Source: Candidatus Latescibacterota bacterium (GTDB lineage: Bacteria > Latescibacterota > UBA2968 > GCA-2709665). Taken from it: a stretch of DNA of 64,000 nucleotides. Positions within the stretch are counted from its first letter, which is position 1. The number at the start of each line of letters is the position of its first letter. The notes under the pieces were generated by a model, which ran no database searches, had not been told where the DNA came from, and saw only the letters and a list, made by a program, of their open reading frames with translations. Positions 1-64,000 of this stretch are shown here, in pieces. Both the position numbers and the translations under genes were made by a program. Location: NCBI GenBank assembly GCA_965222075.1, contig OZ244937.1, positions 3,488,001 to 3,552,000 of the forward strand, given 5' to 3'.

Positions 1-2
1 AC

Positions 3-801
3 GGTGTTTTTCTGGAAGTATCCGAGAACGTCCGCAGATGGCCCCACGAGAGGGTGAAGCGGAAGATCGTGGAAAGGGGGCTTATCGGTGAGGTCAGGGC
101 GTTCTACCTTTCTTACACTTCCGGCTCCTATCACGGGGTGAGTGCAGTCAGGGCCATACTCGGCACAGAGGCCCGGGGCGTTACGGGTGAGTTCCCGGAT
201 AGAGAAGAGATCAGGGAACGGGGGATGATCGAGTGGTCGGGTGGGATCCGGGGAACATACGAATACAATATGAAGCGGAAGAATTACTGGGAGATTATTG
301 GGACCGAGGGGGCCATTCGGGGGAGAGAACTGCACCTGTATGAGGGGGACAGGAAGCTGGATCTTGTGACCGAGACTATCGGTGAGGCCCCCCAGAAGAC
401 TGTGCGGAGAGCCTACGTGGGAACAGAATCGGAAGTGTCCTGGGAAAGTCACCTGCAGGCTTATGCCCTTGCCGAGGCCGATAGCGTCGCAATCGCTGAC
501 GCCTGGTGCAGTCTGTACGATGCTATCGTCCACGGAAAGGCGCTCGACTACGGGGGGGAAAAACGGCAGGAGGGATATCGAACTGCTGATGGGGGTCCGG
601 GAATCGGCCTTGAAGCACGGAGAAAAGATCGCTCTGCCTCTGGCAGGGATTACCGAATACGAGACGCGGGTTCACTCGGCGTTTGAGGAGGTCTACGGGG
701 CTGACATCCTGGATTTGAAGCCCCGGCACCTGAAGCAGAAGTATTCGCTGCCGGGTCACTTACGGGAACTGGTCCTTTATGGAAGCGTGTTGGGGAAATA
801 G
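3..801 (+). pseudogene. Gfo/Idh/MocA-family oxidoreductase, 5' end outside the window, split by a +1 frameshift at G7A5 (552-563)
   Basis: The frame from 3 reads GVFLEVSENVRRWPHERVKRKIVERGLIGEV...LDYGGE. It continues in the 382..801 frame as NGRRDIELLMGVRESA...IALPL. Removing one A joins the two. Could be a sequencing error. Confidence 0.65.
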
Positions 802-846
802 CTGAGGACACCGGATCGGTGATGTGGTATCAACAAGGAGAAGCAG

Positions 847-1422
847 GTGACACAATTCGATGAGGTTTTACAGGAAGTCGAAAGCCGTTGTCGAGAGCAA
901 CGCTTTCCGATGCTGGGACGTGAGAAGGCGGAATTTCTCGGGAGACTTGTCTTAAAAACACAGCCGTCGTTGATCGTCGAATGCGGTACAGCGATCGGCT
1001 ATTCTGGGTTGTGGATGGCATCCCGGTTGAGAGCGGCGGGTAAGGGACGCATCATTACACTTGAGATCGATCCCGACCGTGCTGGCGAGGCACAGGAGAA
1101 TTTCACACGCGCAGGGGTCGGTGATCTGGTGGATTCGCGGGATGGGGATGCGAAAGGACTGCTCAAAGCCATCCATGAACCGGTCGATTTTCTTCTGCTC
1201 GACAACGGCTATGCAAACTACTTTCCCTGCTTCCGGGCAATCGAATCCCGCCTGGTCAACGGCGCTACGGTCGTCGCCGATAATGTGGGAATCGGCGCAG
1301 AGGCGATGGCGGATTACCTGGATCACGTGCGTGCCCGCTACGAGAGCGAGACACACTGGTTTGATGTGGATCTGCCGTGGGTCAAGAGGGATGCGATGGA
1401 AGTGACGATCTATCAAAAGTGA
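847..1422 (+). CDS. Class I SAM-dependent O-methyltransferase (YrrM/caffeoyl-CoA OMT-like)
   Basis: IVECGTAIGYSGLW SAM motif, TLEID, DFLLLD, VVADNV; AAGGAG RBS. Confidence 0.9.
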   Translation: MTQFDEVLQEVESRCREQRFPMLGREKAEFLGRLVLKTQPSLIVECGTAIGYSGLWMASRLRAAGKGRIITLEIDPDRAGEAQENFTRAGVGDLVDSRDGDAKGLLKAIHEPVDFLLLDNGYANYFPCFRAIESRLVNGATVVADNVGIGAEAMADYLDHVRARYESETHWFDVDLPWVKRDAMEVTIYQK

Positions 1423-1572
1423 CGGGGACTCGTTGTAACCCCTTGATTGATGTGAACCCATACGCAGAAAAACGGTTCAACGTATTGCTATTTGAAGCTC
1501 GTGCTGCACGATCAAATACTGATCCGACGATCAAAACTCGCTTATTTTAGGATTAAAAGGAGGAGGTTGCTT

Positions 1573-2637
1573 ATGTCTGTATCTGTAACGCGTGAGCGTT
1601 TGCGGGCAGCGCTGGACCGGCTGCCGCGCGTGACGCTGGCGGACCTGCCCACGCCGCTGCACGATTGTCCCCGGTTTTCGGAGGCGGTGGGCAGCGAGGT
1701 GCGGATTCTGGTTAAACGGGACGATTTGACCGGCCTGGCCTTTGGGGGAAACAAGACGCGGAAGTTTGATTTTGCCTTGGGAGACGCAAAGGCGCAGGGG
1801 GCCACGGCGGTGATTACGGGCGCGGCGTCGCAGTCGAACCACGCCCGGCAGGCGGCTGCGGCTGCGGCCCGTCTGGGGATGAAGTGTGTGCTGGTGAACC
1901 GGCACGACCACCGCAGTCAGATGGGAATTCAGGGCAACCTGTTGCTGGATTACGTGCTGGGGGCGGAGGTGCGGCTTGTGGAGAGCGGGGATCAGAACGG
2001 GGTGAAGGAGCAGGTGGCGGAGGAGCTGCGGGGGCAGGGGGAGGTTCCGTACATTATCGGTGGCCGGGCGAGGGCGCTGGGTACGGCGGCTTATGTGGGG
2101 TGTCTTCTGGAGATCTTAGATCAGCTCGATGCGCTGGATGCGACGACGGATTTTATCTGCACGGCGTCGGGGCACGGGACGCACGCGGGGCTGGCGCTTG
2201 GGGTAAAGGCGCTCGGGCTGCCGATTCGGGTGCAGGGGTATACGCCCAGCCGGGGGGATGAACAGCGGCGGAAGGAGGGGGTGGCGGGCGCCGGCAACGA
2301 GGCGGCGGAGGCGCTGGGGGTGGAGGCGCGGCTGGAGGCGGCGGAGATGGAGAGTACGGATGCGTATGTGGGCGAGAATTACGGGATTGTCACACAGGCG
2401 GGGCTAGACGCGGTTCAATGCTTAGCGAGGACGGAGGGGATTTTGCTGGATCCAGTCTATACCGGGAAGGCGGTATCGGGGGTGATCGACCGGATTCAAA
2501 AGGGAGAGATCCCTGCGGGGGCCACAGTGGTCTACGTGCATACGGGGGGGACGCCTGCGCTGTTTGCCTATGCGCCGGAACTGGTGGCGCACGGGGATTA
2601 CAGTCAGAAGATTGTGTCAGGTCCTGAAACCGTCTAA
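1573..2637 (+). CDS. D-cysteine desulfhydrase / ACC deaminase family PLP enzyme
   Basis: LPTPL, KRDDLTGLAFGGNKTRK (PLP lysine), QSNHAR, LDPVYTGKA, HTGG; AGGAGG RBS before ATG 1573. Confidence 0.92.
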   Translation: MSVSVTRERLRAALDRLPRVTLADLPTPLHDCPRFSEAVGSEVRILVKRDDLTGLAFGGNKTRKFDFALGDAKAQGATAVITGAASQSNHARQAAAAAARLGMKCVLVNRHDHRSQMGIQGNLLLDYVLGAEVRLVESGDQNGVKEQVAEELRGQGEVPYIIGGRARALGTAAYVGCLLEILDQLDALDATTDFICTASGHGTHAGLALGVKALGLPIRVQGYTPSRGDEQRRKEGVAGAGNEAAEALGVEARLEAAEMESTDAYVGENYGIVTQAGLDAVQCLARTEGILLDPVYTGKAVSGVIDRIQKGEIPAGATVVYVHTGGTPALFAYAPELVAHGDYSQKIVSGPETV

Positions 2638-2651
2638 GGAGGGAGAACCGC

Positions 2652-3593
2652 ATGGAATATCGAATTCTTGGAAAGACGGGGCTGAAGGTTCCAGCGGTCG
2701 GGGTTGGATGCTGGCAGATGGGGGGCACGCGGGGGGGGCTGGGGTGGACCGGCACGACGGATGAGGAGTCGATTGCGACTATTCACCGGGCCGAGGAACT
2801 CGGAGTGAACCTGCTCGATACGGCCCCGACCTACGGCGACGGGCACAGCGAAGAGGTCATCGGAAAGGCACTTAAGGGACGGCGTGACCGGTTTGTTCTG
2901 GCGACCAAGGCCAGGCCGATTACCGATGACCCGGATGAGGATAAGGCTCGACGGCAGATCCTGGAGCTCTGTGAGGGCAGCCTCCAGAGGCTGCAGACCG
3001 ATGTGATCGACGTGTATCAACTGCACGCTGTGCCGCACGAGGCGACGATGCCGACTGTGATGGAGACACTGGCGGACCTGAAGCAGCAGGGGAAGATCCG
3101 CTGGTTCGGGATTTCGACCAACGATACGGACGCGATCCGCAAGCTGCTGGCGCTGGGAGACCTGGCCGTGGTGCAGGTGGGTTACAACCTGTTGAGCCGG
3201 AGCGGGGAGGAGGCGCTGCGGCTGGCCAGGGAGGAAAATCTGGGCAGTTTGATCCGGGTGCCGCTCGCCTCAGGGGCGCTGTCGGGTAAGTACTTCGAGG
3301 CTCAGCAGCTGGATGAAGAGGACCGGCGGCGGGAGCGCTTCACCTCCGACAGGGCGGTGGCCACGTTTAAGAAGCTGTCGGAGCTTCTTTTTCTGACCGG
3401 GGGCGGCAGGCGAACGATGGTCCGGGCGGCGCTGCGCTTCATTCTGGATACCGAAGGGGTGACTTCGGCGATTCCGGGCGCCAGGAACCGGCGGCAGCTC
3501 GAGGAGAACGTGGGGGCGATGGATGCGCCACCCCTGACCGAGGAGGAACGCGCCCGCGCGATCGCCATTGCGGATGCGGTCGAGGGGTTTTGA
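2652..3593 (+). CDS. Aldo/keto reductase
   Basis: MEYRILGKTGLKV, DTAPTYGDGHSE, LATK, SLQRLQTDVIDVYQLH, IPGARN. Confidence 0.95.
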   Translation: MEYRILGKTGLKVPAVGVGCWQMGGTRGGLGWTGTTDEESIATIHRAEELGVNLLDTAPTYGDGHSEEVIGKALKGRRDRFVLATKARPITDDPDEDKARRQILELCEGSLQRLQTDVIDVYQLHAVPHEATMPTVMETLADLKQQGKIRWFGISTNDTDAIRKLLALGDLAVVQVGYNLLSRSGEEALRLAREENLGSLIRVPLASGALSGKYFEAQQLDEEDRRRERFTSDRAVATFKKLSELLFLTGGGRRTMVRAALRFILDTEGVTSAIPGARNRRQLEENVGAMDAPPLTEEERARAIAIADAVEGF

Positions 3594-3623
3594 GAACAGG
3601 CCACAGAAGAGAAGGGACAGGGT

Positions 3624-4802
3624 ATGAAATCGGGAGCGCTTGAATATGCCTTGTTTTCCAGAGGGGAGATGGAGCGTCGGTACGCCCGGGCCAGGGAGTT
3701 GATGGGACAGCGCGAGATCGATGCGCTTTTTATCACCGGGGAGGAGAATTTTCAGTATTTCGCCGGGACCGCCGTGAGCGTGGCGCTTCACTATTCTCTG
3801 ACCAGGCCGTCCGTTTTTATCCTGCCCGTAAACGGGGAGCCGATTGTCGTTACCCAGGGGAGGGATAACCTGACGCTGGGGTCCTATGTTAGCGATGTTC
3901 GGGATTATTCCGACCTGTTCAGTTTTCCCCATGACCTGGTTGTAGATGCCCTTCGAGACGCCGGGCTGAAGCACAACCGCGTGGGTGTGGAGTTGGGCCA
4001 GGAGCAGCGGATGGGGATGCCGGTGGGAGCCTATTTCGATCTGGTGACGGATCTGCCCGAGGTCGCGTTTGTGGATGCTGCGGATGTCATCATCAAGCTC
4101 CGGATGGTGAAGTCCGGCGAGGAGCTGGTGTATATGAAAAAGGCGGCGGATATTACCGGCAGGGCGCGGCAGCGGCTGTTCGATCAGGTCGTCCCGGGAA
4201 TGACGGAACGGGAGGTGGCCAGGCTGATGCGGCGGTTGATCTTAGAGGAGGGGGGCGACAGGACCGCGTTTGTCATTTTGCAGCTCGACCGCCCCGGGGC
4301 CGGCAATCCGTTCCATTACGACCGGCCGCTGGAGAAGGGGTGCGTGCTTGCGGTGGATACGGGCGCCTATGTGGGGATGTATACCATCGACTATCCACGC
4401 ATGGCCGTTCTGGGTAAGGCCACGGATGAGCAGAAGAGGGTGCACAGCGCGGTACTGGAGGTGAACGGGAAGATGGCGAACGCCCTGAGGCCCGGGGTGA
4501 CGTGCGCGGAGTTATACCGGGTCGGGGCCGGGGCTATTGAGGAGGCGGGCGCCAGAGTTGACGGACTGGAGCAATTCGGGTCGGCCAGGATGGGGCACGG
4601 GCAGGGGATGCTGGTGACCGAACCGCCGAGTGTCAGTCCGGATGATCACACGGTGCTGGAGCCGGGTGTGGTGCTCAGCACCGAACCGGGCGTGAGGGCC
4701 AGGGACGTGCAGTTTCTGTGGGAGGATGTCCATGTCGTTATGGAGGAAGGGCATGAGCAGCTTACGGTGGAGAGCAGTGAGCTGAGGGAGATTTCTTTTT
4801 AG
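3624..4802 (+). CDS. M24-family (Xaa-Pro/creatinase-like) peptidase
   Basis: Creatinase-like N-terminal domain, LRMVKS, GHGQGMLVTEPP, STEPG, WEDV metal motifs. Confidence 0.9.
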   Translation: MKSGALEYALFSRGEMERRYARARELMGQREIDALFITGEENFQYFAGTAVSVALHYSLTRPSVFILPVNGEPIVVTQGRDNLTLGSYVSDVRDYSDLFSFPHDLVVDALRDAGLKHNRVGVELGQEQRMGMPVGAYFDLVTDLPEVAFVDAADVIIKLRMVKSGEELVYMKKAADITGRARQRLFDQVVPGMTEREVARLMRRLILEEGGDRTAFVILQLDRPGAGNPFHYDRPLEKGCVLAVDTGAYVGMYTIDYPRMAVLGKATDEQKRVHSAVLEVNGKMANALRPGVTCAELYRVGAGAIEEAGARVDGLEQFGSARMGHGQGMLVTEPPSVSPDDHTVLEPGVVLSTEPGVRARDVQFLWEDVHVVMEEGHEQLTVESSELREISF

Positions 4803-4998
4803 TTTCCAGTGGTCCCGGAGAAGTGGCGTGAAGCCGATGGATGACGCCGAAACAATCACGAGTCTTGGTTATAGACGATGAGGGCGCCGAACCGGGCTGG
4901 TATCAGTTGTCACAGACGACTGTTAGAAGGTACTTCAGGCAACGACTTTATCCCGGGCCTACTTTTCTGCCTGGGATGTAGGGTGATCGCGAGGGACT

Positions 4999-6219
4999 AT
5001 GGAAATTCGGGAGGTTCGCGAATCGGAATTGCAGGAGATGATCGACCTGCTGTGCTTGGTGTTCCGGCCGGCCGGGCAGGAGCGGTATAGGCAGTATATC
5101 CGGGGGGATTCGAGTTACAGGCTGGATCAGACCCGCGTTGTGGCCGCTGACGGGCGGATCGTTTCGACGCTGCGCGTCTGGGACCGCAGGATGCGGGTCG
5201 GCGCGTGTGTCGTGCGGATGGGGGGGATCGGGGGGGTGGGCACGCATCCCGATTATCGAGGCAGAGGATATGCCACGGCGTTGATGCGGGATGCGGTCGA
5301 CTACATGGAGGCCGCAGGTTACGATGTGGGCCTGCTGTTTTCGGAGATTCCGTGCGCGTTTTACCGCAGGCTGGGGTGGGCGAGTCTGCCGCTGGCAGGG
5401 TTTCGGGTGAAGCGAAGGGGAAGCATCGAGTTGGGGGATACGGACTGGGAGGTTGAGGCGTTCGACGAGGGACGGGACTTAGAGCAGGTGGCTGCGCTTT
5501 ACGATGCGTACAACGCAGGCCAGAGCGGGCCAATTGTGCGACCGAGGGCCCACTGGGATACGGCGCCCGCGCGGATACGGGGCATCCTGCCCACGGTGGT
5601 CGCCCGCCGTGGACATACACTGGGCGGATATCTCAATTTTCACGTCGGGGGAAAGGCTGCGACGGTGCTCGAGGTGGCGTATGGTCGAGACGACCCGACC
5701 GCCTTGACGGCGCTGGTCGGCCACCTGCTCCGGGTGTGTGAAGAGAAAGGAGTTGAGGAGGTATGCGGCGAGATTCCGCACCGGCATCCACTGGTTGATC
5801 TGGTTGTGGAGGGCAACGCAGGGGATCTGAGCCTGACCGGGAGTACGTCAACGATGCTCTATGCCGTGAATCTCCCCGCGCTGCTGCGGCGGGTGCTGCC
5901 CGACCTGCAATCCCGGCTGGATGCATCCGATCAGAGGTTCGGTCCGCTGTCGGTCTGCTTTGAGGTTAACGATCAACAGAGCGTGCTGAGGCTGCGCGAT
6001 TCGGGGGCGCTTGAGGTGGGTGACACGGATCCGGGTGCGGAGTGGGTGAGGATGCCGGGGGCGTTCTTCTGGCGGGCGCTGCTGGGTGAATCGAGCTGGG
6101 GGCAGCTTGAGCCGGTTTTGCAAGCACGGGGGATTTCAGCGGGACCGGAGATTTCCGGTTTGTTGAGCGTCCTGTTTCCGCACCAGGAGGTGATTCTCTG
6201 GGGGCCGGATCACTTCTGA
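4999..6219 (+). CDS. Eis-like tandem GNAT N-acetyltransferase with C-terminal SCP2-like domain
   Basis: GGIGGVGTHPDYRGRGYA acetyl-CoA motif, FYRRLGW, second GNAT-like half, ends WGPDHF. Confidence 0.85.
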   Translation: MEIREVRESELQEMIDLLCLVFRPAGQERYRQYIRGDSSYRLDQTRVVAADGRIVSTLRVWDRRMRVGACVVRMGGIGGVGTHPDYRGRGYATALMRDAVDYMEAAGYDVGLLFSEIPCAFYRRLGWASLPLAGFRVKRRGSIELGDTDWEVEAFDEGRDLEQVAALYDAYNAGQSGPIVRPRAHWDTAPARIRGILPTVVARRGHTLGGYLNFHVGGKAATVLEVAYGRDDPTALTALVGHLLRVCEEKGVEEVCGEIPHRHPLVDLVVEGNAGDLSLTGSTSTMLYAVNLPALLRRVLPDLQSRLDASDQRFGPLSVCFEVNDQQSVLRLRDSGALEVGDTDPGAEWVRMPGAFFWRALLGESSWGQLEPVLQARGISAGPEISGLLSVLFPHQEVILWGPDHF

Positions 6220-6326
6220 GGTGAACATACCAGACAGGAGCGCTGCGTTGTACTGCTCTCACTTGATTTCCAGGTCCGGCCCGTTGAAGCAGAGGCCGTT
6301 GTTTTTCATGTTTGGCCCTGGATGGG

Positions 6327-7640
6327 TCAGTCTGCTTTTTTTCCGATACAGTAGAGGTGGGTCGCGGTCCGGATAAAGAGCCAGGACCCGGAAACCGCAA
6401 GGGACGACAGGGTATAGGTGCCGTCCAGTTCGTTCGTAGCCAGGAGCTTGAACTCCGGCCCGGCCGCCAGTACCGTAGAGACGGCCATTTCGTTGAGGAT
6501 GTAGAGCTTCCCGTCGGCCAGCACCGGGGAGGAACTCACAATGCCCTGGGCGGTGCGCTCCGGCCCCCAGATCACCTCGCCGCTTTTGGCATCCAGACAG
6601 GTCGCCCGCCCCCTGTCGTCCACCATGTAGAAGTAGCTGCCGTCACACACAGGCGTGGGCACGTCCGGCGCGCCCGCCCCGGTCCATCTCCAGACAATGT
6701 TGTCTGTGACATCGCCCACGCCTCCGGCGCGCAGGGCCAGCAGGGGCCGCTTGCGCGTAGGGGCATAGATCATGTCGTTTACCACCAGCGGCGAGGCGAC
6801 GACCCGGTAATTGCGCCGCTTCTCGGGGTTCAACCCGCCCGCCCGCCAGAGTTCTTTCCCGGTCTCAGGATCGTGTCCGGTGACGTAATCCCCGCCCGAA
6901 ATCACAACCTGGGTCACCTTGCCCTGTGTGAGCACGGCAGGCGTGGTGTAAGCATCGGGCGATTCCGCCCACGCGTCCGTGGGCCGTTCCCGGCGCCAGA
7001 GTTCCTTGCCGGTCATTGTGTCGAAGGCGACAATGTACGAAGGGTCGTCCGTGCGAAACCCATGGAGCACCTCGAGAATCAGCTTTCCGTCGTAAAGAAG
7101 CGGAGAAGAGGCATAGCCAAAGTTGAGACCAAAGTCGCCGTAGTCCTTCTGAAGATTACGCTTCCAGAGGACCTTCCCATCCATGTCCAGGGCCGTTACC
7201 TGGCCCGTGCCGGTCACGACCCAGACGTGCTTCCCGTCGGTAACGGGAGAAGGCGACGTATTGTTCTGCTTTCGATAAAGCCAGTTGCCTTCGTGGAGTT
7301 TGTGCCTCCAGAGTTCCTTGCCGTTCACCCTGGAAATGCAGAGCAGGAGCAGCTCTTTGCCGCCCGGCTCCTTTTCCTCCTCGGACGCCGCCGGCGAGGG
7401 GGATGTCACGAAGATCCGATCTCCCCAGATGATCGGAGTGCTCGCGCTCCAGGAGGGCAGTGCGGTCTTCCACACGATATTCTTTGTCAGGCTCCAGGTG
7501 GTGGGCAGCTCCGTGGCAGCGGAAACCCCGTTCTGATCGGGTCCGCGCCACTGCGGCCAGTTGTCCTGTGCATGGACTTTGTAAACAGGAGCGAGCAGCG
7601 CAGCGAGCAACAATACAACACAAACACGTTTTCGGATCAC
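6327..7640 (-). CDS. Secreted PQQ-binding-like beta-propeller repeat protein
   Basis: Signal peptide, DNWPQWRGP, WKTALP, repeated GKELW and ASSP motifs. Confidence 0.92.
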   Translation of the reverse strand: MIRKRVCVVLLLAALLAPVYKVHAQDNWPQWRGPDQNGVSAATELPTTWSLTKNIVWKTALPSWSASTPIIWGDRIFVTSPSPAASEEEKEPGGKELLLLCISRVNGKELWRHKLHEGNWLYRKQNNTSPSPVTDGKHVWVVTGTGQVTALDMDGKVLWKRNLQKDYGDFGLNFGYASSPLLYDGKLILEVLHGFRTDDPSYIVAFDTMTGKELWRRERPTDAWAESPDAYTTPAVLTQGKVTQVVISGGDYVTGHDPETGKELWRAGGLNPEKRRNYRVVASPLVVNDMIYAPTRKRPLLALRAGGVGDVTDNIVWRWTGAGAPDVPTPVCDGSYFYMVDDRGRATCLDAKSGEVIWGPERTAQGIVSSSPVLADGKLYILNEMAVSTVLAAGPEFKLLATNELDGTYTLSSLAVSGSWLFIRTATHLYCIGKKAD

Positions 7641-7732
7641 GGGATGGCTCCCTTATGGAAATGCAGGTTTTTCTGCTTGATTTATCAATACCGCTTCTGA
7701 ATGTCAAACTGCTCCCTGGAAAGTCCTCTGTC

Positions 7733-8377
7733 CTATCGGCTGGCCCAGAGCATGCCCCGTCTCTGGATCTCCTTTGCCTGGGGCACGTCGAAGTCTTTTG
7801 CCACGTGGCCCAGGGAGGAGTAGAATACCCGGCCCTCTCCCCACATTCGTTTCCATACGATGGGCATGACGCAGCCGTTGACCCAGGGCGCGACATCGGT
7901 CTGGAAAGTTGTGGTGGCCAGGACTTCGTTGGAGGGATCGACGTGCATGTAGTACTGCTCCGAATGCATGTTGAAGGTTTCGATTCCCTGTGTGATGGGG
8001 TCATCATGATCGAGGATATTGACTTCGTAGTCCACGATGCCGCCCGGATGGGCCACCCACTGGCCGCCGACCATCCACTGGTAGGTTGTGTTGTTGCGGA
8101 ACGCATCGGCCATGCCGCCGTGCCACCCGGCAACGCCCACACCGCTTTTGACCGCGTCCAGCAGGCCCTGCTCCTGCTCCTTTTCGATGGTTCCCATCGT
8201 CCAGATCGGGACAATCAGGCTGAGCGCATGCATCCTGTCCCGGTCTAAGTAGGCATCTAAGGTGTCCGACAGGTCTATGTCGAACCCGCCGTCTGCGAGG
8301 AGGGGGGCAAAGATGTCGACGCACTGCCCGGGTTCGTGACCTTCCCATCCGCCGTAGACGATCAGTGCTTTTTTCAT
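7733..8377 (-). CDS. ThuA-domain (class I GATase-like) protein
   Basis: [45 protein letters not shown]; GGAGG RBS. Confidence 0.92.
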
Positions 8378-8439
8378 TTCTCGCCTCCAGAACGAGTTAT
8401 TGATCCAGTGACCCCCATCGGCAGCGGAGTCGGTACTGG

Positions 8440-8540
8440 GACAGGTGCTCTTGATCTCAACGTGCCGCCCAGTTGTTGACGCCTCTTCAAACGCGCACAT
8501 CACATCCAGGACGTGGAAGGCCAGGCCCCCGCTGTCCCGG
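8440..8540 (-). pseudogene. C-terminal remnant of a Gfo/Idh/MocA oxidoreductase
   Basis: [31 protein letters not shown] resembles the C-terminus of the oxidoreductases usually adjacent to ThuA genes; the rest of the gene is absent. Confidence 0.6.
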
Positions 8541-8550
8541 GGTCCGCACA

Positions 8551-8579
8551 AATGTAAGGCGTCCGCACCGGGCTGTCAA
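8551..8579 (-). promoter_or_regulatory. Sigma70-type promoter TTGACA-N17-TACATT
   Basis: Minus strand TTGACA (8579-8574), 17-nt spacer, TACATT (8556-8551). Confidence 0.6.
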
Positions 8580-8639
8580 GGCGATACAGAAGGCTTGCGC
8601 TGCAAGATCCCGGCGGTGGTCGGCCTCGTAAAATTTGGG

Positions 8640-8668
8640 TTGACAGGTGGAGTTTTACTTTGTAGGGT
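8640..8668 (+). promoter_or_regulatory. Sigma70-type promoter TTGACA-N17-TAGGGT (divergent)
   Basis: Perfect -35, 17-nt spacer, weak -10. Confidence 0.45.
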
Positions 8669-8966
8669 TCAGTTTGGATAAGGAAAAGGCGTCTATGCTG
8701 TTCAAAGAGGCGCTGGAGCAGGTGCTCAACCGCCTGTGGGTGGTGCTGCCGGCAGATCGGGAGCCGAAACCGCCGCGGTGGACGTTCTGGGCGCGGGGGA
8801 GGGCGCAGTAGGGTCTTGTTGGGATATGGAGACAGGTTCTGTATTTCCGGTCATCGGGCGCGTGAATGAATATCGCCTGATGCAAAAGAAATATGACCGT
8901 GGCGTCAGTATAAGACAAGGGGATGTCCATAGCGCATCTTCACATCCGGGTGGAAAGAGGCAATCC

Positions 8967-10238
8967 ATGATTCAGGCGGGATTTGGTCAAAACGTGATCA
9001 CGCCGGAGGTCGGGGCGGAGATGCCCGGGCAGATTCAGAAACAGATCTCCCAGGGCGTCCACGACGATCTCCTGGCAAATGCGATGGTGCTGGACGACGG
9101 CACCACGCAGCTTGTTCTGGCGGGGATCGATGCGTTATCCATCAAACGTTCGACCGTGCTGGAGGCGCGGAAACAGATCGAAGCCGCAACGGGAATTCCC
9201 GCCGGGCATGTACTTATCTCGGCAAGCCACACCCACCACGGCGGTCCCACCGCAGACGTTTTTATGAGCGAATCAGATCCGGCCTACTGCGATTGGGTTG
9301 CCGAACAGGTCGCGCAGGCGGCGGTTGAGGCATACGAGAAACGTGACGAAGTCAGGTTGATTGTGGGAGCAGGGCAGGAGGGCAGCGTGGCGTTTAACCG
9401 GCGGTTTCGTATGAAGGACGGAAAGGAGCAGACCCATCCGGGCAAGGGCAACCCGGATATTGTCCGGGTCGCAGGTCCCATCGACCCGATGGTTGGCGTT
9501 ATCGGGGCGGTTACCAAGACCTGCACATTTCTCGGGTGCTGGGTTAACTACTGCTGCCATGCCACGCTCGGGGTTGGCGGGAACGGTTTTTCGGCCGATT
9601 ATATTTACTATCTCAGGCAGACGGTTCGGCGCGCGATGGGGGTCAATGATGCAATTGTGGTTTTCGCAAACGGCGCATCGGCCGATGTGACGCAGGTTGA
9701 CAACCTCAGAGATCGGGGGCGCGAGTCCGGAGAGCACTGGGGGTGGCACGTGGGCGCCACCGTGGGCGCAGAAGCGGTCAAGGTGCTGGCACGAATGAAT
9801 TATACAGATGAGGCCCCTCTGAGGTGTGCGAACGAGGTGCTCACATTGCCTTTTCGGGACCTGGGCGATGCGCCGTCCGGGCAGGCCCAGGGATGGGGCA
9901 AGCAGGAGGCCTGGGAGCGAGAATTCGAATTGCTCAAGGAGATCAAGAAGGTTGAACCAGACGTTACGGCGGAAATCCAGATGATGCGGATTGGGCGGGC
10001 GGGGCTGGTTGCGGTGCCTGCGGAGTATTTCTGTTATTACGGGTTGGAGATCAAAGCCAATTCTCCTTTCACTCCCACATTCGCTGTCTCACTGGCCAAC
10101 GGCTGTGTGGGATATGTTCCAACGCCACAGGCATTTATTGGGGGCGGCTATGAGCCTCATACGGCCCGGTCGAGTAAATTGTGTCCCGATGCGGGAGATC
10201 GGATCGCAGAAGCAGCAATCCGGCTGCTCAATTTATAG
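8967..10238 (+). CDS. Neutral/alkaline ceramidase-like amidohydrolase
   Basis: AGFGQNVITP, HDDLLA, SASHTHHGG, FNRR, YCCHA, FSADY, NGCVGYVPT, GGYE. Confidence 0.85.
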   Translation: MIQAGFGQNVITPEVGAEMPGQIQKQISQGVHDDLLANAMVLDDGTTQLVLAGIDALSIKRSTVLEARKQIEAATGIPAGHVLISASHTHHGGPTADVFMSESDPAYCDWVAEQVAQAAVEAYEKRDEVRLIVGAGQEGSVAFNRRFRMKDGKEQTHPGKGNPDIVRVAGPIDPMVGVIGAVTKTCTFLGCWVNYCCHATLGVGGNGFSADYIYYLRQTVRRAMGVNDAIVVFANGASADVTQVDNLRDRGRESGEHWGWHVGATVGAEAVKVLARMNYTDEAPLRCANEVLTLPFRDLGDAPSGQAQGWGKQEAWEREFELLKEIKKVEPDVTAEIQMMRIGRAGLVAVPAEYFCYYGLEIKANSPFTPTFAVSLANGCVGYVPTPQAFIGGGYEPHTARSSKLCPDAGDRIAEAAIRLLNL

Positions 10239-10290
10239 ACGACAGCTGAGGTGTCGGACTGTGTGAGGGGTAAAAAGGAGGAGCGTTCCA

Positions 10291-12486
10291 ATGGCCAATC
10301 CAGTTGGAGTCGGTGGACTGCAAGTCGATGAGCGGTTGTATCGGCTGGTGAAAGACGAAATTGCGTCCGACACGGGCGTAGATGCGGACGCCTTCTGGAT
10401 GTCGCTGGGCAGGATCGTGGAAGACCTGGGGCCCAGGAACCGGGAACTGCTGGAAAAACGGGATGCCCTGCAGCAGGAGATCGACGCGTGGCACCTGGCC
10501 CGAAAAGGACAGCCGGTTGACCGGGAAGCATACCGGACATTTCTGGCAGAGATCGGTTACCTGGTTCCCGAAGGCGATCACTTTCAGGCGTTGACGGCGA
10601 ATGTGGACCCCGAAATCGCGGACGTATCCGGCCCGCAGCTGGTGGTACCGGTGGACAATGCCCGGTATGCGCTGAACGCCGCCAATGCCCGCTGGGGGAG
10701 CCTGTACGATGCGCTGTACGGTACGGATGTGATCCCCGAAGAAGAGGGGCCCCAGAAAGGTGAGGCCTATAATCCCGTACGCGGCGCAAAGGTTATCGCA
10801 CGGGCCGAGGCGTTCTTAAATGAGGTGGTGGGCCTGGAGCAGGGCACATTCCCGGATGTCACGCAGTTCTCGCTGGGGGATGTTGACGGGACAAAACATC
10901 TGGTTGCAAGGCTCAAGGATGGGAGCGAAGCGGGCCTGGCGGACCCCGGCAAATTTGCGGGGTATGCTGAGACGAGGGGGCGTCTCAGCAGTATTTTGCT
11001 GAAGAACAACGGACTGCACATCGAAATCCGGATCGATCGGGACCACCCCGTGGGTAACGCCCACCCGGCGGGGGTGAAGGACGTGCTGCTGGAAGCCGCC
11101 ATCACGACCATTCAGGACTGCGAAGATTCCGTTGCTGCTGTGGACGCCGCCGACAAGACCAGGGTCTACAGCAACTGGAACGGCATGATGAAGGGCACGC
11201 TTGAGGCAACGTTTGAAAAGAACGGCCGGCAGGTGACGCGAAGGCTGAATCCGGATAAGACGTTTGTTGCTCCAGGTGGAGAGCGGTTCATACTGCCGGG
11301 CAGGAGCTTGCTGCTCATCCGCAACGTAGGCATCCACATGTATACCGATTGCGTGACCACCGCAGAGGGGGAGGAAATCCCGGAAGGGTTCCTCGACGCC
11401 ATGGTCACCACGCTGGCTGCGATCCACGATCTCAAGGGGGGCAGGGAATACACCAACAGCAAAACGGGCAGTATCTACATCGTCAAACCCAAGCTCCACG
11501 GCCCGGAGGAAGTGGCGGCTACGGTGGAGTTGTTCGACAGGGTGGAGCAGGCCCTGGGGCTTGAACGGAATACCCTCAAGATCGGCATTATGGACGAAGA
11601 GCGCCGCACTACGGTGAACCTGAAGGAAGCCATAGGGATGACAAAAGAGCGCGTGGTTTTTATCAATACGGGCTTCCTGGACCGGACAGGCGATGAGATT
11701 CACACCAGCATGGAAGGGGGCCCCATGCTGCCCAAGATGGAGATCAGAAATCAGCCGTGGCTTTCGGCCTATGAAGACTGGAATGTGGATATCGGCATTG
11801 AGACGGGACTGACTGGCAGGGCACAGACCGGCAAGGGGATGTGGACCATGCCCGATGCGATGCGGGAGATGGTCGAAACGAAGATTGCCCATCCATTGGC
11901 GGGTGCCACGACGGCCTGGGTGCCCTCGCCGGCGGCTGCCACGCTCCATGCCATGCATTATCATCAGGTGGATGTGGCGAAGCGGCAGGCAGAGCTTGCC
12001 GGCAGGGGCCGCGCCAGCCTGGACGATATTCTGACGCCTCCGATGCTGGACCGGGAATTGACACCGGAGGAAATTCAACAGGAACTGGACAACAACGCCC
12101 AAGGCATCCTGGGATATGTTGTGCGCTGGGTTGACCAGGGGGTTGGCTGTTCAAAAGTCCCGGATATTCACGATGTCGGGTTGATGGAGGACAGAGCAAC
12201 GCTGCGGATCTCAAGCCAGCATATCGCCAACTGGCTGCACCACGGGATTGTGACCGAGCAGCAGGTCGGTGAGACGTTTGAAAAGATGGCAGAGGTGGTA
12301 GACGGGCAGAACAGCGGCGATCCCAACTATCGCAATATGGCGCCCGAGTTTGACAGGAGTATTGCGTTTCAGGCGGCGCTGGATCTGGTCTTCAGGGGAA
12401 GAGAGGTAGCCAACGGGTACACCGAACCCGTGCTCCACGCCCGCAGAAGAGAGGTCAAGGCGGCTATCATGCATATTCTTTTCTGA
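10291..12486 (+). CDS. glcB: Malate synthase G
   Basis: [69 protein letters not shown]; 731 aa. Confidence 0.98.
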
Positions 12487-12499
12487 CGATGGGGGGAGA

Positions 12500-13486
12500 A
12501 TGACTCCTTCATTTATTTTTCTATTTCCGGGACAGGGGTCCCAATATGTGAGGATGGGTTTGGAATTATGCCAGACCTATCCGCAGGCGAAAGCGATTTT
12601 TGAGCGGGCCGATGAGCTGCTGGGTAGGAAGATTTCTTCCTTGATCTTTGAGGGGCCAGAAGAGGAACTGACCCGTACAGACAACCTTCAGCCTGCCGTA
12701 ACCATTGTGAATGTTGCCTGTCTTACTTTGCTCCAGGAGTACGATTGTCGCCCCGTGGCAGTAGCCGGTCACAGCCTGGGAGAATATACGGCACACTACG
12801 CTGCCGGTGTATTCGACTTTTCGGCGTTGTTGAGGTTGGTCCAGGCCCGTGGCTCGCTGATGCAGGAGGCTGCAGAAGCGCATCCAGGCAGTATGCTTGT
12901 TGTTATTGGCCTTGACCAGGAGAGCCTTTTTCAGATCACGGAAGAGGCATCTGCTTACGGTACCATCTGCATTGCCAACTACAATACCCCCGAACAGATG
13001 GTCCTCTCAGGCGCGTCTTCCGCCCTTGAGAGGGCAAGCGACGCGGCCAAATCGGCCGGTGCGAAGCGTACCTTGATGCTCCAGGTCAGCGGCGCCTGGC
13101 ACAGTCCGCTGATGGGCTCGATCACGGAAAAATTCGAGGCGGAACTTGCGCAGGTCACATTTCGAGACGCCCATACCCAAGTCTACTGCAACGTTACTGC
13201 AAAACCCGAAAGGGATGCGTCGAAAATTCGACAGCTTCTGGGCCAGCAGATCTGTTCTCCTGTTCGATGGTCTGAAACGATGCTGCAGATGACGGAGCGT
13301 TATCCTGATGCCGTATTTACAGAGGTAGGACCGGGCCGTGTGTTGAAGGGCATAATGCTGGTTATGGATCGCAGGCGAAAGGTGTACAATATCGAAAATC
13401 CCGGATCGCTGGAGACCTGGGCAAATACCTTAAAGAAAACTCAGCCCTCGCCCCGGCCCGACCTTGACAAACAAAAAAGGATTTGA
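12500..13486 (+). CDS. fabD: Malonyl-CoA:ACP transacylase
   Basis: FPGQGSQ, GHSLGEY, VSGAWHS, SPVRW, EVGPG. Confidence 0.95.
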   Translation: MTPSFIFLFPGQGSQYVRMGLELCQTYPQAKAIFERADELLGRKISSLIFEGPEEELTRTDNLQPAVTIVNVACLTLLQEYDCRPVAVAGHSLGEYTAHYAAGVFDFSALLRLVQARGSLMQEAAEAHPGSMLVVIGLDQESLFQITEEASAYGTICIANYNTPEQMVLSGASSALERASDAAKSAGAKRTLMLQVSGAWHSPLMGSITEKFEAELAQVTFRDAHTQVYCNVTAKPERDASKIRQLLGQQICSPVRWSETMLQMTERYPDAVFTEVGPGRVLKGIMLVMDRRRKVYNIENPGSLETWANTLKKTQPSPRPDLDKQKRI

Positions 13487-13492
13487 TATATT
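13464..13492 (+). promoter_or_regulatory. Sigma70 promoter of tRNA-Leu(CAG)
   Basis: TTGACA-N17-TATATT with a TGn extended -10, about 40 nt upstream of the tRNA and overlapping the fabD 3' end. Confidence 0.75.
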
Positions 13493-13531
13493 AGCCTTGC
13501 CCGGACGTTCAGACCACACAGGATTTAACGT

Positions 13532-13619
13532 GCCGAAGTGGTGGAACTGGTAGACGCGCGGCGTTCAGGGCGCCGTGAGCCTTGCGCTCGTGTGGGTTCG
13601 AATCCCACCTTCGGCACCA
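13532..13619 (+). tRNA. tRNA-Leu(CAG), CCA encoded
   Basis: GCCGAAG/CTTCGGC acceptor stem, CGGCG-TTCAGGG-CGCCG anticodon arm, long variable arm, GGTTCGAATCC, ends ACCA. Confidence 0.97.
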
Positions 13620-13629
13620 GGGAAAACAA

Positions 13630-13654
13630 GGGGTTACGCTCATAGTGTAACCCC
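13630..13654. terminator. Hairpin between tRNA-Leu and the convergent transporter
   Basis: GGGGTTAC...GTAACCCC inverted repeat. Confidence 0.55.
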
Positions 13655-13760
13655 TATTCTTCTACCCCAAAGCGGCCTGAAACACGTGCAGGTTCAACGC
13701 CTCCAGCTCGTGCTCTCGCACCAGCCGCCCCAGAACACCCTCCGGTCCCCGGCCTCCGCA

Positions 13761-15182
13761 TTACATCCGACCAAACTCCCAGATCACGCATGCCACCGCA
13801 AATGTGATGTAAACCAGAGAACCAATCACCATCATCACCGTACACACCCCGCCCGGCCTGGCGACTTTAGGGAGGTACCGGTGGTTGATATAAAGCGTCA
13901 ACGGCACGTAGAGCGCCATCGCAAACCCCCCGATATAGGCTGCGTTAAACAGAAACCCCAGTTCGCTCACACCCCTCTGCTCCATCACATAAGTAATCAC
14001 GCAGCCCGCCACAATCCAGACCGCCGCCACCAGCAGATACCACCAGCTCTGGTCCCGTTTCCGGGCCCCCTTGAAATTGGTGTACACAATATCGGCAATC
14101 GACCGCGACACCCCGTCCACCAGCGCAAGCTGCGTGCCGAACAGCGTGGCCAGGCCCACCAGCAGAAAAATATAACGCCCCGGCTCGCCCCATACCTCGG
14201 CCAGCACCTGCGCCTCGTCCCAGATCAGCGTGCCTTTGGCGGGCACAATGCCCTTGGGATGCAGCACGGCCAGCGCCCCCAGAATAAAAAGCAGGATGGT
14301 TACCGAATTCAAAATCCAGAAAAACAGAATCTGATCCTTCTTCACATAGTCCCACCACCCCATAAAACGCCGGGTATTCTCCCCGGTCTCCTCAAACCGG
14401 AATCCGGTCGAGGGAATCGCCTCGGTCCGCCCCCGCAGCGGGTTCAGCATCGTGGGCAGGTGCACGCCCATCCCGATATGTTTGTCGCGCAGGTAGAAGG
14501 TATAAAACAAATTGGCTGTACCGCCCGCCCCGGCGAACACAATCGCAATAAACATTGCCTTCACGCTCATCCCGGGATCTATATACCCCACATTCACCAT
14601 GCCCTTGCCCAGCACTGCCCAGGTCTCCGTGGAGCCAACCGCAAAAGCCACGATAATCAGGCCAACCGTCACAATCACCACCAGCAGCTCAACCGTCCGC
14701 TCCACCGACTGGTAAATCAGCTTCGGGCCAAAAAGAATCAGGGCCACACCCGCAAACGTGATCACCGTCCACGCCGTGTCCGATCCCCACCCCCCCGGCC
14801 CCACCAGCAGCGCCTTCAGCGCAAGCCCCGACGCCCGTCCCCAGCCCGGCGCAATCCAGCTAAACAGCGTCAGCAGAATAAAAACAGGGGCGAAACCGCG
14901 CCACACCCTGCAGTACCCGGTATAAACCGTCTCGCCCGTTGCAACCGTCCAGCGCCCCACCTCAAAATTGATCCAGAGCTGCAGAAAAATGCCCAGCCCG
15001 GCCGCCCACACCATACTCGCCCCGAACTCCGCCACAATCCGCGGCCACACAATAATCTCTCCCGCCCCAATCGAAAGCCCCACCAGAACCGCCCCCGGCC
15101 CGGCCATCTTCCAGAACGGCAGCTTCCGCTCGGGCAGATCCTGGACTTTAAAGTCGTCCAGCGGTTCGTACAGGTCGGCCAT
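13761..15182 (-). CDS. Nramp-family (YcsG-like) APC-fold transporter
   Basis: GPGAVLVGLSIGAGE, EVGRWTVATGE, about 11 hydrophobic segments. Confidence 0.85.
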   Translation of the reverse strand: MADLYEPLDDFKVQDLPERKLPFWKMAGPGAVLVGLSIGAGEIIVWPRIVAEFGASMVWAAGLGIFLQLWINFEVGRWTVATGETVYTGYCRVWRGFAPVFILLTLFSWIAPGWGRASGLALKALLVGPGGWGSDTAWTVITFAGVALILFGPKLIYQSVERTVELLVVIVTVGLIIVAFAVGSTETWAVLGKGMVNVGYIDPGMSVKAMFIAIVFAGAGGTANLFYTFYLRDKHIGMGVHLPTMLNPLRGRTEAIPSTGFRFEETGENTRRFMGWWDYVKKDQILFFWILNSVTILLFILGALAVLHPKGIVPAKGTLIWDEAQVLAEVWGEPGRYIFLLVGLATLFGTQLALVDGVSRSIADIVYTNFKGARKRDQSWWYLLVAAVWIVAGCVITYVMEQRGVSELGFLFNAAYIGGFAMALYVPLTLYINHRYLPKVARPGGVCTVMMVIGSLVYITFAVACVIWEFGRM

Positions 15183-15274
15183 AGAGTCCCCCCTCTCTAA
15201 TTGCGGATTGGGGATTAGAGATTTCGGAATAAAAGCCTTTCAATCCGCATTCCGCAATTCCATTGTCCGCTCCT

Positions 15275-16555
15275 TTAACCAGACACAGCCGAATCAGTCT
15301 TTAGCAACACCTCGTTCGCCACGACCTGCTCCAGCCTCTGCCGCTTGCGAATCAGATGAAGGCCCCCATCGCGGGCCAGCAGGACCTCCGCAGCCTCCGG
15401 AAAAGAGTTGTAATTCTTGGACGACATCCCCGAACAGTAAGCACCGACCCCCCCAACCACCACCGCATCGCCAATTTTGGTCTCCGTAAGCAGCCGGGGT
15501 GCCAGTCCCTCCGGATTCCCCGGCTCCGGGGTCAGCACATCCCCGCTTTCACAGCAGTGCCCGGAAACCAGATAGTCTTTCTTTCCCCGCACTTCCGGCT
15601 CCCTGGGCACCACCACGATCGGGTGCTGGGCGCCGTATAAACTGATCCGGAGAACCTCGGTCATCCCCCCATCAACCTTGATAAATGTATACCCGTCTTT
15701 GCCCGTATCCACACTATCGATCGCCGTACAAATAAGCGCCCCGGCATTGGCCACCAGATAGGCCCCCGGCTCCACCTCTAATGTCAGCTTGCGACCGTAT
15801 TGTCCGTAAAACGCCTGGAACGCCTCTACCACATGGAGCCCGATCTTCTGAAGATCCGCCGAAGATTCGCCCGCCATGCGCCCCACCTTGAACCCGCCCC
15901 CCAGGCTCAGCGTCTCCACCTCGGGCAGCTGGGAAGCGATGCGCAGCGAGATCAGCGCGCAGTGTTCCCAGACCTCCGGATCGCCTCCGGACCCGATGTG
16001 CGTATGTAGGCGTCCGATCTTCAGATCGTATTTCCGCTTGATCTCCCGGACCTGGCCTAAGTGTTCGTACCAGATGCCAAAACTGGCGGACGGCCCCCCC
16101 ACATTGGTCCGGTTGCTGTGCCCCGAACCCAGCCCCGGGTTCACGCGGATACACGCCTTCCGGCCCGGATGACGCTCCCCAAAAAGGCGCAGCTGCTGAA
16201 GGGAGCAGGCGTTGAAGATCACCCCCCGGTCCACCAGGGCCTTCAAATTCGCGGGCGCTTCCTGCGCGGTGAGCAGGATGTGCGCGGGCGGCACCCCCGC
16301 CCGCATCGCCCGTTCTGCTTCAAAACCGCTGCTGGCGTCAATATGCAGCCCGGCCCGGTTCATAATCTGAAGGATGGCTGCCGTGGGCAGGGCCTTCATC
16401 GCATAACGCGCAGTAAGGCCGAAGGCATTTGGAAAATTGAGCGCCTCCTCTGCCCGGACCTCAAGCGTTTTCTGGTCGTACACAAAAACGGGCGTCCCGA
16501 ATTCGCGCTGTATATCCCGCACCTGGGCTTCGGTTAAAAACGCAAGCTGCTCCAT
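15275..16555 (-). CDS. lysA: Diaminopimelate decarboxylase
   Basis: GTPVFVYD, YAMKA (PLP lysine), HTHIGSG, LGGG, EPGAYLVA, GHCCESGD, GAYCSGMSSKNYNS. Confidence 0.93.
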   Translation of the reverse strand: MEQLAFLTEAQVRDIQREFGTPVFVYDQKTLEVRAEEALNFPNAFGLTARYAMKALPTAAILQIMNRAGLHIDASSGFEAERAMRAGVPPAHILLTAQEAPANLKALVDRGVIFNACSLQQLRLFGERHPGRKACIRVNPGLGSGHSNRTNVGGPSASFGIWYEHLGQVREIKRKYDLKIGRLHTHIGSGGDPEVWEHCALISLRIASQLPEVETLSLGGGFKVGRMAGESSADLQKIGLHVVEAFQAFYGQYGRKLTLEVEPGAYLVANAGALICTAIDSVDTGKDGYTFIKVDGGMTEVLRISLYGAQHPIVVVPREPEVRGKKDYLVSGHCCESGDVLTPEPGNPEGLAPRLLTETKIGDAVVVGGVGAYCSGMSSKNYNSFPEAAEVLLARDGGLHLIRKRQRLEQVVANEVLLKTDSAVSG

Positions 16556-16667
16556 CACACCCCTCGCAGTGAATGGTGTTTTCAACTGAATGGACGAAGC
16601 GGTTGAATAATCCTCGAATTTTTCGTATGCTTAAAGAGTGGAAGAGGGGTCCTGCCGCCTGAATGAA

Positions 16668-16697
16668 CAAAAAAACGGCTCCCATGAGGAAGCCGTG
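16668..16697 (-). terminator. Rho-independent terminator after tRNA-Leu(TAG)
   Basis: Minus strand ACGGCTTCC-TCAT-GGGAGCCGT followed by a T tract. Confidence 0.75.
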
Positions 16698-16715
16698 ACA
16701 ACGATCTGATTGGGG

Positions 16716-16800
16716 TGCGAACGGGGGGATTCGAACCCCCACGGGCGCCAAACCCACCAGATCCTAAATCTGGCGTGTCTACCAGTTCCACCACGTTCGC
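16716..16800 (-). tRNA. tRNA-Leu(TAG), CCA not encoded
   Basis: GCGAACG/CGTTCGC acceptor stem, CCAGA-TTTAGGA-TCTGG anticodon arm, long variable arm, GGTTCGAATCC. Confidence 0.96.
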
Positions 16801-17009
16801 TTTTCCGGTCCCTCCGCGTCGGCAGGAAAAATAAAATTAACCCTTTAACCCCGTCTTTGCAAGGGAAAAAAAGCGCCAGTCGTAACCGACTGGCGCTCAG
16901 CGTATTCAATCTAAAAAAACAAATCCGATCTCCGCAGCCATCTGCCCTGCCATCGCCAGTTTTTCCGCCTGAATGAGCTGGATCTCCAAGGCCTTGTTTA
17001 TGGAAAAGT

Positions 17010-19376
17010 ATGAATATTTTCTCTAAAAAACAAGTGCTTACTGACCGAAAACGGCGAGAATGTCACCGGATCTGCCACTCCGCGGCCCTCCTCTGCCTCC
17101 TCTGGACCGCCCCGTCCGCGGCCCAGACCGGGGCAGTCTCCTCCCCCATCGGCCCTGCTGCAGCCTCCGATTCGGTCCACTACGAATACGAGGCGGACCG
17201 GGTCGAATACGACTTTCAAACCCGGCGGGTCGTCCTTATCGGAAATGCGGTCTTCCGCTACCGGGAGATGGAACTCAGCGCCGGGCGAATCGTAGTCGAT
17301 CGCAGGGCACAGCGCCTGGAGGCCGAAGCCCTCCCCGATTCGACCGGAGAAAAGCGCATCGGTCTGCCCCACTTTACCCGGGGCAGAGAGTACTTCTCCG
17401 GATCTGAGATGGTCTACGGCCTGGAAACCGGCCACGGCAGGGTACGGGGCGGTCGGGCCGTCCACCAGAGGAAATACTACCATGGGGAGGATATTTTACT
17501 AAACAACCAGCGGGAACTGCACGCCCGGGACCTCTCCATATCCACCTGCGAAAAGGACCACGTCCACTACGACTTCCTCTGCGGGGACCTGAAAGTCTTG
17601 GAAAATGACAAAGCCATCGCCCGTTCCGTCACCTTCCGCATCGGCCCGTTGCCCGTCGCCTGGATGCCCTTCTATGTCTTTCCCATCAAGGCGTCGGGAC
17701 GGCAGTCCGGCCTGCTGACCCCCAGCGTGGGCAGCAACAGCCGCTACGGCGTCCATGTCGGAAACCTGGGCTACTACCTCGCCCCCAGTGAATACTGGGA
17801 TGCCACCTTGCGGGCAACCCTCCGGGAACGGGGGGGATTTCTCCTCGACTCCCGGTTCGTCTACGCCGTGCGCAGCCGCCTCAGGGGCTCCGTCGATTTT
17901 TCTTTCGAAAATGGTAGCCTCTCGGGAACCTCCATCCGCAACTGGCGCTTAAACCTCTACCACCAGCAGCGCCTCAACCCCACGCTCAACATCCGGGGCA
18001 GCGGGAACTTCACCAGCAGCGCAAGCTTCGACCGGCGCAACAGCAACAACCTCTACCAGTTCCTCAACCAGCAGCTTCGCTCCAGCTTCTCCTTGGACAA
18101 ACAGTGGACCGAATCCAACCGCAGCCTCGACGCCAGCTTGACTTACTACCGGGATCAGGATAACAACCGGAACAGCTTTCAGGGGTTTCCGCGCCTTTCG
18201 TTTCGCCAGGGCCGGCGGGCCATCTTGGGGGGACCTTCAGGGACCTTCGGAGTGGACCGCCCCTGGTATCAATCCATCTACTACAGCTTTTCCGGAGACC
18301 TCGACACCGACTTTACCCGAACCCCCAACCCGGTGAACAACACCCACAATCTCACCCTTGGCACCCGCCTCTTTCTCAACAGCCAGCACCGCCCGTTCGG
18401 ATGGCTCGATTTCACCCCGTCCCTTGCCATCGGCCAGACCTCCTCCAGAAACAATCAGGACCGCCCCACCCGCCGGGAGTCCTACATCGCCAGCGTCTCT
18501 TCCAGCACGACCCTCTACGGCATCTTCCGCCCCCGTATCGGCCGCATCCGGGGCATCCGGCACCGGATGCAGCCCCAGGTCGATTTCCGCTACAGCCAGT
18601 TGGCCCGGGTGGAGGGAGGCACCCTTGGCTTTGGAGGAAAAAGGATCTGGGGAGACCCCAGGCGGAGCCTCAATATGGCCCTTGGCAACACCTTCGAAAT
18701 CAAAACCGAAACAGAAGGAAAAGAGCGCCGCTCGACCTTCGCCACTGCGAGACTCTCCACCGGTTACGACTTCGACCTCCCCGGCCAGAAGTGGCAGCCC
18801 CTCCGCACCACCGTCTCGGTCAAACCCAACCGCCGCGTCGACATCCGGATGCGCATGGCGCACGAACTCTACAACGATCAGGGGCGCTTCTCCCTCCTGA
18901 GCCCTCGGCTCCGCAGCTTCTCCGTCACCTCCAACTTCCGGTTCCGGGGTCGTACAGAAAGGGCGGCCCCCGATACGGAGCGTAGGCCCGGTTTCCCCAC
19001 GCGCACGACCGACTTCGGGTTCGAGCGCGACCTCTACGGCGAATTCGATGACGTCACCCAACCCTGGCGCTTTACCCTGGCCCACTATTTTGACCTCCAA
19101 AAACGGTTCGGCACCACCCAGAAACGCTCCTGGATAAAGGCCAGTTACGGGTTCAATCCCACCCAAAGCTGGCGCTTCGATTACGCCATCAACTACGACA
19201 TGGTCCGCCGCGACATCACCGCACAGAACCTCTCCATCTACCGCAGCCTCCACTGCTGGGAAGCCCGCTTCTCCTGGTATCCCACCGGCTTCAACAGGGG
19301 ATTTTACTTCAAAATCAACATCAAAGATATCCCCCAGATCAAATTCGAACACCGCCGGGGCGGGTTCGGCGTCTGA
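17010..19376 (+). CDS. lptD: LPS assembly outer-membrane protein LptD (Bacteroidetes-type)
   Basis: OstA-like N-terminus (YEADRVEYD), STCEKDHVHY, RQSGLLTP, C-terminal RSLHCWEARFSWYP...FYFKINIK. Confidence 0.88.
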   Translation: MNIFSKKQVLTDRKRRECHRICHSAALLCLLWTAPSAAQTGAVSSPIGPAAASDSVHYEYEADRVEYDFQTRRVVLIGNAVFRYREMELSAGRIVVDRRAQRLEAEALPDSTGEKRIGLPHFTRGREYFSGSEMVYGLETGHGRVRGGRAVHQRKYYHGEDILLNNQRELHARDLSISTCEKDHVHYDFLCGDLKVLENDKAIARSVTFRIGPLPVAWMPFYVFPIKASGRQSGLLTPSVGSNSRYGVHVGNLGYYLAPSEYWDATLRATLRERGGFLLDSRFVYAVRSRLRGSVDFSFENGSLSGTSIRNWRLNLYHQQRLNPTLNIRGSGNFTSSASFDRRNSNNLYQFLNQQLRSSFSLDKQWTESNRSLDASLTYYRDQDNNRNSFQGFPRLSFRQGRRAILGGPSGTFGVDRPWYQSIYYSFSGDLDTDFTRTPNPVNNTHNLTLGTRLFLNSQHRPFGWLDFTPSLAIGQTSSRNNQDRPTRRESYIASVSSSTTLYGIFRPRIGRIRGIRHRMQPQVDFRYSQLARVEGGTLGFGGKRIWGDPRRSLNMALGNTFEIKTETEGKERRSTFATARLSTGYDFDLPGQKWQPLRTTVSVKPNRRVDIRMRMAHELYNDQGRFSLLSPRLRSFSVTSNFRFRGRTERAAPDTERRPGFPTRTTDFGFERDLYGEFDDVTQPWRFTLAHYFDLQKRFGTTQKRSWIKASYGFNPTQSWRFDYAINYDMVRRDITAQNLSIYRSLHCWEARFSWYPTGFNRGFYFKINIKDIPQIKFEHRRGGFGV

Positions 19377-19415
19377 GTCTATTTTGGAGTTGGGATTGCG
19401 GACTGAACCTCCTTT

Positions 19416-19454
19416 AATCCGCAATCCGCAATCCGCAATCCACAATCCACAATC
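19416..19454 (+). repeat. Heptamer tandem repeat (AATCCGC)3(AATCCAC)2
   Basis: Read directly; an inverted copy GATTGCGGA lies at about 19394. Confidence 0.9.
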
Positions 19455-19518
19455 TTTACCTTGCATCCCTGCTCTAAATAGACTAAATTAAAATAGATTA
19501 TCCATCTTTATCCTCCGA

Positions 19519-19546
19519 TTTTCACTTTTCACTTTTCACTTTTCAC
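19519..19546 (+). repeat. Heptamer tandem repeat (TTTTCAC)4
   Basis: Read directly, immediately upstream of the dtd ATG. Confidence 0.95.
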
Positions 19547-19553
19547 GTCAACT

Positions 19554-19997
19554 ATGCGGGCGCTTGTGCAGCGGGTCAGCCGGTCTGTTGTCTACGTAGA
19601 GTGCACCTCCCCGGCTGCCCAAATTGGCAGCGGCATGCTCATTCTCCTGGGTGTCGGCCGGGGAGACACCCAGGACGACCTGCGGTTTGTGGCCGAAAAA
19701 TGCGCCCACCTCCGGATCTTCGAAGACGATCGGGGGAAGATGAATCGGTCTCTCCTGGAAACCGGAGGCGAGGCCCTGGTGGTCTCCCAGTTCACCCTTT
19801 ACGGCGACACCCGAAAGGGACGCCGCCCCGGTTTTTCCGACGCTGCTCCCCCCGAGGTCGCCCGGGTGTTCTACGAGCGCTTCGTCGAGGCCCTCCAGGG
19901 CCTGGGCGTGTCGGTGCGCACGGGGGTCTTTGGCGCCCATATGCACGTAGAAATTCACAACGACGGGCCGGTCACGTTGATGGTGGAAAGCCCTTAG
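19554..19997 (+). CDS. dtd: D-aminoacyl-tRNA deacylase
   Basis: [25 protein letters not shown]. Confidence 0.97.
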
Positions 19998-20045
19998 CGT
20001 TGAAAATTGCCAGAATTGAATATTGGGAATATTTGTCACGCTCCA

Positions 20046-20684
20046 ATGCAAAAATTAATCCTCGCATCTGCATCGCCCCGCAGGGCAGACCTCCTGCGGA
20101 TGTTGGGGCTTCCCTTCCAGGTCGTGCCCAGTGGCGTTTCAGAGGCCCTCGAAACGCCACTGGAGCCGGCCGACCACGTCCTGAAGATTTCCCGACGAAA
20201 GGCCCGGGCCGTGGCCCGGAATTTTCGGGGCGAACTCGTTTTGGGCGCAGATACCGTGGTCGTCCTGGAGGGCAATATCCTCGAAAAACCGGCAGACTCC
20301 AACGATGCGGCCCGGATGCTCACCCGGCTTTCCGGGAAAACCCATCAAGTCTTCACGGCCCTGACCCTGATCGATACCGCCAGTGGATCTACCCTTTCCG
20401 ACGTGGCCGTCACCGATGTGACCATAAGGCGCCTCTCTCCCGAAGATATCCGCCGCTATGTGGAGACAGGGGAGTCTTCGGACAAGGCTGGAGCCTATGC
20501 GGCCCAGGGCAGGGCGGTGGTATTCATCGAATCGGTCTCCGGCTGCTTCTACAATGTGGTCGGGTTGCCGCTGGCCTGTCTGTGGGGCCTGATCGGCCGC
20601 ATACTTGCCCGCTCCCCCTGGTCCCTGATTCCAAAGGGAGCCTCCGTGCCCAACCTGATCTCATCCGGGCGGTCAGAATCGTGA
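20046..20684 (+). CDS. maf: Maf-family nucleoside triphosphate pyrophosphatase
   Basis: LILASASPRRADLL, GADTVV, LSGKTH, DKAGAY, NVVGLP. Confidence 0.96.
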   Translation: MQKLILASASPRRADLLRMLGLPFQVVPSGVSEALETPLEPADHVLKISRRKARAVARNFRGELVLGADTVVVLEGNILEKPADSNDAARMLTRLSGKTHQVFTALTLIDTASGSTLSDVAVTDVTIRRLSPEDIRRYVETGESSDKAGAYAAQGRAVVFIESVSGCFYNVVGLPLACLWGLIGRILARSPWSLIPKGASVPNLISSGRSES

Positions 20685-20708
20685 CCGCGCTGTTCTGAGA
20701 GTTAGACA

Positions 20709-21680
20709 ATGGACGATTTCTGTGCAGAACTCAAGGCCCAGCGGGAGGCCTCCGGCCTTTCGGTGGATGACCTTTTCGAACGCACCCGGATCAACCCCAC
20801 CTTTCTGGACGCCCTCGAAGCCGGGAATTTTGACATCCTCCCCGAGGCCTACACCCGGCTCTTTCTGAAAAAATACGCCCAGGAGATCGGGCTCAACCCC
20901 CGCGAGATTCTGGGCCGATACGAGGCGCTCAGGCGTCCCTCGGATGCATCAGACAGCCAGTCCCCACCACCAAAGCGCGCACGCGTGCCGTCCACAGGGC
21001 TAATGCTGGTCATCGCCTTCGGGCTGGTCCTGGCGGTGGGCATCGGCACGATGGCCCTCAAGAACCGGGACCGGTCTGCTTCCTCCAAAGCGACCTCAAA
21101 AGGGAACGCCCGCACCGCCGTTCAACTACCCTCGCCCCCCGGGGAGGCCGCACGCGGTGAAACGAGCGATTCTGTTTCACCCTCCAACGATGTTCCCTCC
21201 GGTGCGCCGTTCACCCAACGGGAGATCCCGCAAACGCCCGTTGGGGAGGCCCGGCCACCAAGCGTCCGGGTGGAGGCTCCATCCCCAGGGAATTCCCTCA
21301 CCGCAACAGGGCCCACAACCCTTCCCACCGAACGGGTCGTTGTGGCCTATTCCCTCTCCATCCCGCTTCCCTCCATCGGCACGGACAGCCTCCTGATCCT
21401 CGCAGGTCGCGCCCTTCAAACCACCCGGGTAACCGTGTTGGCCGACGGCGAACCGATATTCGACGGCACCCTGTCCGCCGGTCAAAAGCGTCTCTGGAAC
21501 GCCCGCAGCCGATTCCGGATCGAGGTCGAAAACGCCCCCGGCGTGGCCTTCTCCCTGCAAGGACACGCCTTCAATCTCCTGGGCAAACCGGGCCGTAAAC
21601 TCCGCCTTTCTATCTCCCGGTCCTCCATCTGGGTGGAAGAGGTCGAGCCCTCCCCTTCCAGCGCCGCCGTGGACTTCTGA
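20709..21680 (+). CDS. RodZ-like protein (HTH_25, TM, DUF4115)
   Basis: N-terminal HTH (TRINPTFLDALEAGNFDILPEAYTRLFLKKYA), single TM, Pro/Ser linker, beta-rich C-terminus. Confidence 0.85.
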   Translation: MDDFCAELKAQREASGLSVDDLFERTRINPTFLDALEAGNFDILPEAYTRLFLKKYAQEIGLNPREILGRYEALRRPSDASDSQSPPPKRARVPSTGLMLVIAFGLVLAVGIGTMALKNRDRSASSKATSKGNARTAVQLPSPPGEAARGETSDSVSPSNDVPSGAPFTQREIPQTPVGEARPPSVRVEAPSPGNSLTATGPTTLPTERVVVAYSLSIPLPSIGTDSLLILAGRALQTTRVTVLADGEPIFDGTLSAGQKRLWNARSRFRIEVENAPGVAFSLQGHAFNLLGKPGRKLRLSISRSSIWVEEVEPSPSSAAVDF

Positions 21681-21684
21681 CCCG

Positions 21685-24129
21685 ATGACGCCCCCCCCCT
21701 ACGCACAGATCGTCCCCCTTGGCGCACCTATAGACCAGGACATGACCTACTATGTGCCCGATGACCTGCACGCCCACATCCGGGTCGGCAGCCGGGCGCT
21801 TATCCCCCTGGGCGCGCGATGGACCACCGGCATCGTCGTCGGCTTCCAGGATCGGTATGACCTGGAAGGGGTCAAATCGGTGGGCATCCTCCTTGACCCC
21901 TATCCGGTGCTTTCGGAGGACATGCTCGACCTCTGTCGCTGGGTGGCCAACTATTACCTCTGCACCCTGTCGGAGGTCCTCAAGACCGCCCTGCCCGCGG
22001 GCATCCATACCCACAGCGGCCAGCGCATCGCCCTCCAAGATTTCGACCGGATGCCGGACGGCCTCGTCTCCCCCCGGCAGCAGGCCGTGCTGGACCACCT
22101 CCGCAGCAGCGGATCGGCCACGCTCCGCCAGATCGAACGCCGCCTCGGAGGGGGAGGCGTCCGCGGTGCGGTCTACGGCCTCCTGCGGCGCGGCCTGATC
22201 AGCGTAGATCAGGAGATAAACACGCCCAGGGTCAAGCCGAAGCGGGAACGGATCGTGGAACTGGTTCCCCAGGATGCCCGCTGGATCGACGTGGAACTCC
22301 CACAGCTGGAGCGACGCGCGCCCATGCAGGCCGAGTGCATCCGCCGCCTCTGGCGGTCGGGCGGGCGCCTTCCCTCCACAGAACTGACCTCGGCCGGCAT
22401 CGGCGCGGGCGTGCTGAGGGCGCTGGCAGACCGGAAGGTCGTCCGCTTCGGCTTCCGGGAGGTTCTCCGGGACCCCTATGCCAACCTCAACGTTCCCCCT
22501 CCTCAAGACCTGGCGCCCACAACCCACCAGCAAAAGGCCATAGAGGAGATCTGCCAAAGCCTCGACGCCGGGACCTTCCAGGCCCACCTCCTCCACGGCG
22601 TCACCGGCTCGGGCAAAACCCTCATCTACATCTGCGCCGCCGCCCACGCCCTCAAAGCCGGGCGGGGGGCGCTCATCCTGGTCCCGGAGATCTCGCTGAC
22701 CCCCCAGACCGTCCGCAGCTTTCGGGCGCACTTTGGCAACCGCGTCGCCGTGCTCCACAGCGCTCTCTCCGAAGGGGAACGCTACGACGCCTGGCGGGAA
22801 GTCCGCGAAGGCAAACGGACCATCGTCATCGGCGCCCGGTCTGCGGTCTTTGCCCCCGTCCAAAACCTTGGACTGATCGTGGTAGACGAAGAACACGACG
22901 GCTCGTACAAACAGGCCGACCCCGCCCCCCGCTACAACGCCCGGGATGTGGCGATCGTGCGCGCCAAAATGGAAGGGAGTGCCGCCGTCCTCGGGTCGGC
23001 GACCCCCTCCCTTGAATCTTACCACAACGCCGGCATCCACAAATTCAACCTCCTCTGCATCCCCGAACGGATCGACGCGCGCCCCCTGCCCGAAGTCATC
23101 CTTGTCGACATGAAAAGAGAGGGCGGCGGCATCTTCTCCAAACCCCTGCGGGAAAAGATGGTGGACCGACTTCGGAAAAAGGAGCGCATCATCCTGCTGC
23201 AGAACCGCAGGGGCTATGCCCCCTTTGTCCAGTGTACCGACTGCGGCCGCTCCATTGAATGCCCCAACTGTCAGGTCACCTTCACCTACCACGCCACCGG
23301 CCGCCGCATGGTCTGTCACTACTGCGCGCGCAACGTCCCGGCCCCTTCTTGCTGTGATGCCTGCGACGGGGCCAACCTCCAGCTTTTTGGCGTGGGCACG
23401 CAGCGCGTGGAAGAGGCCCTCAAAGCGCAGTTTCCAGAGGCCCGGATGCTGCGCATGGACATGGATACCACAAGGCGTAAAGGCGCCCACGACCGGATCT
23501 TAGAGTCCTTTCGCAGAGGGGATGCGGACCTCCTCCTGGGCACCCAGATGGTGGCCAAGGGGCTCGACTTCCCCGGCGTCACCCTCGTGGGCGTCATCTC
23601 GGCCGATACCAGCATCCACCTACCCGACTTCCGCGCCGGCGAGCGCACCTTCCAGCTGCTCACCCAGGTCAGCGGACGGGCCGGACGGGGAGCAACGCCG
23701 GGAGAGGTGGTCGTCCAGACCTACCTCCCCGACGGGGAGGCCGTCGGGTGCGCTCGCGAACATAACTTTCTCAAGTTTGCCCAACTCGAATTGGCCGCGA
23801 GGCAAAGCGTGGGCTACCCCCCCTTTGGCCGGATGGCCCTCTTCCTGTTCAAGGGAAAAGATGAGCACGAGGTCGCCCGCACGGCTGGCATCTGCGCTGA
23901 AGCCATGCGATCCGCAGCGCCCCCAAGCGTCAATGTCATGGGCCCGGTAGCTGCCCCGCTCGCCCGCATCCGGGGCAGCTACCGCTGGCAGGTCATCCTC
24001 AAAACCGCCTCGCCCCACAAGCTGAACGCCCTGGCCCGGGGGGCCCTGGACCAATTTGGCAACCGCAGCCGAAACCGCCGTTCGGGCGTCATCTTAGACA
24101 TCGACATTGACCCGATTTCCATACTATAA
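21685..24129 (+). CDS. priA: Primosomal protein N' (replication restart helicase)
   Basis: HGVTGSGKT, LVPEISLTPQ, DEEHD, zinc-binding CxxC pairs, GTQMVAKGLDFP, QVSGRAGR. Confidence 0.98.
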   Translation: MTPPPYAQIVPLGAPIDQDMTYYVPDDLHAHIRVGSRALIPLGARWTTGIVVGFQDRYDLEGVKSVGILLDPYPVLSEDMLDLCRWVANYYLCTLSEVLKTALPAGIHTHSGQRIALQDFDRMPDGLVSPRQQAVLDHLRSSGSATLRQIERRLGGGGVRGAVYGLLRRGLISVDQEINTPRVKPKRERIVELVPQDARWIDVELPQLERRAPMQAECIRRLWRSGGRLPSTELTSAGIGAGVLRALADRKVVRFGFREVLRDPYANLNVPPPQDLAPTTHQQKAIEEICQSLDAGTFQAHLLHGVTGSGKTLIYICAAAHALKAGRGALILVPEISLTPQTVRSFRAHFGNRVAVLHSALSEGERYDAWREVREGKRTIVIGARSAVFAPVQNLGLIVVDEEHDGSYKQADPAPRYNARDVAIVRAKMEGSAAVLGSATPSLESYHNAGIHKFNLLCIPERIDARPLPEVILVDMKREGGGIFSKPLREKMVDRLRKKERIILLQNRRGYAPFVQCTDCGRSIECPNCQVTFTYHATGRRMVCHYCARNVPAPSCCDACDGANLQLFGVGTQRVEEALKAQFPEARMLRMDMDTTRRKGAHDRILESFRRGDADLLLGTQMVAKGLDFPGVTLVGVISADTSIHLPDFRAGERTFQLLTQVSGRAGRGATPGEVVVQTYLPDGEAVGCAREHNFLKFAQLELAARQSVGYPPFGRMALFLFKGKDEHEVARTAGICAEAMRSAAPPSVNVMGPVAAPLARIRGSYRWQVILKTASPHKLNALARGALDQFGNRSRNRRSGVILDIDIDPISIL

Positions 24130-24131
24130 CT

Positions 24132-24157
24132 GTACGGGCGACCGGCCGGTCGCCCCT
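24132..24157. repeat. GTAG-type REP-like palindrome
   Basis: GTAC-GGGCGACCGG/CCGGTCGCCC-CT immediately after the priA stop. Confidence 0.7.
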
Positions 24158-24164
24158 TCTGTCC

Positions 24165-25631
24165 ATGCTCTTCGACCGAATCAAATCCCTGTTCAAACAC
24201 ACCGCCATCTACGGCATCGGCGACCTGCTGGGGCGCGCCGTATCCGTCTTTCTGCTGCCCCTCTACGCCCGGATGCTCTCCACCGACGACAACGGCGTGA
24301 GGTCCCTCGCCTTCGTCTTTATCGGCTTCAGCACCATCTTCTACTCTCTGGGGCTGAACCAGGCTCTGGTTCGCTATCTCTCGGGAGAGGGCGACTCGGC
24401 GGTTCATCGCAACCGCTTCAGTTCCGCCTTCTGGACCCTCTTTGGCGTGGGCCTCACCTTCTCCGCCCTGCTCTGGGCAGGGGCAGTTCCGCTTGCGCAC
24501 TATTTCCTGGGAGTCGAGGCCTATGCCGACATCTTCCATCTGATGGCGGTGATTATCCTGCTGGATACCCTCAGCGAACCCCTCTTCACCGTCTGCCGGG
24601 CCCGGCAGCGCTCCGCCACCTACGCGGCGGTCAGACTCGTGCAGCACAGCCTGCAAATGGGCCTCACCGTCTACCTCATCGCCGGCCTTGGACAGGGTGT
24701 TCGAGCGATTTTCTGGAGCAACGTCGCCAGCTCGGCCTTCGCCTTTCTTGCGCTCTCTCCGGTCTGCTGGCAGAACCTCCGCCTGATCTATTCTCCCGCA
24801 GCCGTCCGAGAACTCCTTGCTTTTGGCATTCCCTTTGTTCCCTCCGCTCTGGCGCTTCTTGTCATCAACCTTTCCGACCGTTTCCTGATTAGAATTTTCC
24901 TCGGAATCGAAGAGGTGGGCATCTACGATATCGTCTACAAGTTCACCCTGCCCATGCTCATTGCGGTCCGTGTGCTCCGGGCCGCCTGGGCGCCGGCGAT
25001 CCTCTCAATTCCCGACCGGGAAGGTGCGCATGCCCTCTGTGCGCGGGTGACCACATACTTCAGCCTGACAGCGGTGTTTCTCTTCCTCTGCATCCTGAAC
25101 TTTTCCAGGGAACTGATCCTCCTGGTCGCCGGGTCCAACGCGCCTGTCTATCTCAAGGGTCAGGGTATTGTTGCCCCCATCCTGCTCGCGTTCCTCTTCT
25201 CCGGGATCTATGTTATCTTCACGGCCGGCGTCTATGCCGAGAGGCGCACCCGGGTGCTCCCGGCCATCGTCGGCGCAGGAGCGGTTGTAAATATCGGCAT
25301 CAACCTGCTTCTCATCCCCCGGATCGGATTTATCGCCGCAGCTTGGAGTACGCTGGCCGCCTACAGCCTTATGGTGCTGCTCCTCTACCTCCAAACACGC
25401 CGCTTCTACCCGGTGCCTTACGAATACCGGCGCCTCGCAAAGATCAGTGTGGCCGGAACAGTTGTCTTTCTCTTCACATCCGATTATATTCACCAGATCA
25501 CGCCCGGGGGCATCGCGCGGGGGATCTCCCTGCTGGCCTACCCCATCATCCTCTGGGGCTGGAACTTTTTCGACCCGCAGGAATGGCATAACCTCCGATC
25601 GATGGTCCGGTTCCCCTGGGTGCAAAGCTAA
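24165..25631 (+). CDS. Wzx-like oligosaccharide flippase (MOP superfamily)
   Basis: HTAIYGIGDLLGRAVSVFLLPLY, SDRFLI...EVGIY, about 12-14 TMs. Confidence 0.9.
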   Translation: MLFDRIKSLFKHTAIYGIGDLLGRAVSVFLLPLYARMLSTDDNGVRSLAFVFIGFSTIFYSLGLNQALVRYLSGEGDSAVHRNRFSSAFWTLFGVGLTFSALLWAGAVPLAHYFLGVEAYADIFHLMAVIILLDTLSEPLFTVCRARQRSATYAAVRLVQHSLQMGLTVYLIAGLGQGVRAIFWSNVASSAFAFLALSPVCWQNLRLIYSPAAVRELLAFGIPFVPSALALLVINLSDRFLIRIFLGIEEVGIYDIVYKFTLPMLIAVRVLRAAWAPAILSIPDREGAHALCARVTTYFSLTAVFLFLCILNFSRELILLVAGSNAPVYLKGQGIVAPILLAFLFSGIYVIFTAGVYAERRTRVLPAIVGAGAVVNIGINLLLIPRIGFIAAAWSTLAAYSLMVLLLYLQTRRFYPVPYEYRRLAKISVAGTVVFLFTSDYIHQITPGGIARGISLLAYPIILWGWNFFDPQEWHNLRSMVRFPWVQS

Positions 25632-25672
25632 AAGAGTCCATACGAAAATTTGCTGAGCTGGGAGGATTGATA

Positions 25673-26041
25673 GTGCTCAAATTTCGGCAGAAAGTCAAAC
25701 AGGTAACCGGAAAAGTCCGACGTTTTGTACTGGTCCACTTTCAGAAGAACTACGTAGACCGGCAGATGGTGCTCCGGCAGGGAGAGTGCAACCGATGCGG
25801 GAACTGCTGTGAAATTCTTTTTCGCTGTCCATTTCTCATTAAAGAAGACGGGATCTCCATGTGCAGCATTTACGAAGACCGACCCGGCCAGTGTGCGGCG
25901 TTTCCCATCGACGAGAAATGCCTGGCAGATGTCGACTTCGACTGCAGTTATACCTTCGGCGTCCCCGCTGTGCATCCCCAACAGCCCACTCTCTTTCAAA
26001 TCGCTTCTCCCGTTTCAAACCGCCGGGTCGCAAACCCCTAA
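25673..26041 (+). CDS. YkgJ-like Cys-cluster (Zn/Fe-chelating) protein
   Basis: CNRCGNCC...CPFL...CSIYEDRPGQC...FP; GGAGG RBS before GTG. Confidence 0.75.
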   Translation: MLKFRQKVKQVTGKVRRFVLVHFQKNYVDRQMVLRQGECNRCGNCCEILFRCPFLIKEDGISMCSIYEDRPGQCAAFPIDEKCLADVDFDCSYTFGVPAVHPQQPTLFQIASPVSNRRVANP

Positions 26042-26060
26042 CTGGAACGGATCGGATAGA

Positions 26061-26774
26061 ATGGGAAGAACTTTGAAGTCAATTCACAGGCCAAACAGGT
26101 TACTGTCCACTCCTGCGCTGTGTCTGATCCTCTATCTGGGCCTTGTGGCCGAACCCTCCGCTCAGCTCCGGCAGCCCACCGCGGAATTCACCATTGCCAG
26201 GCTCAAATACGGCGGAGGTGGAGACTGGTACAACGGCCCCACCGAGATTCCGAACCTCCTGGCCTTTATCCGCAAACACACACCGGTTCGGACGGCAAAA
26301 GAAGAGGCCCAGGTCGAAATCATGGACGAAAACCTCTTCGCCTACCCCGTCCTTTATCTCACCGGCCACGGCAACCTCCGCTTCACCGAAGAGGAGGTCC
26401 GCCGGCTCCGAACCTATCTGGAACACGGAGGCTTTCTCTTCGCCAACGACGACTACGGCCTCGACCGCGCCTTCCGCAGGGAAATCGAACGGGTCTTCCC
26501 CGACAAGCAACTTGTAGAGCTTCCCCCCTCTTTCGGCATCTTTCAGACCCCCTTCAAGTTTCCGAACGGCCTGCCCAAAATTCACGAACACGACGGGGGC
26601 CCGCCGCAGACCTTGGGCATCTTTCACGAGGGACGGCTTGTGGTCCTCTACAATTTTGAGAGCGACATCGGGGACGGCTGGGACGACCCCGATGTCCACA
26701 ACGACCCCCCGGAGAAACGGGAAGCCGCCCTCAAGATGGGCGCCAACATCATCGTCTGGGCCCTAACGCATTAA
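26061..26774 (+). CDS. DUF4159 domain protein with signal peptide
   Basis: IARLKYGGGGDWY, YLTGHG, GGFLFANDDYG, KIHEHDG, DIGDGW, MGANI. Confidence 0.88.
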   Translation: MGRTLKSIHRPNRLLSTPALCLILYLGLVAEPSAQLRQPTAEFTIARLKYGGGGDWYNGPTEIPNLLAFIRKHTPVRTAKEEAQVEIMDENLFAYPVLYLTGHGNLRFTEEEVRRLRTYLEHGGFLFANDDYGLDRAFRREIERVFPDKQLVELPPSFGIFQTPFKFPNGLPKIHEHDGGPPQTLGIFHEGRLVVLYNFESDIGDGWDDPDVHNDPPEKREAALKMGANIIVWALTH

Positions 26775-26789
26775 GCAGGGGCGATCCTT

Positions 26790-29700
26790 GTGACCGTCCC
26801 TGTTACCACAACGTATTCAACCATGTCCAGCACCTCCGCCCATACCGCCTACCAGGACCTCCTGCAACGGCTCCGAAGGCTCCGGCGAAAGCATACCGCC
26901 GCCCGCTGCCTCACCGGCCTTTGCCTTACACTTGCCTGTGGCCTGGGCACCGGGCTGGTCCTGCTCCTCTTCGAAGCGGGGATCTACCTTTCGCCCACGG
27001 CCAAGCTCCTCCTCGAAGCGGTAGCAAGCCTCGGCCTGATCGGCCTTCTTGCCCGCTTCTGTCTCTATCCCCTCCTGGCCCCCCCGCCCCTGGAGGAGGT
27101 GGCCCTTTGTGTGGAACGCCACTTCGGCGGGCTAAAGCAGCGCCTCATCAGCGCCCTCCAACTCTGGAGGGACAGAGAAAGGGACAACCAGGGCGCCTCC
27201 CCCCACCTGATAGCCGCCGCCGTTGTGCAGGCCACACAAATTGCTGCCGACCTCGATCTCGATGCCACAGTCGACCGCGCCCGTCCCCTCCGCATGGCCG
27301 GCCTCTGCGGAGGGATGGCCCTGTTGGTCCTGGGGTGCTTCGGCCTCTGGACCGGACCCATAAGAGGCGCTGCCAGCCGCCTGGCCCACCCCCAAACGGC
27401 CTACGTCCGGCCGTCCGATACCCGGATTGAACTTCGGCCCGGAAATGCCGAAGTCATTGCGGGGGACCCCTTTGAAATCTACGCCGACCTCTCCGGGGTG
27501 GTCCCCCCGCAGGCCCGGTTGACCGTCCGGGAAGAGGGCGTAGACATCTGGACGCCTCTGGACCTGCCGGTCCGCCAGAACCGCGTGAAACATCGGTTCG
27601 GTACCCTCACCCGCTCATTGGCTTACCGTCTGCAGGCCAACGACGCCGAAACCCCCGCTTATACCCTCACGGTCCGTGCGCGCCCCATGGTCACCCAAAT
27701 CGTACGCCACTATCACTACCCGGACCATACCCGGCTGGGCGAACGCCGTGAAGTGGAAGGGGGAGATATCGTCGCACCCACCGGCACATCTGTCCGCCTC
27801 CAGATCCAGGCCAGTCTGCCTTTGGAGGAAGCCTGGCTGGACTTCGATAACAATACCCGATTGCCGACCCGCATCAACGACCGCACCGCACAGGCCGAAC
27901 TCACCGTCATCGATGACCGACGCTATACCATCGGTCTGCTTGACCCCCATATGATCCCCAACCGGGATCCCGTGGAATACCGGATCGTTGCCCTCCAGGA
28001 CCACCCCCCGGAAGTCCGCCTGCTCCGCCCCGGCGCCGATTCGGAATTGGGAGAAACCATGCAGGTGCCCCTCCTTGCCGAGGCCCACGATGACTTTGGG
28101 GTCTCCCGGATGGAAGTGCGCTACACCATCAACGACGGCGCCCCGGATCAGACCCTTCCGGTTGCCCTCGACACCGTCGGTGCAAAAGACCTGACTCAGG
28201 GCGTCCTCTGGGACCTTTCCGGCCTGGACCTCCTGCCCGGAGACCAGGTTACCTACCGGATGCGTGTCTACGACAACAACACCGTATCCGGACCGACCCA
28301 CGGCGAATCGACCAACTTTACGGTCCGCTTTCCTTCCCTCTTTGAAATCCACCAGGAGGCCCAGCTGGCCCAGCAGAAAGGCCTGGAGCAGATGGAATCG
28401 ATGTGGCAGGCGGGAAAGGAACTTCAGAAACGCCTTGGAAAAGTCGCCCACGAACTCCTCAAAGAAGGCGACCTGGAGTGGCAGGAGCGTAAGGAACTGG
28501 AAACCAGCCTTGAAGAGCAAACCCGGGCCGGCGAGCGCCTAAAACAGATCATGCAAAAGCTCAACGAAACCCTCGACCGGCTCGAAAGCAGTGGCCTGAT
28601 GGCTGCAGAAACCCTTCAGAAACTGGAGGAAATCCGGGAACTCTTCTCCCAAATCGAAACCCCCGAACTCAAACAGGCAATGGAAAAGCTCCAGGAGGCC
28701 CTCAAAGCGGTCGATCCCGATGCCGTTCAGGAGGCCCTCAATGCGTTCCGGGATGAACAGGAGGCGTTCCAGCAGACCCTCGACCGCAGCATTGCCCTCC
28801 TCAAACGGGTGCAGCACCAGCAGAACCTCGATGCTCTGGTCAAAGGGATGGAAGAACTGGCGGCCGAACAGCAAGAAGTCGTAGAGGACCTCCGGAAAGA
28901 GGCGCAACCCCAGACCCTGGCCGAACGGGAAGACCTGTTGGCGCACGATACCCAAAGGCTGCAGGACGAACTGGCCCGGGCCGCAGAGCAGATGCCCGAC
29001 CCCACGGGGGAAGACCTGCACCGGCTGGCCGATGAACTCGGCGAACGCCGGGTGGCCGGCCGCATAGCGCGAGTCGGTCAAATCCTCCGCGCCGGGCAGA
29101 TAGGGCCGGCCCGGCAGCAGGCACAGGCGGTTGCAAAAGACCTCCAGGAACTGACCCGGCAACTCAGACAAACCCGACAGGCCTTCGTACAGAACCAGAA
29201 AACCGGGATTACCCGGGAACTCAACCGGGCCTTGCACGACCTCCTCTCCCTCTCCCGGGATCAGGAACAGACCGCCCGGCAGGCCGAAGGGATCTCTCGC
29301 GATACGGACCCAACGCCTCTGGCCCTGGAACAGGCGCGCATCTTCTCCGGCGCCAATCGGATGGCCCAGCGCCTTTCGGAGGCCTCCCGGAAGACCTTTT
29401 TTATCACACCTCAAACCAGCGGCGCCCTGGGACAGGCCCTTCAGAAAATGGAGGAGGCTGCCAACCACATCCAGCGCGGAAATGCTTCTCGCGCGGCCCG
29501 AAGCGCCAAAGAGGCTATGGGTGGCCTCAACACCGCGGCCCTGTCGGTGCGCCAGGGCCTCACCGACCTTGCCTTCGCCGCTTCGGCACTTGGCTTTGAG
29601 GAAATGCTCCAGCGGATGCAGCAGCTTTCCGGCCAACAGGGCGAGCTCAACGCCCAGACCGAAGCCCTTTTTCAGCAGCAGAGGCCGGGGGAGGGTACAC

Positions 29701-30158
29701 AGATGAGCCTCAATCAGCTGGCCGCCCGGCAGCGGGGCATTGAGCAGGCCCTGGAAGAACTCCTGACCTCCCTGCGCCAGCAGCTGCTCGGCGACCTGAG
29801 ACATGTCGCTTCGGAAATGGAAGAGGTGGCTGAGGACCTCCAGCGGCGGCGGATCACACAGCAGACCCTGAAACGCCAGCGGCGCATCCTCTCCCGCCTG
29901 CTGGATGCCCAGCGCTCGGTGCGCCAGCGCGGATGGAGCAAACAGCGGAAAGCCCGACAGGGCAGAAAGGTCGCCTATCGCGGTCCCGGCTCCCTCCCAC
30001 CCGACCTGGGAGAGGCCGACAACCCCCTCCGGAGGCGGCTCCGTGATGCCCTAAGGGAGGGATACCCCGCTGAGTACCAGGGCCTCATCCGGCGCTATTT
30101 CGAAAGCCTTATGCAGGATGCCCTCGCAAAAGGCCAAAACAACCAGAATCCGAAATAA
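26790..30158 (+). CDS. DUF4175-like membrane-anchored protein with Ig-like domains and a long coiled coil
   Basis: Three N-terminal TMs, RLISALQL, DHPPEV, AHDDFGV, LLPGD, Q/E-rich coiled coil, ILSRLLDAQRSVRQR, YQGLIRRYF. Confidence 0.8.
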   Translation: MTVPVTTTYSTMSSTSAHTAYQDLLQRLRRLRRKHTAARCLTGLCLTLACGLGTGLVLLLFEAGIYLSPTAKLLLEAVASLGLIGLLARFCLYPLLAPPPLEEVALCVERHFGGLKQRLISALQLWRDRERDNQGASPHLIAAAVVQATQIAADLDLDATVDRARPLRMAGLCGGMALLVLGCFGLWTGPIRGAASRLAHPQTAYVRPSDTRIELRPGNAEVIAGDPFEIYADLSGVVPPQARLTVREEGVDIWTPLDLPVRQNRVKHRFGTLTRSLAYRLQANDAETPAYTLTVRARPMVTQIVRHYHYPDHTRLGERREVEGGDIVAPTGTSVRLQIQASLPLEEAWLDFDNNTRLPTRINDRTAQAELTVIDDRRYTIGLLDPHMIPNRDPVEYRIVALQDHPPEVRLLRPGADSELGETMQVPLLAEAHDDFGVSRMEVRYTINDGAPDQTLPVALDTVGAKDLTQGVLWDLSGLDLLPGDQVTYRMRVYDNNTVSGPTHGESTNFTVRFPSLFEIHQEAQLAQQKGLEQMESMWQAGKELQKRLGKVAHELLKEGDLEWQERKELETSLEEQTRAGERLKQIMQKLNETLDRLESSGLMAAETLQKLEEIRELFSQIETPELKQAMEKLQEALKAVDPDAVQEALNAFRDEQEAFQQTLDRSIALLKRVQHQQNLDALVKGMEELAAEQQEVVEDLRKEAQPQTLAEREDLLAHDTQRLQDELARAAEQMPDPTGEDLHRLADELGERRVAGRIARVGQILRAGQIGPARQQAQAVAKDLQELTRQLRQTRQAFVQNQKTGITRELNRALHDLLSLSRDQEQTARQAEGISRDTDPTPLALEQARIFSGANRMAQRLSEASRKTFFITPQTSGALGQALQKMEEAANHIQRGNASRAARSAKEAMGGLNTAALSVRQGLTDLAFAASALGFEEMLQRMQQLSGQQGELNAQTEALFQQQRPGEGTQMSLNQLAARQRGIEQALEELLTSLRQQLLGDLRHVASEMEEVAEDLQRRRITQQTLKRQRRILSRLLDAQRSVRQRGWSKQRKARQGRKVAYRGPGSLPPDLGEADNPLRRRLRDALREGYPAEYQGLIRRYFESLMQDALAKGQNNQNPK

Positions 30159-30176
30159 CCATAACTGGTCATACTC

Positions 30177-31988
30177 ATGAGCAAGTATCTTACACTGATC
30201 TTCCTCATCCTGCTCCCTGGCTTCCTCCCTGCCAAAGTCCTGGGCATAAACGACACCCTCAAGCGCGCAGCAGCCCTGGAAGCCAGTGGCGACCTCGACA
30301 ACGCCCTGGGCCTCTACCGTGCCCTCTATGCGCACTATCCCAGACGCGTCGACATCCTCTTCCGCCTGCAGAACCTCCTCTCCCGGATGGGGCAGCACGA
30401 CCAGGTCGTGCCCCTGCTTAGAGCACGCCTCAAAAGGGTCCCCCGGGATATCACCGCCCTCCTCAGGCTGGGCGATGCCCTCTACGCCCTGAGGCGCCAG
30501 GACGAGGCCTTTGAAACCTGGGACCGCATCCCGGAGGGCGCCACCGCTTCGGGGCCTTACAGCCGGGCGGCCAGCCGTTATAAGGCGAACAACCTCTATG
30601 CACGGAGCGCAGCGACCTACCGAAAAGCGCGCGAGGCCCTCGGCCCCCCCCACCTCTTTGCCCGGGAACTGGCAGAACTGGCAGAACGCCAGGCCCAGTA
30701 CCCCGAAGCCGTTTCGGAATACCTCCTCTACCTCCAGGAAAAACCGAAATACCTCCCCCTCATCGCATCCCGTTTCCGGAAATTCGCCCGAGAGGGAGAC
30801 GACCAGGAAAAGATTGTGGACCTCCTCGCAGAGGAAGTTCGAAAACACCCCGATGACAACGTCCGGCTCACCCTCTTGACCGAATACGCCCTCTCGGCCG
30901 GATATGCCGGATACGCCCTGCAGGTCTTAACCGAGCATCTGGGAGAGACTCACCGCCATCGGATCCTCCTTTTCCAAATCGCCTCACATGCCCTGAAGGA
31001 GGGGGACTACACCACCGCAGCGGTGGCCTATCAGACCCTCATCGGCCGTTTTGACAGATCCAAACCTCAGCCCCGGGCCCTGCTCGGACTGGCCCGGGCC
31101 GAGGGTGGACGCGGCCGGCCAGACCAGGCCCGGCGCCTCTACCGGGACCTCATCGACCGCTACCCCAATCGCCTCGAGGCCGACGAGGCCCGATACCGCC
31201 TTGGTCGGCTCCTGCACGAAGCCTATCAGGATTCCGGCAGGGCCTTGCAGACCTTCCAGGCGCTGGTCGAAGCAGACCGCCGCACCCCCTGGCGCTACCG
31301 GGCCCTTTTCGACATCGCAGAGGCCATGCTCCTGTCGGACCGGTTTGCCGAGGCCAAAGCCGCCTGTGTCCTCATTGTCCAGGAACGCCGGGGACATCAG
31401 GAAGCCGACGACGCCCGGCTCCGGATCGCCGAATGCCACTTCCTCGCCGGTGACTTCGACGCGGCCGAGGATCTGCTCGACCGCCTCCTCTCGGGTTCAA
31501 CGGCCCGCTATGCCCTCAACGACGCCCTCGCCCTCTCGGTCCTGATTCAGGACGGACGCCAGGGTGACCCGAATGCCCTCAAAGCCTACGCTGCCGTGTT
31601 GAGACTCAAACGCCAGCAGAAGTCCGAACGCGCGCTGGGTGCCTTTCAGGACTGGCTCAAATCTCACCCCAAATCGGCCCTCTTAGACCGGGCGCTGGCC
31701 CAACAGGTTGAACTCTTAGAGGCGCTCGAACGCTACCCGGAGGCCATCGGGGCCTGCCGTCGGTTGATCTCCGATGTCCCCTGGAGTCCGCTGTGCCCCT
31801 GGGCGCAGATGGCCCTGGCCCGGATCTACGGGGAGCGACTGGGGCAGGTCTACGACGCGCTGAACGCCTACGAAACCCTCCTGATCGAATACCCCCAAAG
31901 CCTGGAGGCCGACACCGCCCGGGATCGCCTGAAAGCCTTGCAGAAAAAGATCGAAGCACGCGAAGCTTCTCAGAAGGAAACCGGCTGA
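30177..31988 (+). CDS. Secreted tetratricopeptide-repeat protein
   Basis: Signal peptide and many TPR-like helical repeats (A..Y..LI.RYP). Confidence 0.85.
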   Translation: MSKYLTLIFLILLPGFLPAKVLGINDTLKRAAALEASGDLDNALGLYRALYAHYPRRVDILFRLQNLLSRMGQHDQVVPLLRARLKRVPRDITALLRLGDALYALRRQDEAFETWDRIPEGATASGPYSRAASRYKANNLYARSAATYRKAREALGPPHLFARELAELAERQAQYPEAVSEYLLYLQEKPKYLPLIASRFRKFAREGDDQEKIVDLLAEEVRKHPDDNVRLTLLTEYALSAGYAGYALQVLTEHLGETHRHRILLFQIASHALKEGDYTTAAVAYQTLIGRFDRSKPQPRALLGLARAEGGRGRPDQARRLYRDLIDRYPNRLEADEARYRLGRLLHEAYQDSGRALQTFQALVEADRRTPWRYRALFDIAEAMLLSDRFAEAKAACVLIVQERRGHQEADDARLRIAECHFLAGDFDAAEDLLDRLLSGSTARYALNDALALSVLIQDGRQGDPNALKAYAAVLRLKRQQKSERALGAFQDWLKSHPKSALLDRALAQQVELLEALERYPEAIGACRRLISDVPWSPLCPWAQMALARIYGERLGQVYDALNAYETLLIEYPQSLEADTARDRLKALQKKIEAREASQKETG

Positions 31989-31989
31989 A

Positions 31990-33297
31990 ATGAAAATAAA
32001 AAGAAGACAGAAGAAATACGGCTTCTTCCATTCTGTATTCTGTATTCTGTATTCTGTATTCCTTTCTCTTTTGGTAGCGCACCCCGCCGGGGCGGACAGG
32101 CTCCTCATTCCCATGGACCTGGAACAGGCCAACCACCTCAAGGCCTACGGCATCGCCTACTGGACGCTGCAGCGGAACCTCGACGTGGAATGGCTTCTCA
32201 ACTACCGCGGCGGCGCCTTTATGATGGACGCTGTGGACGCCGTCGGCCGGGAATGCCGGCTCCGAGATGTCACCTTCCTGCGCATCTCCGAGGCCCAGGC
32301 CGCCCGAATCTATGCCGAAATGGAAGCGGGCAACATGGACCCCATACACCTGGAAAAAGCGCCCAAAATCGCCGTCTACACCCCCCCCAATAAGCAACCC
32401 TGGGACGACGCGGTCACCTTAGCGCTCACCTATGCGGAGATCCCCTACGATACCCTCTGGGACGAACAGGTCCTCACCGGCAAACTCGCCGAATACGACT
32501 GGCTCCACCTCCACCACGAAGACTTTACCGGGCAATACGGAAAGTTCTACAAAAGCCACGGAAACCAGCTTTGGTACCGGCAACAGCAGGCGCAATTCGA
32601 AGCCCTCGCCCGCGGCCTCGAGTTTTCCAAGGTCTCCATTGAAAAGGGCGCCGTGGCCAGGGCCATCTTCGACTACATCCACAACGGCGGCTTCCTCTTT
32701 GCCATGTGCTCTGCCACCGACACCTTCGACATCGCCTTAGCCGCCTGGGGCGTGGACATCGTCGATTCGGTCTACGATGGAGATCCGCCCGACCCTCAAG
32801 CCCAGGAGAAACTCGACTTCTCTCGCACCGTCGCTTTCGAAAACTTCCAGTTAATCACCGACCCGATGGTATACGAATTCTCCGATATCGATGTCTCCCC
32901 CACAGAAATGGGCCAACCCCGCGGCCCCGAAGCCGATGCCTTCACCCTCTTTGAATTCTCGGCCAAATACGACCCGGTGCCCACCATGCTCACCCAGAAT
33001 CACGTCCCTGTTGTCCGGGGCTTTCTCGGGCAGACCACCGCCTTCCACAAGAGCCAAATCAAGAAACCGGTTACCGTCCTGGGCCAGGTCACCAGCACCG
33101 ACCAGGTCAAGTACATCCACGGCAACGTCGGCCGGGGGACCTTTACCTACCTTGCCGGACACGACCCGGAAGACTACCAGCACTTCGTGGGCGACCCACC
33201 CACCCAGCTCGTCCTGCGCAAGCACTCCCCCGGCTACCGGCTCATCCTCAACAACATCCTCTTCCCGGCTGCGAAGAAGCAGAAGCGAAAAACATAG
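31990..33297 (+). CDS. Conserved secreted protein of the FCB family often labelled asparagine synthetase B (GATase-like fold)
   Basis: LIPMD..Q.NHLKAYGIAYW, PWDDAVTLALTYAEIPY, WLHLHHEDFTGQYGKFY, FAMCSATD, GHDPEDYQH, ILFPAAKK. Confidence 0.8.
   Translation: MKIKRRQKKYGFFHSVFCILYSVFLSLLVAHPAGADRLLIPMDLEQANHLKAYGIAYWTLQRNLDVEWLLNYRGGAFMMDAVDAVGRECRLRDVTFLRISEAQAARIYAEMEAGNMDPIHLEKAPKIAVYTPPNKQPWDDAVTLALTYAEIPYDTLWDEQVLTGKLAEYDWLHLHHEDFTGQYGKFYKSHGNQLWYRQQQAQFEALARGLEFSKVSIEKGAVARAIFDYIHNGGFLFAMCSATDTFDIALAAWGVDIVDSVYDGDPPDPQAQEKLDFSRTVAFENFQLITDPMVYEFSDIDVSPTEMGQPRGPEADAFTLFEFSAKYDPVPTMLTQNHVPVVRGFLGQTTAFHKSQIKKPVTVLGQVTSTDQVKYIHGNVGRGTFTYLAGHDPEDYQHFVGDPPTQLVLRKHSPGYRLILNNILFPAAKKQKRKT
32030..32061 (+). 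repeat. Heptamer tandem repeat (ATTCTGT)4.6 inside the signal-peptide coding region
   Basis: Read directly. Confidence 0.95.
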
Positions 33298-33412
33298 AGG
33301 CCGTGACAAACGTGAAACCGCCCCCTCTATCCTACCCCAAAACCCTGGCTCTGGCTTCCGGAAGATGATGTGTAGGGACGTTTCACATTTCACATTCAAG
33401 GAACACACACCA

Positions 33413-34408
33413 ATGCCTGAAGAACAGAACGGCGACCTCGACGCCGTCGAAAAACTCAGAACTGCATACACCCGGATCGTCAACGAAATCGGCAAAGTCA
33501 TCGTCGGCCAAAAAGAGATCATCGACCAGCTCCTCATCGCCCTCCTCTGCGGTGGACACGGCCTGCTTATGGGTGTGCCCGGACTGGCCAAAACCCTTCT
33601 CATCAGCACCCTTGCCCGGTCGCTGAGCCTCGGTTTCAGCCGCATTCAGTTTACCCCGGACCTGATGCCCTCCGACATCACCGGCACCGAGGTTCTGGAA
33701 GAGGATCACACCACCGGCCACAAAGCTTTCCGCTTTGTCAAAGGCCCCATCTTCGCCAACATCATCTTAGCCGACGAAATCAACCGTACGCCCCCCAAAA
33801 CCCAGGCCGCCCTCTTACAGGCCATGCAGGAACACGAGGTCACCGCCGGCGGCGACACCTTTCGCCTCAGTGAGCCCTTTTTCGTTCTCGCCACCCAGAA
33901 CCCCATCGAACAGGAAGGCACCTATCCCCTCCCGGAGGCGCAACTCGACCGGTTCATCTTCAATCTGTGGATCGACTACCCTTCCCAAGAGGAAGAGAAA
34001 CAAATCGTTCGCACCACCACCAGCGCCTACACCGCCCATGTAAAACCGGTGCTCGACGCCCCACAAATCGTCAACCTCCAGCAACTCATCCGGAAAGTCC
34101 CCGTCGCCGACCACGTCATCGACTACGCCGTAGGCCTGGCGCGCAAAACCCGCCCCGGTGCCAACGGCGCTCCCGCCTACATTGCCGAACTGGTCAGTTG
34201 GGGTGCCGGCCCTCGGGCCTCCCAGTTCCTGATCCTGGGCGCCAAGGCCCGCGCCATTTTAGAGGGCCGCTACGCCGCTTCTATCGATGACGTAAAATCC
34301 GTCGCCATCCCCGTCCTCCGTCACCGCATCGTCACCAGCTTCAACGCCGAGGCCGAAGGCGTCACCGCTTTGGACATTGTCAAACGGCTGAGAGACGAAA
34401 CCACCTGA
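33413..34408 (+). CDS. MoxR-family AAA+ ATPase
   Basis: GVPGLAKT, RIQFTPDLMPSDITG, LADEINR, ATQNPIEQEGTYPLPEAQLDRF. Confidence 0.97.
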   Translation: MPEEQNGDLDAVEKLRTAYTRIVNEIGKVIVGQKEIIDQLLIALLCGGHGLLMGVPGLAKTLLISTLARSLSLGFSRIQFTPDLMPSDITGTEVLEEDHTTGHKAFRFVKGPIFANIILADEINRTPPKTQAALLQAMQEHEVTAGGDTFRLSEPFFVLATQNPIEQEGTYPLPEAQLDRFIFNLWIDYPSQEEEKQIVRTTTSAYTAHVKPVLDAPQIVNLQQLIRKVPVADHVIDYAVGLARKTRPGANGAPAYIAELVSWGAGPRASQFLILGAKARAILEGRYAASIDDVKSVAIPVLRHRIVTSFNAEAEGVTALDIVKRLRDETT

Positions 34409-34422
34409 TTTCGCAATTCCAC

Positions 34423-35319
34423 ATGCCCGACATCCGTGATTACCTCAGACCCGACGTTGTCGCCCGCATCTCCCGGCTGGACTTAGTCGCCCGGTTGGTG
34501 GTCGAAGGCTTCATCACCGGCCTCCACCAGAGCCCCTACCACGGCTTCTCCGTCGAATTCTCCGAATACCGGCAGTACATGCCCGGAGACCCCGTCCGGG
34601 ACATCGACTGGAAGGTCTACGGCAAGACCGATCGGCTCTACGTCAAACAGTACGAAGAGGAGACCAACCTCAAAGCCTATCTCCTCTTAGATGTGAGCGC
34701 CTCCATGGGCTACGGATCGGGCGGCCTGAACAAATTTCAATACGCAGTCTACACCGCCGCCGCCCTCGCCCACCTCATGCTGCGCCAGCGCGACGCCGTA
34801 AGTTTGGTCGCTTTTGACGCGGGCATCCAGAACTACATCCCCCCCCGCTCGGTGGGCAGCCACCTCCACACCCTCCTTCACGCCCTGCAGGAGGCCACCC
34901 CCAAAGGCACCGACACCGACCTTGCCCGGGCATTTCACGACCTCGCCGAACAGATCGTGCGCCGCGGCCTCATCATCGTCCTCTCCGACCTCTTAGACGA
35001 TCCCCAAACCCTCCTCTCCGGCCTCAAACACTTCCGGCACCGTAAGCACGAAGTGATCGTCTTCCACATCCTCGACCCCAGGGAACAGGACCTCGCCTTC
35101 GACCGCGAGACCCGCTTTGTAGACCTCGAATCCGGCGCCTGGGTCGCAACCGAACCCTGGCACATCGCCCCCGACTACCAGGCGCACATGGACGCATTGA
35201 TCGATCGCTTTCGCCGGGAATGCCGCGAAAGCCTCATCGACTACGTCCCCCTCGACACCACACACCCCTTCGACACAGCCCTCTTCAATTACCTTGCAAA
35301 ACGCAAACGCCTGATGTAA
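34423..35319 (+). CDS. DUF58 / vWA-like protein
   Basis: GLHQSPYHGFSVEFSEYRQY, IDWK, EEETN, LDVSASM, LSDL. Confidence 0.95.
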   Translation: MPDIRDYLRPDVVARISRLDLVARLVVEGFITGLHQSPYHGFSVEFSEYRQYMPGDPVRDIDWKVYGKTDRLYVKQYEEETNLKAYLLLDVSASMGYGSGGLNKFQYAVYTAAALAHLMLRQRDAVSLVAFDAGIQNYIPPRSVGSHLHTLLHALQEATPKGTDTDLARAFHDLAEQIVRRGLIIVLSDLLDDPQTLLSGLKHFRHRKHEVIVFHILDPREQDLAFDRETRFVDLESGAWVATEPWHIAPDYQAHMDALIDRFRRECRESLIDYVPLDTTHPFDTALFNYLAKRKRLM

Positions 35320-35326
35320 TATCACC

Positions 35327-35353
35327 GTAAGGGCACGGCATGCCGTGCACAAC
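35327..35353. repeat. GTAG-type REP-like palindrome
   Basis: GTAAGG-GCACGGCA/TGCCGTGC. Confidence 0.7.
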
Positions 35354-35374
35354 GTCGAACCCGGAGAAACCGTT

Positions 35375-36415
35375 ATGGATAAGGTAAGAATAGGCATCCT
35401 CGGCATCGGCAAGATGGGGCGCACCCACATCGAGGCGCTTCGGGACGTCGAGCGGGGAGAGGCGGTGGCCGTAACCGACCCGGCCCATTTCCCGGACGCC
35501 GGTCCGAATTTGGCCAGGGAGTACGGTCTGGATTACGAGGAAGACATCGACGCCCTGGTCGCCCGAAAGGATATTGACGCCGTCATCGTCACCACCCCCC
35601 ATGCGTTCCATGCAGCGCACGCGGTTCAGGCCTTCCAGGCCGGAAAACACGTACTCGTAGAGAAACCCCTGGAGTTAACCCTTGAGAAATGCAACCATAT
35701 CATCGAGGCGGCGGCCCTCGCAAAACGAAAGCTCATGGTCGCCCAGAGCCACCGCTACTGGGAGGGAGGCGCAATCGCCAAGCAGCTGCTAAAAGAGGGA
35801 GCCATCGGCAACCTGCTCATGTGCAGGGATGTACTGGCCGGGCCCGGATACCGGAAGTTCAACCCCGAAAAGGCCTGGTTCACGGACCTGAGCCTCTACG
35901 GCCCGGGCGGCCTGATCGCCTGGGGTGTCCACGACACGGACCGGCTGCGCTGGTGGTTTGACTCCGAAGCGGATACGGTCTTTGCCCATTCCTTTTCGCT
36001 GCGCACGGAAGTCCCGGACGATCGCACCTCGGATATGGTCATGATCACGTTTCAGAACGGCGGATGTGCCCACCTTTTGTACTCGGAAGCCCTCCCGCCC
36101 CCGGGCTGGAAGGGGTACTCCTGCCACGCCCAGCTGATCGGCGACGAAGGCTTGATGGACGTAGACCCCTACAATCAGGTCAGGGTCGCCCGGAAAGGAA
36201 CGGGCGAATGGGAGACCGTATACGACCACGCAGCGGTGGAGGATCCCCGCCAGAAGGCCTTCTCGGATGAGGTCCGGGACTTCGTCCGGTGCATCGTAGA
36301 CGACACCCCTCCCCCGGTAAGGGGCGCAGACGGCCGGGCCGCGGTGGAAATATGCCTGGCCGCCTACCGGTCTTCGGAAACGGGAGAGGCCGTAAAATTG
36401 CCTCTGGCAGATTAA
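35375..36415 (+). CDS. Gfo/Idh/MocA-family oxidoreductase
   Basis: GILGIGKMG, GKHVLVEKP, WGVHDTD, DGRAAVEI. Confidence 0.95.
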   Translation: MDKVRIGILGIGKMGRTHIEALRDVERGEAVAVTDPAHFPDAGPNLAREYGLDYEEDIDALVARKDIDAVIVTTPHAFHAAHAVQAFQAGKHVLVEKPLELTLEKCNHIIEAAALAKRKLMVAQSHRYWEGGAIAKQLLKEGAIGNLLMCRDVLAGPGYRKFNPEKAWFTDLSLYGPGGLIAWGVHDTDRLRWWFDSEADTVFAHSFSLRTEVPDDRTSDMVMITFQNGGCAHLLYSEALPPPGWKGYSCHAQLIGDEGLMDVDPYNQVRVARKGTGEWETVYDHAAVEDPRQKAFSDEVRDFVRCIVDDTPPPVRGADGRAAVEICLAAYRSSETGEAVKLPLAD

Positions 36416-36430
36416 AGGCCCATACCCATA

Positions 36431-36497
36431 GCACACGGCCGTGTGCCCCCGACATCCATGGTCAAATGACAAGGGGCGCACTGCTGTGCGCCCCTAC
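36431..36497. repeat. Two REP-like palindromes between convergent genes
   Basis: GCACACGGCCGTGTGC (36431-36446) and GGGGCGCAC-TGCT-GTGCGCCCC-TAC (36473-36497). Confidence 0.7.
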
Positions 36498-36547
36498 GAT
36501 ACATGAATCAAACACCTGGATACCGCCTCTCTCCCTCCCTACAAAGA

Positions 36548-37087
36548 TCAACCCACCGCCTGCCTCAAAAAATCGAGACTCCTGCCGGTCCAATTGCTCA
36601 AAATCACCTGGAACCGGATCAGGTGGACGTTGCCCTCTGCAATCTTATTGTTTACCTCCTGGGAAACGATCGGAATCTCAAACGCCGTCTCGCGCAAAAA
36701 GAGCTCAAAGGCCTCCTGGTACGCCTCCAAAGCCTCCTCGTACTCGGTGTGAAGAAGGCGGAGTTCCGCATTTTCAGGCCGAACCCCCCGGACCTGTTCC
36801 CGGAGGAGCTTCACGCGATTGATCAGGTTCACCGTATACTGCTGCGTCCAGTACTTCGACGCCTGCCCTCTCGTCCAGCTCTGTGAAATCACGGTATACT
36901 CACTGATCATCACCGCAACCGACTCAAACGACCTTTGCACATGACCTATATAGGCCTCTACCTCCGCACTCCGGACGAACACCATCTGCCCCTCAGGCGC
37001 CCCCGGCTCCGGCACCTCCGGACTGCTGGTTGGAGAGGAAGACCCGCATCCGACGCAGACCAGCAAGACCACCATCCAGCGTTTCAT
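36548..37087 (-). CDS. Hypothetical lipoprotein
   Basis: MKRWMVVLLVCVGC lipobox-like signal, GGAGG RBS, helical body. Confidence 0.7.
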   Translation of the reverse strand: MKRWMVVLLVCVGCGSSSPTSSPEVPEPGAPEGQMVFVRSAEVEAYIGHVQRSFESVAVMISEYTVISQSWTRGQASKYWTQQYTVNLINRVKLLREQVRGVRPENAELRLLHTEYEEALEAYQEAFELFLRETAFEIPIVSQEVNNKIAEGNVHLIRFQVILSNWTGRSLDFLRQAVG

Positions 37088-37154
37088 CGACCTCCAGCCC
37101 TTTCCATTTCGGATTGTGTATTGCTTCTTTCTCTTTTTTGGCGCCCAACCGCAA

Positions 37155-37445
37155 TTAACTCACCGGCTGTCTCCCCTCAGGCCGTTCCAATTCAACCTTG
37201 AGATCAAGAGCGTGACACACCTTCAGGAAGGTCGTCAAATTACAATTGATCCCATTTTCCACTTTCGACAATTGCTGCTGGGTGATCTTTGCTCTCCTGG
37301 CAACCTCCTTTTGAGAAAGGCCTACCTGCTCTCGCATACGATAGATTTGCAGAGACAGCTCTGTGAGTTGCTTCTCTTCTTCGTAGAATCGCCTGAATCC
37401 TTCATCTTTCAGCTTCTCTTTCAGATGACTTCTAAAGCTCTTCAC
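37155..37445 (-). CDS. XRE-family HTH antitoxin (HigA-like)
   Basis: MREQVGLSQKEVARRAKITQQQLSKVENG; overlaps the toxin 3' end. Confidence 0.88.
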   Translation of the reverse strand: MKSFRSHLKEKLKDEGFRRFYEEEKQLTELSLQIYRMREQVGLSQKEVARRAKITQQQLSKVENGINCNLTTFLKVCHALDLKVELERPEGRQPVS

Positions 37446-37821
37446 CGAGTTCCTCCTCCAATCGCTGCTGATCATATCGAGACAAGAAATCAGATCGATA
37501 CCACCTGGCAAGGTCAATTTCAGATTGCGGCACACGCTGGGTACGTTTCACAAACCCATGGGTCAAGACGATGAAGCCCCTGAAGCGAAAAAAGTAGAGA
37601 ATGCGCACCTGATCACCGGAGAGCTTCAATCTCAGTTCATGGATACCATCTTCCAGAAGGTCCGCATAGGGTCTGGGTAGATTTGGACCTTGTGCTTCCA
37701 ATTGGGCAATCCAGCTGAGCGTTTTAGCCTGATCGCGATCTTTCCGTGCATCCATGAACTCTTGGACGGGACAATGGCCAGTTTCAGCTTCATAGTAGAT
37801 GATGTGCCATTTGCGATCCAT
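37432..37821 (-). CDS. RelE/HigB-superfamily toxin (Gp49-like)
   Basis: CPVQEFM, GPNLPRPY, GIHELR, RILYFF, LTHGFVKRTQRVP. Confidence 0.9.
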   Translation of the reverse strand: MDRKWHIIYYEAETGHCPVQEFMDARKDRDQAKTLSWIAQLEAQGPNLPRPYADLLEDGIHELRLKLSGDQVRILYFFRFRGFIVLTHGFVKRTQRVPQSEIDLARWYRSDFLSRYDQQRLEEELGEEL

Positions 37822-37825
37822 GTTA

Positions 37826-37854
37826 AATATACATCATAAATGATGTTTCTTCAA
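37826..37854 (-). promoter_or_regulatory. Toxin-antitoxin promoter with palindromic operator
   Basis: Minus strand TTGAAG-N17-TATATT; ACATCAT-AA-ATGATGT (37831-37846) fills the spacer. Confidence 0.7.
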
Positions 37855-37878
37855 GATAAAAATCAGTCAGAGCTTAGA

Positions 37879-38082
37879 CTAATTACGCATTTTCTTAATC
37901 TCGTTGAGGATCTCGTCTAATGTCATATCCTTGAAAATTTGCTCCCGCTCTTGGGTATAATTGCCGTAACCTGTCGTAAATTGATTGATGAAACGTATCG
38001 TATTCGCAATACCAATCTCTTTGGAAAGCACTTCAAGGGCCTCTTTGGTTATTTCACTCAAAGCTTTTTCCTGAACTGTCAT
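37879..38082 (-). CDS. Small PIN-associated protein (putative antitoxin)
   Basis: ALEVLSKEIGIANTIRFINQFTTGYGNYTQER; ATGA overlap with the upstream PIN remnant. Confidence 0.7.
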   Translation of the reverse strand: MTVQEKALSEITKEALEVLSKEIGIANTIRFINQFTTGYGNYTQEREQIFKDMTLDEILNEIKKMRN

Positions 38083-38210
38083 CTCTCAATCTCCGATATG
38101 AGTTCGGTGGGAGAAACTACCTGCACTCGAAGATTTTCTAATGCCTCCGCTCGCCTCAGAAATCTATCATCACAGGTACAGAAATAATCTGCTCCTGCTT
38201 CTTCTGCTGT
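38079..38210 (-). pseudogene. C-terminal remnant of a PIN-domain toxin
   Basis: AEEAGADYFCTCDDRFLRRAEALENLRVQVVSPTELISEIER*; the N-terminal part is absent. Confidence 0.7.
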
Positions 38211-38424
38211 GTCTTGCTGTCCAGGGGGCGCTACAAGCTACAATTATCAAGATATATTTTCATAGTTTACAATATCATAGATGTATCGGGGCTTCTCTCC
38301 TAAAAGATACTGCCATCAAGGCCAAGAATCAAGGTAAAACATTCAACAAAGCAGTTGTCATGCGCCCTACACGCCCGCTCACCCGTCTCGCCTCCCCCGC
38401 CTTCGGGGCGCCTGCGGGCTGGTG

Positions 38425-38491
38425 CCCCCCCACCGCATCAGCCGTCGCCTGTCGGCTCGGCTTCTGCGACTCCCCCTCAAGGGGGGAGTAA
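38425..38491. repeat. Small palindromic interspersed element
   Basis: CCCCCCCACCGCATCAGCC...GGCTTCTGCG followed by the ACTCCCCC-TCAA-GGGGGGAGT hairpin; supplies the stop codon of the adjacent gene. Confidence 0.6.
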
Positions 38492-39346
38492 TGAGGGGGG
38501 GCCGTGAATTTCCGCCAGGTATCGTGTGACGTTGTGCTCAAGGGGGTAGGAGTAACCCAGATGAGCCCCAACTTCGGACGCCAATCGCCCGAATATTTCG
38601 GCTGTCTTAAACATAGCCTTCCAGTTCTCTTCCCGGTCTGCTCCCGCGAAAGTCGCCTCGATCTCCGACCACAGGTGGGGTTCCAGTTGTTTCTTGAACC
38701 ATCTGCCATAGGCCCCAGGATTTGACTTCCAGCTATTCTTCATCCCGAGATACCAGGCGATCACAGTTTTCAGATAGTGATGATGAAGAGAGTTGTCATG
38801 CATATACTTTGCAAAGAACAACTCGTCCCGGGATAAATACTTCGCTACGTAGGTGATATTCCACCAGAAATGGTGAACAAGCTTCTCGTATTCGGATTCA
38901 GTTGGCTGTTTTGTCCAATACTGAGTGTACGTCGGCGGAACCGCTCCTTGGGTAAGACCATCCTTGTCGACCAGGACGGTATACCCCATGTCGTTTGTAT
39001 AGCCTCCATATGTACTGATATCCTTTTCTATGGCTTCTGGCAACATGATGTGGAAATCAACCCTTGGGGCGTCCTTGAATATCACAAGGCGCCAAACATC
39101 GTTCTCGTCCCCAATAACCGGTTTATACGGTTCGCGGACCAGGACTTCCCCGAATACCTCCAGCCACCCGTCTCCTGCCAGAAATGGCTGTAGATCTTCG
39201 ACATATAGTTCGATGTCATAGTCTGACAAGGCGTCAACTGGTGCATTCGGATTCGCACGAGTGCTGGTAAGGATTGCTACTCGGACGTTCTCGTTATCTT
39301 CTGCCCAGTCCGATACTTCTCTTGCCATGTTTCGTGCATTGTGCAT
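38477..39346 (-). CDS. Aminoglycoside 6-adenylyltransferase (ANT(6)/AadK family)
   Basis: VRVAILTSTRANPNAPVDALSDYDIELYV, VLVDKDG, FWWNITYVAKYLSRDELFFA, GRWFKKQL. Confidence 0.88.
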   Translation of the reverse strand: MHNARNMAREVSDWAEDNENVRVAILTSTRANPNAPVDALSDYDIELYVEDLQPFLAGDGWLEVFGEVLVREPYKPVIGDENDVWRLVIFKDAPRVDFHIMLPEAIEKDISTYGGYTNDMGYTVLVDKDGLTQGAVPPTYTQYWTKQPTESEYEKLVHHFWWNITYVAKYLSRDELFFAKYMHDNSLHHHYLKTVIAWYLGMKNSWKSNPGAYGRWFKKQLEPHLWSEIEATFAGADREENWKAMFKTAEIFGRLASEVGAHLGYSYPLEHNVTRYLAEIHGPPSLLPP

Positions 39347-39393
39347 CCAGCCCTCGGTATATTGGACATTGGTGGGGTGGTGTGTGCGATTTC

Positions 39394-39509
39394 CGCTAAC
39401 GTTTCACGGTTTGCGAACCCCGAGCTCGGCCGCTGAGCCTGTCGAAGCGTGTCGAGGGGTTGCCGAAGGCCAAGGAGCCTGGCGCCGCAGTGCAAATCCG
39501 CTGTTATGC
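39394..39509 (-). mobile_element. Integron attC site 1 (116 bp)
   Basis: Minus strand GCATAAC-AG-CGGATTTGC...GCAAACCG-TGAAAC-GTTAGCG; imperfect palindrome with one bulged base. Confidence 0.8.
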
Positions 39510-39641
39510 ATTGTGCCGCTTGCGATCAGTCAAACCCATCAAGGGGCAGTAATCAGCCATGCAGTTTCCGTTTTTCATGTTTTTCGTCTTTTGGGGGTAT
39601 GGGGACTTCACTTCAGATCCTTCGGCATCATTATTTTCTCG

Positions 39642-40568
39642 TTATCGACGGGCGTATTTCCTGACAAAGGGTTGGTTGACCGTTGTTGAAGTGAGGATAT
39701 GATACCTCGCGGGTTTTCTGAAGGCGTTCCCCCATGTTTCGAGCTTCCTGTACTCTCGCATGGCTTCCAAGTCAAAGTTAGCCAGGTACACACCTTCGTC
39801 TTCTCCTGAACGAACCACCAGATTATTCCTCAGATTCCCGTTTCTAAGATAAACCATCCCATCGAAAGCAACGGATTGCCCTGGCTTTCCTGGTTCCCCC
39901 ACATAATTAGCTAATGCTACTCCAACCATGTTCTCCATTGCCCTGGCCCGAATGATTCCGGTTCTGACTTCATTCATATCGCAAGAGGTCGGTACAATGA
40001 TTAACTCCGCGCCTTTTAGCATCAGGATTCGAGCACTTTCAGGGAATTCCATGTCGTAGCAGATCATAGCCCCGATCTCTACATCGCCTTGTCGCGTATC
40101 TAAGGTGGCAACATAGAAATCATCGCCTGGTGAGCAGGCAGCTTCCAGAGAGAAATCACAAGTATGCACTTTCGCGTACGTCATGACGCGATTTCCGTGG
40201 CGATCAAACAAGGTCGCGGAATTACGTGGTAAATCTGAAGTCGCCTCAAGATACGTTATGGCGATTGCCACTTCTAACTCCTTGGCCAGGTCAGCAAAGC
40301 GCATAACAAACTCACCGTCCGTTGGGATGGCACGGCGTTTCCACGCTTCACGCAGCTCAGGATATCGAGGATGGGATGGATCATAATTTTGATCCCAGAC
40401 TTCATCATGATAAGCCGTGTACCCGATATTCCACATCTCAGGAAACAGGACGAGATCGGCTCCCATAGAAGCCGCCTTCTTACAGAACTCAACTCCCTTG
40501 GCCAGGTTGGCGTGTTGGTCAAATCCGTGGGAGTTCATCTGAAGTAAAGCAACCGTAATCGTGGCCAT
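39642..40568 (-). CDS. Carbon-nitrogen hydrolase (nitrilase superfamily)
   Basis: Glu-Lys-Cys triad: FPEMW, YAKVH, ICYDMEFPE. Confidence 0.93.
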   Translation of the reverse strand: MATITVALLQMNSHGFDQHANLAKGVEFCKKAASMGADLVLFPEMWNIGYTAYHDEVWDQNYDPSHPRYPELREAWKRRAIPTDGEFVMRFADLAKELEVAIAITYLEATSDLPRNSATLFDRHGNRVMTYAKVHTCDFSLEAACSPGDDFYVATLDTRQGDVEIGAMICYDMEFPESARILMLKGAELIIVPTSCDMNEVRTGIIRARAMENMVGVALANYVGEPGKPGQSVAFDGMVYLRNGNLRNNLVVRSGEDEGVYLANFDLEAMREYRKLETWGNAFRKPARYHILTSTTVNQPFVRKYARR

Positions 40569-40582
40569 TTCGTTTTTTCTCT

Positions 40583-40639
40583 CTTTGATGATCCCGCTCA
40601 GGCGCGCTGTCAAACGTCGACTGGAACTCCTGGTTCAAC
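40583..40639 (-). mobile_element. Decayed short attC site (57 bp)
   Basis: Minus strand GTTGAAC-CAGGA-GTTCCAGT-CGAC...GCGCG-CCTGAGC-GGGATC-ATCAAAG; canonical 59-be geometry, but R' reads ATC instead of GTT. Confidence 0.5.
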
Positions 40640-41533
40640 ATCCTCTGCATCGTAACCCGGGTAAATGCTTTGTGCATCGGGTGGTAGCTTCCTGACATGC
40701 TTGAGGAAGGCGAACGCCCTTTCAGTGTCTTCTTCCGGAAATCGGTACCCGTAGTGGTTTCCAACGGACTGAGCGGTCCGAACGAACAATCTCTGGGTCG
40801 CCAGCAGCGACGCCCAGATATCGTCATAAGCGGAGCCGGCGTAGGTGCGCTCAAACTCCCGCCAGTCCTCCGGCTCAAGGTGCTGCTGCAGGTTCTTACC
40901 TTCGCTGCCCAACGATCTCTCGAATCCCTTCGTCACGCCGATGTACCAACCGAGCATCAGGACAAGATCCTCTCGCAGACGTTCTATGTGGCATTTCAGC
41001 AGCGGGAGCTTTCGTCGCCACAAGGTCTTCGGAATATGCGAGCCGAGGGTGAAGCAGAATGTGTTGCAGCAGTCATCATACCACTGCTGCGTGGGCTCTG
41101 TGATGAAGTAGCTTCGTTCGCTCGGATTTGGGAGGTCGGGCAGGAGGCCATCCTTGTCCAGCAGAACCCGGGTCAGGCTATCTGATGGGCGACTCTCCAG
41201 CATTTCGATAGGCAAGAACCCGATATCGATGCGATTGCCGTCCGTGAACTGAACGTTGTAGGTGTAGCGGCCGTCCCCGCAGCCGGGTCGGTAGATCTGA
41301 TCCTCGACCTTTTGAACGAACATAGGAACTCCAAAATAGGGAACAACGCCACTTTCTTCTCTGAATGGTTGGACGTTCGTGACAAAGTAGACAATATCGT
41401 AGTCCCGAAATATGTCCTTCTCCGCGTTCGGGTTGGCCCGAGACCCGTTCATCACGACCACCCGGATGTGTTCATCGGCCTGGGCAAAATCGAGGACTAA
41501 TGCAAGCATTTCTTCTTCGGTACGTGTCTTCAC
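40610..41533 (-). CDS. Second aminoglycoside 6-adenylyltransferase (ANT(6)/AadK family)
   Basis: RTEEEML..VLDFA, IRVVVMNGSRANPN..KDIFRDYDIVYFV, FTDGNRID, VLLDKDG. Confidence 0.9.
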   Translation of the reverse strand: MKTRTEEEMLALVLDFAQADEHIRVVVMNGSRANPNAEKDIFRDYDIVYFVTNVQPFREESGVVPYFGVPMFVQKVEDQIYRPGCGDGRYTYNVQFTDGNRIDIGFLPIEMLESRPSDSLTRVLLDKDGLLPDLPNPSERSYFITEPTQQWYDDCCNTFCFTLGSHIPKTLWRRKLPLLKCHIERLREDLVLMLGWYIGVTKGFERSLGSEGKNLQQHLEPEDWREFERTYAGSAYDDIWASLLATQRLFVRTAQSVGNHYGYRFPEEDTERAFAFLKHVRKLPPDAQSIYPGYDAEDVEPGVPVDV

Positions 41534-41571
41534 CTGATCCTCTCTGCCAACCGGACATAATTGGAAGACAT

Positions 41572-41820
41572 TCACGCTTCGACGGCGTCGGCTATGAACT
41601 TGCGAAATGAGTCGCGGTAATGGGGTTGCGAATCCGCCAGGTCAGGTCGCCACTGACGGGCGGCCATCCAACCCAGAGCAATTTTCGTTGCAGTAACCAG
41701 GTCGGAACCCTCAAGGCGTCTCGGGCCCAGTTCCCGAACTTCTCGTTTATCCTCATCCCATTGTACTTTAACAGGGCCTTCAGTTTCTGTGGGAACCACA
41801 TACGGAGACCCAGACCGCAA
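41572..41820 (-). pseudogene. Short ORF, probably the C-terminal remnant of a truncated gene
   Basis: 82-aa ORF without a clear RBS, ending just upstream of the ANT(6) gene; no recognisable motif. Confidence 0.3.
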
Positions 41821-41923
41821 ACGATCTCATCAGAGTCCCCCTGTAGTGCGCCAGGCGTGCGACCCGGGTGTCTGCTTCATACCTGTATGACCGAGTCACT
41901 TGTACTCAAGAGGTAATCGCAGA

Positions 41924-42826
41924 TCACGCCAGATGCTCCGTCCGCAGTTGCCGCGACCAGTCAAAGTACTCGTCCAGCCCCACCAACTCGAATTCATCGA
42001 CAATATCGGCTGCGGTGCGCTCCACAGTCTCGCTATAGATCACCGAAGTGCCCACCTCCCCGGTCGTGACAATGCGCACGGCCTCGCCGTATTGCCGATG
42101 TATATCGTCGAACCTGGCCCGATTCTTGTCGAGATGCACCACTTCATAGTCCAGATTGATGCGCGCTGTGGCCCAACTCTGATAGTTATTGCTCTGAGCC
42201 AGGGTGGTCCCCTGCGGATCAATAATCGTGCAGGGCGTCCCCCTGTACACCGAGCCGACGAAAAAGGCCTGCACATCCAAAGCCCAGAAGTTCTGCACCA
42301 GCCCGCCGTGGTACATGGAACTGAAGAGCAGCAATTTCGGCTTGAGCTTCTTGTACTGGGCCCGCAATTCCCCAAAGTTCAGATCGAAACAGATCACCCC
42401 ACCCACCGACCCGAATTCGGTCCGGATCAGGGACGCGCCTGGACCTGGACGGGTGCCGTGGTCAAACTCCGGGTAGACTGGAATGTACTTGCGGTAGATA
42501 CCGGCTAATTCCCCCTGCCGATCGAGCAGCCCGAGGACATTGAAGACCGCCCCGCTCTTGCACTCCTTCTGATGCACCGGCACGGTGATATAGCAGCTAT
42601 ACGTCCGGGCTAAGCCAGCCAGTAGCTGAGTAGTCGGCCCCTCTGGCACTTCCTCGTCGCAGGTTCGGCAGATGGTCTCGGGCAGGACGATCAGATCGGG
42701 CCTGGTAGCTCGGGCGACCTGCCCCACCAGGTCCTCCAGGTCCTTGTGGGTTTGCTTCATCACCTCCTGGTCCGCTCCGCTGATCGGGGCGTAGGAAATG
42801 CTCGATACGACGATGTGATTGCTCAT
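41924..42826 (-). CDS. Carbon-nitrogen hydrolase (nitrilase superfamily)
   Basis: VLPET, YRKYIP, ICFDLNF triad; AAGGA RBS. Confidence 0.9.
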   Translation of the reverse strand: MSNHIVVSSISYAPISGADQEVMKQTHKDLEDLVGQVARATRPDLIVLPETICRTCDEEVPEGPTTQLLAGLARTYSCYITVPVHQKECKSGAVFNVLGLLDRQGELAGIYRKYIPVYPEFDHGTRPGPGASLIRTEFGSVGGVICFDLNFGELRAQYKKLKPKLLLFSSMYHGGLVQNFWALDVQAFFVGSVYRGTPCTIIDPQGTTLAQSNNYQSWATARINLDYEVVHLDKNRARFDDIHRQYGEAVRIVTTGEVGTSVIYSETVERTAADIVDEFELVGLDEYFDWSRQLRTEHLA

Positions 42827-42920
42827 GGGATTTTTCCTTTCGAAAGTCGATCCAGGTTACCTGAATGCCGTGCTCCGCCCTGGCGGGACATTCTGGATTT
42901 GCGCATTTTGAAACAGACCA

Positions 42921-43241
42921 GACCTACCCCCTATCCCCCTTCCTGAGAGGAAGGGGGAACCCGGATCGGTTGATGAGCGGCTGGATTGGCTGAAGTCATT
43001 TCGATTGATGAAAAAATCCAGACGAAATATCGTGATTGGTCAGCATGTTGTGCTTGAGAAAGTAACGAGAAAGCATCCTGCAAGCACGAGGATTGCAAGT
43101 TTTACGTATTTCGAATGTTGAAATTTGCACGAATTTGGATGGCACTCTCCAATCAGTCAGAGCTTATATAAAACAGTGTCGACGCAACGCTTGGTTCAAT
43201 TCCCCCTCTCCTCGCAGGAGAGGGGGCCGGGGGGAGAGGTC
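42921..43241 (+). mobile_element. Internally deleted DUF559 (Vsr-like endonuclease) gene flanked by C/G hairpin repeats
   Basis: Flanks CCCCCTTCC-TGAGA-GGAAGGGGG and CCCCCTCTCC-TCGCA-GGAGAGGGGG. MKKSRRNIVIGQHVVLEKVTR (from 43008) is joined out of frame to LQARGLQVLRISNVEICTNLDGTLQSV. Confidence 0.65.
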
Positions 43242-43408
43242 CTGCTATAGGTTCGACTCTCTTATTGATACGATCGAGCGCGACCAGGAGGCATGCCATC
43301 GAAAATCCACGAAACCCGCCTTAATAAAAAAAGAAGGGTGAAAATACAGCGCGATCATTTGATTTGCCCTAAGTGCCAATATAGAATGGGACAACTCACC
43401 CTCCGAGT

Positions 43409-43897
43409 TTAATGTCGTATTTTGGGCGGATTGGGAATGTCATCCATCAACTCCATGCGGATGAACTCGAACTCACCTCCGTTCGTCCGATTCATATAGT
43501 GTTCGACTACCCTGAAACCAACGCGTTTGTATACCTTGGCCCGCTTGTTGAAAGCCGCAACGCGAAGCTGGATGGTTTTCGGCGAGAATCGAGATTGCGC
43601 GAAATCCAAACCTGCACATACAAATTTCTCCCCCAATCCTTTCCCCGTCAGATCCGGACGAAGCCCTAAACCAAAATCCACGACGCCGTCTGTGTTCTGG
43701 AACGCAAAGAACCCCACCAATTCTCCTGTGCTATCTCGAACGGCGAACATAGATTCACCCCGAAGCTCGGGATCAAGAAGCTCCGCCAGATCTTCGGGAT
43801 CCGCTTCATAGTCGTAAAAGGCGTATTCACCCTCGTAATGCCAGGAAGCGATCTTTTCAGCATCTGATTGAGTCAGAGGTTCGATATCGAATCGCAT
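43409..43897 (-). CDS. GNAT N-acetyltransferase (RimJ/RimL-like)
   Basis: IASWHYEGEYAFYD, GLGLRPDLTGKGLG, LRVAAFNKRA..YKRVGF. Confidence 0.9.
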   Translation of the reverse strand: MRFDIEPLTQSDAEKIASWHYEGEYAFYDYEADPEDLAELLDPELRGESMFAVRDSTGELVGFFAFQNTDGVVDFGLGLRPDLTGKGLGEKFVCAGLDFAQSRFSPKTIQLRVAAFNKRAKVYKRVGFRVVEHYMNRTNGGEFEFIRMELMDDIPNPPKIRH

Positions 43898-44009
43898 TAA
43901 GACAACCCTATAGATTTCCTGCTGGCGTATGACGTCCCGGTCACCCGCGATGACCGCGCCCGAATCGCTGGCGATCAGCTTCGGCCGGGTCGGGATTCGA
44001 GGACCGATG

Positions 44010-45431
44010 TCAGTTTTGAGGATCGGGATGGATGTCGGAGGCCAACTCGCGCAGCACCTCGACCGCCAGGAGCACGTCCTCTCTTCGACAGTCGAATTGC
44101 CCGACCTGGAAGCGGATGACGAACTGCCCCTCGTGAATTGTATGCGTCAGGTAGATCCGGCCGTCGTCGTTGACCGCGCGAAGTAGTCGTTCGGTGGCGT
44201 TGCTGGGATTCTCGCCCTCGGGCGCGTACTGGAATGTGAAGAGCGAAAGGCGGCAGTCCGTCGTCACGCGAAAGCCGTCCAGCGATGCAATCGCGGCGGC
44301 GGCCTCCTCGGCCCACGCAATATGGTTCCGGATGCGCTGGCGGAGGTCTTCGAGACCGTGGGCGCGGAGCAGGAACCAGAGCTTGAGGGCCCGGAACCTG
44401 CGCCCCAGGGGGATCGTCCATTCGCTGTAATTGGTAATTTCGGACTGGCCGAGGGTCTGTAGGTAATCCGGATGGATGCCCAGGGTGCGGACCTGCGGTT
44501 CCGGATCCGCGAGAAACTGGATCGAGCAGTCGAACTGCGCGCCGAGCCACTTGTGGGGATTGAAGACGATGCTGTCCGCTTTCTCGACCCCCGACCACAA
44601 CCCCCGTAGCTCGGGGCAGATCATCGCGGAACCGGCCCACGCGGCGTCGACGTGGACGTAGAGATCATACGCTCGCGCCACTTCGATGGCCTGGTCCACC
44701 CTGTCGGACGCGCCGATCGACGTGCCCCCAACGCACAGCACGACGCCGGCCGGAAGGAATCCCGCTGCGCGATCAGCGTCGATCGCCGCGCGGAGCGCCT
44801 CCGGGTCGAGCGCCCAGGAACCATCGGTCGGGACCTTGACGAGATTCCGCTGGCCGATCCCGGCGATTCGTACCGCCTTGTCGATGGACGAGTGGGTCTC
44901 CGGCGAGGCATAGACCCTGAGCTGTTTCTCCCCGGCCATTCCGGAATCGATCCCTCGCCAGCCGAGCGTGCGCTCGCGCATCGTCAGTACAGCGCAGACA
45001 TTGGCCGACGTGGCCGACTCCTGGATAACCCCCTGGAACCCTTCGGGCAGACCGAGCGCCTGGCGCATCCAGTCGACCATCCGTGTCTCAATCTCCGTAG
45101 CCGCGGGCGAGGTCTGCCAGAGCATGCACTGGGCCGCCATCACCGCCGTCAAGTTCTCGGCGATCATCGAAACCGGCGCGGCGTTGGCGCTGAAGTAGGC
45201 GAAAAAGCGCCGGTGTTGCCAGTGCGTCATACCGTCCGGCACAATGCGCTCGAAGTCGGCGAAGATCGTCTCCATGTCTTCCGGCTCTTCCGGCGCCGCC
45301 GCGGGCAGCATCGCGGCGATCTCACCCGGCGCGGTCTGCGCCCGGACGGGCCGCTCCTCCAGCGTGGCCAGGTACTCCGCGCCCCACTGTGCAGCGCGTT
45401 CAGCCCACTGATAGTAGTCTTCTCTTTTCAT
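44010..45431 (-). CDS. Aromatic-L-amino-acid (group II PLP) decarboxylase
   Basis: GMTHWQH..FFAYF, SPAATEIE, HVDAAWAG, NPHKW (PLP lysine), LGRRFRALKLW; GGAGGT RBS directly after the attC R' site. Confidence 0.95.
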   Translation of the reverse strand: MKREDYYQWAERAAQWGAEYLATLEERPVRAQTAPGEIAAMLPAAAPEEPEDMETIFADFERIVPDGMTHWQHRRFFAYFSANAAPVSMIAENLTAVMAAQCMLWQTSPAATEIETRMVDWMRQALGLPEGFQGVIQESATSANVCAVLTMRERTLGWRGIDSGMAGEKQLRVYASPETHSSIDKAVRIAGIGQRNLVKVPTDGSWALDPEALRAAIDADRAAGFLPAGVVLCVGGTSIGASDRVDQAIEVARAYDLYVHVDAAWAGSAMICPELRGLWSGVEKADSIVFNPHKWLGAQFDCSIQFLADPEPQVRTLGIHPDYLQTLGQSEITNYSEWTIPLGRRFRALKLWFLLRAHGLEDLRQRIRNHIAWAEEAAAAIASLDGFRVTTDCRLSLFTFQYAPEGENPSNATERLLRAVNDDGRIYLTHTIHEGQFVIRFQVGQFDCRREDVLLAVEVLRELASDIHPDPQN

Positions 45432-45452
45432 GGGACGGTATGTACACCTCCG

Positions 45453-45554
45453 CTGCAACGTTTTGCCAGTTTGTGACGGCGGCGGAGCGAAGCGGAGCCG
45501 CTGTGCCGAAGGCCGAAGGAGCGAAGCGACTGAAGCAAAAACTGGCTGTTACAC
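45453..45554 (-). mobile_element. Integron attC site 2 (102 bp)
   Basis: Minus strand GTGTAAC-A-GCCAGTTTTTG...CAAACTGGC-AAAAC-GTTGCAG. Confidence 0.85.
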
Positions 45555-45613
45555 GATGGCGCAGGCCCGGGGTAGTTGGGTGGCCTGCCAGGGATGGCAG
45601 GGGGTTGGTTTTT

Positions 45614-45643
45614 TGTAAGAAATCAACCGAAGGAAGCGTCTAA
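45614..45643 (+). promoter_or_regulatory. ECF-type promoter TGTAAG-N17-CGTCTAA
   Basis: Resembles ECF AAC/CGT promoters; lies directly upstream of the sigma ATG at 45648. Confidence 0.55.
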
Positions 45644-45647
45644 TAGG

Positions 45648-46214
45648 ATGAACAACGACCCGAGAAACCCCAGAGATCGTTTAAGAATAATGATCGGATC
45701 AGTTATGGCAGATACCAGAGATGAAGCTCTGTTCAAAGATTTGCTGGCTAATCATACAGGTACCATTCTTAAAGTAGCCCGATCCTTTACCTCAACTCAG
45801 GAAGATATGAACGATCTCTCCCAAGAGATTCTCATTCAGCTTTGGCTGGCCATCCCTTCCTACCAGGAACGGTCAAAACCCTCGACGTGGATATACAGAG
45901 TCGCCTTGAACAAGGCATTGACTTGGCAACGTTCCGAAAAGAAACGTTGGGCACGGTATTCTCCATTATCCGAAATCGTGGATGCCAGGATTTCTGAATC
46001 CAATGAAAAACATGAAATTCTTGGTCAACTTTACAGAGAAATCCGTAAACTCAATAAAATCAATCGATCCCTTATACTGTTGTACCTCGATGGGTTCAGT
46101 TACTCAGAGATGGCCGAAACCCTTGGCATGTCCCAGAACAGCGTCGGAGTTCGACTCAACCGCATCAGAAAACAGCTTTCCGAAAATATGAAAGGAGGCT
46201 CCCATGAACTTTGA
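45648..46214 (+). CDS. ECF RNA polymerase sigma factor
   Basis: DLSQEILIQLW, STWIYRVALN (region 2); LYLDGFSYSEMAETLGMSQNSVGVRLNRIRKQL (region 4); alternative start at 45705. Confidence 0.93.
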   Translation: MNNDPRNPRDRLRIMIGSVMADTRDEALFKDLLANHTGTILKVARSFTSTQEDMNDLSQEILIQLWLAIPSYQERSKPSTWIYRVALNKALTWQRSEKKRWARYSPLSEIVDARISESNEKHEILGQLYREIRKLNKINRSLILLYLDGFSYSEMAETLGMSQNSVGVRLNRIRKQLSENMKGGSHEL

Positions 46215-46821
46215 GGATATCACTAAGATCTGGCAGTATCAGACGAATGAGGCGATTCTAATCAGAAATGAAGCAAGTCTTTTAGATGAAGTACGCAAAC
46301 AATATCGTAGGGGTAAACACTGGCTGATCGGGTTGAACCTATATGTACTGATTGTAGGTGTACCTGGCCTCTGTTTTCTCGGCTGGCTGGGGCTGAAAAC
46401 ATGGCCAAACTTCAAAGCCGTATTTCCAGTTGCATTCGGACTTCTTTTCACAACAGTCATACTTACCCTTTTTGTTTCAACCCGACGACAAAGAGTTCGC
46501 GAGCAGAGCTTTGGGAGTTCAGTAAAGGCCAGGATTGAATGTTTACTCTCCCAAGCTAATCACTGGGTCTGGTTACTTCAAGCTTACCTCAGGTGGATCT
46601 TTCCTGCTGGAATCACCGTATGGATCTTGGGCGTGACATGGTGGGGATTAGTCAAAGGACTCCCACTTTGGGGTACTGCTTATATTCTTTTCTGTTCACT
46701 TGGATTCTGTGCGATATACTGGTCTTTTCAACGGATTTACCAAAAGAAATTCCTTCCTCGCAAGCGAGTGCTCGAAGACCTGCTTCGCAGCATCGAAAGC
46801 ACTGGCGAGCACGATGCATAA
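46204..46821 (+). CDS. Four-TM putative anti-sigma factor
   Basis: MNFEDITKIWQ N-terminus, four hydrophobic segments, overlaps the sigma stop, AAGGAGG RBS. Confidence 0.75.
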   Translation: MNFEDITKIWQYQTNEAILIRNEASLLDEVRKQYRRGKHWLIGLNLYVLIVGVPGLCFLGWLGLKTWPNFKAVFPVAFGLLFTTVILTLFVSTRRQRVREQSFGSSVKARIECLLSQANHWVWLLQAYLRWIFPAGITVWILGVTWWGLVKGLPLWGTAYILFCSLGFCAIYWSFQRIYQKKFLPRKRVLEDLLRSIESTGEHDA

Positions 46822-46895
46822 ACAGACTCCTATGACATTTACTTTCTGTTTTTAGGCGGGCCAGGACGGCCGCCTTTGTTTTGGCCTGCGCTTTC

Positions 46896-46984
46896 GTGTA
46901 ACGTTCCCGCAATTCACGAAGCTGCGTAGCAGCTTTGTGGCGTAGGGCGCGAAGCGACCGGAGCCCGTGAATCGCGTGTTAAGC
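46896..46984 (-). mobile_element. Integron attC site 3 (89 bp)
   Basis: Minus strand GCTTAAC-A-CGCGATTCACG...CGTGAATTGCG-GGAAC-GTTACAC. Confidence 0.85.
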
Positions 46985-47036
46985 GCTGGTACGGCGCGGG
47001 GTGGTTATGGTCTTCCTCGCCCGGCCGAGAGCGCGC

Positions 47037-47420
47037 TCAGATATCTATCCGGTAGTCCAACGTGGCTTCGTCCCCTGTCATGCCGCGGAAACCCCAATTA
47101 CCGGCCGGAGTCTCGAAGAGCGTGATCTCTAGATCAATCGGTGCAATCCCCAAATTCTCCCCTATGCGCTTGAACAAAAGGTGGATCAGTTTCTTCCTGA
47201 CTTCTGCTGACCGTCCCTCCATTAGAGAGATCTCAATCACCGTGTACGCATCCGTACGTCCCTCCGGATAGTAGAAGTCTTCAGCATCCATTGGGATGAA
47301 GCGATGTGCTCGTTTATCGGTCGGAAATGAGAGGGCGTCAACCATACATCCGTTGATCACATCGGATAGCTTCGCCTTTATCGGATCCAGATTTTGCCTC
47401 AGACCGTAGACTCGAATCAT
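47037..47420 (-). CDS. Tautomerase-family protein (Tautomerase_2-like)
   Basis: LSDVINGCMVDALSFPTDKRAHRF, IEISLMEGRS.E.RKKL, ETPAGNWGFRG. Confidence 0.85.
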   Translation of the reverse strand: MIRVYGLRQNLDPIKAKLSDVINGCMVDALSFPTDKRAHRFIPMDAEDFYYPEGRTDAYTVIEISLMEGRSAEVRKKLIHLLFKRIGENLGIAPIDLEITLFETPAGNWGFRGMTGDEATLDYRIDI

Positions 47421-47830
47421 GCGGGTTCTCCGTTCTGGCGAATGTGACGGCCTAGCACGCGACGCCTGCGTGTTTGGTATATCGATGCCGCACTTGCATT
47501 TAACTACGGCATTAGCGAACAGATGCAGTGATACAGTCCAGACCTGGATATTGCCGAACGTTCGGGAACATTTCGCTTTGGAAGTGTTTAGCCCGAACAT
47601 GTTCAGAGATGCTTCCTATGGTGGCATCGTCATCATCCATAACCTGCCTCTTTTTTGGCAATTATTGCATCCAACGGCCTTCGTACTTATGCGAAATCCC
47701 GATTCGTAACCCATGTATAGATCTGTGCTGATATGCAAAAAAATGATCCGGAGACACAACGCGCATCTTCGGACACGTCAAACAGCCTGCCCAACTTTTT
47801 CTGCTGATTTCTATGTCGCTCTTAATACCT

Positions 47831-48616
47831 CTAAAGCTTGCCCTCCACAAAATCCAGGAACATCGGATTCCCCACCGTCACCCCCCCGTCCGCCACAATC
47901 GTCGCTCCGGTCACAAACGACGCCTCGTCCGACGCCAGGAAAAGCGCCACATTGGCAATCTCCTCCGGCTGTCCCACCCGCTGTAGAGGATACACCGTTG
48001 CCAACCGATCTAAAAGCTCCGGGTCCTTTTCCAGCGCCGGCTGCCAGGTATCGGTCGCAATCGTCCCCGGGCAGATCGCATTCACCCGAATGCCGTCCGG
48101 CCCGTAGTCCACCGCCATCGTCCGCGTCAGGGCGATCACCCCCGCCTTCGCTGCGCTGTACGCGCTCTCTCCAAACGACATCAGCGCATTCACAGAAGAA
48201 ATATTCACAATCGATCCGCCCTTCCGCTGAAACATCTGCGGAAGCGCCGCCCGGCTGCACAGGTAGGTGCTCTTGAGCACCCCTTCGATATTCCGGTCCC
48301 ACAACGCCGGCTCGACCTCCAGCACGTGGGTGCCCTTGCAAAAGTAGGCGTTGTTCACCAGAACGTCCAGCCCCCCAAATTGCTCCACCGCCGCATCCAC
48401 CGCCCGCGTTACATCCTCCTCAGCTGTCGCGTCGCCCACCACCAGCGCAGCCTCGCCCCCCGCCTCCCGGATCTGTGCCACAGCCGACGCCCCTCGCTCC
48501 TCGTTCAGCTCTAAGATCACCACCCGGGCGCCCTCCTGCGCAAACCGCACCGCCGTGGCCCGCCCGATGCCCGCGCCCCCCCCGGTAATCCAGGCAGTTT
48601 TATCTTTCAGCCTCAT
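47831..48616 (-). CDS. Short-chain dehydrogenase/reductase
   Basis: TGGGAGIG, VNNA, YSAAK, RVNAICPG, ADGG. Confidence 0.95.
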   Translation of the reverse strand: MRLKDKTAWITGGGAGIGRATAVRFAQEGARVVILELNEERGASAVAQIREAGGEAALVVGDATAEEDVTRAVDAAVEQFGGLDVLVNNAYFCKGTHVLEVEPALWDRNIEGVLKSTYLCSRAALPQMFQRKGGSIVNISSVNALMSFGESAYSAAKAGVIALTRTMAVDYGPDGIRVNAICPGTIATDTWQPALEKDPELLDRLATVYPLQRVGQPEEIANVALFLASDEASFVTGATIVADGGVTVGNPMFLDFVEGKL

Positions 48617-48652
48617 TGGACACACCCCTCACTCTGCCTCGTCTCCTGCCGC

Positions 48653-49042
48653 TCAATATAGCGCTCTCCGGATCTTTGGAATCGTCTCCGGATCGTACAC
48701 CGCCCGCTTCCCCGCCCGGATCTCCAGCACCTCCGCCAGCGTCTCCGACGCCCGCGCAACCAGATCCGCCAGATTGACCCCCCGCTGGCACGGCGGAAAC
48801 CCTTCCAGCTTCTGAATCCCCCGCTCAAGCAGGTGCTCTGCGCCGGGATAGTTCTCACACGTCAGGTGGTAATATCCCACCGCCACCTGAACCAGCCCCT
48901 GAAAAAAAAGCCGCTCCTGTCCCCTCACCTCCATCCAAACCTCTTCGAGTGTATCGTGACACTCAAAAAAGGCCTCATCGTTGAACTCGACGATGCCCTT
49001 CTCCAGCCCTGCTTCCACGTTGACCTCCGGCTCTTCAACCAT
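48653..49042 (-). CDS. DUF309 protein
   Basis: FNDEAFFECHDTLEEVW, FFQGLVQVAVGYYH. Confidence 0.9.
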   Translation of the reverse strand: MVEEPEVNVEAGLEKGIVEFNDEAFFECHDTLEEVWMEVRGQERLFFQGLVQVAVGYYHLTCENYPGAEHLLERGIQKLEGFPPCQRGVNLADLVARASETLAEVLEIRAGKRAVYDPETIPKIRRALY

Positions 49043-49078
49043 CCCACCCTCCTATCACGATCCGCCGTCCCTCCGACC

Positions 49079-49140
49079 GGGCGGACGGCTGTCCGCCCCT
49101 GCATCAACCCGTCCGTGGTCATCGGTGGTCATCGGTAGTT
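49079..49140. repeat. REP-like palindrome plus 10-bp tandem repeat
   Basis: GGGCGGAC-GGCT-GTCCGCCC, then GTCCGTGGTC ATCGGTGGTC ATCGGTAGTT. Confidence 0.65.
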
Positions 49141-49657
49141 ACTTTTCCCTCTCCCTCAAATAAACCTCCCGCCGCCTGATGTACCACTCCGCATTCTTCC
49201 GAAGCTGGGCCACCTCCGCCGCCGTCAATTCCCGCCTCGGCTTGGCCGGCACACCCGCCACCAGCGTCCGGGGTGGGATCTCCATCCCTTCCGGCACCAG
49301 GGCATTGGCCGCCACCAGCGCCTCCTCGCCCACGCGGGCCCCGTTGAGCACCGTGGCCCCCATCCCGATGGTTGCCCCCTGCTCGACGGTGCACCCGTGC
49401 AAAATGGCGCTGTGCCCCACCGTCACAAAATCCTCCACCCTGCAGGGATATCCCGGATCGGTATGCATCACGGTCCCGTCCTGCACATTCGTCCCCCGTC
49501 CGATCCAAATCGGCTCCGCATCCCCCCGCAGAACCGCGTTAAACCAGATCCCCGCCTTCCCACCGATCTCCACCCGCCCGATCACCGCCACGCCATCGGC
49601 TAAGTAGGCCGTCTTGTGGATGCGAGGGCTTTCCCCTTCAAATGCCAGAATCGTCAT
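49139..49657 (-). CDS. Gamma-class carbonic anhydrase family (hexapeptide repeat) protein
   Basis: VLRGD, NVQDGTVMH, TVGHSAILHGC. Confidence 0.93.
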   Translation of the reverse strand: MTILAFEGESPRIHKTAYLADGVAVIGRVEIGGKAGIWFNAVLRGDAEPIWIGRGTNVQDGTVMHTDPGYPCRVEDFVTVGHSAILHGCTVEQGATIGMGATVLNGARVGEEALVAANALVPEGMEIPPRTLVAGVPAKPRRELTAAEVAQLRKNAEWYIRRREVYLREREK

Positions 49658-49666
49658 GCCCACCGC

Positions 49667-50722
49667 CTACTCCTTGGCCTCTTCCTGCTCGCCCTTCTTT
49701 CCCTTCGCAGGTGAAAGCGGCCCCAGCACGAACTCCTTAGACCCCCGGGCAGATTCAGAGCCGCGCATCAGCCCTACGATAAAGCTGGCAGCACCAAAGA
49801 TCGCCGCCAGGTACAGCGCCGTCTCCTTGACCGAACCGCCCGCCTGCCAGGCGGCGAGCGCCCCCATGAGCGCCCCCGAGCTCGCGCCCCCCAGGCCCGA
49901 CATCACAGCCGTCCGCATTGCGCCTGTCCCCCGGTCTCCCAGCGTGCGCAGCCGGTCGATCTCCTCGACGGCGACCCGCCGCGTATCCAGATCGGTCTCG
50001 ATCAGGATCTGGCCGTTTTCATAAATGGGCACCAGTTCCCCCCGGATTACATTTCCATTCTTCAGCACCAGCTGTCCCGGCACGCGCCGACCCACCCAAA
50101 ACCGGAGGGCCCGCGTCTCAAAAGAGATCTCTTCATCCGTATACTTGGGGTAGTCGGCGTCCTCGGCAATCCTGGATATTTTGCCGATCTTATACTTTCC
50201 CTTCTGGATCTCTTCAAAGTGCTCGATATATTCCCGCAGCAGCCGCAGATCGTTGTCGTCCCTCATCGGAACCATCCGGTCCTCCAGCCTGGGCCCCGAC
50301 CGGTAACGGATCTTCACCCCGGGCTTCCCATCCGACCGCTTCAAAAACATCGCCGATTGGAACCCCGGCACCGCCATATTGAACAGCCTCAGATCGATCT
50401 TCTGGTTAAACGCATTTCTCCCATGAAACATGGCAAACCGATTGCTTTCTTCCAGATTGATCTCCCGGCCTACCATCGGACTCACCAGCACCAGCGTCCC
50501 TGTCACCTTCCGGATGTCTACGATGGCCCACCCATCATCCCCCCGACCGACAATTTTCCGTACAGCCCGTGTTTTCTCCCCCTTCCCCTCTCCAGCCTCC
50601 TTCTTACCCTCAGATCCTCCTCCATCCTTCGTATCCTCCTCCGCCCATACCCTCCCCGTGGCGACAAAGCTGCTCCACACCAGACAGAGTACCGTAGCCA
50701 AAATGACTGTTTTTTTGAACAT
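49667..50722 (-). CDS. Hypothetical exported protein with a C-terminal glycine-zipper TM pair
   Basis: N-terminal signal peptide, Sm-like segment GQLVLKNGNVIRGEL, GLGGASSGALMGALAA. Confidence 0.7.
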   Translation of the reverse strand: MFKKTVILATVLCLVWSSFVATGRVWAEEDTKDGGGSEGKKEAGEGKGEKTRAVRKIVGRGDDGWAIVDIRKVTGTLVLVSPMVGREINLEESNRFAMFHGRNAFNQKIDLRLFNMAVPGFQSAMFLKRSDGKPGVKIRYRSGPRLEDRMVPMRDDNDLRLLREYIEHFEEIQKGKYKIGKISRIAEDADYPKYTDEEISFETRALRFWVGRRVPGQLVLKNGNVIRGELVPIYENGQILIETDLDTRRVAVEEIDRLRTLGDRGTGAMRTAVMSGLGGASSGALMGALAAWQAGGSVKETALYLAAIFGAASFIVGLMRGSESARGSKEFVLGPLSPAKGKKGEQEEAKE

Positions 50723-50848
50723 AATCCACCCCTCTTGAGATTGGCATGTCCTCTTTTCCCGGCGCGAACTCAAAACTCAATTTACAGTAGTCGCCCGATA
50801 GAGTCAAGCCCAACACACGAGGGCCGCGCCCAAATCTCACATTGTAAC

Positions 50849-50879
50849 CGAACCGTTTCGCCCCTATCTTACGTCTATA
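50849..50879 (+). promoter_or_regulatory. ECF-type promoter CGAACC-N17-CGTCTATA
   Basis: AAC and CGT hallmarks upstream of the ECF fusion gene. Confidence 0.55.
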
Positions 50880-51016
50880 TGGTTGCTGACGGTCCATTTC
50901 GTAAGTTCGTGTGACATTCCCTTGGTATCCTTCCGTGACTCAAAAATGCAAAGCGCATAGCGTGAAAAGGCTTCTGTGATGCTTTGCGCCTTGCGATCTG
51001 CGCTTTGCGATCCGAC

Positions 51017-52840
51017 ATGGACGCATCCGATCCCAGCCTCATCCGCCGTACCCTGAGCGGCGATGCCGATGCCTTCGGCCAGCTTGTCGATCGCTACAAG
51101 GAGGCGGTCTACGGCGCCGCGTATGCCCGCCTCGGCAACTTCCAGGATGCCCAGGACATCGCCCAGGAGGCCTTCATCCAGGCCTACCGGTGCCTCGCCT
51201 CCCTGCAAACACACGGCCGGTTTGCAAGCTGGCTCTATGCCATCGTCTGTAACCTCTGCCGCGACCACTTCCGCACCCGCCGTGAAACGCTGCCCTTAGA
51301 AGAGGGGGCGTCCCTCGGCGCGTCCGATCCCGCCGACGAGCACGACCGCCGCGCCCTCCACCGGCGCATCCAGCGCGCCATCGCCGCCCTCTCCGACACC
51401 CACCGTGAAACCGTCACCCTCTACTACATCAACGGCTACACCTGCGACGAGGTCGGCCGCTTCTTAGACGTCCCCACCGGCACGGTCAAACGCCGCCTCT
51501 TCGACGCTCGCAAACAACTCAAAAAGGAGATGACCGACATGGTCCGCGACATGTTCGACGCCCACAAACTCCCGCCCAATTTCCGCAAGGTCGTCATTGA
51601 CGGGGGGGCCTTAGACCCCAAATCCGACACGCCTCGCCTCCACATCCGAGACCGCAAACGGCGGGGCTTTCCCATCGAAACGGGGGACTTCCAGGCCACA
51701 GCGATCTATATGCATCTGCAAAAGGATCTGCCGCCGCGCCCGATCACCTACGATCTGTTTCACGGGATCTGCAGCGCCTTCGGCATCGTCCTCGACGGCA
51801 TCGGCATCACAAAATATAGAAATCGCTACCGGGCGGACGTTACCTTCACGAGGGGCAAACAGTCGATCACCCTCGAAGCCGACCCCGGTGACGCCGTAGC
51901 CCTGGCAATCCGCTTCAACGCCCCGGTTTACGCAGACGAAAGCCTCTTAAAAGGCACGATCTTCCGGCGCCCCAAAAAGGCTCCGATGAAACTGCAGAGG
52001 CAGAAACCGCGCAAACGGTCTTCAATTCAGATCGCCGAAAATTCACCCTTCGCCCTGGTCGACAACTCAGGCGATAAAATCGAAAAAGCACAGATCGTCG
52101 TCAGTGTGCAGCGGCCGGCATCGCCGCCCTCCGAACGGACGCGTGCGCGTCGTATCTCAAATCCGGGAACCCTGCTATCCATCCAAATGGCCAGCGTGGC
52201 ACTGGAACCCAACTCCCGGCGTCCTCTCATCTGGCTGGCGGATAAAGAAAAGAGAACACACCTCCGCATCGTCATTGGCAACTACGAAGTGGGTTCCATC
52301 GCTTCTGCGCTTCCCAAAGCCATATTAAAATTGCCCGGTGGCGTAAAGGGGAAGACCACCCGGGACAGAGGATGGGCGTATGACCTGTTAAAAACTGTCC
52401 TGGACACCTTTGGTATCGTCCACGACCGAGCGGTCATCGACCTGCTCCACAGCGACACGTTCTACGCCTTCAGTTTCTTCCGCCGGGGCAAAACCGTCAG
52501 ACGGCTCGACACACGCCCCAGCGACGCCATCGCCTTATCGCTTCGTACCGGTGCGGAAATCGAAATCCACAAAACGGTTCTGGAGCAGGCCGGACTCGAT
52601 AGACACAAGATGCAAGAATTGCAGGAAAAAAACGGAAAAGAAAAAACAAAGGAACGACGGGTTGAAGTGCCTTACATTCTCAAGCGCGGCGACAAATTCC
52701 GTTTTGCGATCAAATCCTGCCGCAAGTTTACGTGGGAAAGCAGCCATCCGTCCATCGCCTCCGTCACCCCGGACGGCGTTGTGGAGGCGTACAAAGAGGG
52801 CAACGCGACCATCACCGCCACCTGGGTAGAAAAAAAGTAG
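51017..52840 (+). CDS. ECF sigma factor fused to two bifunctional nuclease (DUF151/BFN) domains and an Ig-like (Big_2) tail
   Basis: DAQDIAQEAF, SWLYAI, GTVKRRLFDARKQL; PRPITYDLF...ADPGDAVALAIR; DTFYA...LDTRPSDAIALSLR; TWESSHPSIASVTPDGVVEAYKEGNATITAT. Confidence 0.85.
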   Translation: MDASDPSLIRRTLSGDADAFGQLVDRYKEAVYGAAYARLGNFQDAQDIAQEAFIQAYRCLASLQTHGRFASWLYAIVCNLCRDHFRTRRETLPLEEGASLGASDPADEHDRRALHRRIQRAIAALSDTHRETVTLYYINGYTCDEVGRFLDVPTGTVKRRLFDARKQLKKEMTDMVRDMFDAHKLPPNFRKVVIDGGALDPKSDTPRLHIRDRKRRGFPIETGDFQATAIYMHLQKDLPPRPITYDLFHGICSAFGIVLDGIGITKYRNRYRADVTFTRGKQSITLEADPGDAVALAIRFNAPVYADESLLKGTIFRRPKKAPMKLQRQKPRKRSSIQIAENSPFALVDNSGDKIEKAQIVVSVQRPASPPSERTRARRISNPGTLLSIQMASVALEPNSRRPLIWLADKEKRTHLRIVIGNYEVGSIASALPKAILKLPGGVKGKTTRDRGWAYDLLKTVLDTFGIVHDRAVIDLLHSDTFYAFSFFRRGKTVRRLDTRPSDAIALSLRTGAEIEIHKTVLEQAGLDRHKMQELQEKNGKEKTKERRVEVPYILKRGDKFRFAIKSCRKFTWESSHPSIASVTPDGVVEAYKEGNATITATWVEKK

Positions 52841-52920
52841 GGGCGGGTTTCAAACCCGCCCCCGCATCCACCAATCGCCCTCGGCCTCTATCCGTGTCAA
52901 TCTGTGTTCATCCGTGGTTC
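52837..52920. repeat. GTAG REP-like palindrome and ATCCGTG-type 10-bp repeats
   Basis: GTAGGGGCGGGTTT-C-AAACCCGCCCC, then ATCCGTGTCA ATCTGTGTTC ATCCGTGGTT. Confidence 0.7.
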
Positions 52921-53550
52921 CCCACCCATCCCTTCCCCCGTAATCTCCGAAGCAATCCCATCTAAGATATAGGGGCGGTACTTCTGGAACCGGGTCCGCC
53001 TGTGAAACCACCACCCCCCCTGAACCGCTGTCCCGATCACCCGCACAAACTGCATCAGGGACGGCGGTTCTGCGTGTATTTCCCCGTACGACCAGAAGGC
53101 GATCTTTTGCCGCACCTCCTCCCGGCCGCCCTGCGACGTCCGGATCGGCTCGTTCATCGGAAAGAGGACCTCCCCGTCGAACAGTACCGACGCATCGCAC
53201 CGGTACTTCTGCGCGGCCCCCGATAGCCGCTCTCTCCCCGGAACCGCCACCCCCGTCACATAATCGATATCTTTTTTTTCCACCACATCCATGAAAAGTG
53301 TGCGCATCCGGTTTTTCAATCCTCCGTACTCATCTAAAAGCCGGAGCGACCTCGGGTTCACCCCCACATAGAGGTCTCCCAACCCGTTATAGCGCCTGCT
53401 CTCCGAAACAAAATCCTCCTCATTGTCGAACAACCCGATGCCGATGATATCCTCTCCATCCAGGGCCTTGAGTTGCGTCAGTCCCAACTCCGGCCTGTGC
53501 TGCAACAAGTCGTAGTGCCGCCGTACGTCTCGCTCGTTGAACGACCTCAT
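52897..53550 (-). CDS. Hypothetical protein translationally coupled to argH, possible RepB/primase-like fold
   Basis: ATGA overlap with the argH stop at 53547-53550; LYVGVNPR motif. Confidence 0.65.
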   Translation of the reverse strand: MRSFNERDVRRHYDLLQHRPELGLTQLKALDGEDIIGIGLFDNEEDFVSESRRYNGLGDLYVGVNPRSLRLLDEYGGLKNRMRTLFMDVVEKKDIDYVTGVAVPGRERLSGAAQKYRCDASVLFDGEVLFPMNEPIRTSQGGREEVRQKIAFWSYGEIHAEPPSLMQFVRVIGTAVQGGWWFHRRTRFQKYRPYILDGIASEITGEGMGGEPRMNTD

Positions 53551-54953
53551 CCCTCTGCCTCTTTTATTCGCTCCGCCAGGCGCTGCCATCCCTCTGCAAT
53601 CTGGCCCTGCACCGCCTTCCGGCCCGTTCCCCCGGGCAGATCCCGAAGCGCCGTACTCTGCTCCGGTGAAAGGACCTCTTTGACGTCCGCCTCGAACCGG
53701 TCCGACGCCGCCTGAAACGTCTCTAAGTCCAGATCCTCCAGCCGCATCCCCGTCTCCAGCGCCGTCCGGACCAGTTTGCCTACAACCTGATGACACGCTC
53801 GAAAAGGCATCCCCTTCCGAACCAGGTAATCGGCCAAATCCGTAGCCAAAATCATTCCATCCAGTGCGGTGAACATCCGGTCTTTGTGGACCGCCATCGT
53901 CGCCCACGCCCCGGCAAATACCTCCAGTGCCATCCAGACCGTGTCCACCGTATCGAAAAACGGTTCCTTGTCCTCCTGCATATCCTTGGCATACGTCAAC
54001 GGCATCCCCTTCATCACCGTCAACAGCGAGGTCAAATTGCCGTAAACCCGCCCCGTCTTGCCCCGCACCAGCTCCAGCGAATCGGGATTCACCTTCTGAG
54101 GCATCATGCTCGACCCGGTGCTGCAGGCCTCATCTAACGCTACAAACCCGAACTCCGAAGACGACCAGACAATTAGATCCTCGCAGAATCGGCTGAGATG
54201 CCCCATCAAAATCGCCGCTGCGGAAAGGTACTCTAAAAGGTAGTCCCGGTCGCTCACCGCGTCGATGCTGTTCTCTGTCACCCGCGAAAACCCCAGCTCG
54301 CTGGCCAGAAACGCGCGGTCCACCGGGTACGCGCTCCCCGCCAGCGCCCCCGACCCCAGCGGCATCGCATCGGCTCGAGCCGCGCTGTCCACAAACCGTC
54401 CCCGGTCCCGCTCCAGCATCCAGAAAAGCGCCATCGTATACTGGGAAAACCGGACGGGTTGGGCCTGCTGCAAATGCGTGTAACCCGGCATCACCACCTC
54501 GATGTGCCGCTCCGCAGAATCCAGCAGCACCGCCTCCAGCCGGTCGATCCGATCCACCGTCCCCCCGATCGCCTCCCGCAGATAGAGCCGCTCATCCAAG
54601 GCCACCTGATCGTTCCGGCTGCGCCCCGTGTGGATCTTCCCTCCCACAGGCCCTACAATCTCCGTCAACCGCACCTCCACGGCCATGTGAATATCTTCTA
54701 AGTCATCCGTCAGCGCCAGCTTCCCCGCTGCAATCTCCTCCTCCACCCGATCCAGCCCCTCTAAGATCCGGTCCCGCTCCTGTACCGTCAGCACCCCGAT
54801 CCGCTCCAGCGCCTTCGTCTGCGCCCGGCTACCTTCAATATCCACCCGGTAGAGCCGCCTGTCGAACCCGATCGAGGCGTTGAACCGCTCCACCACCGCC
54901 TCGGTCGTCTTCACAAACCGCCCGGCCCAAGGCTTCTCTTTGGAATTACGCAT
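53547..54953 (-). CDS. argH: Argininosuccinate lyase
   Basis: WAGRF, HTGRSRNDQVA, PGYTHLQ, GSSMMPQKVNPD. Confidence 0.98.
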   Translation of the reverse strand: MRNSKEKPWAGRFVKTTEAVVERFNASIGFDRRLYRVDIEGSRAQTKALERIGVLTVQERDRILEGLDRVEEEIAAGKLALTDDLEDIHMAVEVRLTEIVGPVGGKIHTGRSRNDQVALDERLYLREAIGGTVDRIDRLEAVLLDSAERHIEVVMPGYTHLQQAQPVRFSQYTMALFWMLERDRGRFVDSAARADAMPLGSGALAGSAYPVDRAFLASELGFSRVTENSIDAVSDRDYLLEYLSAAAILMGHLSRFCEDLIVWSSSEFGFVALDEACSTGSSMMPQKVNPDSLELVRGKTGRVYGNLTSLLTVMKGMPLTYAKDMQEDKEPFFDTVDTVWMALEVFAGAWATMAVHKDRMFTALDGMILATDLADYLVRKGMPFRACHQVVGKLVRTALETGMRLEDLDLETFQAASDRFEADVKEVLSPEQSTALRDLPGGTGRKAVQGQIAEGWQRLAERIKEAEG

Positions 54954-54984
54954 ACAGCCACCTCAATGGATTAATGAAGGCTTT

Positions 54985-56235
54985 TCAATCCGAAATCCGA
55001 ATTTCTATCTGTCCCGCCACGTGCTGCGCCTTCGCCCCCACACCCAGCACATTCAGAAACCCTTCCGAATCCCGGTGGTCGTAATCTCCCACTGCCTCCA
55101 TCGAAGAAAGCTCCGGGGAGTAGAGCGAATGGGAAACCCCCTTCGACGCCTGATAGGTCACCGTCCCCTTGTAAACCGACACCTTTACCGACCCCGCAAG
55201 CAGCGCATGCACCGGCGCCAGCGCACCCCGCATCATCTCCGAAGCCAAGTCGTAATAATACCCCTGATAGATCTGTTCCGAAAGCGCCGCCGAAAGCGAA
55301 TCGTAGAACCGCCGCGCCCTCCGGTCTAAGACCTGCTGCAGCAGGAACTCATAACAGGCCCCCAGCAGCGACATGCCGGGACTTTCGTACACTCCCCGCG
55401 ACTTGATCCCCACAAACCGGTTCTCCACCGTATGGATCCCGATCCCGACCCCGTTGCGCCCTCCGATCTCATTGGCCTTCAACAGCGCCCCCGTTGCATC
55501 CACCTCCTCCCCATTGATCCGGACGGGCCGCCCCTCCTGCAGTTCAACCGTAAACGTCTCCGGTTGGTCGGGCGCATCCTTGGGAAAAACCCCCATTCCA
55601 GACTCGATAAAATCCGCCGCCACATCCAAGTACTCCAGCTTCCCAGCCTCATGCGTCAACCCTAAGAGATTCGCATCGGTCGAATACGGCTTCTCCTGGC
55701 TCGCCGTAATCGGCAGTCCCCGCGCCTCACAGAACGCAATCATCTCCCGGCGGCCCCCGAAATACTCCAAGAACGCATCGTCCCGCCAGGGCGCGTACAC
55801 CTGCACCGTGGGATCCAGCATATTCGCCACCAGTTGAAACCGCACCTGGTCGTTTCCCCGCCCCGTGGCCCCGTGCGCCAGCACACCGATCCCCCTCCGA
55901 CCCATCTCCTCCAAGATCCCCCGGGTCGTCACATGGCGTGCAATCCCGGTCGTATTCCAGTACCCCCCTTCGTACTGCGCCCCGGCGGCCAGCACCGTCA
56001 GCGCCGCCTCGGCCAGCTCCTCCTTCAGGTCGATCAGCACCGCCTCGGCCGCCCCGCAGGCCAGCATCCGCTTCCGGATATCCTCAACATCCTCCTCATC
56101 CGGCTGTCCGATATCGGCCGTCACGCTTACCACCTCCACCCCCTGGTCCGCCAGCCACCGCGTTACCGTACAGCTATCCAGCCCCCCCGACGCCGCCAGC
56201 GCAATCCGTTTTCCCCTCAGGTCTTTCACGGTCAT
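54985..56235 (-). CDS. argG: Argininosuccinate synthase
   Basis: AASGGLDS, HGATGRGNDQVRF, YSTDANL, ENRFVGIKSRGVYE. Confidence 0.97.
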   Translation of the reverse strand: MTVKDLRGKRIALAASGGLDSCTVTRWLADQGVEVVSVTADIGQPDEEDVEDIRKRMLACGAAEAVLIDLKEELAEAALTVLAAGAQYEGGYWNTTGIARHVTTRGILEEMGRRGIGVLAHGATGRGNDQVRFQLVANMLDPTVQVYAPWRDDAFLEYFGGRREMIAFCEARGLPITASQEKPYSTDANLLGLTHEAGKLEYLDVAADFIESGMGVFPKDAPDQPETFTVELQEGRPVRINGEEVDATGALLKANEIGGRNGVGIGIHTVENRFVGIKSRGVYESPGMSLLGACYEFLLQQVLDRRARRFYDSLSAALSEQIYQGYYYDLASEMMRGALAPVHALLAGSVKVSVYKGTVTYQASKGVSHSLYSPELSSMEAVGDYDHRDSEGFLNVLGVGAKAQHVAGQIEIRISD

Positions 56236-56285
56236 GGAAGCTCACTCCTTAACTTACGGGAGGCAGGTCGACCCGCCGGTCGCCC

Positions 56286-57485
56286 CTAATACCCCTTCAA
56301 AATCTCATCCAGCGCCTCCACCGCCTCGTCGATATGCCCTTTCTCGATCACCAGCGGCGGCAAAAACCGCACCACATCCGGTCCTGCCACACACACCAGC
56401 ATCCCCCGCTCCCGAAACGCCCCCACCACATCCCCGGCCGCCACATCCTTCAGCACCGCCCCTGCAATGAGTCCCTTACCCCGGATTTTCGTAACCACCT
56501 CCGGATGGTGGTCCTTTACCTCGCCCAGTCTTGCGTGCAGATACTCCCCCTTCGCCTTCACCCCGGAAATAAACGCCGGATCGGACAACTGCTTGAACAC
56601 CTCGATCGCCACTGCGCACGACACCGGATGCGCCCCGAACGTGGCCGCATGGTCTCCCGGCTCGACCGCGTTCGCCACCGCCTGCCGCATCAGCGTCACC
56701 CCGATCGGCAGCCCTCCCGCCAGCGCCTTGGCCAGCGTCATCATATCCGGCTCCACGCCGTAGTGCTGGTAACAGAAAAGCGCCCCCGTCCGGCCCAGCC
56801 CACTTTGAATCTCGTCGAACACCAGCAGCATCTTCATCTCATCACAGAGCTGCCGCAGCCCCTTCAGAAAATCCGGTTCCGCAAGGTGAATGCCGCCCTC
56901 CGCCTGCAGGGGCTCTAAAATCACCGCCACCGTCTCCGCATCCACCAGCTTCTCCACCGACTCCAGATCGTTAAAATCGGCGAACGAAATCCCCGGCAGC
57001 ATCGGCCCGAACCCCTTGTGGTACTTCGGCTGACCCGTGGAGGAAACCGACCCGTAGGTGCGCCCGTGGAACGAATCCTTCATCGCGATAAATTTGTATT
57101 TGGGCTTCTCCGGAAAGGTCTTGTACGCCCACTTCCGGGCAAACTTCAACGCCGCCTCCCACGACTCCGTCCCGCTGTTGCAGAAAAATGCCCGGTCTGC
57201 AAAAGAGTTTTCACACAGCATTTCCGCCAGCTGCGGCGCCGGAATCGTGTGGTACAGGTTGGACACGTGAATCAGCCTCCCCGCCTGCCCCGCCATCGCT
57301 TCCTGAACCATACCAACGTTGTACCCCAGCGCATTCACCGACAGCCCGCTCACAAAATCCAGGTACCGGTTGCCGTCTGTATCGAACAGATACACCCCAT
57401 CGCCCTTCTCCAGCACCAACTCCGGCCGCACGTAGGTTTGGAGGATGTATTTCTGTTCCAGCTCGATGACTGCCTTTGTATCCAT
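56286..57485 (-). CDS. argD: Acetylornithine aminotransferase
   Basis: SFHGRT, EPLQAEGG, FDEIQSGLGRTG, LAKALAGG; operon context. Confidence 0.95.
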   Translation of the reverse strand: MDTKAVIELEQKYILQTYVRPELVLEKGDGVYLFDTDGNRYLDFVSGLSVNALGYNVGMVQEAMAGQAGRLIHVSNLYHTIPAPQLAEMLCENSFADRAFFCNSGTESWEAALKFARKWAYKTFPEKPKYKFIAMKDSFHGRTYGSVSSTGQPKYHKGFGPMLPGISFADFNDLESVEKLVDAETVAVILEPLQAEGGIHLAEPDFLKGLRQLCDEMKMLLVFDEIQSGLGRTGALFCYQHYGVEPDMMTLAKALAGGLPIGVTLMRQAVANAVEPGDHAATFGAHPVSCAVAIEVFKQLSDPAFISGVKAKGEYLHARLGEVKDHHPEVVTKIRGKGLIAGAVLKDVAAGDVVGAFRERGMLVCVAGPDVVRFLPPLVIEKGHIDEAVEALDEILKGY

Positions 57486-57602
57486 TGTTCGCTCCCTTAT
57501 GGTAAATCCTCATTGATCATTTTGTGTCCCCCATCAGGTGCACAGCAGTATAACCCCACCAAACGCTATGCCAACTCGCGTTCCACCGCCTCCTGCATGA
57601 CA

Positions 57603-58487
57603 TTACTGTACAATTTCCGTTCCGATCCCTTCGCGTGTGAATATCTCCAACAACAATGCATGCGGCACCCGCCCGTCGATGATGTGCGTCTTATGCACTC
57701 CGCCCTTCACCGACCGCACGCACGCCTGGAGCTTGGGGATCATCCCTCCTCCCGCCGTTCCGTCCTGAAGTAGGGCATCCACATCGTTGATGTGCAGCGT
57801 GGAAATCAGGGAATCCGGATCTGAGCTGTCCTGCAAAATCCCGTTCACATCGGTCAGGAAAACCAGCTTCTCCGCCTGCAGCGCCCGGGCGATCTCTCCG
57901 GCCGCCGTATCGGCATTCACGTTGTAACCCTTTCCGTCCGGCCCCACCCCAATCGGCGTAATCACCGGAATCGTCCCCTCCTCGCAGGCTACCCGGATCG
58001 GATCGGGTTCGATCCGGTCCACATCGCCCACAAACCCGATATCTACCGCCACCGTCTTTCCACCTACCTCCACCTGCGCACCATGCCGAATCACGTGCAT
58101 AATCCCCGCATCTTTTGCCGACATCCCCCGCGCCTTTCCGTCCAGAACCTCAATCCCCTCCACAATCCGCCGGTTCACCACCCCAAACAGCGTATCTTCC
58201 ACCACCTGCATCGTCTCCTCATCGGTCACCCTCAAGCCGTTCACCCACACCGTCTCCACGCCCGCCTCGGCCAGCCGCCGGCTGATCTCCTTGCCCCCGC
58301 CGTGCACCACCACCGGCCGCATCCCCACCGTCTCCATAAATACCAGATCGGCTAAGATCGTGGCCGATCCTCCCTCGTCCGGCTGTGTGCTCCCCCCGTA
58401 TTTCACCACCACAATCTTGTCCCGAAACGACCGGATATAGGGAAACGCCTCCACCAGCGTGGCGGCCTTTTCAATAATTTTTTCCAT
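57603..58487 (-). CDS. argB: Acetylglutamate kinase
   Basis: VVKYGG, VHGGG, GLRVTD, NVNAD, GGMIPK. Confidence 0.97.
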   Translation of the reverse strand: MEKIIEKAATLVEAFPYIRSFRDKIVVVKYGGSTQPDEGGSATILADLVFMETVGMRPVVVHGGGKEISRRLAEAGVETVWVNGLRVTDEETMQVVEDTLFGVVNRRIVEGIEVLDGKARGMSAKDAGIMHVIRHGAQVEVGGKTVAVDIGFVGDVDRIEPDPIRVACEEGTIPVITPIGVGPDGKGYNVNADTAAGEIARALQAEKLVFLTDVNGILQDSSDPDSLISTLHINDVDALLQDGTAGGGMIPKLQACVRSVKGGVHKTHIIDGRVPHALLLEIFTREGIGTEIVQ

Positions 58488-58490
58488 ATC

Positions 58491-59444
58491 TTAAACCGTG
58501 CTGTAGGCCCCCCCAATCCCGTACAGCCTCGGAAGCCCCTGCATCAGATTCATATTCTCCACCGCCTGGCTGGCGGCCCCTTTGCCCAGATTGTCCTCCA
58601 TCGAACAGAGGTAGGCAAACCCCTCATCCACCCCCAACTTAATCAGCAATCTGTGAGTCCCCACCACATCCCGGGTGCCCCACTGCACCTCCTCTGAATC
58701 CTCTACGGCCTCCACCAGGTCTTCCGCCCCGTATGCCGCTTCTATCGCCTCGCGTAGCCGCTCCTCGGCCTCTGCCCCCGAAAGCGCCTTCAGGTCGTCG
58801 GCCAACTCAATCCGGATATTCGTATTGATCCCTGAAAACACCGACCGCAGCACAATCGGCGTAAAATTTACCTCAAACCTGGAATACAACTCCATCTCCG
58901 GAACGTGTTTGTGTCTTCTCCCGTAACTGTACGTCACCTCGTTCGAGTCCGCCTCAACCTCCCGCCGCGCCCCCGAATTCCCCGATGTCGCCACCACCGT
59001 CGCCTGCCCCTGCACCAGCCCCTTCAGAGGCCGCAGAGCCAGGATCACACTTGTGGGGTAACAGCCCGGATTCGCCACCAGCCGCGCGCCGGCAATCTCA
59101 TCCCTATAAAGCGCCGGCATCCCATAGACCGCCTCCTTCAACAGCCCCGGGGCCTTGTGCTCCAGGTGGTACCACGCCTCAAACGTTTCCTTCGGCAGCC
59201 GGAACGCCCCGCTGATATCGATCGCCTTCTTCCCCGTCTCCATCACCTGGGGCGCGAACGCCATCGACTCGGGGTCCCTGGTTGCCAGAAAGACAAGATC
59301 GCAGTCTTCCAGCCTCCCTTCCTGCCGCTTCGAATTCTGCCGGAACACGATCTCGGACCGGTCATGGTGGTTCAGGGTCTTCTCAATCTCCTGGCCCACC
59401 ATGCCCGTATCGCCGAAAATACCGACCCGAATCATCTCTCTCAA
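58491..59444 (-). CDS. argC: N-acetyl-gamma-glutamyl-phosphate reductase
   Basis: GDTGMVG, DISGAFR, ANPGCYPT, SGNSGA, HKHVPE, DNLGKGAASQA. Confidence 0.93.
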   Translation of the reverse strand: MREMIRVGIFGDTGMVGQEIEKTLNHHDRSEIVFRQNSKRQEGRLEDCDLVFLATRDPESMAFAPQVMETGKKAIDISGAFRLPKETFEAWYHLEHKAPGLLKEAVYGMPALYRDEIAGARLVANPGCYPTSVILALRPLKGLVQGQATVVATSGNSGARREVEADSNEVTYSYGRRHKHVPEMELYSRFEVNFTPIVLRSVFSGINTNIRIELADDLKALSGAEAEERLREAIEAAYGAEDLVEAVEDSEEVQWGTRDVVGTHRLLIKLGVDEGFAYLCSMEDNLGKGAASQAVENMNLMQGLPRLYGIGGAYSTV

Positions 59445-59917
59445 ATCTCCCCGGTAATCTCTCGGATCTTATCCCGAAGCGCCTCACGCACGGCCGCGGA
59501 ACGGCAGAGAATAAAAATCGTATTCTCCCCGGCAACCGTACCCACAACCTCGGCCCACCCGGCCTGATCGACCGCCTCGCACACCCCCTGAGCGTGGCCC
59601 GTAATCGTCTTTATCACCAGCATATTCTCTGCCCCATCCACTCCAACCACAAAATCCGTCAACTCCCGCCGGAGCAGATCCTCTCCCTGAATGAACCTCC
59701 GTCCCCCCTCTGTTGGCGCCCGGTACCGGAACCCCCCGTCCCCATCCGGCACCTTAACCACGCCCAGTTCCTTCATATCCTTTGAAAGCGTGGACTGGGT
59801 CGTCGAAATCCCGACCTCCTTCAAGGCCCGGTTCAACGCCTCCTGCTTCCCGATGGGACGGGACGCGATCAGGTCCAGGATTTTCCGACGGCGTCTCTGT
59901 TTTTCGTTCATGGCCAT
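59441..59917 (-). CDS. argR: Arginine repressor
   Basis: TQSTLSKDMKEL HTH, IKTITG.A, GTVAGENTI. Confidence 0.95.
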   Translation of the reverse strand: MAMNEKQRRRRKILDLIASRPIGKQEALNRALKEVGISTTQSTLSKDMKELGVVKVPDGDGGFRYRAPTEGGRRFIQGEDLLRRELTDFVVGVDGAENMLVIKTITGHAQGVCEAVDQAGWAEVVGTVAGENTIFILCRSAAVREALRDKIREITGEI

Positions 59918-59967
59918 AAAAAGTGGATAAATTCTCGTTTTTTATTCTACTAACCCGACTATTTCAG

Positions 59968-60010
59968 AATATATATCAGTTTTTGCCGAATGTCAAGAAT
60001 AAAAATCATT
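59968..60010 (-). promoter_or_regulatory. arg operon sigma70 promoter with overlapping ARG-box-like sites
   Basis: Minus strand TTGACA (59996-59991)-N17-TATATT (59973-59968); AT-rich imperfect palindromes TGATTTTTATTC and TGATATATATTC overlap -35 and -10. Confidence 0.7.
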
Positions 60011-60134
60011 TGGATGTAACTCACTATCCAGTGGCTCTGTAAGTATGTGAGTCATCAAAGTTTAGTTCGCTATAGAGGCGTTCTTTTTCCGCGGCAGTGT
60101 AATGGTCCCAAAATCCATCCCAATCTTCATTGAG

Positions 60135-60165
60135 ACCTGTCTGCCGTTGGCACAGGCAGGCAGGT
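60135..60165. repeat. Small palindromic element CCTGTCTGCC...GGCAGGCAGG
   Basis: ACCTGTCTGCC-GTTGGCACA-GGCAGGCAGGT. Confidence 0.55.
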
Positions 60166-60468
60166 GGCTCTCAGGATCCAAAATGGCCTGTGTGCTTTCC
60201 CAGGGGATTGCGTTGCCCTACCTGAGCAGCCAACCAGGCAAAGGTGGTCTCTTTCTCTGCGATCAGATCGGCACGAATGATACACAATTCCACACTGATG
60301 TCAAGCGGCGAACAGCCGCCAACCGGCCGATCTGATTTTTTGTGAGGGGGGTTGACTTTCAAGGTAGTTATGCCGATACTTTAAAGGTACTTAGGCCCAA
60401 CCGGATGCGTCTTTCAGGACCCTATTTCCCACCATCTTATAGGTGCAGATAGGGCAACCATAATTTTC

Positions 60469-60497
60469 TTGACATCGTCAATTAAATGCACTATATC
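60469..60497 (+). promoter_or_regulatory. Sigma70-type promoter upstream of the RpoD-family gene
   Basis: TTGACA-N17-TATATC; a second candidate TTGACT-N17-GATACT lies at 60352-60380. Confidence 0.55.
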
Positions 60498-60604
60498 ACA
60501 CACCAATTACATTCATCTTTCATGCCGCATCTGCCTTTCAATAGTCGCACCAAACAATCCCCAGACGTATTCAATCCACACCTCAACTATTCGAGGTGAT
60601 CACC

Positions 60605-61468
60605 GTGGCGAGAGTTGTCGGCATCGCTTTTGAAGACGTCAAAGACTCCCTGCATCGTTATCTGGAAGATGTGGCAGCCTCCCAACCCCTCACGGCCAAG
60701 GAGGAAGTCGCCCTCGCGCGCCGGATCAAAAAAGGCGATATGAAGGCCCGTGCAAAACTGGTAGAGGCCAATCTGCGATTTGTCATCACCGTTGCGCGGG
60801 AATACCAGAACCAGGGCGTCCCCCTGGTGGACCTCATCAGTGCCGGAAACATCGGGCTGATTACAGCCGCAGAGCGCTTCGACGAAACCAAGGGATTCAA
60901 ATTTATTTCCTATGCGGTCTGGTGGATCCGGCAGTCCATCCTGCAGACCCTGGCAGAGCACTCCCGCGTGGTGCGTCTCCCACTGAACCGGGTAGACCTC
61001 CTGCGCAGGATCTCTCGCTATACCAACAGCCGGCAACAGGAGACGTCTGTTCGTCCCGCAGAAGAAGAGATCGCCAAGGAACTCGGCATCTCGGTCGAGC
61101 AGGTCGTGGATACCCTCACCAGCGGTCAGCGTATCCTCTCTCTCGACGCCACCTTTGGAGACGATGACGAAAACAGCCTGCTGGAAATCATGCCCGACGA
61201 AAACCAGGAATCTCCCGACACACTCCTCCTGAAAAACGCTCTCGAAGAAGAAATCGAAACCGCCCTCAGCACCCTCGAAGAACGGGAGCAGGAGGTCATC
61301 CGGCTCTATTTCGGCCTGGGCGGATCGCCCGAAATGACCCTGGAAGAAATCGGCATCCAGTTCAGACTCACAAGGGAACGCGTGCGTCAAATCAAAGAAA
61401 AGGCGCTCCACAAGCTGCGCCATCCCACGCGCGGGCGGAAACTCATTCCCTACTCAGATGAGATCTGA
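60605..61468 (+). CDS. RpoD/SigA-family sigma factor lacking region 1.1
   Basis: DSLHRYL, LVEANLRFV, DLISAGNIGL, KFISYAVWWIRQ, TLEEIG..F.LTRERVRQIKEKAL. Confidence 0.95.
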   Translation: MARVVGIAFEDVKDSLHRYLEDVAASQPLTAKEEVALARRIKKGDMKARAKLVEANLRFVITVAREYQNQGVPLVDLISAGNIGLITAAERFDETKGFKFISYAVWWIRQSILQTLAEHSRVVRLPLNRVDLLRRISRYTNSRQQETSVRPAEEEIAKELGISVEQVVDTLTSGQRILSLDATFGDDDENSLLEIMPDENQESPDTLLLKNALEEEIETALSTLEEREQEVIRLYFGLGGSPEMTLEEIGIQFRLTRERVRQIKEKALHKLRHPTRGRKLIPYSDEI

Positions 61469-61496
61469 AGCACCGATCAAAGAATTCAAAAAACAC

Positions 61497-61539
61497 AAAG
61501 AGGGACAAACCGGCCTCAAAGCCAGTCGTCCCTCTTTTT
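61497..61539. terminator. Bidirectional terminator-like hairpin
   Basis: AAAGAGGGAC...GTCCCTCTTTTT between convergent genes. Confidence 0.65.
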
Positions 61540-61595
61540 ATTGTCAAACGACAATCCGAAATCTGCAATTCTCTGCTTCGCGCTTCGCACCTGTG

Positions 61596-62435
61596 TTAAA
61601 GACTTTGAAGCTCCGCCGCCGAAGCCCACAGCAGCGGAACGACCAGGTCCTCCTCCACAGAACCATCGTGAGTCCCCAGGTCTCCCTCCCTGTTATCGCT
61701 CCCTCCCGGCGCCTCGTGCAGCCCGTGGTCCGCCAGCACCATGAGCGCATAACCGGCCTCTCCCAAAAAGGCAAAAAAATTCTTTAAACGGCGGTCCATC
61801 TCCAACGCTGCGTGTGTAACCTCGGCCGTATACGGGCCATAGGCGTGACTGGTCTCATCGATATCGATCAGATGAACAAAGGCAAACGCAGGTTGGTGGG
61901 CGCGCACCAAATCGGGAACCCGATCGTAAATCTCGGCATCTTCCCTATCTTCGGCCAAAACCGTTTGATCCGCATACCGATCCAGCGGAATACCCTCCAC
62001 GTCCCTCCTGTGAACCGCCAGAAAGGTTTCCCGCCTGGCATCGCGCACCCTGTCGAAAACGGTATCAAGCTGAGGAGCGTTTGCAACCCGAACCATATCC
62101 TCCAGATTGACCACACCGTGGTTTTCAGGAGAGACCCCGGTTAGCATCGTGGAGAGGCAGATGTACGTCAGGGAAGGCAAAACCGACGAGATATCCAGAC
62201 GGTGCAACCCGGCAAGCCGATTCAGCGTGGGAACGGCATGCTCAACGTGCAACCAGAGGGCCGATCCAAACCCGTCAATAACCACCAGAACGAGCCGTTC
62301 GGCCGAAGGAAGCGTATCTAAGACTTCGGCAACCGGCCCCACCTCGGCCCCCCGGGGGACGGGGACGTCTAAGATCTGCGCCACCGTAGGAGAAATCGCA
62401 CGCAGATCGTAACCATCCAACACTGACACGCTCAA
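61596..62435 (-). CDS. Alkaline phosphatase / nucleotide pyrophosphatase superfamily protein
   Basis: VVIDGFG, PSLTY, TGVSPENHG, DIDETSHAYG, LADHG. Confidence 0.85.
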   Translation of the reverse strand: MSVSVLDGYDLRAISPTVAQILDVPVPRGAEVGPVAEVLDTLPSAERLVLVVIDGFGSALWLHVEHAVPTLNRLAGLHRLDISSVLPSLTYICLSTMLTGVSPENHGVVNLEDMVRVANAPQLDTVFDRVRDARRETFLAVHRRDVEGIPLDRYADQTVLAEDREDAEIYDRVPDLVRAHQPAFAFVHLIDIDETSHAYGPYTAEVTHAALEMDRRLKNFFAFLGEAGYALMVLADHGLHEAPGGSDNREGDLGTHDGSVEEDLVVPLLWASAAELQSL

Positions 62436-63814
62436 CCCCTTTCTCCGGCAAGCACGGCAACCCGGTCCTTAAACAAACGCCCCCGCTCCTCGAAATTTCG
62501 AAACATATCGTAGCTCGCAGAAGCGGGAGATAAGAGAACCGCGCCCCCCGGCCGAGCCAGTTCCGCCGCCGTTGCGACGGCTTCTTCAAGAGAAATCACC
62601 CGGTGAATTCGCGTTGGCGCCTCCCCTGGAACCGAAGCCGCAATCGCATCGGCCGTCTTACCCAGAAGGATCAAATCGGAGACCTTCTGGCCGATCACCA
62701 GCCCCAGCGCGCCAAACGCGAGCCCCTTGTCGTACCCCCCCGCAATCAGAACAATCCCCCCCGACAATGCCTCCAGAGCCACCCGGGTCCGGTCCGGGCT
62801 TGTGGCGACCGAATCGTTGTAATAGGTCACCCCTCCGATTTCCACAACCCGCTCCAAGCGGTGTTCTACCCCAGGAAAAGAACGGAGCGCCTCTGCGATT
62901 TCCCGTTCGGGAACGCCCCTGCACAGCGCAGCGGCCGAAGCCGCAAGGGCGTTCGCCAGATTGTGCCGTCCCGTGATCTGGAGATCGGAGGTCGGACCGA
63001 CCGTCCGCTCTGGCCCCTCGAACGTATGCCGGATCTCCCCTTCCCGGATGAAGACCCCCCGCTCCAGCCCGCTCTCTAAGCTGAAGAGCAGGCACCTCCC
63101 CTCCCCTGAATCCGCCCAGCCGATCACCTCTGTGTCGTCCGCATTCAGCACTGCCCAATCCTCCCGGCGCTGGTAAGCCACAATCTGGCGCTTGGCATGC
63201 CGGTAAGCCTCTAAAGACCCGTGTACATCTAAGTGGTTGGGCGCAAAGTTGGTCACCACGGCAATCTGCGGGCTCCAGGACAAATCGCCCAGCCGGTCCA
63301 GTTGGAAGCTGGAAAGTTCCAGCACAACGGAACGATCCGGCGTAATCTCGTCCAGCCGGTCCAGCAGGGACCCGCCGATATTACCCCCCACCAGCGCATG
63401 CGGAGCGCCCCTTCGGAGCATCGCCCCCACAAGAGACGTCGTCGTCGTTTTCCCGCTGCTGCCCGTTACCCCCACAACCGGCGCAGCACAGCATTCCACA
63501 AAAAGGCAAACCTCGGTCGTAATCGGCACATCGGCCGCTTCGGCTGTCTGGAGAAAAGGGGAAGAGCGGGGTACGGCCGGATTGGCCACAATCAGATCCG
63601 CCTGCCGAAAATCCTCCTCATCGTGTCCACCCAGCCTGAAACGCACGGGTAGCCCCTCCAGAACCCCCAGCGATTCGGAAAGGTCATGGGCCGGCCGTAA
63701 GTCCGTTACCGTAACCCGGGCGCCCTCCCTGTAGAGGTAGCGTACGGCGCCCACGCCTCCCCCAAACAGTCCCAGCCCCATCACCAGTACCCGCCGTCCC
63801 TTGAGAGGCATCAC
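62432..63814 (-). CDS. murD: UDP-N-acetylmuramoyl-L-alanine--D-glutamate ligase
   Basis: VMGLG, TGSSGKTTT, GGNIG, LELSSFQL, NHLD.H, EHRLE, YNDS, LSPASASYDMFRNFEERG. Confidence 0.97.
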   Translation of the reverse strand: MMPLKGRRVLVMGLGLFGGGVGAVRYLYREGARVTVTDLRPAHDLSESLGVLEGLPVRFRLGGHDEEDFRQADLIVANPAVPRSSPFLQTAEAADVPITTEVCLFVECCAAPVVGVTGSSGKTTTTSLVGAMLRRGAPHALVGGNIGGSLLDRLDEITPDRSVVLELSSFQLDRLGDLSWSPQIAVVTNFAPNHLDVHGSLEAYRHAKRQIVAYQRREDWAVLNADDTEVIGWADSGEGRCLLFSLESGLERGVFIREGEIRHTFEGPERTVGPTSDLQITGRHNLANALAASAAALCRGVPEREIAEALRSFPGVEHRLERVVEIGGVTYYNDSVATSPDRTRVALEALSGGIVLIAGGYDKGLAFGALGLVIGQKVSDLILLGKTADAIAASVPGEAPTRIHRVISLEEAVATAAELARPGGAVLLSPASASYDMFRNFEERGRLFKDRVAVLAGERG

Positions 63815-63999
63815 CGATCTTGCCCCTCCAGCATAACAACCAGCACCTCGGCCATCGTGATCAAATCCAGCGCATTGTGGTGCAGAATTTCCCGCATCTG
63901 AACCGCATTGCCCGTCTGCACAAACCGGTGGTAGGCGTCCGGAATTTCCGCCCCCGGAATATCGTCGTAACGGACGCGCCTGCAGATATACCGCTCCAG
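63811..63999 (-). CDS. C-terminus of a YprB/MrfB-like RNase H-fold exonuclease (partial)
   Basis: LERYICRRVRYDDIPGAEIPDAYHRF...ILHHNALDLITM; GTGA overlap with the murD start; not in the ORF track. Confidence 0.8.
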   Translation of the reverse strand: MERYICRRVRYDDIPGAEIPDAYHRFVQTGNAVQMREILHHNALDLITMAEVLVVMLEGQDR

Positions 64000-64000
64000 C

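Follow-up and report, generated by a model that had tools for sequence, protein, structure and literature searches.

Positions 37105 to 47827 of the window, the 64,000-nucleotide stretch of a Candidatus Latescibacterota genome analysed here, probably hold an atypical kind of chromosomal integron that has decayed. On the minus strand, the order of its elements would be a recombinase gene, of which the last 32 codons are left, an attI site ending in GTT and an array with three attC sites. Comparative evidence points to the adjacent XerA-like recombinase as the presumed builder of the array, and, judging by the loci of relatives, a recombinase without the domain held to define integron integrases may be able to run arrays of this kind. 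The enzyme would join folded attC bottom strands to the double-stranded attI that follows its own gene; the bottom-strand signature of the attC sites would be 5'-TAAC-G-TYYn, stem, ... stem, 1–3 nt, GTTA-3'.

Genome comparison shows the region to be an insertion that differs between relatives. In the same-family genome G004, the two flanks, which match the window as far as 37104 and again from 47828 on, lie approximately 955 bp apart and the whole 10.7 kb are absent, whereas the same-genus genome G001 lacks window positions 37172 to 41910 at the same place. The variable array of mixed composition that had been proposed from the window alone is supported.

All three palindromes described in the original prediction are present, and the minus strand is the top (cassette) strand as claimed. 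The shared motifs were also recovered (GCCGAAGGCC in sites 1 and 2, GCGAAGCGAC in sites 2 and 3). The sites were scored with a home-built covariance model (R1), which was built on 28 sites of the same genome, all of them outside the window:

46896 to 46984, minus strand (the plus strand is the bottom strand): attC site 3, which ends cassette 1; R1 55.6 bits, E 2e-14
45453 to 45554, minus strand: attC site 2, with GGAGG and the ATG at 45431 coming next on the minus strand; R1 29.4 bits, E 2.6e-6
39394 to 39509, minus strand: attC site 1; R1 36.1 bits, E 2.2e-8

R1 matched exactly these three places in the window (the next best of the eight matches at E ≤ 10 had an E of 0.2), and each of them aligned across the full model (positions 1–87). 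One terminator-like stem adjoins site 3. In single-sequence folding, site 3 alone surpassed its shuffled versions (z −2.9 and −2.2); the energies of sites 1 and 2 were no better than those of shuffles (z between −0.2 and +0.7). Loose palindrome scans gave equally many matches in reversed-sequence controls. Taken together with the weak folding of single sites, this indicates that the signal lies in the family-specific architecture and not in palindromy as such.

The family comprises about 57 copies in about 10 clusters of the genome (R1, E ≤ 0.01), with a median spacing of 991 bp between sites. Genome-wide, 42 of the 46 intervals have their longest ORF on the strand predicted to be the top one. 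Within the window, the pattern of a single co-oriented ORF plus site is limited to cassettes 1 and 2, and a block of 5.9 kb does not fit it. TAAC and GTT are invariant in the 28 aligned sites, as is the G after AAC (28/28). Paired cells amount to 88.0% in this alignment, compared to 70.2% after shuffling (reached in 0 of 500 shuffles) and 29.5% to 43.5% when the partners are slid; the covariation score is 0.457 versus 0.179 for shuffles (0/500) and 0.056 to 0.090 for slid partners. In the inner helix, both sides have changed in 10 of 10 pairs. The central spacer is strongly one-sided (5 nt on the R' side, 1–3 nt on the R'' side), which is unusual, and one base of the 3' arm is left unpaired in part of the sites only. 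According to passages of Bouvier 2009 (PMC2727003), attC bottom strands have a G following AAC in the R' box, a central spacer that stays unpaired and one or more extrahelical bases in the R''–L'' arm; the G matches this description in all 28 sites, the unpaired base of the 3' arm only in part of them.

Based on the independently built model, the covariation and the cassette arrays, the palindromes are genuine integron attC sites and not REPs. It is very improbable that they are REP/BIME-like or terminator-like repeats with no connection to site-specific recombination. The sites are indeed GC-rich intergenic hairpins, one of them next to a terminator-like stem, and two fold no better than shuffles. 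However, REP or BIME elements would be dispersed, in both orientations and without cassette structure, whereas these sites are clustered, with 53 of 57 on one strand, and have invariant AAC and GTT ends and covarying stems. Such repeats would also leave the cassette-precise junctions between genomes and the linkage to a recombinase across phyla unaccounted for.

Upstream of the first cassette, two further elements were identified:

47636 to 47731, minus strand: remnant of a short XerA-like/IntI-like tyrosine recombinase gene (last ~32 codons, residues 315–346, with an internal stop)
47501 to 47635, minus strand: attI-like module downstream of the recombinase stop, with the presumed crossover GTT at 47504–47502

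The preceding ~315 codons of the recombinase are deleted. The remnant is 50% identical over 32 amino acids to the recombinase of the related genome G018 (tblastn, E 0.001), with a degenerate catalytic-tyrosine motif (IYTWV) still discernible, and the DNA from 47501 to 47727 is 76% identical to the gene end and attI of G018 (E 2e-40). The module is kept in the intact loci of G002 and G018 and at position 5300922–5301003 of the window's own genome. Its conservation runs to ...CCGTAG/TTA (the slash marks the presumed crossover), beyond which all sequences diverge; among the matches listed to the G018 module in relatives, 51 of 81 end at this position. The original prediction of an array with no integrase in the window needs amending in view of the remnant and the attI-like site. 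Its classification as CALIN-like holds insofar as attC2 and attC3 lie 1.35 kb apart with no IntI match, and the window would be called a CALIN under IntegronFinder criteria. It differs from a pure CALIN in its recombinase remnant and attI, which make it a beheaded integron; in addition, attC1 is 5.9 kb away from attC2, beyond the default clustering distance of 4 kb (Cury 2016).

The cargo of the inserted region, read from the attI-like module onward, is as follows:

47037 to 47420, minus strand: tautomerase-family ORF of cassette 1, 127 amino acids from the ATG at 47420; Pfam PF14552, 79.9 bits
45648 to 46821, plus strand: cargo of cassette 2 in inverse orientation, consisting of the next two genes
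45648 to 46214, plus strand: ECF sigma factor; Pfam Sigma70_r2 and r4_2, TIGR02937 90.6 bits, over the cut-off
46204 to 46821, plus strand: 205-amino-acid protein, no family match
39642 to 45431, minus strand: six-gene block between attC2 and attC1 (Pfam and NCBIfam), listed below
44010 to 45431, minus strand: PLP-dependent decarboxylase
43409 to 43897, minus strand: GNAT acetyltransferase
42888 to 43243: multi-copy repeat within the block
41924 to 42826, minus strand: first CN-hydrolase
41572 to 41820, minus strand: 82-amino-acid ORF
40610 to 41575, minus strand: ANT(6)-like nucleotidyltransferase
39642 to 40613, minus strand: second CN-hydrolase
38477 to 39346, minus strand: AadS-like ANT(6)-family nucleotidyltransferase, the last cassette-like gene, with no attC after it; PF04439, 239 bits
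37879 to 38082, minus strand: 67-amino-acid ORF upstream of the toxin gene, no family match
37432 to 37821, minus strand: Gp49/HigB-like toxin gene at the distal end of the inserted region; PF05973, 76.9 bits

The tautomerase cassette (46963–47504) is 95.6% identical to positions 5729–6270 of locus L147 in G002, a genome of another genus, whereas core flanks are 72–74% identical. In the window it stands behind attI; in G002 it adjoins an attC site (L147 6264–6348). Alignment of the two loci shows that, from one genus to the other, the first cassette has switched between an attI and an attC context, the break falling exactly at G/TT. For the first cassette of G018, eight matches in other genomes begin at the crossover position, and one of them adjoins an attC. 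Sites 1 and 2 are separated by 5.9 kb, which proved to be the six-gene block and not a string of single-gene cassettes. Its order is kept in genomes of genus g2 (e.g., G002 L148 6337–16208, where R1 found no attC in 18 kb). The decay assumed originally is evident from the truncated recombinase, the low-scoring attC sites, the block and the terminal gene without attC, and the last three of these indicate that cassette boundaries are eroding. The genome contains five recombinase remnants and no intact copy, so the array would now be frozen.

The IntI supposed to be encoded elsewhere was not found: the genome contains no canonical IntI, as none of its nine TIGR02249 matches exceeded the cut-off in the HMM check. 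The intact gene of relatives encodes a XerA-like protein without the IntI-specific I2 domain, approximately 42 residues shorter than VchIntIA (PDB 2a3v), in which the chain segment 171–239 corresponds to 27 residues. Among solved structures, 2a3v is nonetheless the best match (152.6 bits versus 123.7 for XerA and 88.9 for XerD). The short recombinases share the aligned motifs LRHSFATHLL, LLGH and IYT.V with IntI, and their genes adjoin attI and attC arrays. They differ from IntI by the absence of the ~42 residues around patch III (I2 region), and their TIGR02249 scores (205–214 bits) stay below the cut-off of 265. XerA is a chromosome-dimer resolvase acting at dif. The recombinase matches the 263-position XerA profile (NF040815; PDB 5hxy, 4a8e) end to end; the proteins of G018 (218.6 bits) and G002 (210.6 bits) fall just under its curated cut-off of 220 bits, and six of seven array-linked proteins from other phyla exceed it (222.6–244.1 bits). 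Unlike XerA, the short recombinases stand at the head of cassette arrays; a genome carries several copies of them, and they have paralogues linked to IS91. These close paralogues (43–48% identity) belong to IS91-type units, and the recombinase family is therefore not dedicated to integrons.

Among relatives, 8 of the 12 non-IS91 loci have co-oriented downstream arrays and 3 have no array; G003 carries three downstream attC sites in opposite polarity. In other phyla, 80 loci of the short recombinase were searched, 33 of which have at least 2 kb of downstream sequence. Fourteen loci, from Archaea, Bacillota, Spirochaetota and other phyla, contained R1 matches, and all 37 matches were located downstream and on the opposite strand. 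Upstream of the distant recombinase genes, none was found in 531 kb, compared to 297 kb searched downstream. In 26 of 29 intervals, the longest ORF had the same orientation as the integrase. A clade of 23 rows, mostly Bacteroidota, gave no R1 match.

This linkage bears on an ordinary CALIN as explanation, in which the arrays come from a canonical IntI located elsewhere, lost or borne on a mobile element, with the XerA-like gene and its downstream module as bystanders or a secondary insertion site. Canonical IntI is known from G004 (same family, 464.5 bits), G036 (same order) and the distant array-bearing G042, and could therefore act in trans; IntI can also place cassettes at secondary GTT sites (Cury 2016). 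Furthermore, passages of Escudero 2020 (PMC7790495) describe cassette capture as requiring the I2 domain, and Cury 2016 states that I2-less recombinases near attC "are not IntI"; both count against a XerA-like builder. We nevertheless consider an ordinary CALIN unlikely. In genus g2, none of the 15 genomes searched has a TIGR02249 match over the cut-off, yet 14 of them contain R1 attC sites, with cassettes found alternately behind attI and attC. Four of the five distant array genomes (the exception is G042) lack canonical IntI, and all 37 distant R1 matches share one polarity and position with respect to the short recombinase. In G004, the arrays headed by the canonical IntI have attC sites of another type, with symmetric spacers; the R1-type sites there are located downstream of short recombinases.

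Alternatively, the recombinase and the ~135-nt module, part of a conserved stretch of ~190 nt, could be the end of a mobile element, for example an IS91-related or other tyrosine-recombinase element, that inserts at attC-like GTT sequences; the junction would then be a terminus and not attI. Paralogues in multi-copy units of int and an IS91-like transposase, which in G007 occupy the heads of arrays and in G004 directly follow the canonical intI, agree with such an element, as do the many homologues at contig ends, which is repeat-like, and the five copies in the window's genome. Still, we regard this explanation as rather improbable, less likely than an ordinary CALIN: genes of the G018 type have no transposase following them and the window's genome has no IS91-like match. 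Beyond the junction lies a cassette that starts at the same base behind attC elsewhere, as an exchange between attI and attC gives, and arrays are one-sided in 10 of 13 array-bearing loci (L161, L168, L169 and L170 also have a few upstream sites).

For the preferred reading of a decayed integron, the closest known systems are the reverse-orientation sedentary chromosomal integrons, for example of Treponema and of archaea, in which transcription of intI runs towards attI. As far as described in passages of Wu 2013 (PMC3607928) and the Ghaly 2022 preprint, they resemble the arrays studied here in an integrase co-oriented with the cassettes, attI just downstream, homogeneous attC arrays, cassettes of ~1 kb, toxin–antitoxin genes and inverted cassettes. 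The integrases there are defined by the IntI-specific additional domain, which the recombinase described here does not have, and the attC central spacer is strongly asymmetric here. Integron integrases are defined, and detected by software, via the additional domain I2, which is held to be the innovation enabling recombination of folded single-stranded attC (Cury 2016; passages of the Ghaly 2022 preprint and of Escudero 2020, PMC7790495).

Judged from the comparison of genomes, a broader proposal is tentative and falls slightly short of an even chance: a widespread XerA-like clade, sister to canonical IntI, which never had I2 or lost it, may assemble TAAC-GTYYn arrays and form a second integron class. 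Its range would include Bacillota, Spirochaetota, Nitrospirota, Gemmatimonadota, Thermodesulfobacteriota, the lineage of the window and at least one archaeon. CALINs are at least as numerous as complete integrons, and for 95% of them no intI pseudogene can be recognised in the vicinity (Cury 2016); an I2-less sister clade that builds arrays would explain part of this puzzle, since current tools would file its arrays as CALINs. The known host range of integrons, which according to the literature are nearly absent from Firmicutes, would widen. Escudero 2020 (PMC7790495) notes, in the passages concerned, a "lack of intermediates" in integron origin. The clade would be a living intermediate or proof that I2 is dispensable, and integron origin would become testable with natural proteins. 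The window's genome itself would retain about 57 fossil cassette sites, with no enzyme left for moving them. Among the cargo are genes of the ANT(6) family, which score well under resistance-gene cut-offs; the AadS-like gene reached 254.7 bits against NF033387, under its cut-off of 450.

The three imperfect palindromes that the original prediction took for attC sites are present in the window, together with the inner motifs that they share. The window corresponds to C1:3488001–3552000 of G000, a genome of 5.36 Mb in one contig. A scan of this genome anchored on AACGTT and the stem following it showed that the architecture of the palindromes also recurs outside the window, in tight plus-strand clusters. 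A covariance model (R1) was prepared from 28 sites of this family, none of which stemmed from the window. When RNAalifold was applied to the alignment, all 8 of 8 pairs of the main stem showed compensatory changes. In the tested structure of 17 pairs (R box, 2-bp extension, and 8-bp stem), 88.0% of the cells were paired compared to 70.2% in shuffles (88.0% reached in 0 of 500), and this fraction dropped to 29.5%–43.5% when the partners were slid; its inner helix had changes on both sides in 10 of 10 pairs. R1 was run on the whole window with filters off and gave eight matches at E ≤ 10. The best three were exactly the proposed sites, while the fourth had an E value of 0.2.

attC sites in the window
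46896–46984, minus strand, attC3, R1 score 55.6 bits
39394–39509, minus strand, attC1, R1 score 36.1 bits
45453–45554, minus strand, attC2, R1 score 29.4 bits

The matches at all three sites and the covariation bear out their assignment to an attC family that is conserved in structure. Folding of single sequences was better than in shuffles for attC3 only and uninformative for the other two sites. A MAFFT alignment of the three window sites alone misaligned the site ends. Loose, unanchored scans for AAC...GTT palindromes were dropped because reversed or complemented controls gave equal numbers of matches.

Run on the whole genome, R1 scored 150 of 3483 candidates and yielded at least 59 matches at E ≤ 1. 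An nhmmer profile from the same alignment found 68 matches at E ≤ 10; 57 of them had an E value ≤0.01 (53 on the plus and four on the minus strand).

Clusters of attC matches in the G000 genome (genome positions, nhmmer matches at E ≤ 10)
0.42 Mb, one to three sites
0.65 Mb, one or two sites
0.972–0.982 Mb, eight sites
1.747–1.750 Mb, two sites
2.49 Mb, one partial site
3.41 Mb, two weak partial matches
3.447–3.472 Mb, 22 sites
window, three sites
3.779 Mb, one site
4.159–4.175 Mb, 13 sites
5.294–5.300 Mb, eight sites

The clusters are organized as cassettes. In the 46 intervals of 150–4000 bp between neighboring sites on the same strand, the longest open reading frame (ORF) was encoded on the strand complementary to that of the model in 42 cases, and the median site-to-site spacing was 991 bp. 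In several sites printed with their flanks, TAAC on the plus strand was preceded within a few bases by CAT, which corresponds to ATG on the opposite strand. The 22-site array also contains duplicated cassettes (genome 3457606–3459196 and 3468497–3470103, two 1513-bp intervals with a 482-aa ORF), and the cores of its attC sites at 3459118–3459196 and 3465936–3466014 are identical over the 71-bp site.

On the plus strand, TAAC is followed by G in all 28 sites, and the 3′ arm of many sites contains a single unpaired base. Bouvier (2009, PMC2727003) describes three bottom-strand features, among them that the position following AAC is "a G in most attC sites" and that the extrahelical bases lie on the R''-L'' arm. 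Both features therefore identify the plus strand as the bottom strand and the minus strand as the cassette (top) strand, in agreement with the predicted orientation. Unlike textbook attC sites, the G000 family has a one-sided central spacer with 5 nt (GTYYn) on the R' side and 1–3 nt on the R'' side. The canonical-looking sites beside the canonical IntI of G004, a genome of the same family, have about 5 nt on each side (few sites, judged by eye).

A canonical integrase was not detected in G000: none of nine matches to the IntI profile TIGR02249 exceeded the cut-off of 265 bits. A canonical IntI used as tblastn query gave a weak match in the window (E 0.068). The remnant became clear through a short recombinase as query, that is, a XerA-like/IntI-like tyrosine recombinase without the IntI-specific I2 domain, and through DNA comparison. 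The intact enzyme of the related genome G018 detected five truncated copies in G000.

Truncated recombinase copies in G000 (genome positions unless stated otherwise)
697214–697616, minus strand, residues 197–333, 83%–94% identity, two frames
5300971–5301396, minus strand, residues 145–281
416072–416347, plus strand, residues 251–345
3408628–3408889, plus strand, residues 215–307
window 47636–47731, minus strand, remnant, residues 315–346, 50% identity, E 0.001

With window 47400–47850 as query, 47494–47573 showed 80% identity to genome 5300924–5301003, which is located between the last attC of the 5.29–5.30 Mb array and its recombinase fragment, and 47589–47727 showed 77% identity to the end of a second fragment at 0.416 Mb. 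In the genome comparison, an 18-base motif was confined to the two attI-like places in the window and at 5.30 Mb. The regions following the recombinase stop codon in G018, in G002 (a related genome of another genus), in the window, and at the 5.30-Mb locus share about 190 nt, comprising the gene end and the attI-like module. This stretch ends at CCGTAG, immediately before TTA, and all four sequences differ beyond this point. The attI GTT of the window is located at 47504–47502 on the minus strand. The window is a beheaded integron rather than a bare CALIN. Of the original prediction, the attC sites and the decaying array stand; the statement that the window holds no integrase does not, given the remnant and its attI-like module, and the prediction was incomplete as to the kind of integrase. 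A promoter scan around attI gave nothing above shuffles.

Intact short recombinase genes are located beside arrays in the relatives G018 (346-aa frame), G002, G003, and G004 (three genes). The proteins can be aligned with the canonical IntI of G004 except around patch III, where about 35 residues are missing. TIGR02249 matched them in two stretches (about 11–174 and 235–315; 205–214 bits in total, cut-off 265), and the XerA-type profile NF040815 gave 210–219 bits (cut-off 220). The best match among solved structures was VchIntIA (2a3v) with 152.6 bits, compared to 123.7 and 121.5 bits for XerA and 88.9 bits for XerD; in the 2a3v alignment, chain residues 171–239 are replaced by 27 residues. 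The I2 domain is absent from these enzymes. Among the 41 genomes searched, only two, G004 and G036, carried canonical IntI above the cut-off; R1-type attC sites occurred in 30 of the 41, including 19 of the 21 same-family and 10 of the 19 sister-family genomes.

The 314-aa recombinases of G004 (three copies) and G007 (six copies) were rejected as integron integrases. Each is followed after 15–43 nt by a 394-aa ORF with IS91-like motifs, which we take, from these motifs, to be an IS91-like transposase, so that these recombinases are assigned to insertion sequences; their loci were left out of the linkage count. Among the 12 remaining loci of relatives, eight, three of which are orthologous, were followed downstream by R1 sites whose bottom strand lay opposite the gene; G003 had three sites of the other polarity, and three loci had no sites. 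The 314-aa recombinase units themselves (G007 loci L158–L163; G004 L029 1301–3454, L156, and L157) had R1 sites downstream in fixed polarity for five of the six G007 copies, and the G004 L029 unit directly follows the canonical intI. Such units may target attI or attC sites. In G004 (L029–L030, G004:C1:2493501–2533500), the canonical IntI (464.5 bits) is accompanied by attC-like sites with symmetric spacers and is faced, within about 26 kb, by a short recombinase (2519127–2519930, minus strand) with R1-type sites; each of the two attC types appears to be tied to its own enzyme in this genome.

A homologue search with the short-recombinase alignment recovered 80 loci from many phyla (42%–58% identity), 11 of which had an IS91-like match. 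R1, which contains G000 sites only, gave 37 matches at E ≤ 1 (23 at E < 0.01) over these loci. All 37, distributed over 14 loci, were located downstream of the recombinase gene on the opposite strand. The 80 loci comprise 531,124 bases upstream and 296,526 bases downstream of the gene, and 33 of them include at least 2 kb of downstream sequence. Array linkage to the short recombinase and its polarity extend beyond the relatives of G000.

Distant loci with R1 matches
Methanoperedenaceae archaeon, 54.1 bits
Desulfitobacterium, nine sites
Gemmatimonadaceae, seven sites
Spirochaetota, six loci
Thermodesulfobacterium, Saccharibacillus, Nitrospiraceae, Oscillospiraceae, and another Bacillota

Apart from a few variant ends, the bottom strands of the 23 best matches read nnnTAAC-GTYYn, stem, ..., stem, 1–3 nt, GTTAnnn, and the longest ORF was co-oriented with the recombinase in 26 of 29 intervals from six distant loci. 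Scanning the 80 loci for anchored palindromes of a generic kind produced too much background in AT-rich genomes (136 matches in 891 kb) and served solely to spot the Desulfitobacterium array. Seven array-linked distant proteins (L059 was left out owing to an internal stop) matched NF040815 end to end with 199–244 bits, six of them over the cut-off, and TIGR02249 with 176–214 bits, all below it; the TIGR02249 stretches shown end near profile position 180 or begin near 231. Four of the five array-holding distant genomes had no canonical IntI over the TIGR02249 cut-off; the fifth, G042, had one such match 1.3 Mb away. In a quick FastTree phylogeny (93 rows, rooted on two G000 Xer proteins), nine canonical IntI grouped together with a support of 100, and the 82 short proteins all fell into the sister group of this clade (support 81), with the IS91-linked proteins mostly in one subclade. 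This sister-group placement, drawn from the protein sequences, is tentative because the canonical sample is narrow (nine closely related proteins, about 63%–89% identity to the query).

Cassettes have moved between attI and attC with precise junctions. A 441-nt query from G018, running from the gene end through the module into the first cassette, was searched in 41 genomes; among the 81 matches listed, 51 end at query position 360–375 and eight begin at 358. One first-cassette match (G015:C26:25485–25568) overlaps an attC match (25410–25491) by 7 bases; hence, the same cassette is found behind attI in G018 and behind attC elsewhere. Window 46963–47504 (a tautomerase gene and part of attC3) shows 95.6% identity to G002 (L147 5729–6270), and the identity stops at the attI GTT. 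The end of the cassette in G002 overlaps an attC (L147 6264–6348, 33.6 bits). Core flanks between the two genera are only 72%–74% identical.

An integrase transcribed toward attI is known from Treponema (PMC3607928), and archaeal integrons are reported to have attI directly downstream of intI (Ghaly, 2022, preprint). The enzyme differs here, as the recombinase lacks the additional domain by which IntI is defined; according to PMC7790495, the capture of cassettes requires this domain, which is "not found in any other protein." The four "intermediate" recombinases near attC in Cury (2016) may already include members of the short clade. A literature search covering full texts and few subscription journals yielded no description of recombinases without I2 heading attC arrays. 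By analogy with IntI, the short recombinase would bind double-stranded attI downstream of its own gene, pair it with the folded attC bottom strand, and exchange one strand between G and TT; the one-sided spacer may stand in for I2 and the extrahelical bases of canonical systems. In G000, loss of the enzyme would have left the cassettes fixed, and deletions and repeats would now be blurring them. Taken alone, the window is a fossil of modest interest; the integron class to which it points would matter if confirmed.

The flanks that match the window as far as 37104 and again from 47828 are separated by about 955 bp in G004, which identifies the 10.7 kb between them in the window as an insertion. 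In G001 (same genus), the left flank is kept, window 37172–41910 is absent, and the match to the right flank begins on a new contig, from window 47910. The GC content across 37–48 kb is 0.47–0.58 compared to about 0.6 outside, with a single 1-kb value of 0.65 at 44–45 kb. The 5.9 kb between attC2 and attC1 encode a PLP decarboxylase, a GNAT protein, a CN-hydrolase, an 82-aa ORF, an ANT(6)-like protein, and a second CN-hydrolase. This block was rejected as a string of cassettes, as window 40622–45450 keeps its order in genomes of g2, the genus of G002; R1 gave no match on the 18-kb G002 locus with these genes. No attC was found after the distal ANT(6)-like gene (38477–39346). This terminal gene and the R1 scores of the window sites (29–56 bits vs. 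a maximum of 84.2 bits at the other genomic sites) fit erosion. The ANT(6)-like proteins, with scores of 254.7 and 223.5 bits, fell short of the respective NCBIfam cut-offs (450 and 420) and are called family members, not resistance genes.

The PLP decarboxylase gene (44006–45450) shows 84%–89% DNA identity within the same and the sister family (core neighbors 72%–76%), an excess which suggests recent transfer or unusual constraint. An intergenic gap of the six-gene block holds a repeat (42888–43243) with about 81% identical copies at genome 247013–247194 and 3046173–3046354 and several copies in G002 and G003; this repeat is possibly a MITE or the remnant of an IS. Directly 3′ of the last ANT(6)-like gene lies a repeat of about 95 nt (38406–38500). 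It shares 93% identity with genome 654638–654728, near two attC at 0.651 Mb, and 97%–100% with segments of four G001 contigs; one of these segments lies within about 20 bp of a locus edge that is a contig end. A terminator-like hairpin (46856–46889) closes an inverted sigma/membrane-protein pair and abuts attC3. The GC skew flips from plus to minus at window position ~13000 (genome ~3.501 Mb), while the genes remain on the plus strand. The cumulative skew of the genome peaks at 1.376 Mb and has its minimum at 4.223 Mb, and locally inverted segments at 3.1–3.3, 3.4–3.5, and 4.7 Mb suggest rearrangements.

Follow-up and report, generated by a model that had tools for sequence, protein, structure and literature searches.

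Analysis of the window, a stretch of 64,000 nucleotides of the genome of Candidatus Latescibacterota bacterium, points to a sigma factor operon packed into an integron-type cassette. Taken as a whole, the explanation that we consider likely is that positions 45459-46901 are such a cassette within a CALIN-like array, and that it carries, antisense to the array, a self-contained foreign operon for an ECF sigma factor and a membrane partner, acting by the mechanism proposed below. A sigma/anti-sigma operon with its own promoter and terminator is an unusual cassette cargo: integron cassettes are usually regarded as promoterless, single-function, plug-and-play units, and where a cassette is known to bear a promoter and to lie antisense, it is in most cases a toxin-antitoxin pair. 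No report of a sigma/anti-sigma integron cassette was found in the literature searched.

The attC family and the boundaries of the cassette

A family of attC-type repeats, ~100-nt imperfect palindromes with the end boxes ...AAC and GTT..., was recovered by nhmmer iteration and then scored with a covariance model (CM R1). It comprises 57 sites, clustered across the genome, and the same family is carried by 29 of 41 related genomes; on sequence comparison, it is a lineage-wide, sequence-conserved family in Latescibacterota, and the literature searched held no paper linking integrons with this phylum. A strict pattern-plus-fold scan for attC recovered 0 sites and a looser version the right-hand site of the cassette only, while Rfam at its gathering threshold returned two tRNAs and nothing else from the whole window. 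By nhmmer and CM R1, attC sites bound the cassette on both sides (45456-45557 and 46895-46987), as is the criterion for integron cassettes, and a third copy within the window lies at 39394-39512 (CM R1 73.1 bits).

Because no integron integrase in the genome scored above the TIGR02249 cut-off (best 93 bits vs 265) and only truncated IntI/XerA-like fragments, with scores below curated cut-offs, adjoin three of the attC clusters, the array is CALIN-like and not a complete integron: it is a chromosomal attC cluster with no integrase nearby, which is how the covered part of the IntegronFinder paper defines a CALIN. Like sedentary chromosomal integrons and CALINs, to the extent that the partly covered sources describe them, the arrays of this genome have ~100-nt palindromes with these end boxes, mostly a single gene per unit that is co-oriented with the array, a crossover footprint tying the start of a unit to its own R'' box, and several integrase-less clusters in one genome. 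Unlike integron and CALIN sites, the Latescibacterota sites form a sequence-conserved, lineage-specific family, with an asymmetric unpaired spacer (5 nt vs 1 nt) on an unexpected arm, and the nearest recombinases are IntI/XerA-like proteins below the curated cut-offs.

The cassette and its bounding sites were placed as follows.

45459-46901, minus strand: cassette proper, 1443 bp, set by the AAC/GTT anchor positions, inner boxes complementary 9/9
45459-45557 (repeat match 45456-45557), minus strand: the cassette's own attC; nhmmer E 5.5e-12, CM R1 66.8 bits, folds
46895-46987, minus strand: attC of the upstream tautomerase cassette; nhmmer E 2.4e-11, CM R1 57.9 bits

On the array's top (minus) strand the cassette opens with TTACAC... 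at 46901 and closes with the G of its own R' box at 45459. In its own attC, R'' occupies 45549-45555 and the two L boxes 45539-45546 and 45465-45472. The tautomerase-cassette attC folds at -21.5 kcal/mol with its end boxes paired; its R' box (46896-46902) reads GTTACAC on the minus strand and is cut by the crossover point between 46902 and 46901, so that the sigma cassette takes its first bases from this R' box. The original prediction had drawn the cassette at 45548-46902, a segment that omits ~89 bp of the cassette's own attC, and we corrected the limits to 45459-46901. Its central observation of 9-bp complementary ends was borne out: GTTACACGA (45548-45556) and TCGTGTAAC (46894-46902) are both present and are exact reverse complements, each being the inner R box of one of the two attC-type repeats.

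Such R'/R'' complementarity had been predicted as the mark of a cassette that circularises. Box complementarity was scored over the six variable positions after GTT in 39 full-length plus-orientation sites, with 5 further sites lacking an AAC/GTT anchor left out. Adjacent inner-box pairs (n = 31) matched at a mean of 5.0 positions and perfectly in 15/31, against a mean of 3.05 and 1.2% perfect for non-adjacent pairs (n = 1444) and a mean of 3.1 with 1/39 perfect for the two boxes inside one attC. Thus, inner-box complementarity exceeds chance and marks cassettes in this genome, and the inner boxes of the sigma segment match at 6/6 variable positions (9/9 with the fixed bases). Joining the ends in silico, a check proposed along with the prediction, gave a circular junction with a perfect R stem that folded at -25.8 kcal/mol, 7.2 better than in the array context (-18.6).

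This footprint weighs against an improbable alternative, in which an ordinary chromosomal or horizontally acquired operon came to lie by chance between two decayed attC sites and was never a cassette. The genome does lack an intact integrase, the window's array has just 3 detectable attC sites with several intervening genes that have none, homologues elsewhere sit in ordinary chromosomal contexts, and the same neighbours surround the segment in two data sets from two studies, all of which would fit a chance enclosure. It would leave unexplained that the segment opens with bases complementary to its own R'' box at 9/9 positions, as expected of a G|TT crossover and found perfect in 1.2% of unrelated pairs, that the segment ends exactly at the boxes with a full-length attC included, and that the operon is tightly packed, with insulation at either end. 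We retain the reading of 45459-46901 as a cassette.

Orientation of the array and of the genes in the cassette

We take the window's minus strand to be the top strand of the array. The longest open reading frame (ORF) lies opposite to the model strand in 39 of 44 inter-attC intervals, and two of the five exceptions are shadow ORFs above Pfam-supported genes of the other strand. The plus strand of the attC sites is the more stable one in 34/39 and purine-rich in 37/39, and it carries CGAAG 52 times vs 0 on the other strand; purine richness, greater stability and GAA-type loops are among the bottom-strand traits given in the covered part of Nivina et al. 2016 (PMC5027507). Moreover, the next cassette begins GGAGGTG, with its ATG 26 nt past the R' box. 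One strand criterion does not fit. The extrahelical bases of canonical attC sites lie on the arm opposite the bottom strand's AAC (PMC5027507, covered part), whereas at both cassette-flanking sites the unpaired extra bases (5 nt vs 1 nt) are on the arm that carries the AAC in what is taken as the bottom strand; purine skew, stability and CGAAG count all agree with the assignment.

A conserved ATG left of the left box, considered as a sign of cassette genes starting right after the R' box, was rejected: it lies on the plus strand, and a coding-strand ATG at the left box arises only in palindromic CATG cases.

The arm of the extra bases bears on the converse assignment, with the plus strand as top strand, the sigma operon normally oriented (45550-46978) and nearly all other cassette genes inverted. 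On the plus strand these bases occupy the 5' arm, the place they have on a canonical top strand, and the end boxes are symmetric, so that the 9-bp complementarity suits either strand. We nevertheless hold this assignment to be highly improbable, considering the ORF count (with Pfam moving 2 more intervals to the other strand), the bottom-strand purine skew, GAA-type loops and greater stability of the plus strand, the ribosome-binding site and ATG of the PLP-decarboxylase cassette directly past the minus-strand R' box, and the integrase fragments, which sit at the end predicted for a minus-strand array.

With the minus strand as the array's top strand, both genes of the plus-strand operon are antisense to the array, as had been noted. 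The description as an inverted cassette holds in part: the gene content is antisense to the cassette's own attC, but this attC points the same way as the attC sites around it, and the unit has therefore not been turned round in its entirety.

The sigma factor gene, its promoter and its membrane partner

The operon elements on the plus strand are listed below.

45584-45614, plus strand: hairpin resembling a terminator (CCTGCCA/TGGCAGG), then a T-rich stretch, immediately 5' of the promoter
45615-45645, plus strand: ECF-type promoter; -35 TGTAAG (45615-45620), 17-nt spacer, -10 CGTCTAAT (45638-45645)
45705-46214, plus strand: ECF sigma factor gene, 169 aa; Pfam, NCBIfam and homologue alignment of the start
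46204-46821, plus strand: putative anti-sigma gene, 205 aa, four hydrophobic helices; 11-nt overlap with the 3' end of the sigma gene
46856-46889, plus strand: intrinsic-terminator-like hairpin and T run, after the operon and before the R box

The product of the first gene matches Sigma70_r2 (8.4e-15) and Sigma70_r4_2 (6e-12) in Pfam, with no r3, and NCBIfam TIGR02937 at 90.6 bits vs a cut-off of 42.9, which by domain content, regions 2 and 4 being the only ones present, identifies it as an ECF (group 4) sigma factor; its 169 aa agree with the length of about 170-200 aa expected for this group. The ECF group classification suggested with the prediction assigned no group: the ECF subfamily and equivalog models all scored below their cut-offs (e.g. 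TIGR02989, 72.3 vs 124.55), and the covered part of the supplement of Casas-Pastor et al. 2021 shows no group with a TGTAAG motif. The previously assumed start at ATG 45648 is probably wrong, as the homologues (161-180 aa) align to ATG 45705; translation might also begin at one of the in-frame ATGs at 45648 and 45687. Both genes are AT-richer, as noted originally (GC 44.7% for gene 1 and 45.5% for gene 2 vs 59.3% for the genome). Toxin or antitoxin domains were absent from the pair, since Pfam recognised sigma domains alone in gene 1 and had no match for gene 2.

The promoter proposed from the sequence, TGTAAG-N17-CGTCTAA, is present at 45615-45644, and the bipartite TGTAAG motif stands ahead of 57/78 homologous sigma genes, whereas a reverse-strand search gave 0/78 and shuffles averaged 0.18; it is also present in L067, a homologue locus from the same taxonomic order. 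By this comparison across homologues the ECF-type promoter appears genuine; against it, 59 nt separate the -10 element from the aligned start codon here vs the usual 22-24 nt in homologues. Its -35 element, TGTAAG, differs from the GGAAC type that is the common ECF -35 consensus. The upstream hairpin (7 pairs, 5 of them G-C; -13.3 kcal/mol, z -1.19, weak alone) probably insulates the operon against plus-strand read-through. The downstream hairpin noted originally was confirmed, with a T run, and has 14 pairs (-21.9 kcal/mol, z -2.67). The further suggestion that the module could rewire host genes with matching promoters found no support: in the proposed genome scan the motif was no more frequent across the host genome than in shuffles, i.e. 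at chance level, and a Lacipirellula genome with a homologue has it once, at its own sigma gene.

The second gene had no match in Pfam or NCBIfam, its family has no name, and all matching clusters in the protein atlas are likewise unnamed. Its product shows neither a zinc motif (HxxxCxxC) nor a recognisable anti-sigma domain, and the PDB holds no sequence relative (best E-value 0.052). An exhaustive search gave 89 family representatives. M1 and W10 are the only invariant N-terminal residues. The protein has four hydrophobic segments and a K+R-rich N terminus, middle loop and C terminus. A gene 2 homologue directly follows the sigma gene in 70/80 homologue loci, and the start/stop overlap of the pair is identical in L064 and L067.

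The modelled sigma/partner complex scored 0.73 (median of three runs) and the best of 3 controls 0.00, a mark reached in calibration by 116/157 solved complexes and 2/215 mismatched pairs, with the caveats that a model may pass through resemblance to solved sigma/anti-sigma complexes and that the alignments are unlike the calibrated kind. The runs had at least 86% of contacts in common, with a partner pLDDT of at least 73, and in them the conserved helix at the partner's N terminus lies between regions 2 and 4 of the sigma factor. Together with the conserved pairing, the complex model suggests that the membrane protein is plausibly the anti-sigma factor of the adjoining sigma gene, as originally proposed. 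According to the covered part of Casas-Pastor et al. 2021 (PMC7826278), anti-sigma genes usually lie at +1 of the sigma gene, and four-helix anti-sigma factors occur in 3/157 ECF groups. The ~200-aa four-helix partners of ECF sigma factors, with their promoter, are a newly defined, uncharacterised family.

The membrane protein might instead be a co-transcribed target or a positive modulator of the RseC/MucC kind, the sigma factor being controlled otherwise. Besides the missing anti-sigma Pfam domain, zinc motif and PDB relative (best E-value 0.052), this would be in keeping with fused homologues that match RseC_MucC weakly, below the cut-off (E 2.6e-4 to 1e-3), but those matches are confined to a hydrophobic hairpin. 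The +1 position with translational overlap in 70/80 loci is the usual anti-sigma place (PMC7826278, covered part), and the complex model puts the helix between regions 2 and 4 with a score well above the controls (0.73 vs 0.00), so we rate such a role as rather unlikely and prefer the anti-sigma reading.

The pair resembles RpoE-RseA, SigW-RsiW and CnrH-CnrY (1or7, 5wuq, 4cxf) in having regions 2 and 4 only, a partner gene at +1, a conserved, presumably self-directed bipartite promoter, and a partner predicted to lie between regions 2 and 4. Unlike those systems, the partner here lacks any recognised anti-sigma domain, has next to no extracytoplasmic loop, and is predicted to touch the sigma factor through one short N-terminal helix.

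In the proposed mechanism, the operon would read, on the plus strand, from the insulating hairpin through the ECF promoter, the sigma gene and the membrane gene that overlaps it by 11 nt to the intrinsic terminator. The membrane protein is predicted to be a four-helix inner-membrane protein with cytoplasmic N terminus, middle loop and C terminus, whose N-terminal helix (~residues 1-21, with the invariant W10) would wedge between regions 2 and 4 and tether the sigma factor to the membrane in an inactive state. It might then be let go on a signal from the membrane or envelope, and the free sigma factor would act on its own promoter, amounting to positive autoregulation; in the host no additional target promoter is visible.

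Origin, mobility and wider meaning

Searched as a single query against genome contigs, the membrane protein found no relative, and a search with a 4-row alignment returned L064 and L065, short metagenome contigs that carry both genes but no attC of the family. The closest homologous pair, 64% and 59% identical, is on a 1532-bp contig. The membrane-protein family is present in 2/168 genomes of the phylum and absent from the genome of the same genus, and its members also occur in Planctomycetota, Verrucomicrobiota, Hydrogenedentota and other phyla. Homologues elsewhere sit in ordinary chromosomal contexts. A search for attC-flanked sigma/anti-sigma homologues, which the prediction had called for, found attC of the family at 0/83 homologue loci with the lineage-specific model CM R1. 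A generic hairpin detector hit both flanks in 2/71 homologue loci and yet also in 7/71 intragenic control stretches; it is uninformative, because control stretches matched and the window's left site was missed. By its composition and relatives the operon appears to be of foreign, lower-GC origin, and the bacterium whose chromosomal operon became the cassette probably resembled members of the Planctomycetota-Verrucomicrobiota group.

The claim that the module moves as a cassette stood as far as the structure of the cassette, which fits; against movement are the lack of an integrase above the cut-off, the lack of an excision joint, and the 0/83 homologue loci with attC of this family. Excision joints across the cassette were absent from the assembled contigs, which cannot show rare joints. 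A relative (G042) carries a bona fide IntI, with no attC of the Latescibacterota family within ~18 kb of it. The cassette is probably immobile in this genome unless an integrase is supplied from elsewhere. Contigs break at the cassette ends, which is expected because the ends are repeats.

Some toxin-antitoxin cassettes of Vibrio are inverted in their array. Promoter-bearing toxin-antitoxin cassettes are described for the sedentary chromosomal integrons of Vibrio in the covered parts of two sources (PMC11023631; bioRxiv 10.1101/2022.08.03.502626), and the present cassette is like them in being an antisense two-gene operon with its own promoter and with expression that should be independent of an array promoter. 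Unlike them, its cargo is a transcription-initiation factor with a membrane partner. Finding a complete, insulated and apparently self-regulated sigma/anti-sigma circuit as a cassette would mean that regulatory modules also join the cassette pool, and the case offers a concrete way to study how such a module behaves in a host that lacks matching promoters. A broader idea, which we think very unlikely, is that sigma/anti-sigma pairs are packaged and stockpiled as cassettes and act like toxin-antitoxin systems in the array, stabilising silent neighbours and installing a membrane-stress circuit in new hosts. If it were true, each pair would be a two-component unit driving its own expression; once out of balance, unbound sigma factor would compete for core RNA polymerase, so that losing or disrupting the pair would carry a penalty and neighbouring silent cassettes would thereby be stabilised, and a pair moved into a host with matching promoters would be a ready-made membrane-stress circuit.

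A 194-nt contig from an RNA library, which shows neither strand nor transcription, lies inside the membrane-protein gene with 0 differences.

End boxes and the attC family

The two 9-mers at 45548-45556 and 46894-46902, which the original prediction had read as exact reverse complements, were both confirmed in the sequence and each form the inner end box of one of two ~100-nt repeat copies. Read on the + strand, a copy starts ...TAAC-GTT... and ends ...TGTTA..., and on folding each copy gives an extended, imperfect hairpin whose internal loops are of the GCGAAGC type. A more permissive scan of the window found no attC beyond three copies, which are listed here with the other features of the cassette.

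39394-39512: attC repeat copy
45456-45557: attC repeat copy
45584-45601: terminator-like hairpin with a T run, before the promoter
46204-46821, + strand: gene 2, overlapping gene 1 by 11 nt
46856-46889: terminator-like hairpin after the operon
46895-46987: attC repeat copy

Iterated nhmmer seeded with these three copies retrieved 57 attC sites in the 5.36-Mb single-contig genome, clustered at 0.965-0.982, 3.447-3.471, 3.527-3.535 (the window), 4.159-4.175 and 5.295-5.300 Mb, apart from a few singletons. The family was present in 29 of 41 relatives, this genome counted (e.g. G040, G041, G056 and G058), numbered as many as 61 sites in one genome, and is lineage-wide in Latescibacterota. In alignment A4 of this genome's sites, 9/23 attC sites had a conserved ATG (window + strand) 7 nt beyond the left-hand end box; coding-strand start codons arise only from those ATGs that belong to a palindromic CATG.

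Integron crossover occurs at G|TT, which leaves the remainder of a cassette's own R' box as its six opening bases; complementarity to the same cassette's R'' box at the far end is therefore expected. We examined this genome-wide at the six variable positions of 39 full-length sites, five more having been dropped because they had no clear AAC/GTT anchor.

Table. Matches between end boxes at six variable positions
Adjacent inner-box pairs: n = 31; mean match 5.0; 15 perfect
Two boxes of one attC: n = 39; mean match 3.1; 1 perfect
Non-adjacent box pairs: n = 1444; mean match 3.05; 1.2% perfect

The boxes of the sigma cassette matched at 6/6 variable positions (9/9 with the fixed bases), bearing out the predicted R'/R'' complementarity of a circularised cassette, and such complementarity characterises the repeat family as a whole, beyond the sigma cassette alone. 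When the ends were joined in silico, as had been proposed, the circular-form attC folded better (-25.8 kcal/mol, the R stem pairing perfectly) than the same site in its array setting (-18.6 kcal/mol).

Direction of the array and bounds of the cassette

Since the end boxes are symmetric, their complementarity is compatible with either strand; four observations place the top strand of the array on the window's minus strand. The longest ORF ran opposite to the model orientation in 39 of 44 inter-attC intervals; two of the five exceptions were shadow ORFs over Pfam-supported genes (GNAT; Peptidase_M55) on the other strand, another interval contained a 518-aa ORF without a family as well as a sulfotransferase on the other strand, and the last two were a 57-aa ORF and the sigma cassette itself. 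The bottom strands of attC sites are described as rich in purines, of higher stability and with GAA-containing loops (Nivina et al. 2016, PMC5027507); here the + strand was the more stable in 34/39 sites (mean -1.66 kcal/mol) and purine-rich in 37/39, and CGAAG occurred 52 times on it vs 0 on the other strand. The neighbouring PLP-dependent decarboxylase cassette (44010-45432, - strand) has GGAGGTG and an ATG at most 26 nt from the minus-strand R' box, and three clusters have truncated IntI/XerA-like recombinase fragments past their end, on the side that a minus-strand direction predicts. One observation does not fit this reading: at both flanking sites the unpaired extra bases (5 nt vs 1 nt) are on the AAC arm of the presumed bottom strand, whereas canonical extrahelical bases are described on the arm opposite the AAC-bearing one (Nivina et al. 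2016, PMC5027507).

The attC of the sigma cassette is oriented like those of its neighbours, so it is the cargo that is inverted and not the cassette: the genes are indeed antisense to the array, as predicted, but the cassette itself is unflipped. On the top strand it runs from T46901 to G45459 (1443 bp), its own attC (45459-45557) included. The span first proposed, 45548-46902, had to be corrected because it is only the stretch between the complementary boxes and omits most of that attC.

Elsewhere in the array, which is CALIN-like, the adjoining PLP-decarboxylase cassette encodes 482 aa; the large upstream array holds two more equal-length intervals with 482-aa ORFs (genome 3457607-3459118 and 3468498-3470009), the window's copy has roughly threefold the contig depth of the sigma cassette, and no attC is detectable after this copy. 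Two streptomycin adenylyltransferase-family genes (PF04439) lie at 38477-39346 and 40610-41575, the latter overlapping a carbon-nitrogen hydrolase gene by 4 nt, and a second such hydrolase gene lies at 41924-42826; 39394-39512 is the single detectable attC among these genes (38477-42826). GC-rich intergenic hairpin repeats of the CCCCCT...AGGGGG type (42930-42960, 43200-43240) differ from the attC family. The variable region has at its left edge a Gp49/HigB-like toxin gene (37432-37821, - strand; PF05973, 1.3e-21), beside which 37116-37574 matched no family; no attC was detected in 37116-37821.

The sigma factor, its membrane partner and their promoter

The two genes are AT-richer, as had been noted (44.7% and 45.5% GC, vs 59.3% genome-wide and 65% in the adjoining decarboxylase gene). 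Gene 1 encodes Sigma70_r2 and Sigma70_r4_2 domains and passes the general ECF model TIGR02937 (90.6 bits, cut-off 42.9), and none of the named sigma subfamily models matched it at its own cut-off. Another ECF sigma in the window, in an unusual fusion, is a 618-aa ORF (50984-52840, + strand) with regions 2 and 4 at residues 34-181, two bifunctional-nuclease (BFN) stretches and a C-terminal Big_2.

Gene 2 had no relatives in Pfam, NCBIfam or PDB. Its product has four hydrophobic segments (residues 41-59, 73-91, 132-150 and 153-171), with Lys/Arg concentrated in the N terminus, middle loop and C terminus; from this distribution, nearly all its non-membrane mass should be cytoplasmic. An exhaustive HMMER search yielded 89 representatives (E <= 0.001), almost all of them colinear, ~200 aa in length and sharing an invariant W10; a few have a C-terminal Beta-lactamase-family domain. 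Four-helix anti-sigma factors occur in 3/157 ECF groups (Casas-Pastor et al. 2021, PMC7826278); we could not place the family among those three from the part of the supplement consulted, and its ECF group may already have been described.

Among 80 genome loci holding sigma homologues (39-52% identity; mostly Planctomycetota, Verrucomicrobiota and Hydrogenedentota), the membrane family lay directly downstream on the same strand in 70, and some of the other ten are on short contigs. A model of the complex scored 0.73 (median of three runs; best of 3 controls 0.00), a mark attained by 116/157 solved complexes and 2/215 mismatched pairs, counts that are only a rough calibration because our own alignments were used. 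At least 86% of contacts were common to the runs, with partner pLDDT of at least 73, and gene 2 residues 1-21 contacted sigma residues 18-23, 102-109, 128-129 and 155-166, so that the modelled interface covers regions 2 and 4. The model supports binding between the two products, although the pass may partly be resemblance to sigma/anti-sigma complexes in the structure database.

TGTAAG was found within 130 nt upstream of 57/79 sigma genes, window included. The bipartite pattern TGTAA[GT]-N16-18-nn[ACT]C[ACT]AnT, counted with the window left out, occurred in 57/78 upstream regions and in 0/78 on the reverse strand (200 shuffles: mean 0.18, maximum 2), which upholds the candidate ECF promoter. 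The -10 word varies among homologues (TTACCAAT, TCACTATT, CGACTAAT), the window's CGTCTAAT recurring in one homologue locus (L069), and the motif also precedes the sigma/membrane pair of G063, a same-order genome. A conserved upstream motif of this kind typically marks an ECF operon that regulates itself, and would point to one here. The predicted downstream hairpin was recovered as well (-21.9 kcal/mol, z -2.67).

The promoter had been placed just before ATG 45648, and its -10 element does end 2 nt before that codon, but homologues (161-180 aa; the collection's own copy 169 aa) align to ATG 45705. In homologues the -10 end is 22-24 nt from the start codon; in the window it is 59 nt before 45705. 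A leaderless transcript from 45648 is a possible alternative to the 45705 start.

No sign was found of the rewiring of host genes that had also been suggested: the genome has two sites with the family motif, one of them the operon's own, vs 2-4 in shuffled genomes, and a window-like variant occurred three times vs 2-3. A complete Lacipirellula genome with a homologue contained the motif once, at that sigma gene. By these motif counts, the family's own operon is its sole recognisable target.

The sigma cassette is a promoter-bearing antisense cassette with a regulatory circuit as cargo. The core of the original prediction was right, and its coordinates, start codon, host rewiring and present mobility were wrong or unproven. 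Full-text searches of a literature library returned no paper on a sigma/anti-sigma integron cassette, the matches opened mentioning sigma factors only in passing, and none in that library joined integron, attC and Latescibacter*.

Mobility and origin

The proposal that the module moves as a cassette stands for its structure, but not for present movement. No integron integrase above cut-off was found in this genome, and only 2/41 relatives had one above the curated cut-off; that of G042 had no attC of the window's family within ~18 kb. Another relative, G059, encodes a 333-aa IntI/XerA-like recombinase 5 kb from an array (214 bits vs a 265-bit cut-off, a match ranking above XerC and XerD); this genome's fragment is of the same kind. 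No excision joint appeared in the assembled contigs of four public runs, which come from four studies, and the cassette's neighbours were unchanged in the two runs holding it whole. A search for homologous pairs flanked by attC had been proposed; 0/83 homologue loci had the window's attC family (lineage-specific model R1).

The membrane family occurred in 2/168 genomes of the phylum and was found neither in a same-genus genome (94% complete) nor in 21 same-family genomes, a sporadic distribution for a segment built like a cassette. On the most economical reading, the lineage's cassette pool took up a chromosomal operon from a Planctomycetota-Verrucomicrobiota-like bacterium, and the sigma cassette would now be immobile in its array unless an integrase were supplied from elsewhere.

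Within the phylum, the pair was found in just one further genome, at G063:C81:69099-72767 (locus L067), where no attC of the window's family was found; there the pair adjoins a HigA-like HTH gene and converges without a spacer on a 254-aa gene.

Follow-up and report, generated by a model that had tools for sequence, protein, structure and literature searches.

An ECF sigma factor gene with a built-in C-terminal module

We analyzed a window of 64,000 nt from a Candidatus Latescibacterota bacterium (assembly GCA_965222075.1, contig OZ244937.1, positions 3,488,001–3,552,000, forward strand). A conserved gene in the window codes for a sigma factor of the stress (ECF) type. At its C-terminus the protein is fused to a module of its own, in which two diverged DUF151/BFN domains are followed by a small Ig-like domain (Table 1). 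Two start codons are available to the open reading frame. The ATG is the likely start, given that the equivalent Met begins the homologues and that two orthologous loci have their ATG at the aligned position. In the 607-aa product Pfam identifies Sigma70_r2 (aa 23–89, E 2.4e-16), Sigma70_r4 (aa 121–170, E 2.5e-11), Sigma70_ECF (aa 8–173), BFN_dom (PF02577, E 1.2e-40, in two stretches) and Big_2 (aa 566–602, E 1.5e-7, 31.7 bits vs. a cut-off of 22.8, over profile positions 31–67 of 79). An earlier sequence-only reading of the locus had proposed sigma regions 2 and 4, two DUF151 repeats and a Big_2-like tail, and Pfam matches all of these. The same reading had claimed that the protein lacks a transmembrane segment. 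We found none: the top Kyte–Doolittle 19-residue window reaches 1.57 and lies within a BFN helix, and the protein N-terminus is polar.

Table 1 Features of the sigma-BFN locus (positions within the window)
Feature	Position	Strand	Basis
ECF-type promoter candidate: GAACC (-35), 17-nt spacer, CGTCTA (-10)	50850..50877	+	sequence motif, conservation
ORF	51017 (ATG) or 50984 (TTG) to 52840	+	frame uninterrupted; product 607 aa from 51017
ECF sigma core (aa 1–180; region 2 aa 23–89, region 4 aa 116–170)	51017..51556	+	Pfam, NCBIfam, PDB
Post-sigma-4 junction (aa 171–195, EMTDMVRDMFDAHKLPPNFRKVVID), leads into BFN repeat 1	51527..51601	+	alignment and model
BFN repeat 1 (aa 186–316)	51572..51964	+	Pfam, 76 bits at aa 213–312 (scanned separately); TM0160 fold in model
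Inter-repeat segment (aa 317–382)	51965..52162	+	composition, pLDDT, invariant columns
BFN repeat 2 (aa 383–540)	52163..52636	+	Pfam, 69 bits at aa 407–528; invariant columns; motif table
Ig-like (partial Big_2, PF02368) C-terminal domain (aa 548–607)	52658..52837	+	Pfam, model
GC-rich hairpin, starts at stop codon	52839..52863	.	terminator scan

The sigma core has regions 2 and 4 without regions 1.1 and 3, the arrangement of ECF (group 4) sigma-70 factors, and the Pfam sigma matches are limited to Sigma70_r2, r4, r4_2 and Sigma70_ECF. The general NCBIfam model for sigma70-ECF (TIGR02937) scores 96.8 bits vs. a cut-off of 42.9. None of the NCBIfam equivalogs listed (SigW, SigM, RpoE and others) reaches its cut-off, the best being SigW (PRK09641) with 118.2 vs. 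209 bits. Sequence matches of the core in the PDB are SigW, AlgU and sigma-E. Group ECF57 was considered as the home group since WD40-tailed sigmas occur among the relatives, and was rejected because its description (about two transmembrane helices and a conserved Cys pair) does not fit. The junction that follows sigma region 4 is near-invariant among 11 tandem proteins and is modelled, in the full-length prediction, as an extension of the last sigma-4 helix (H154–180).

Assignment of the repeats to PF02577 had been named as a point to check, and both score far above the gathering score of 27. The two repeats share 26% identity (E 2e-11) and have kept different parts of the family signature. 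Repeat 1 retains R241-P242-I-T244 (in P240-RPITYDL), and D289-PGD(A) replaces RPSD; the conserved Asp of the family is thus still present in DPGD, and is Tyr in two relatives. Repeat 2 lacks RPxT, reading R451-GWAY455-DL with an insertion just before it, and retains the invariant D498-x-R500-P501-S502-D503 (D498-TRPSDAIAL) together with TFYA at 481–484. Both repeats have Tyr where RPLTHDL has His. These motifs (PRPITYDL and DPGDA; RGWAYDL, DTRPSDAIAL and TFYA) were found just as the sequence-only reading had listed them. Neither repeat has RPxTH-DL and RPSDA, both conserved in the family, within one domain; it takes the pair of repeats to make up the full set.

Between the repeats lies a basic, disordered stretch with 17 K/R in 69 aa. 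Residues 318–335 have pLDDT <50, a beta-hairpin-like insert (aa 336–365) has pLDDT 74–82, and a short helix carries the invariant P371, R376 and R379. A Pfam scan of this segment gave no match. Scanned in isolation, the C-terminal tail matches Big_2 with E 3.7e-9 (36.9 bits). The match is partial, covering about profile positions 29–67 of 79, and the model shows six beta-strands over aa 553–603 with pLDDT ~78–92. Of the 11 tandem proteins that were aligned, 10 have the tail, and P0010 stops short of it.

Candidate promoter and genomic neighborhood

The promoter motif GAACC-N17-CGTCTA occurs once in the 64-kb window, vs. 0.09 occurrences expected. A GAACC-N17-TTACGTCTATA block lies upstream of the orthologues at loci L001 and L061, where the flanks diverge. 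In a comparison that covers three orthologous upstream regions, the motif is found in all three loci, in none of the 78 other loci with related sigmas, and in 10 of 1600 random stretches of 340 nt. This conservation is in line with the ECF-type promoter suggested earlier, and the gene is probably transcribed from it, with positive autoregulation. The 136 nt from promoter to ATG fold no better than shuffled sequence (z 0.11), and Rfam gave no match across 50700–53000.

The terminator scan called the hairpin at the 3′ end on the minus strand, with 11 pairs and a T-run after them; read on the plus strand, the hairpin comes after an A-run. It is likely a terminator common to the convergent minus-strand gene, and would also serve this gene on the plus strand. 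The ORFs after the hairpin lie on the opposite strand, and no anti-sigma domain was found in the flanking ORFs, in agreement with the earlier claim that no anti-sigma gene follows. Comparison of the window with the L001 orthologue shows completely different neighbors.

Conservation of the fusion

In a homologue search, sigma and PF02577 domains occur together in 30 of 60 matches, and BFN_dom was detected in 52 of the best 93 representatives scanned. Ten protein clusters, at 41–100% identity, align over 99% or more of the query length. An artefact of assembly or gene calling that joined a sigma gene to a separate BFN gene might be suspected because the L001 orthologue is split into two ORFs (5983–7338 and 7335–7763) and because, at L057, sigma and BFN lie in overlapping frames. 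The L001 split, however, is one frame change within a continuous tblastn match over residues 5–602, and the reading frame in the window is without a break. Identical 618-aa calls, forming one cluster, are found on several contigs, three of which are 5.24, 5.36 and 5.46 Mb long. Some full-length clusters are on contigs of 5–8 Mb, and the ten clusters come from independent sources. We consider an artefact vanishingly improbable, and this reading effectively refuted.

A scan of genome contigs that used generic sigma peptides as patterns returned 80 loci, in 3 of which BFN is fused to or lies beside the sigma. L001 is the sole full-length orthologue in this set, and L061 is a short orthologous fragment. 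No stand-alone tandem BFN module was seen among 17 matches of 232–739 aa, and an ESM Atlas search with aa 186–607 gave no usable match. In BFN-less related sigmas the sigma profile is matched to position 188 or beyond, out of 196, in 95 of 121 proteins, and 107 of 121 continue for at least 100 aa past the sigma.

Complementary motif loss in tandem BFN domains

Across 26 two-BFN sigma proteins, which represent about two evolutionary origins and not 26 independent events, no domain carries both RPxT and RPSD (0/26), and 23 show strict complementarity, with RPxT in one domain and RPSD in the other. These motif calls derive from one MAFFT alignment and from HMMs built from class A. Thirteen proteins are RPxT-only followed by RPSD-only, ten have the reverse order, and three have RPSD in domain 2 only. 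Single-BFN proteins keep both motifs in 34 of 53 cases; of the other 19, no fewer than 7 are pieces of tandem proteins. For the two classes, the domains that retain RPSD fall in different single-BFN sigma-fusion clades (support 98/95 and 100/94). Thus, the asymmetry evolved in two lineages, whose domain orders are opposite.

The second lineage is represented by class B, sigma-BFN-TPR-BFN proteins of ~690–850 aa (for example P0084, P0096 and P0105). These share with the protein in the window the sigma clade, the junction, the two BFN domains and the complementary loss. They differ in that domain 1 keeps RPSD and domain 2 RPxT, in a TPR_19-containing spacer of ~220–275 aa between the domains (9 of 10 proteins), and in having no Big_2 tail in the nine that were scanned with Pfam (P0159 left out). 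In addition, domain 1 of class B belongs to a different BFN clade.

The closest structural references are TM0160 (1VJL/1SJ5) and Cor/Rv1829, single-domain homodimers that share the fold and PF02577 with both repeats and in which RPxT and RPSD line a cleft at the dimer interface. In TM0160 the pocket spans the monomers, with Asp115 and His58 of one and Thr57 of the other, according to a secondary citation within the part of PMC7249048 that we used. Mycobacterium tuberculosis Cor is described as dimeric, its interface containing a conserved cleft (PMC3870250, in part). Unlike these proteins, the window encodes two diverged copies in one chain, fused to a sigma, each with one motif lost, and with Tyr for the His of RPLTHDL. 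The halves that are kept, RPxT of one domain vs. RPSD plus the H/Y position of the other, reproduce the TM0160 split.

Structure prediction is consistent with this correspondence. Based on AlphaFold2, the tandem (aa 186–545) has pLDDT 82.7 and pTM 0.79, with repeat 2 at pLDDT 90–97. The top Foldseek matches of both domains are 1vjl and 1sj5 (E ~1e-9 to 1e-10, target-normalised TM 0.78–0.84). The complementary loss fits a TM0160-type cleft built across two monomers, and it suggests that the two BFN domains form an intramolecular pseudo-dimer with one composite pocket. A single-chain pseudo-dimer with one composite site had been put forward in the sequence-only reading, and the absence of any both-motif domain, the 23 complementary proteins, the TM0160 split and the pTM of the tandem model all support it. 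As each repeat has lost one motif, at most one pocket would survive. Conservation of the composite pocket is incomplete: 3 of 16 class-A proteins have Gly or Pro for Thr, and the residue at the H/Y position differs between proteins. Among single-BFN sigma fusions that keep RPxT (n = 37), the His position is Y in 13, H in 12, A in 7 and another residue in 5.

Proposed nuclease activity and nucleic-acid sensing

The name of the Pfam family invites a model in which the tandem BFN domains bind or cleave nucleic acid, either sensing damaged or foreign DNA or RNA to switch on their own sigma, or acting as a sigma-tethered nuclease at promoters or transcripts. DNase and RNase activity has been reported in vitro for the plant proteins OmBBD and AtBBD1/2 (PMC7249048, in part), the inter-repeat linker is strongly basic, and the Asp of RPSD is invariant in repeat 2. 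However, the His of the putative catalytic triad, an assignment taken from a secondary citation in the part of PMC7249048 that we used, has been replaced by Tyr in each repeat and varies among sigma-BFN fusions. The bacterial BFN-only protein Cor, in recombinant form, was without DNase or RNase activity, and its authors suggested that the plant activity may not stem from DUF151 (PMC3870250, in part). Beyond TM0160, the structure search gives no nuclease fold, and no DNA-repair or nucleic-acid gene is a conserved neighbor. We regard catalysis as a nuclease as unlikely, and the broader model, sensing included, as rather improbable.

The premise of the sequence-only reading, that BFN domains are dimeric and DNase/RNase-like, is weaker than it was put: the plant BBDs are reported to be active (PMC7249048), but Cor, the one bacterial BFN protein assayed in the papers that we used, is dimeric and inactive (PMC3870250; both sources in part). 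Its proposal of damage sensing, or of sensing or cleaving nucleic acid, is not supported, as nothing that we found points to nucleic acid and Tyr occupies the position of the putative triad His. The plant BBDs (OmBBD, AtBBD1/2; HCR-DUF151-UVR) and the plastid UVR-DUF151 proteins share with the fusion the BFN domain and its joining to protein-interaction modules. They differ in having one BFN with HCR and UVR regions and no sigma, and in the nuclease activity reported in vitro.

Proposed regulation of the sigma factor in cis

We favor, at somewhat better than even odds, the reading that the gene encodes a cytoplasmic ECF sigma factor without an anti-sigma that carries its regulator in cis, the tandem BFN domains acting as a one-pocket pseudo-dimer that gates the sigma. 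The two domains would most likely pack like two TM0160 or Cor monomers, a geometry that we infer. Repeat 1 retains no more than the RPxT half, and repeat 2 no more than the RPSD half with the adjoining H/Y position. Of the two pockets of a homodimer, one would therefore survive, lined by R241, P242 and T244 of repeat 1 and by Y455, R500, P501, S502 and D503 of repeat 2, and the second, symmetric pocket would have decayed. The single pocket may bind some ligand or partner, and its occupancy may be passed through the junction helix to gate how the sigma binds RNA polymerase or the promoter. The full-length model, with pLDDT 30–60 in its sigma part and an overall pTM of 0.55, gives no confident arrangement of sigma and module. 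A complex prediction for sigma (aa 1–185) with the module (aa 186–545), run without controls, scored 0.00, which is no answer and counts neither for nor against binding.

Control of the sigma by the module is proposed from the example of other C-terminal extensions of ECF sigmas, which in the groups studied so far modulate the sigma and correlate with a missing anti-sigma factor (PMC7826278; PMC8999054; both in part). The protein in the window resembles these sigmas in its sigma-2/sigma-4 core without a cognate anti-sigma gene, in its long fused extension and in the candidate ECF-type promoter upstream, and would resemble them in having its regulator built into the sigma. It has the sequence features of a C-terminal-extension ECF (more than 50 aa past sigma-4 and no neighboring anti-sigma), with ~430 aa beyond sigma-4. 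The elements of the ECF41, ECF42, ECF56, ECF57 and ECF238 extension types (SnoaL-like, TPR, WD40/TM or Cys-rich) were not found in it by Pfam or hydropathy.

Within the same sigma clade, the same junction helix leads into a variety of C-terminal domains, including protein kinase, WD40, AAA_16-TPR, CarboxypepD_reg, receiver and Rho RNA-binding domains. Such diversity after one junction, together with the conserved autoregulatory-type promoter, could mean that the C-terminal module is cargo: the sigma would bring a BFN module with an enzymatic or binding function to RNA polymerase or to specific promoters, would be constitutive once made, and would be controlled transcriptionally only, through autoregulation. 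We judge this very improbable, as the extensions studied so far modulate their sigmas, and as a positive autoregulatory loop without a post-translational brake would be unstable.

Other fusions raise the alternative that the BFN module is a proteostasis handle for a Clp-type unfoldase/protease or a partner, so that the sigma is set by degradation or sequestration and not by a small ligand. Three sigma-BFN fusions (P0020, P0027 and P0224) end in two C-terminal Clp_N repeats, others end in TPR or ankyrin repeats, and BFN-PDZ proteins make up 4 of 17 matches (2 confirmed). Plant UVR-DUF151 proteins are among the most enriched in a ClpC1 trap (PMC8889267, in part), and protein recognition would be a fitting role for the Ig-like tail and the basic, disordered linker. 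Against this, the query has no Clp_N, UVR or PDZ domain, trapping by ClpC1 may mean a substrate only, and strict conservation of a small pocket at the interface is more in keeping with a ligand or short motif than with a broad protein surface. A proteostasis role is thus unlikely in our view.

BFN as a probable new type of ECF extension

Built-in C-terminal regulators of ECF sigmas are a known idea of which few types have been studied, and the BFN extension would be a new kind. Neither the main text of PMC7826278 nor section 3.5 of PMC8999054 lists BFN among the extension types. In the former, the 2021 ECF reclassification, the words "nuclease" and "DUF151" do not occur in the main text, and "DUF151", "DNase-RNase" and "PF02577" do not occur in the part of the supplement that we covered. 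A literature search found no relevant paper linking ECF sigmas to BFN/DUF151; an apparent link between DUF151 and a sigma factor in 10.1101/072470 was discarded, as the term there is DUF1513.

A wider interpretation, which we offer as a tentative possibility, is that BFN/DUF151 is a dimeric module that senses a ligand or partner and is not a nuclease, its site being the cross-dimer pocket. An ECF clade of Latescibacterota, Handelsmanbacteria, Armatimonadota and relatives would use the junction helix as a socket for swappable sensors, BFN being the commonest. Duplication of BFN in two lineages, with asymmetric decay to a one-pocket pseudo-heterodimer, would then have freed the sigma from its dependence on dimerization and made it a one-component switch that works as a monomer.

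DUF151 occurs widely in bacteria, archaea and plants, includes an M. tuberculosis gene needed for pathogenesis, and has a contested nuclease label. Complementary decay in tandem copies provides comparative evidence for the cross-dimer pocket as the functional site. If the sensor reading is true, the fusions would be the first direct functional read-out of the DUF151 pocket, including that of the virulence factor Cor: fusion to a sigma would turn pocket occupancy into transcriptional output, and with it allow an easy assay of BFN binding.

Domain content and predicted structure

The window protein, the 607-residue product of the sigma-BFN gene, is an ECF sigma factor followed by two BFN (DUF151, PF02577) repeats and a Big_2 tail. 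A sequence-only reading had described the tandem repeats, quoted their motifs and predicted neither transmembrane segment nor signal peptide. All of this stands: the repeats, scanned as separate pieces, both score above the PF02577 cut-off, every quoted motif occurs as written, and neither a transmembrane segment nor a signal-like N-terminus was found. The repeats share 26% identity (E 2e-11), and the isolated tail matches Big_2 at 36.9 bits, covering only half of the profile. The sigma core is intact and belongs to the generic ECF superfamily (NCBIfam TIGR02937, 96.8 versus a cut-off of 42.9); no NCBIfam equivalog cut-off is reached by the protein. Translation likely starts at the ATG, because full-length relatives all begin at the equivalent Met and the start codons (ATG) of two orthologous loci fall at the same place in the alignment. 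Residue 59, within sigma region 2, is Cys (YRCLASL; window 51191-51193); at this position every relative, including the otherwise identical P0002 that represents its cluster, has Arg or another residue.

Features of the sigma-BFN gene, its product and its surroundings (positions within the window unless marked aa)
Feature	Position	Strand	Remarks
Second, conventional ECF sigma and overlapping 205-aa ORF	45576-46821	+	Sigma of 212 aa; weak sigma-profile match, E 6.5e-13
Flanking ORF, 368 aa	49667-50773	-	Divergent; no Pfam match
Candidate promoter	50850-50877		GAACC-N17-CGTCTA
Sigma-BFN ORF	50984 (TTG) or 51017 (ATG) to 52840	+	
Sigma70_r2	aa 23-89		Pfam
Sigma70_r4 and r4_2	aa 116-170		Pfam
Sigma70_ECF			Pfam
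Post-sigma-4 junction	aa 171-195 (51527-51601)		Contains EMxDMVRDMFDAHKLPxxF
BFN_dom	Two stretches		Pfam, E 1.2e-40
BFN repeat 1	aa 213-312		Pfam on separate piece, 76 bits (cut-off 27)
BFN repeat 2	aa 407-528		Pfam on separate piece, 69 bits (cut-off 27)
Big_2	aa 566-602		Pfam
GC-rich hairpin, 11-bp stem	52839-52863		Starts at the sigma-BFN stop codon
Flanking ORF, 336 aa (long form)	52897-53907	-	No Pfam match
Three long ORFs	53547-57485	-	

Foldseek matched the N-terminus to ECF sigmas and the BFN parts solely to TM0160, a single-domain BFN homodimer of known structure (TM 0.78-0.84). The full-length AlphaFold2 model (11-row alignment; pLDDT 70.8, pTM 0.55) is of good quality in its BFN and Ig parts and of poor quality in its sigma part (pLDDT 30-60). 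Residues 186-545 alone (17-row alignment) reach pLDDT 82.7 and pTM 0.79, consistent with two BFN domains in a fixed mutual arrangement of predicted geometry. The repeats are separated by a disordered, basic stretch (17 K/R in 69 residues), a beta-hairpin insert in the model, and a short helix in which P371, R376 and R379 are invariant.

Conservation of the fusion

A word-indexed protein search with the window protein gave 60 matches, half of which (30/60) combine sigma and PF02577. In ten clusters the match spans 99% or more of the query, with identities of 41-100%; the identical cluster has eight members, among them 618-residue copies on contigs of 5.24, 5.36 and 5.46 Mb, and an 80%-identity relative is located on an 8.08 Mb contig. 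With ten near-full-length clusters and Mb-scale contigs, the fusion is real and conserved. The relatives that carry a name come from MAGs of Candidatus Handelsmanbacteria and Latescibacterota, and source annotations of relatives read as plain sigma factors or BFN-domain proteins. An exhaustive phmmer search of 1.84 billion representatives retrieved 517 proteins at E up to 1e-30; among the best 150 of these, BFN_dom was present in 52 of the 93 scanned with Pfam, and local HMMs identified BFN in 8 of the remaining 57.

Architectures among the relatives are sigma-BFN (about 330-480 residues), sigma-BFN-TPR, sigma-BFN-ankyrin, sigma-BFN-Clp_N, sigma-BFN-TPR19-BFN (about 690-850 residues) and sigma-BFN-BFN; the window protein is sigma-BFN-BFN-Big_2. 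Among 17 matches of 232-739 residues, none was a stand-alone tandem BFN module. At locus L001 the Latescibacterota orthologue falls into two ORFs that overlap (5983-7338 and 7335-7763), both within a single unbroken tblastn match, and at a related-sigma locus, L057 (5980-7492), sigma and BFN lie in overlapping frames. Both are probably indel errors in MAG assemblies, a real split being conceivable.

Complementary motif loss in two-BFN proteins

After removal of nine near-identical or fragmentary cluster members and of all segments shorter than 95 residues, 105 BFN domains were extracted from the collected relatives with HMMs built from the two repeats. They were aligned, and from this one alignment each domain was scored for an N motif (R-P-x-[T/S]) and a C motif (RPSD). 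A domain with both motifs occurs in 0 of 26 two-BFN sigma proteins. Thirteen of the 26, the window protein included, have an N-only domain followed by an adjacent C-only domain (class A). Ten have this order reversed, with RPSD kept in domain 1 and RPxT in domain 2 (class B, sigma-BFN-TPR19-BFN: P0084, P0090, P0094, P0096, P0097, P0105, P0116, P0121, P0152 and P0159); in nine of them a TPR-containing spacer of about 220-275 residues separates the domains. In the other three, also of class A, domain 1 reads RPxG or RPxP, which leaves nothing but the C motif of domain 2. Both motifs are kept in 34 of 53 single-BFN proteins; of the 19 exceptions, at least seven are pieces of tandem proteins and four belong to the class-B domain-1 clade. 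The complementary loss first noticed in the window protein is therefore systematic and not peculiar to it.

In both classes the RPSD-keeping domain also keeps the His/Tyr position (the putative catalytic His of RPLTHDL), and RPxT comes from the other domain. If each domain had its own site, decay would be expected to leave one intact and one dead domain, whereas a site to which one subunit contributes the N motif and its partner the C motif would lead to crosswise loss, as observed. Cor (Rv1829), a BFN-only protein of M. tuberculosis, is reported as a dimer whose interface holds a conserved cleft (PMC3870250). We consider the domain and pseudo-dimer parts of the reading well supported, and the comparative finding on the BFN pocket reaches beyond the window gene.

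In a maximum-likelihood tree of 102 BFN domains (unrooted, with a midpoint root used for description), the class-A RPSD-keeping domains form one clade (98/82), with 21 single-BFN sigma fusions as its sister group (98/95). Their class-B counterparts form another (100/99), which lies inside a different group of single-BFN domains (100/94). Because these clades are separate, the opposite-order architectures most likely arose separately, although a more complex history is conceivable on an unrooted tree. Across the midpoint root from these clades are the RPxT-only domains of classes A and B; their grouping is weakly supported (64/68) and may reflect long-branch attraction.

Possible roles of the BFN module

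The sequence-only reading had gone further and suggested a nuclease, or a sensor of nucleic acid or damage. A nuclease or damage-sensor role is not supported: both repeats have Tyr in place of the putative catalytic His, and at this position the 37 single-BFN sigma fusions that keep RPxT have Tyr (13), His (12), Ala (7) or another residue (5). The conserved Asp is replaced by Tyr in repeat 1 of two relatives, nothing in the gene neighbourhood points to DNA repair, and Cor is without DNase or RNase activity (PMC3870250). There are hints of a link to proteostasis or protein recognition. BFN is joined to Clp_N repeats, PDZ, TPR and ankyrin domains in other proteins, three sigma-BFN proteins carry two terminal Clp_N repeats (P0020, P0027 and P0224), short BFN-PDZ proteins exist (P0216-P0219), and a ClpC1 trap captured plant UVR-DUF151 proteins with strong enrichment (PMC8889267).

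A wider form of the post-sigma-4 junction, R-x-x-L-K-x-E-M-x-x-M-V-x-x-x-F-x-x-H-x-L-P-x-x-F, is common to related sigmas (P0017-P0215), and the C-terminal domains that follow it differ: protein kinase, WD40, AAA_16-TPR, CarboxypepD_reg, receiver, Rho RNA-binding, TPR and ankyrin. Among 121 collected sigmas without BFN, 95 match the sigma profile through the junction and 107 extend at least 100 residues beyond the sigma part. The junction has the look of a shared socket onto which different C-terminal modules can be fitted. C-terminally extended ECF sigmas usually have no anti-sigma factor and are controlled by their extension (PMC7826278 and PMC8999054). By analogy, we read the BFN pseudo-dimer as the putative sensor or regulator of its sigma, with the single surviving pocket as the input site; whether the module regulates the sigma, by inhibiting it or by being required, we judge to be close to a coin toss.

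No literature connecting ECF sigmas with BFN/DUF151 was found. Papers naming DUF151 do not concern sigma factors, as judged by their titles and abstracts; a match to 'DUF151' and 'sigma factor' was dismissed, as its text read DUF1513, and two further matches listed deal, by their titles, with GpsB and with the ecology of marine DUFs. The main text of the ECF reclassification (PMC7826278) contains neither 'nuclease' nor 'DUF151', and the part of its supplement examined contains no 'DUF151', 'DNase-RNase' or 'PF02577'. Since the fusion is presumably listed in domain-architecture databases, and C-terminal extensions themselves are already known, we rate the tandem BFN module as an apparently new extension type on ECF sigmas, not as a new kind of system.

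Promoter and genomic context

The GAACC-N17-CGTCTA site is the sole one in the window (0.09 expected), and a GAACC-N17-TTACGTCTATA block is kept upstream of the orthologues at L001 (56% identity to the window protein) and L061 (65% over its 104 available residues), amid diverging flanks. A relaxed motif occurs upstream at 3/3 orthologous loci, at 0/78 other related-sigma loci and in 10/1600 random windows. The ECF-type candidate promoter and the lack of an anti-sigma gene, both proposed earlier, are borne out by this motif, kept at three orthologous loci, and by a neighbourhood in which no anti-sigma domain was found. Across the three loci compared, the conserved candidate promoter would fit autoregulation of the sigma-BFN gene.

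The neighbours differ between the two loci compared: a divergent 368-residue protein, a hexapeptide-repeat protein, DUF309 and downstream minus-strand ORFs in the window; ABC transporters, DUF1854 and a BlaR1/TonB_C protein at L001. On the minus strand the hairpin at the stop codon carries a T-run, and on the plus strand an A-run precedes it; it is therefore likely a bidirectional terminator between convergent genes. The 336-residue ORF beyond it shares sequence with the following ORF on the minus strand (53547-54953), and its translation therefore probably begins at an internal codon. Further on, the translations of three long ORFs resemble, to the eye, argininosuccinate lyase, argininosuccinate synthase and acetylornithine aminotransferase of arginine biosynthesis. 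Inspected in the same way, the translation of the 368-residue ORF shows one hydrophobic segment at the N-terminus and others, rich in Gly/Ala, at the C-terminus. The second ECF sigma of the window is overlapped on its 3' side by a 205-residue ORF with several hydrophobic segments; the two look like a classic pair of sigma and membrane anti-sigma, and lie within a lower-GC patch (46001-48000; GC 0.50 versus about 0.6 around it).
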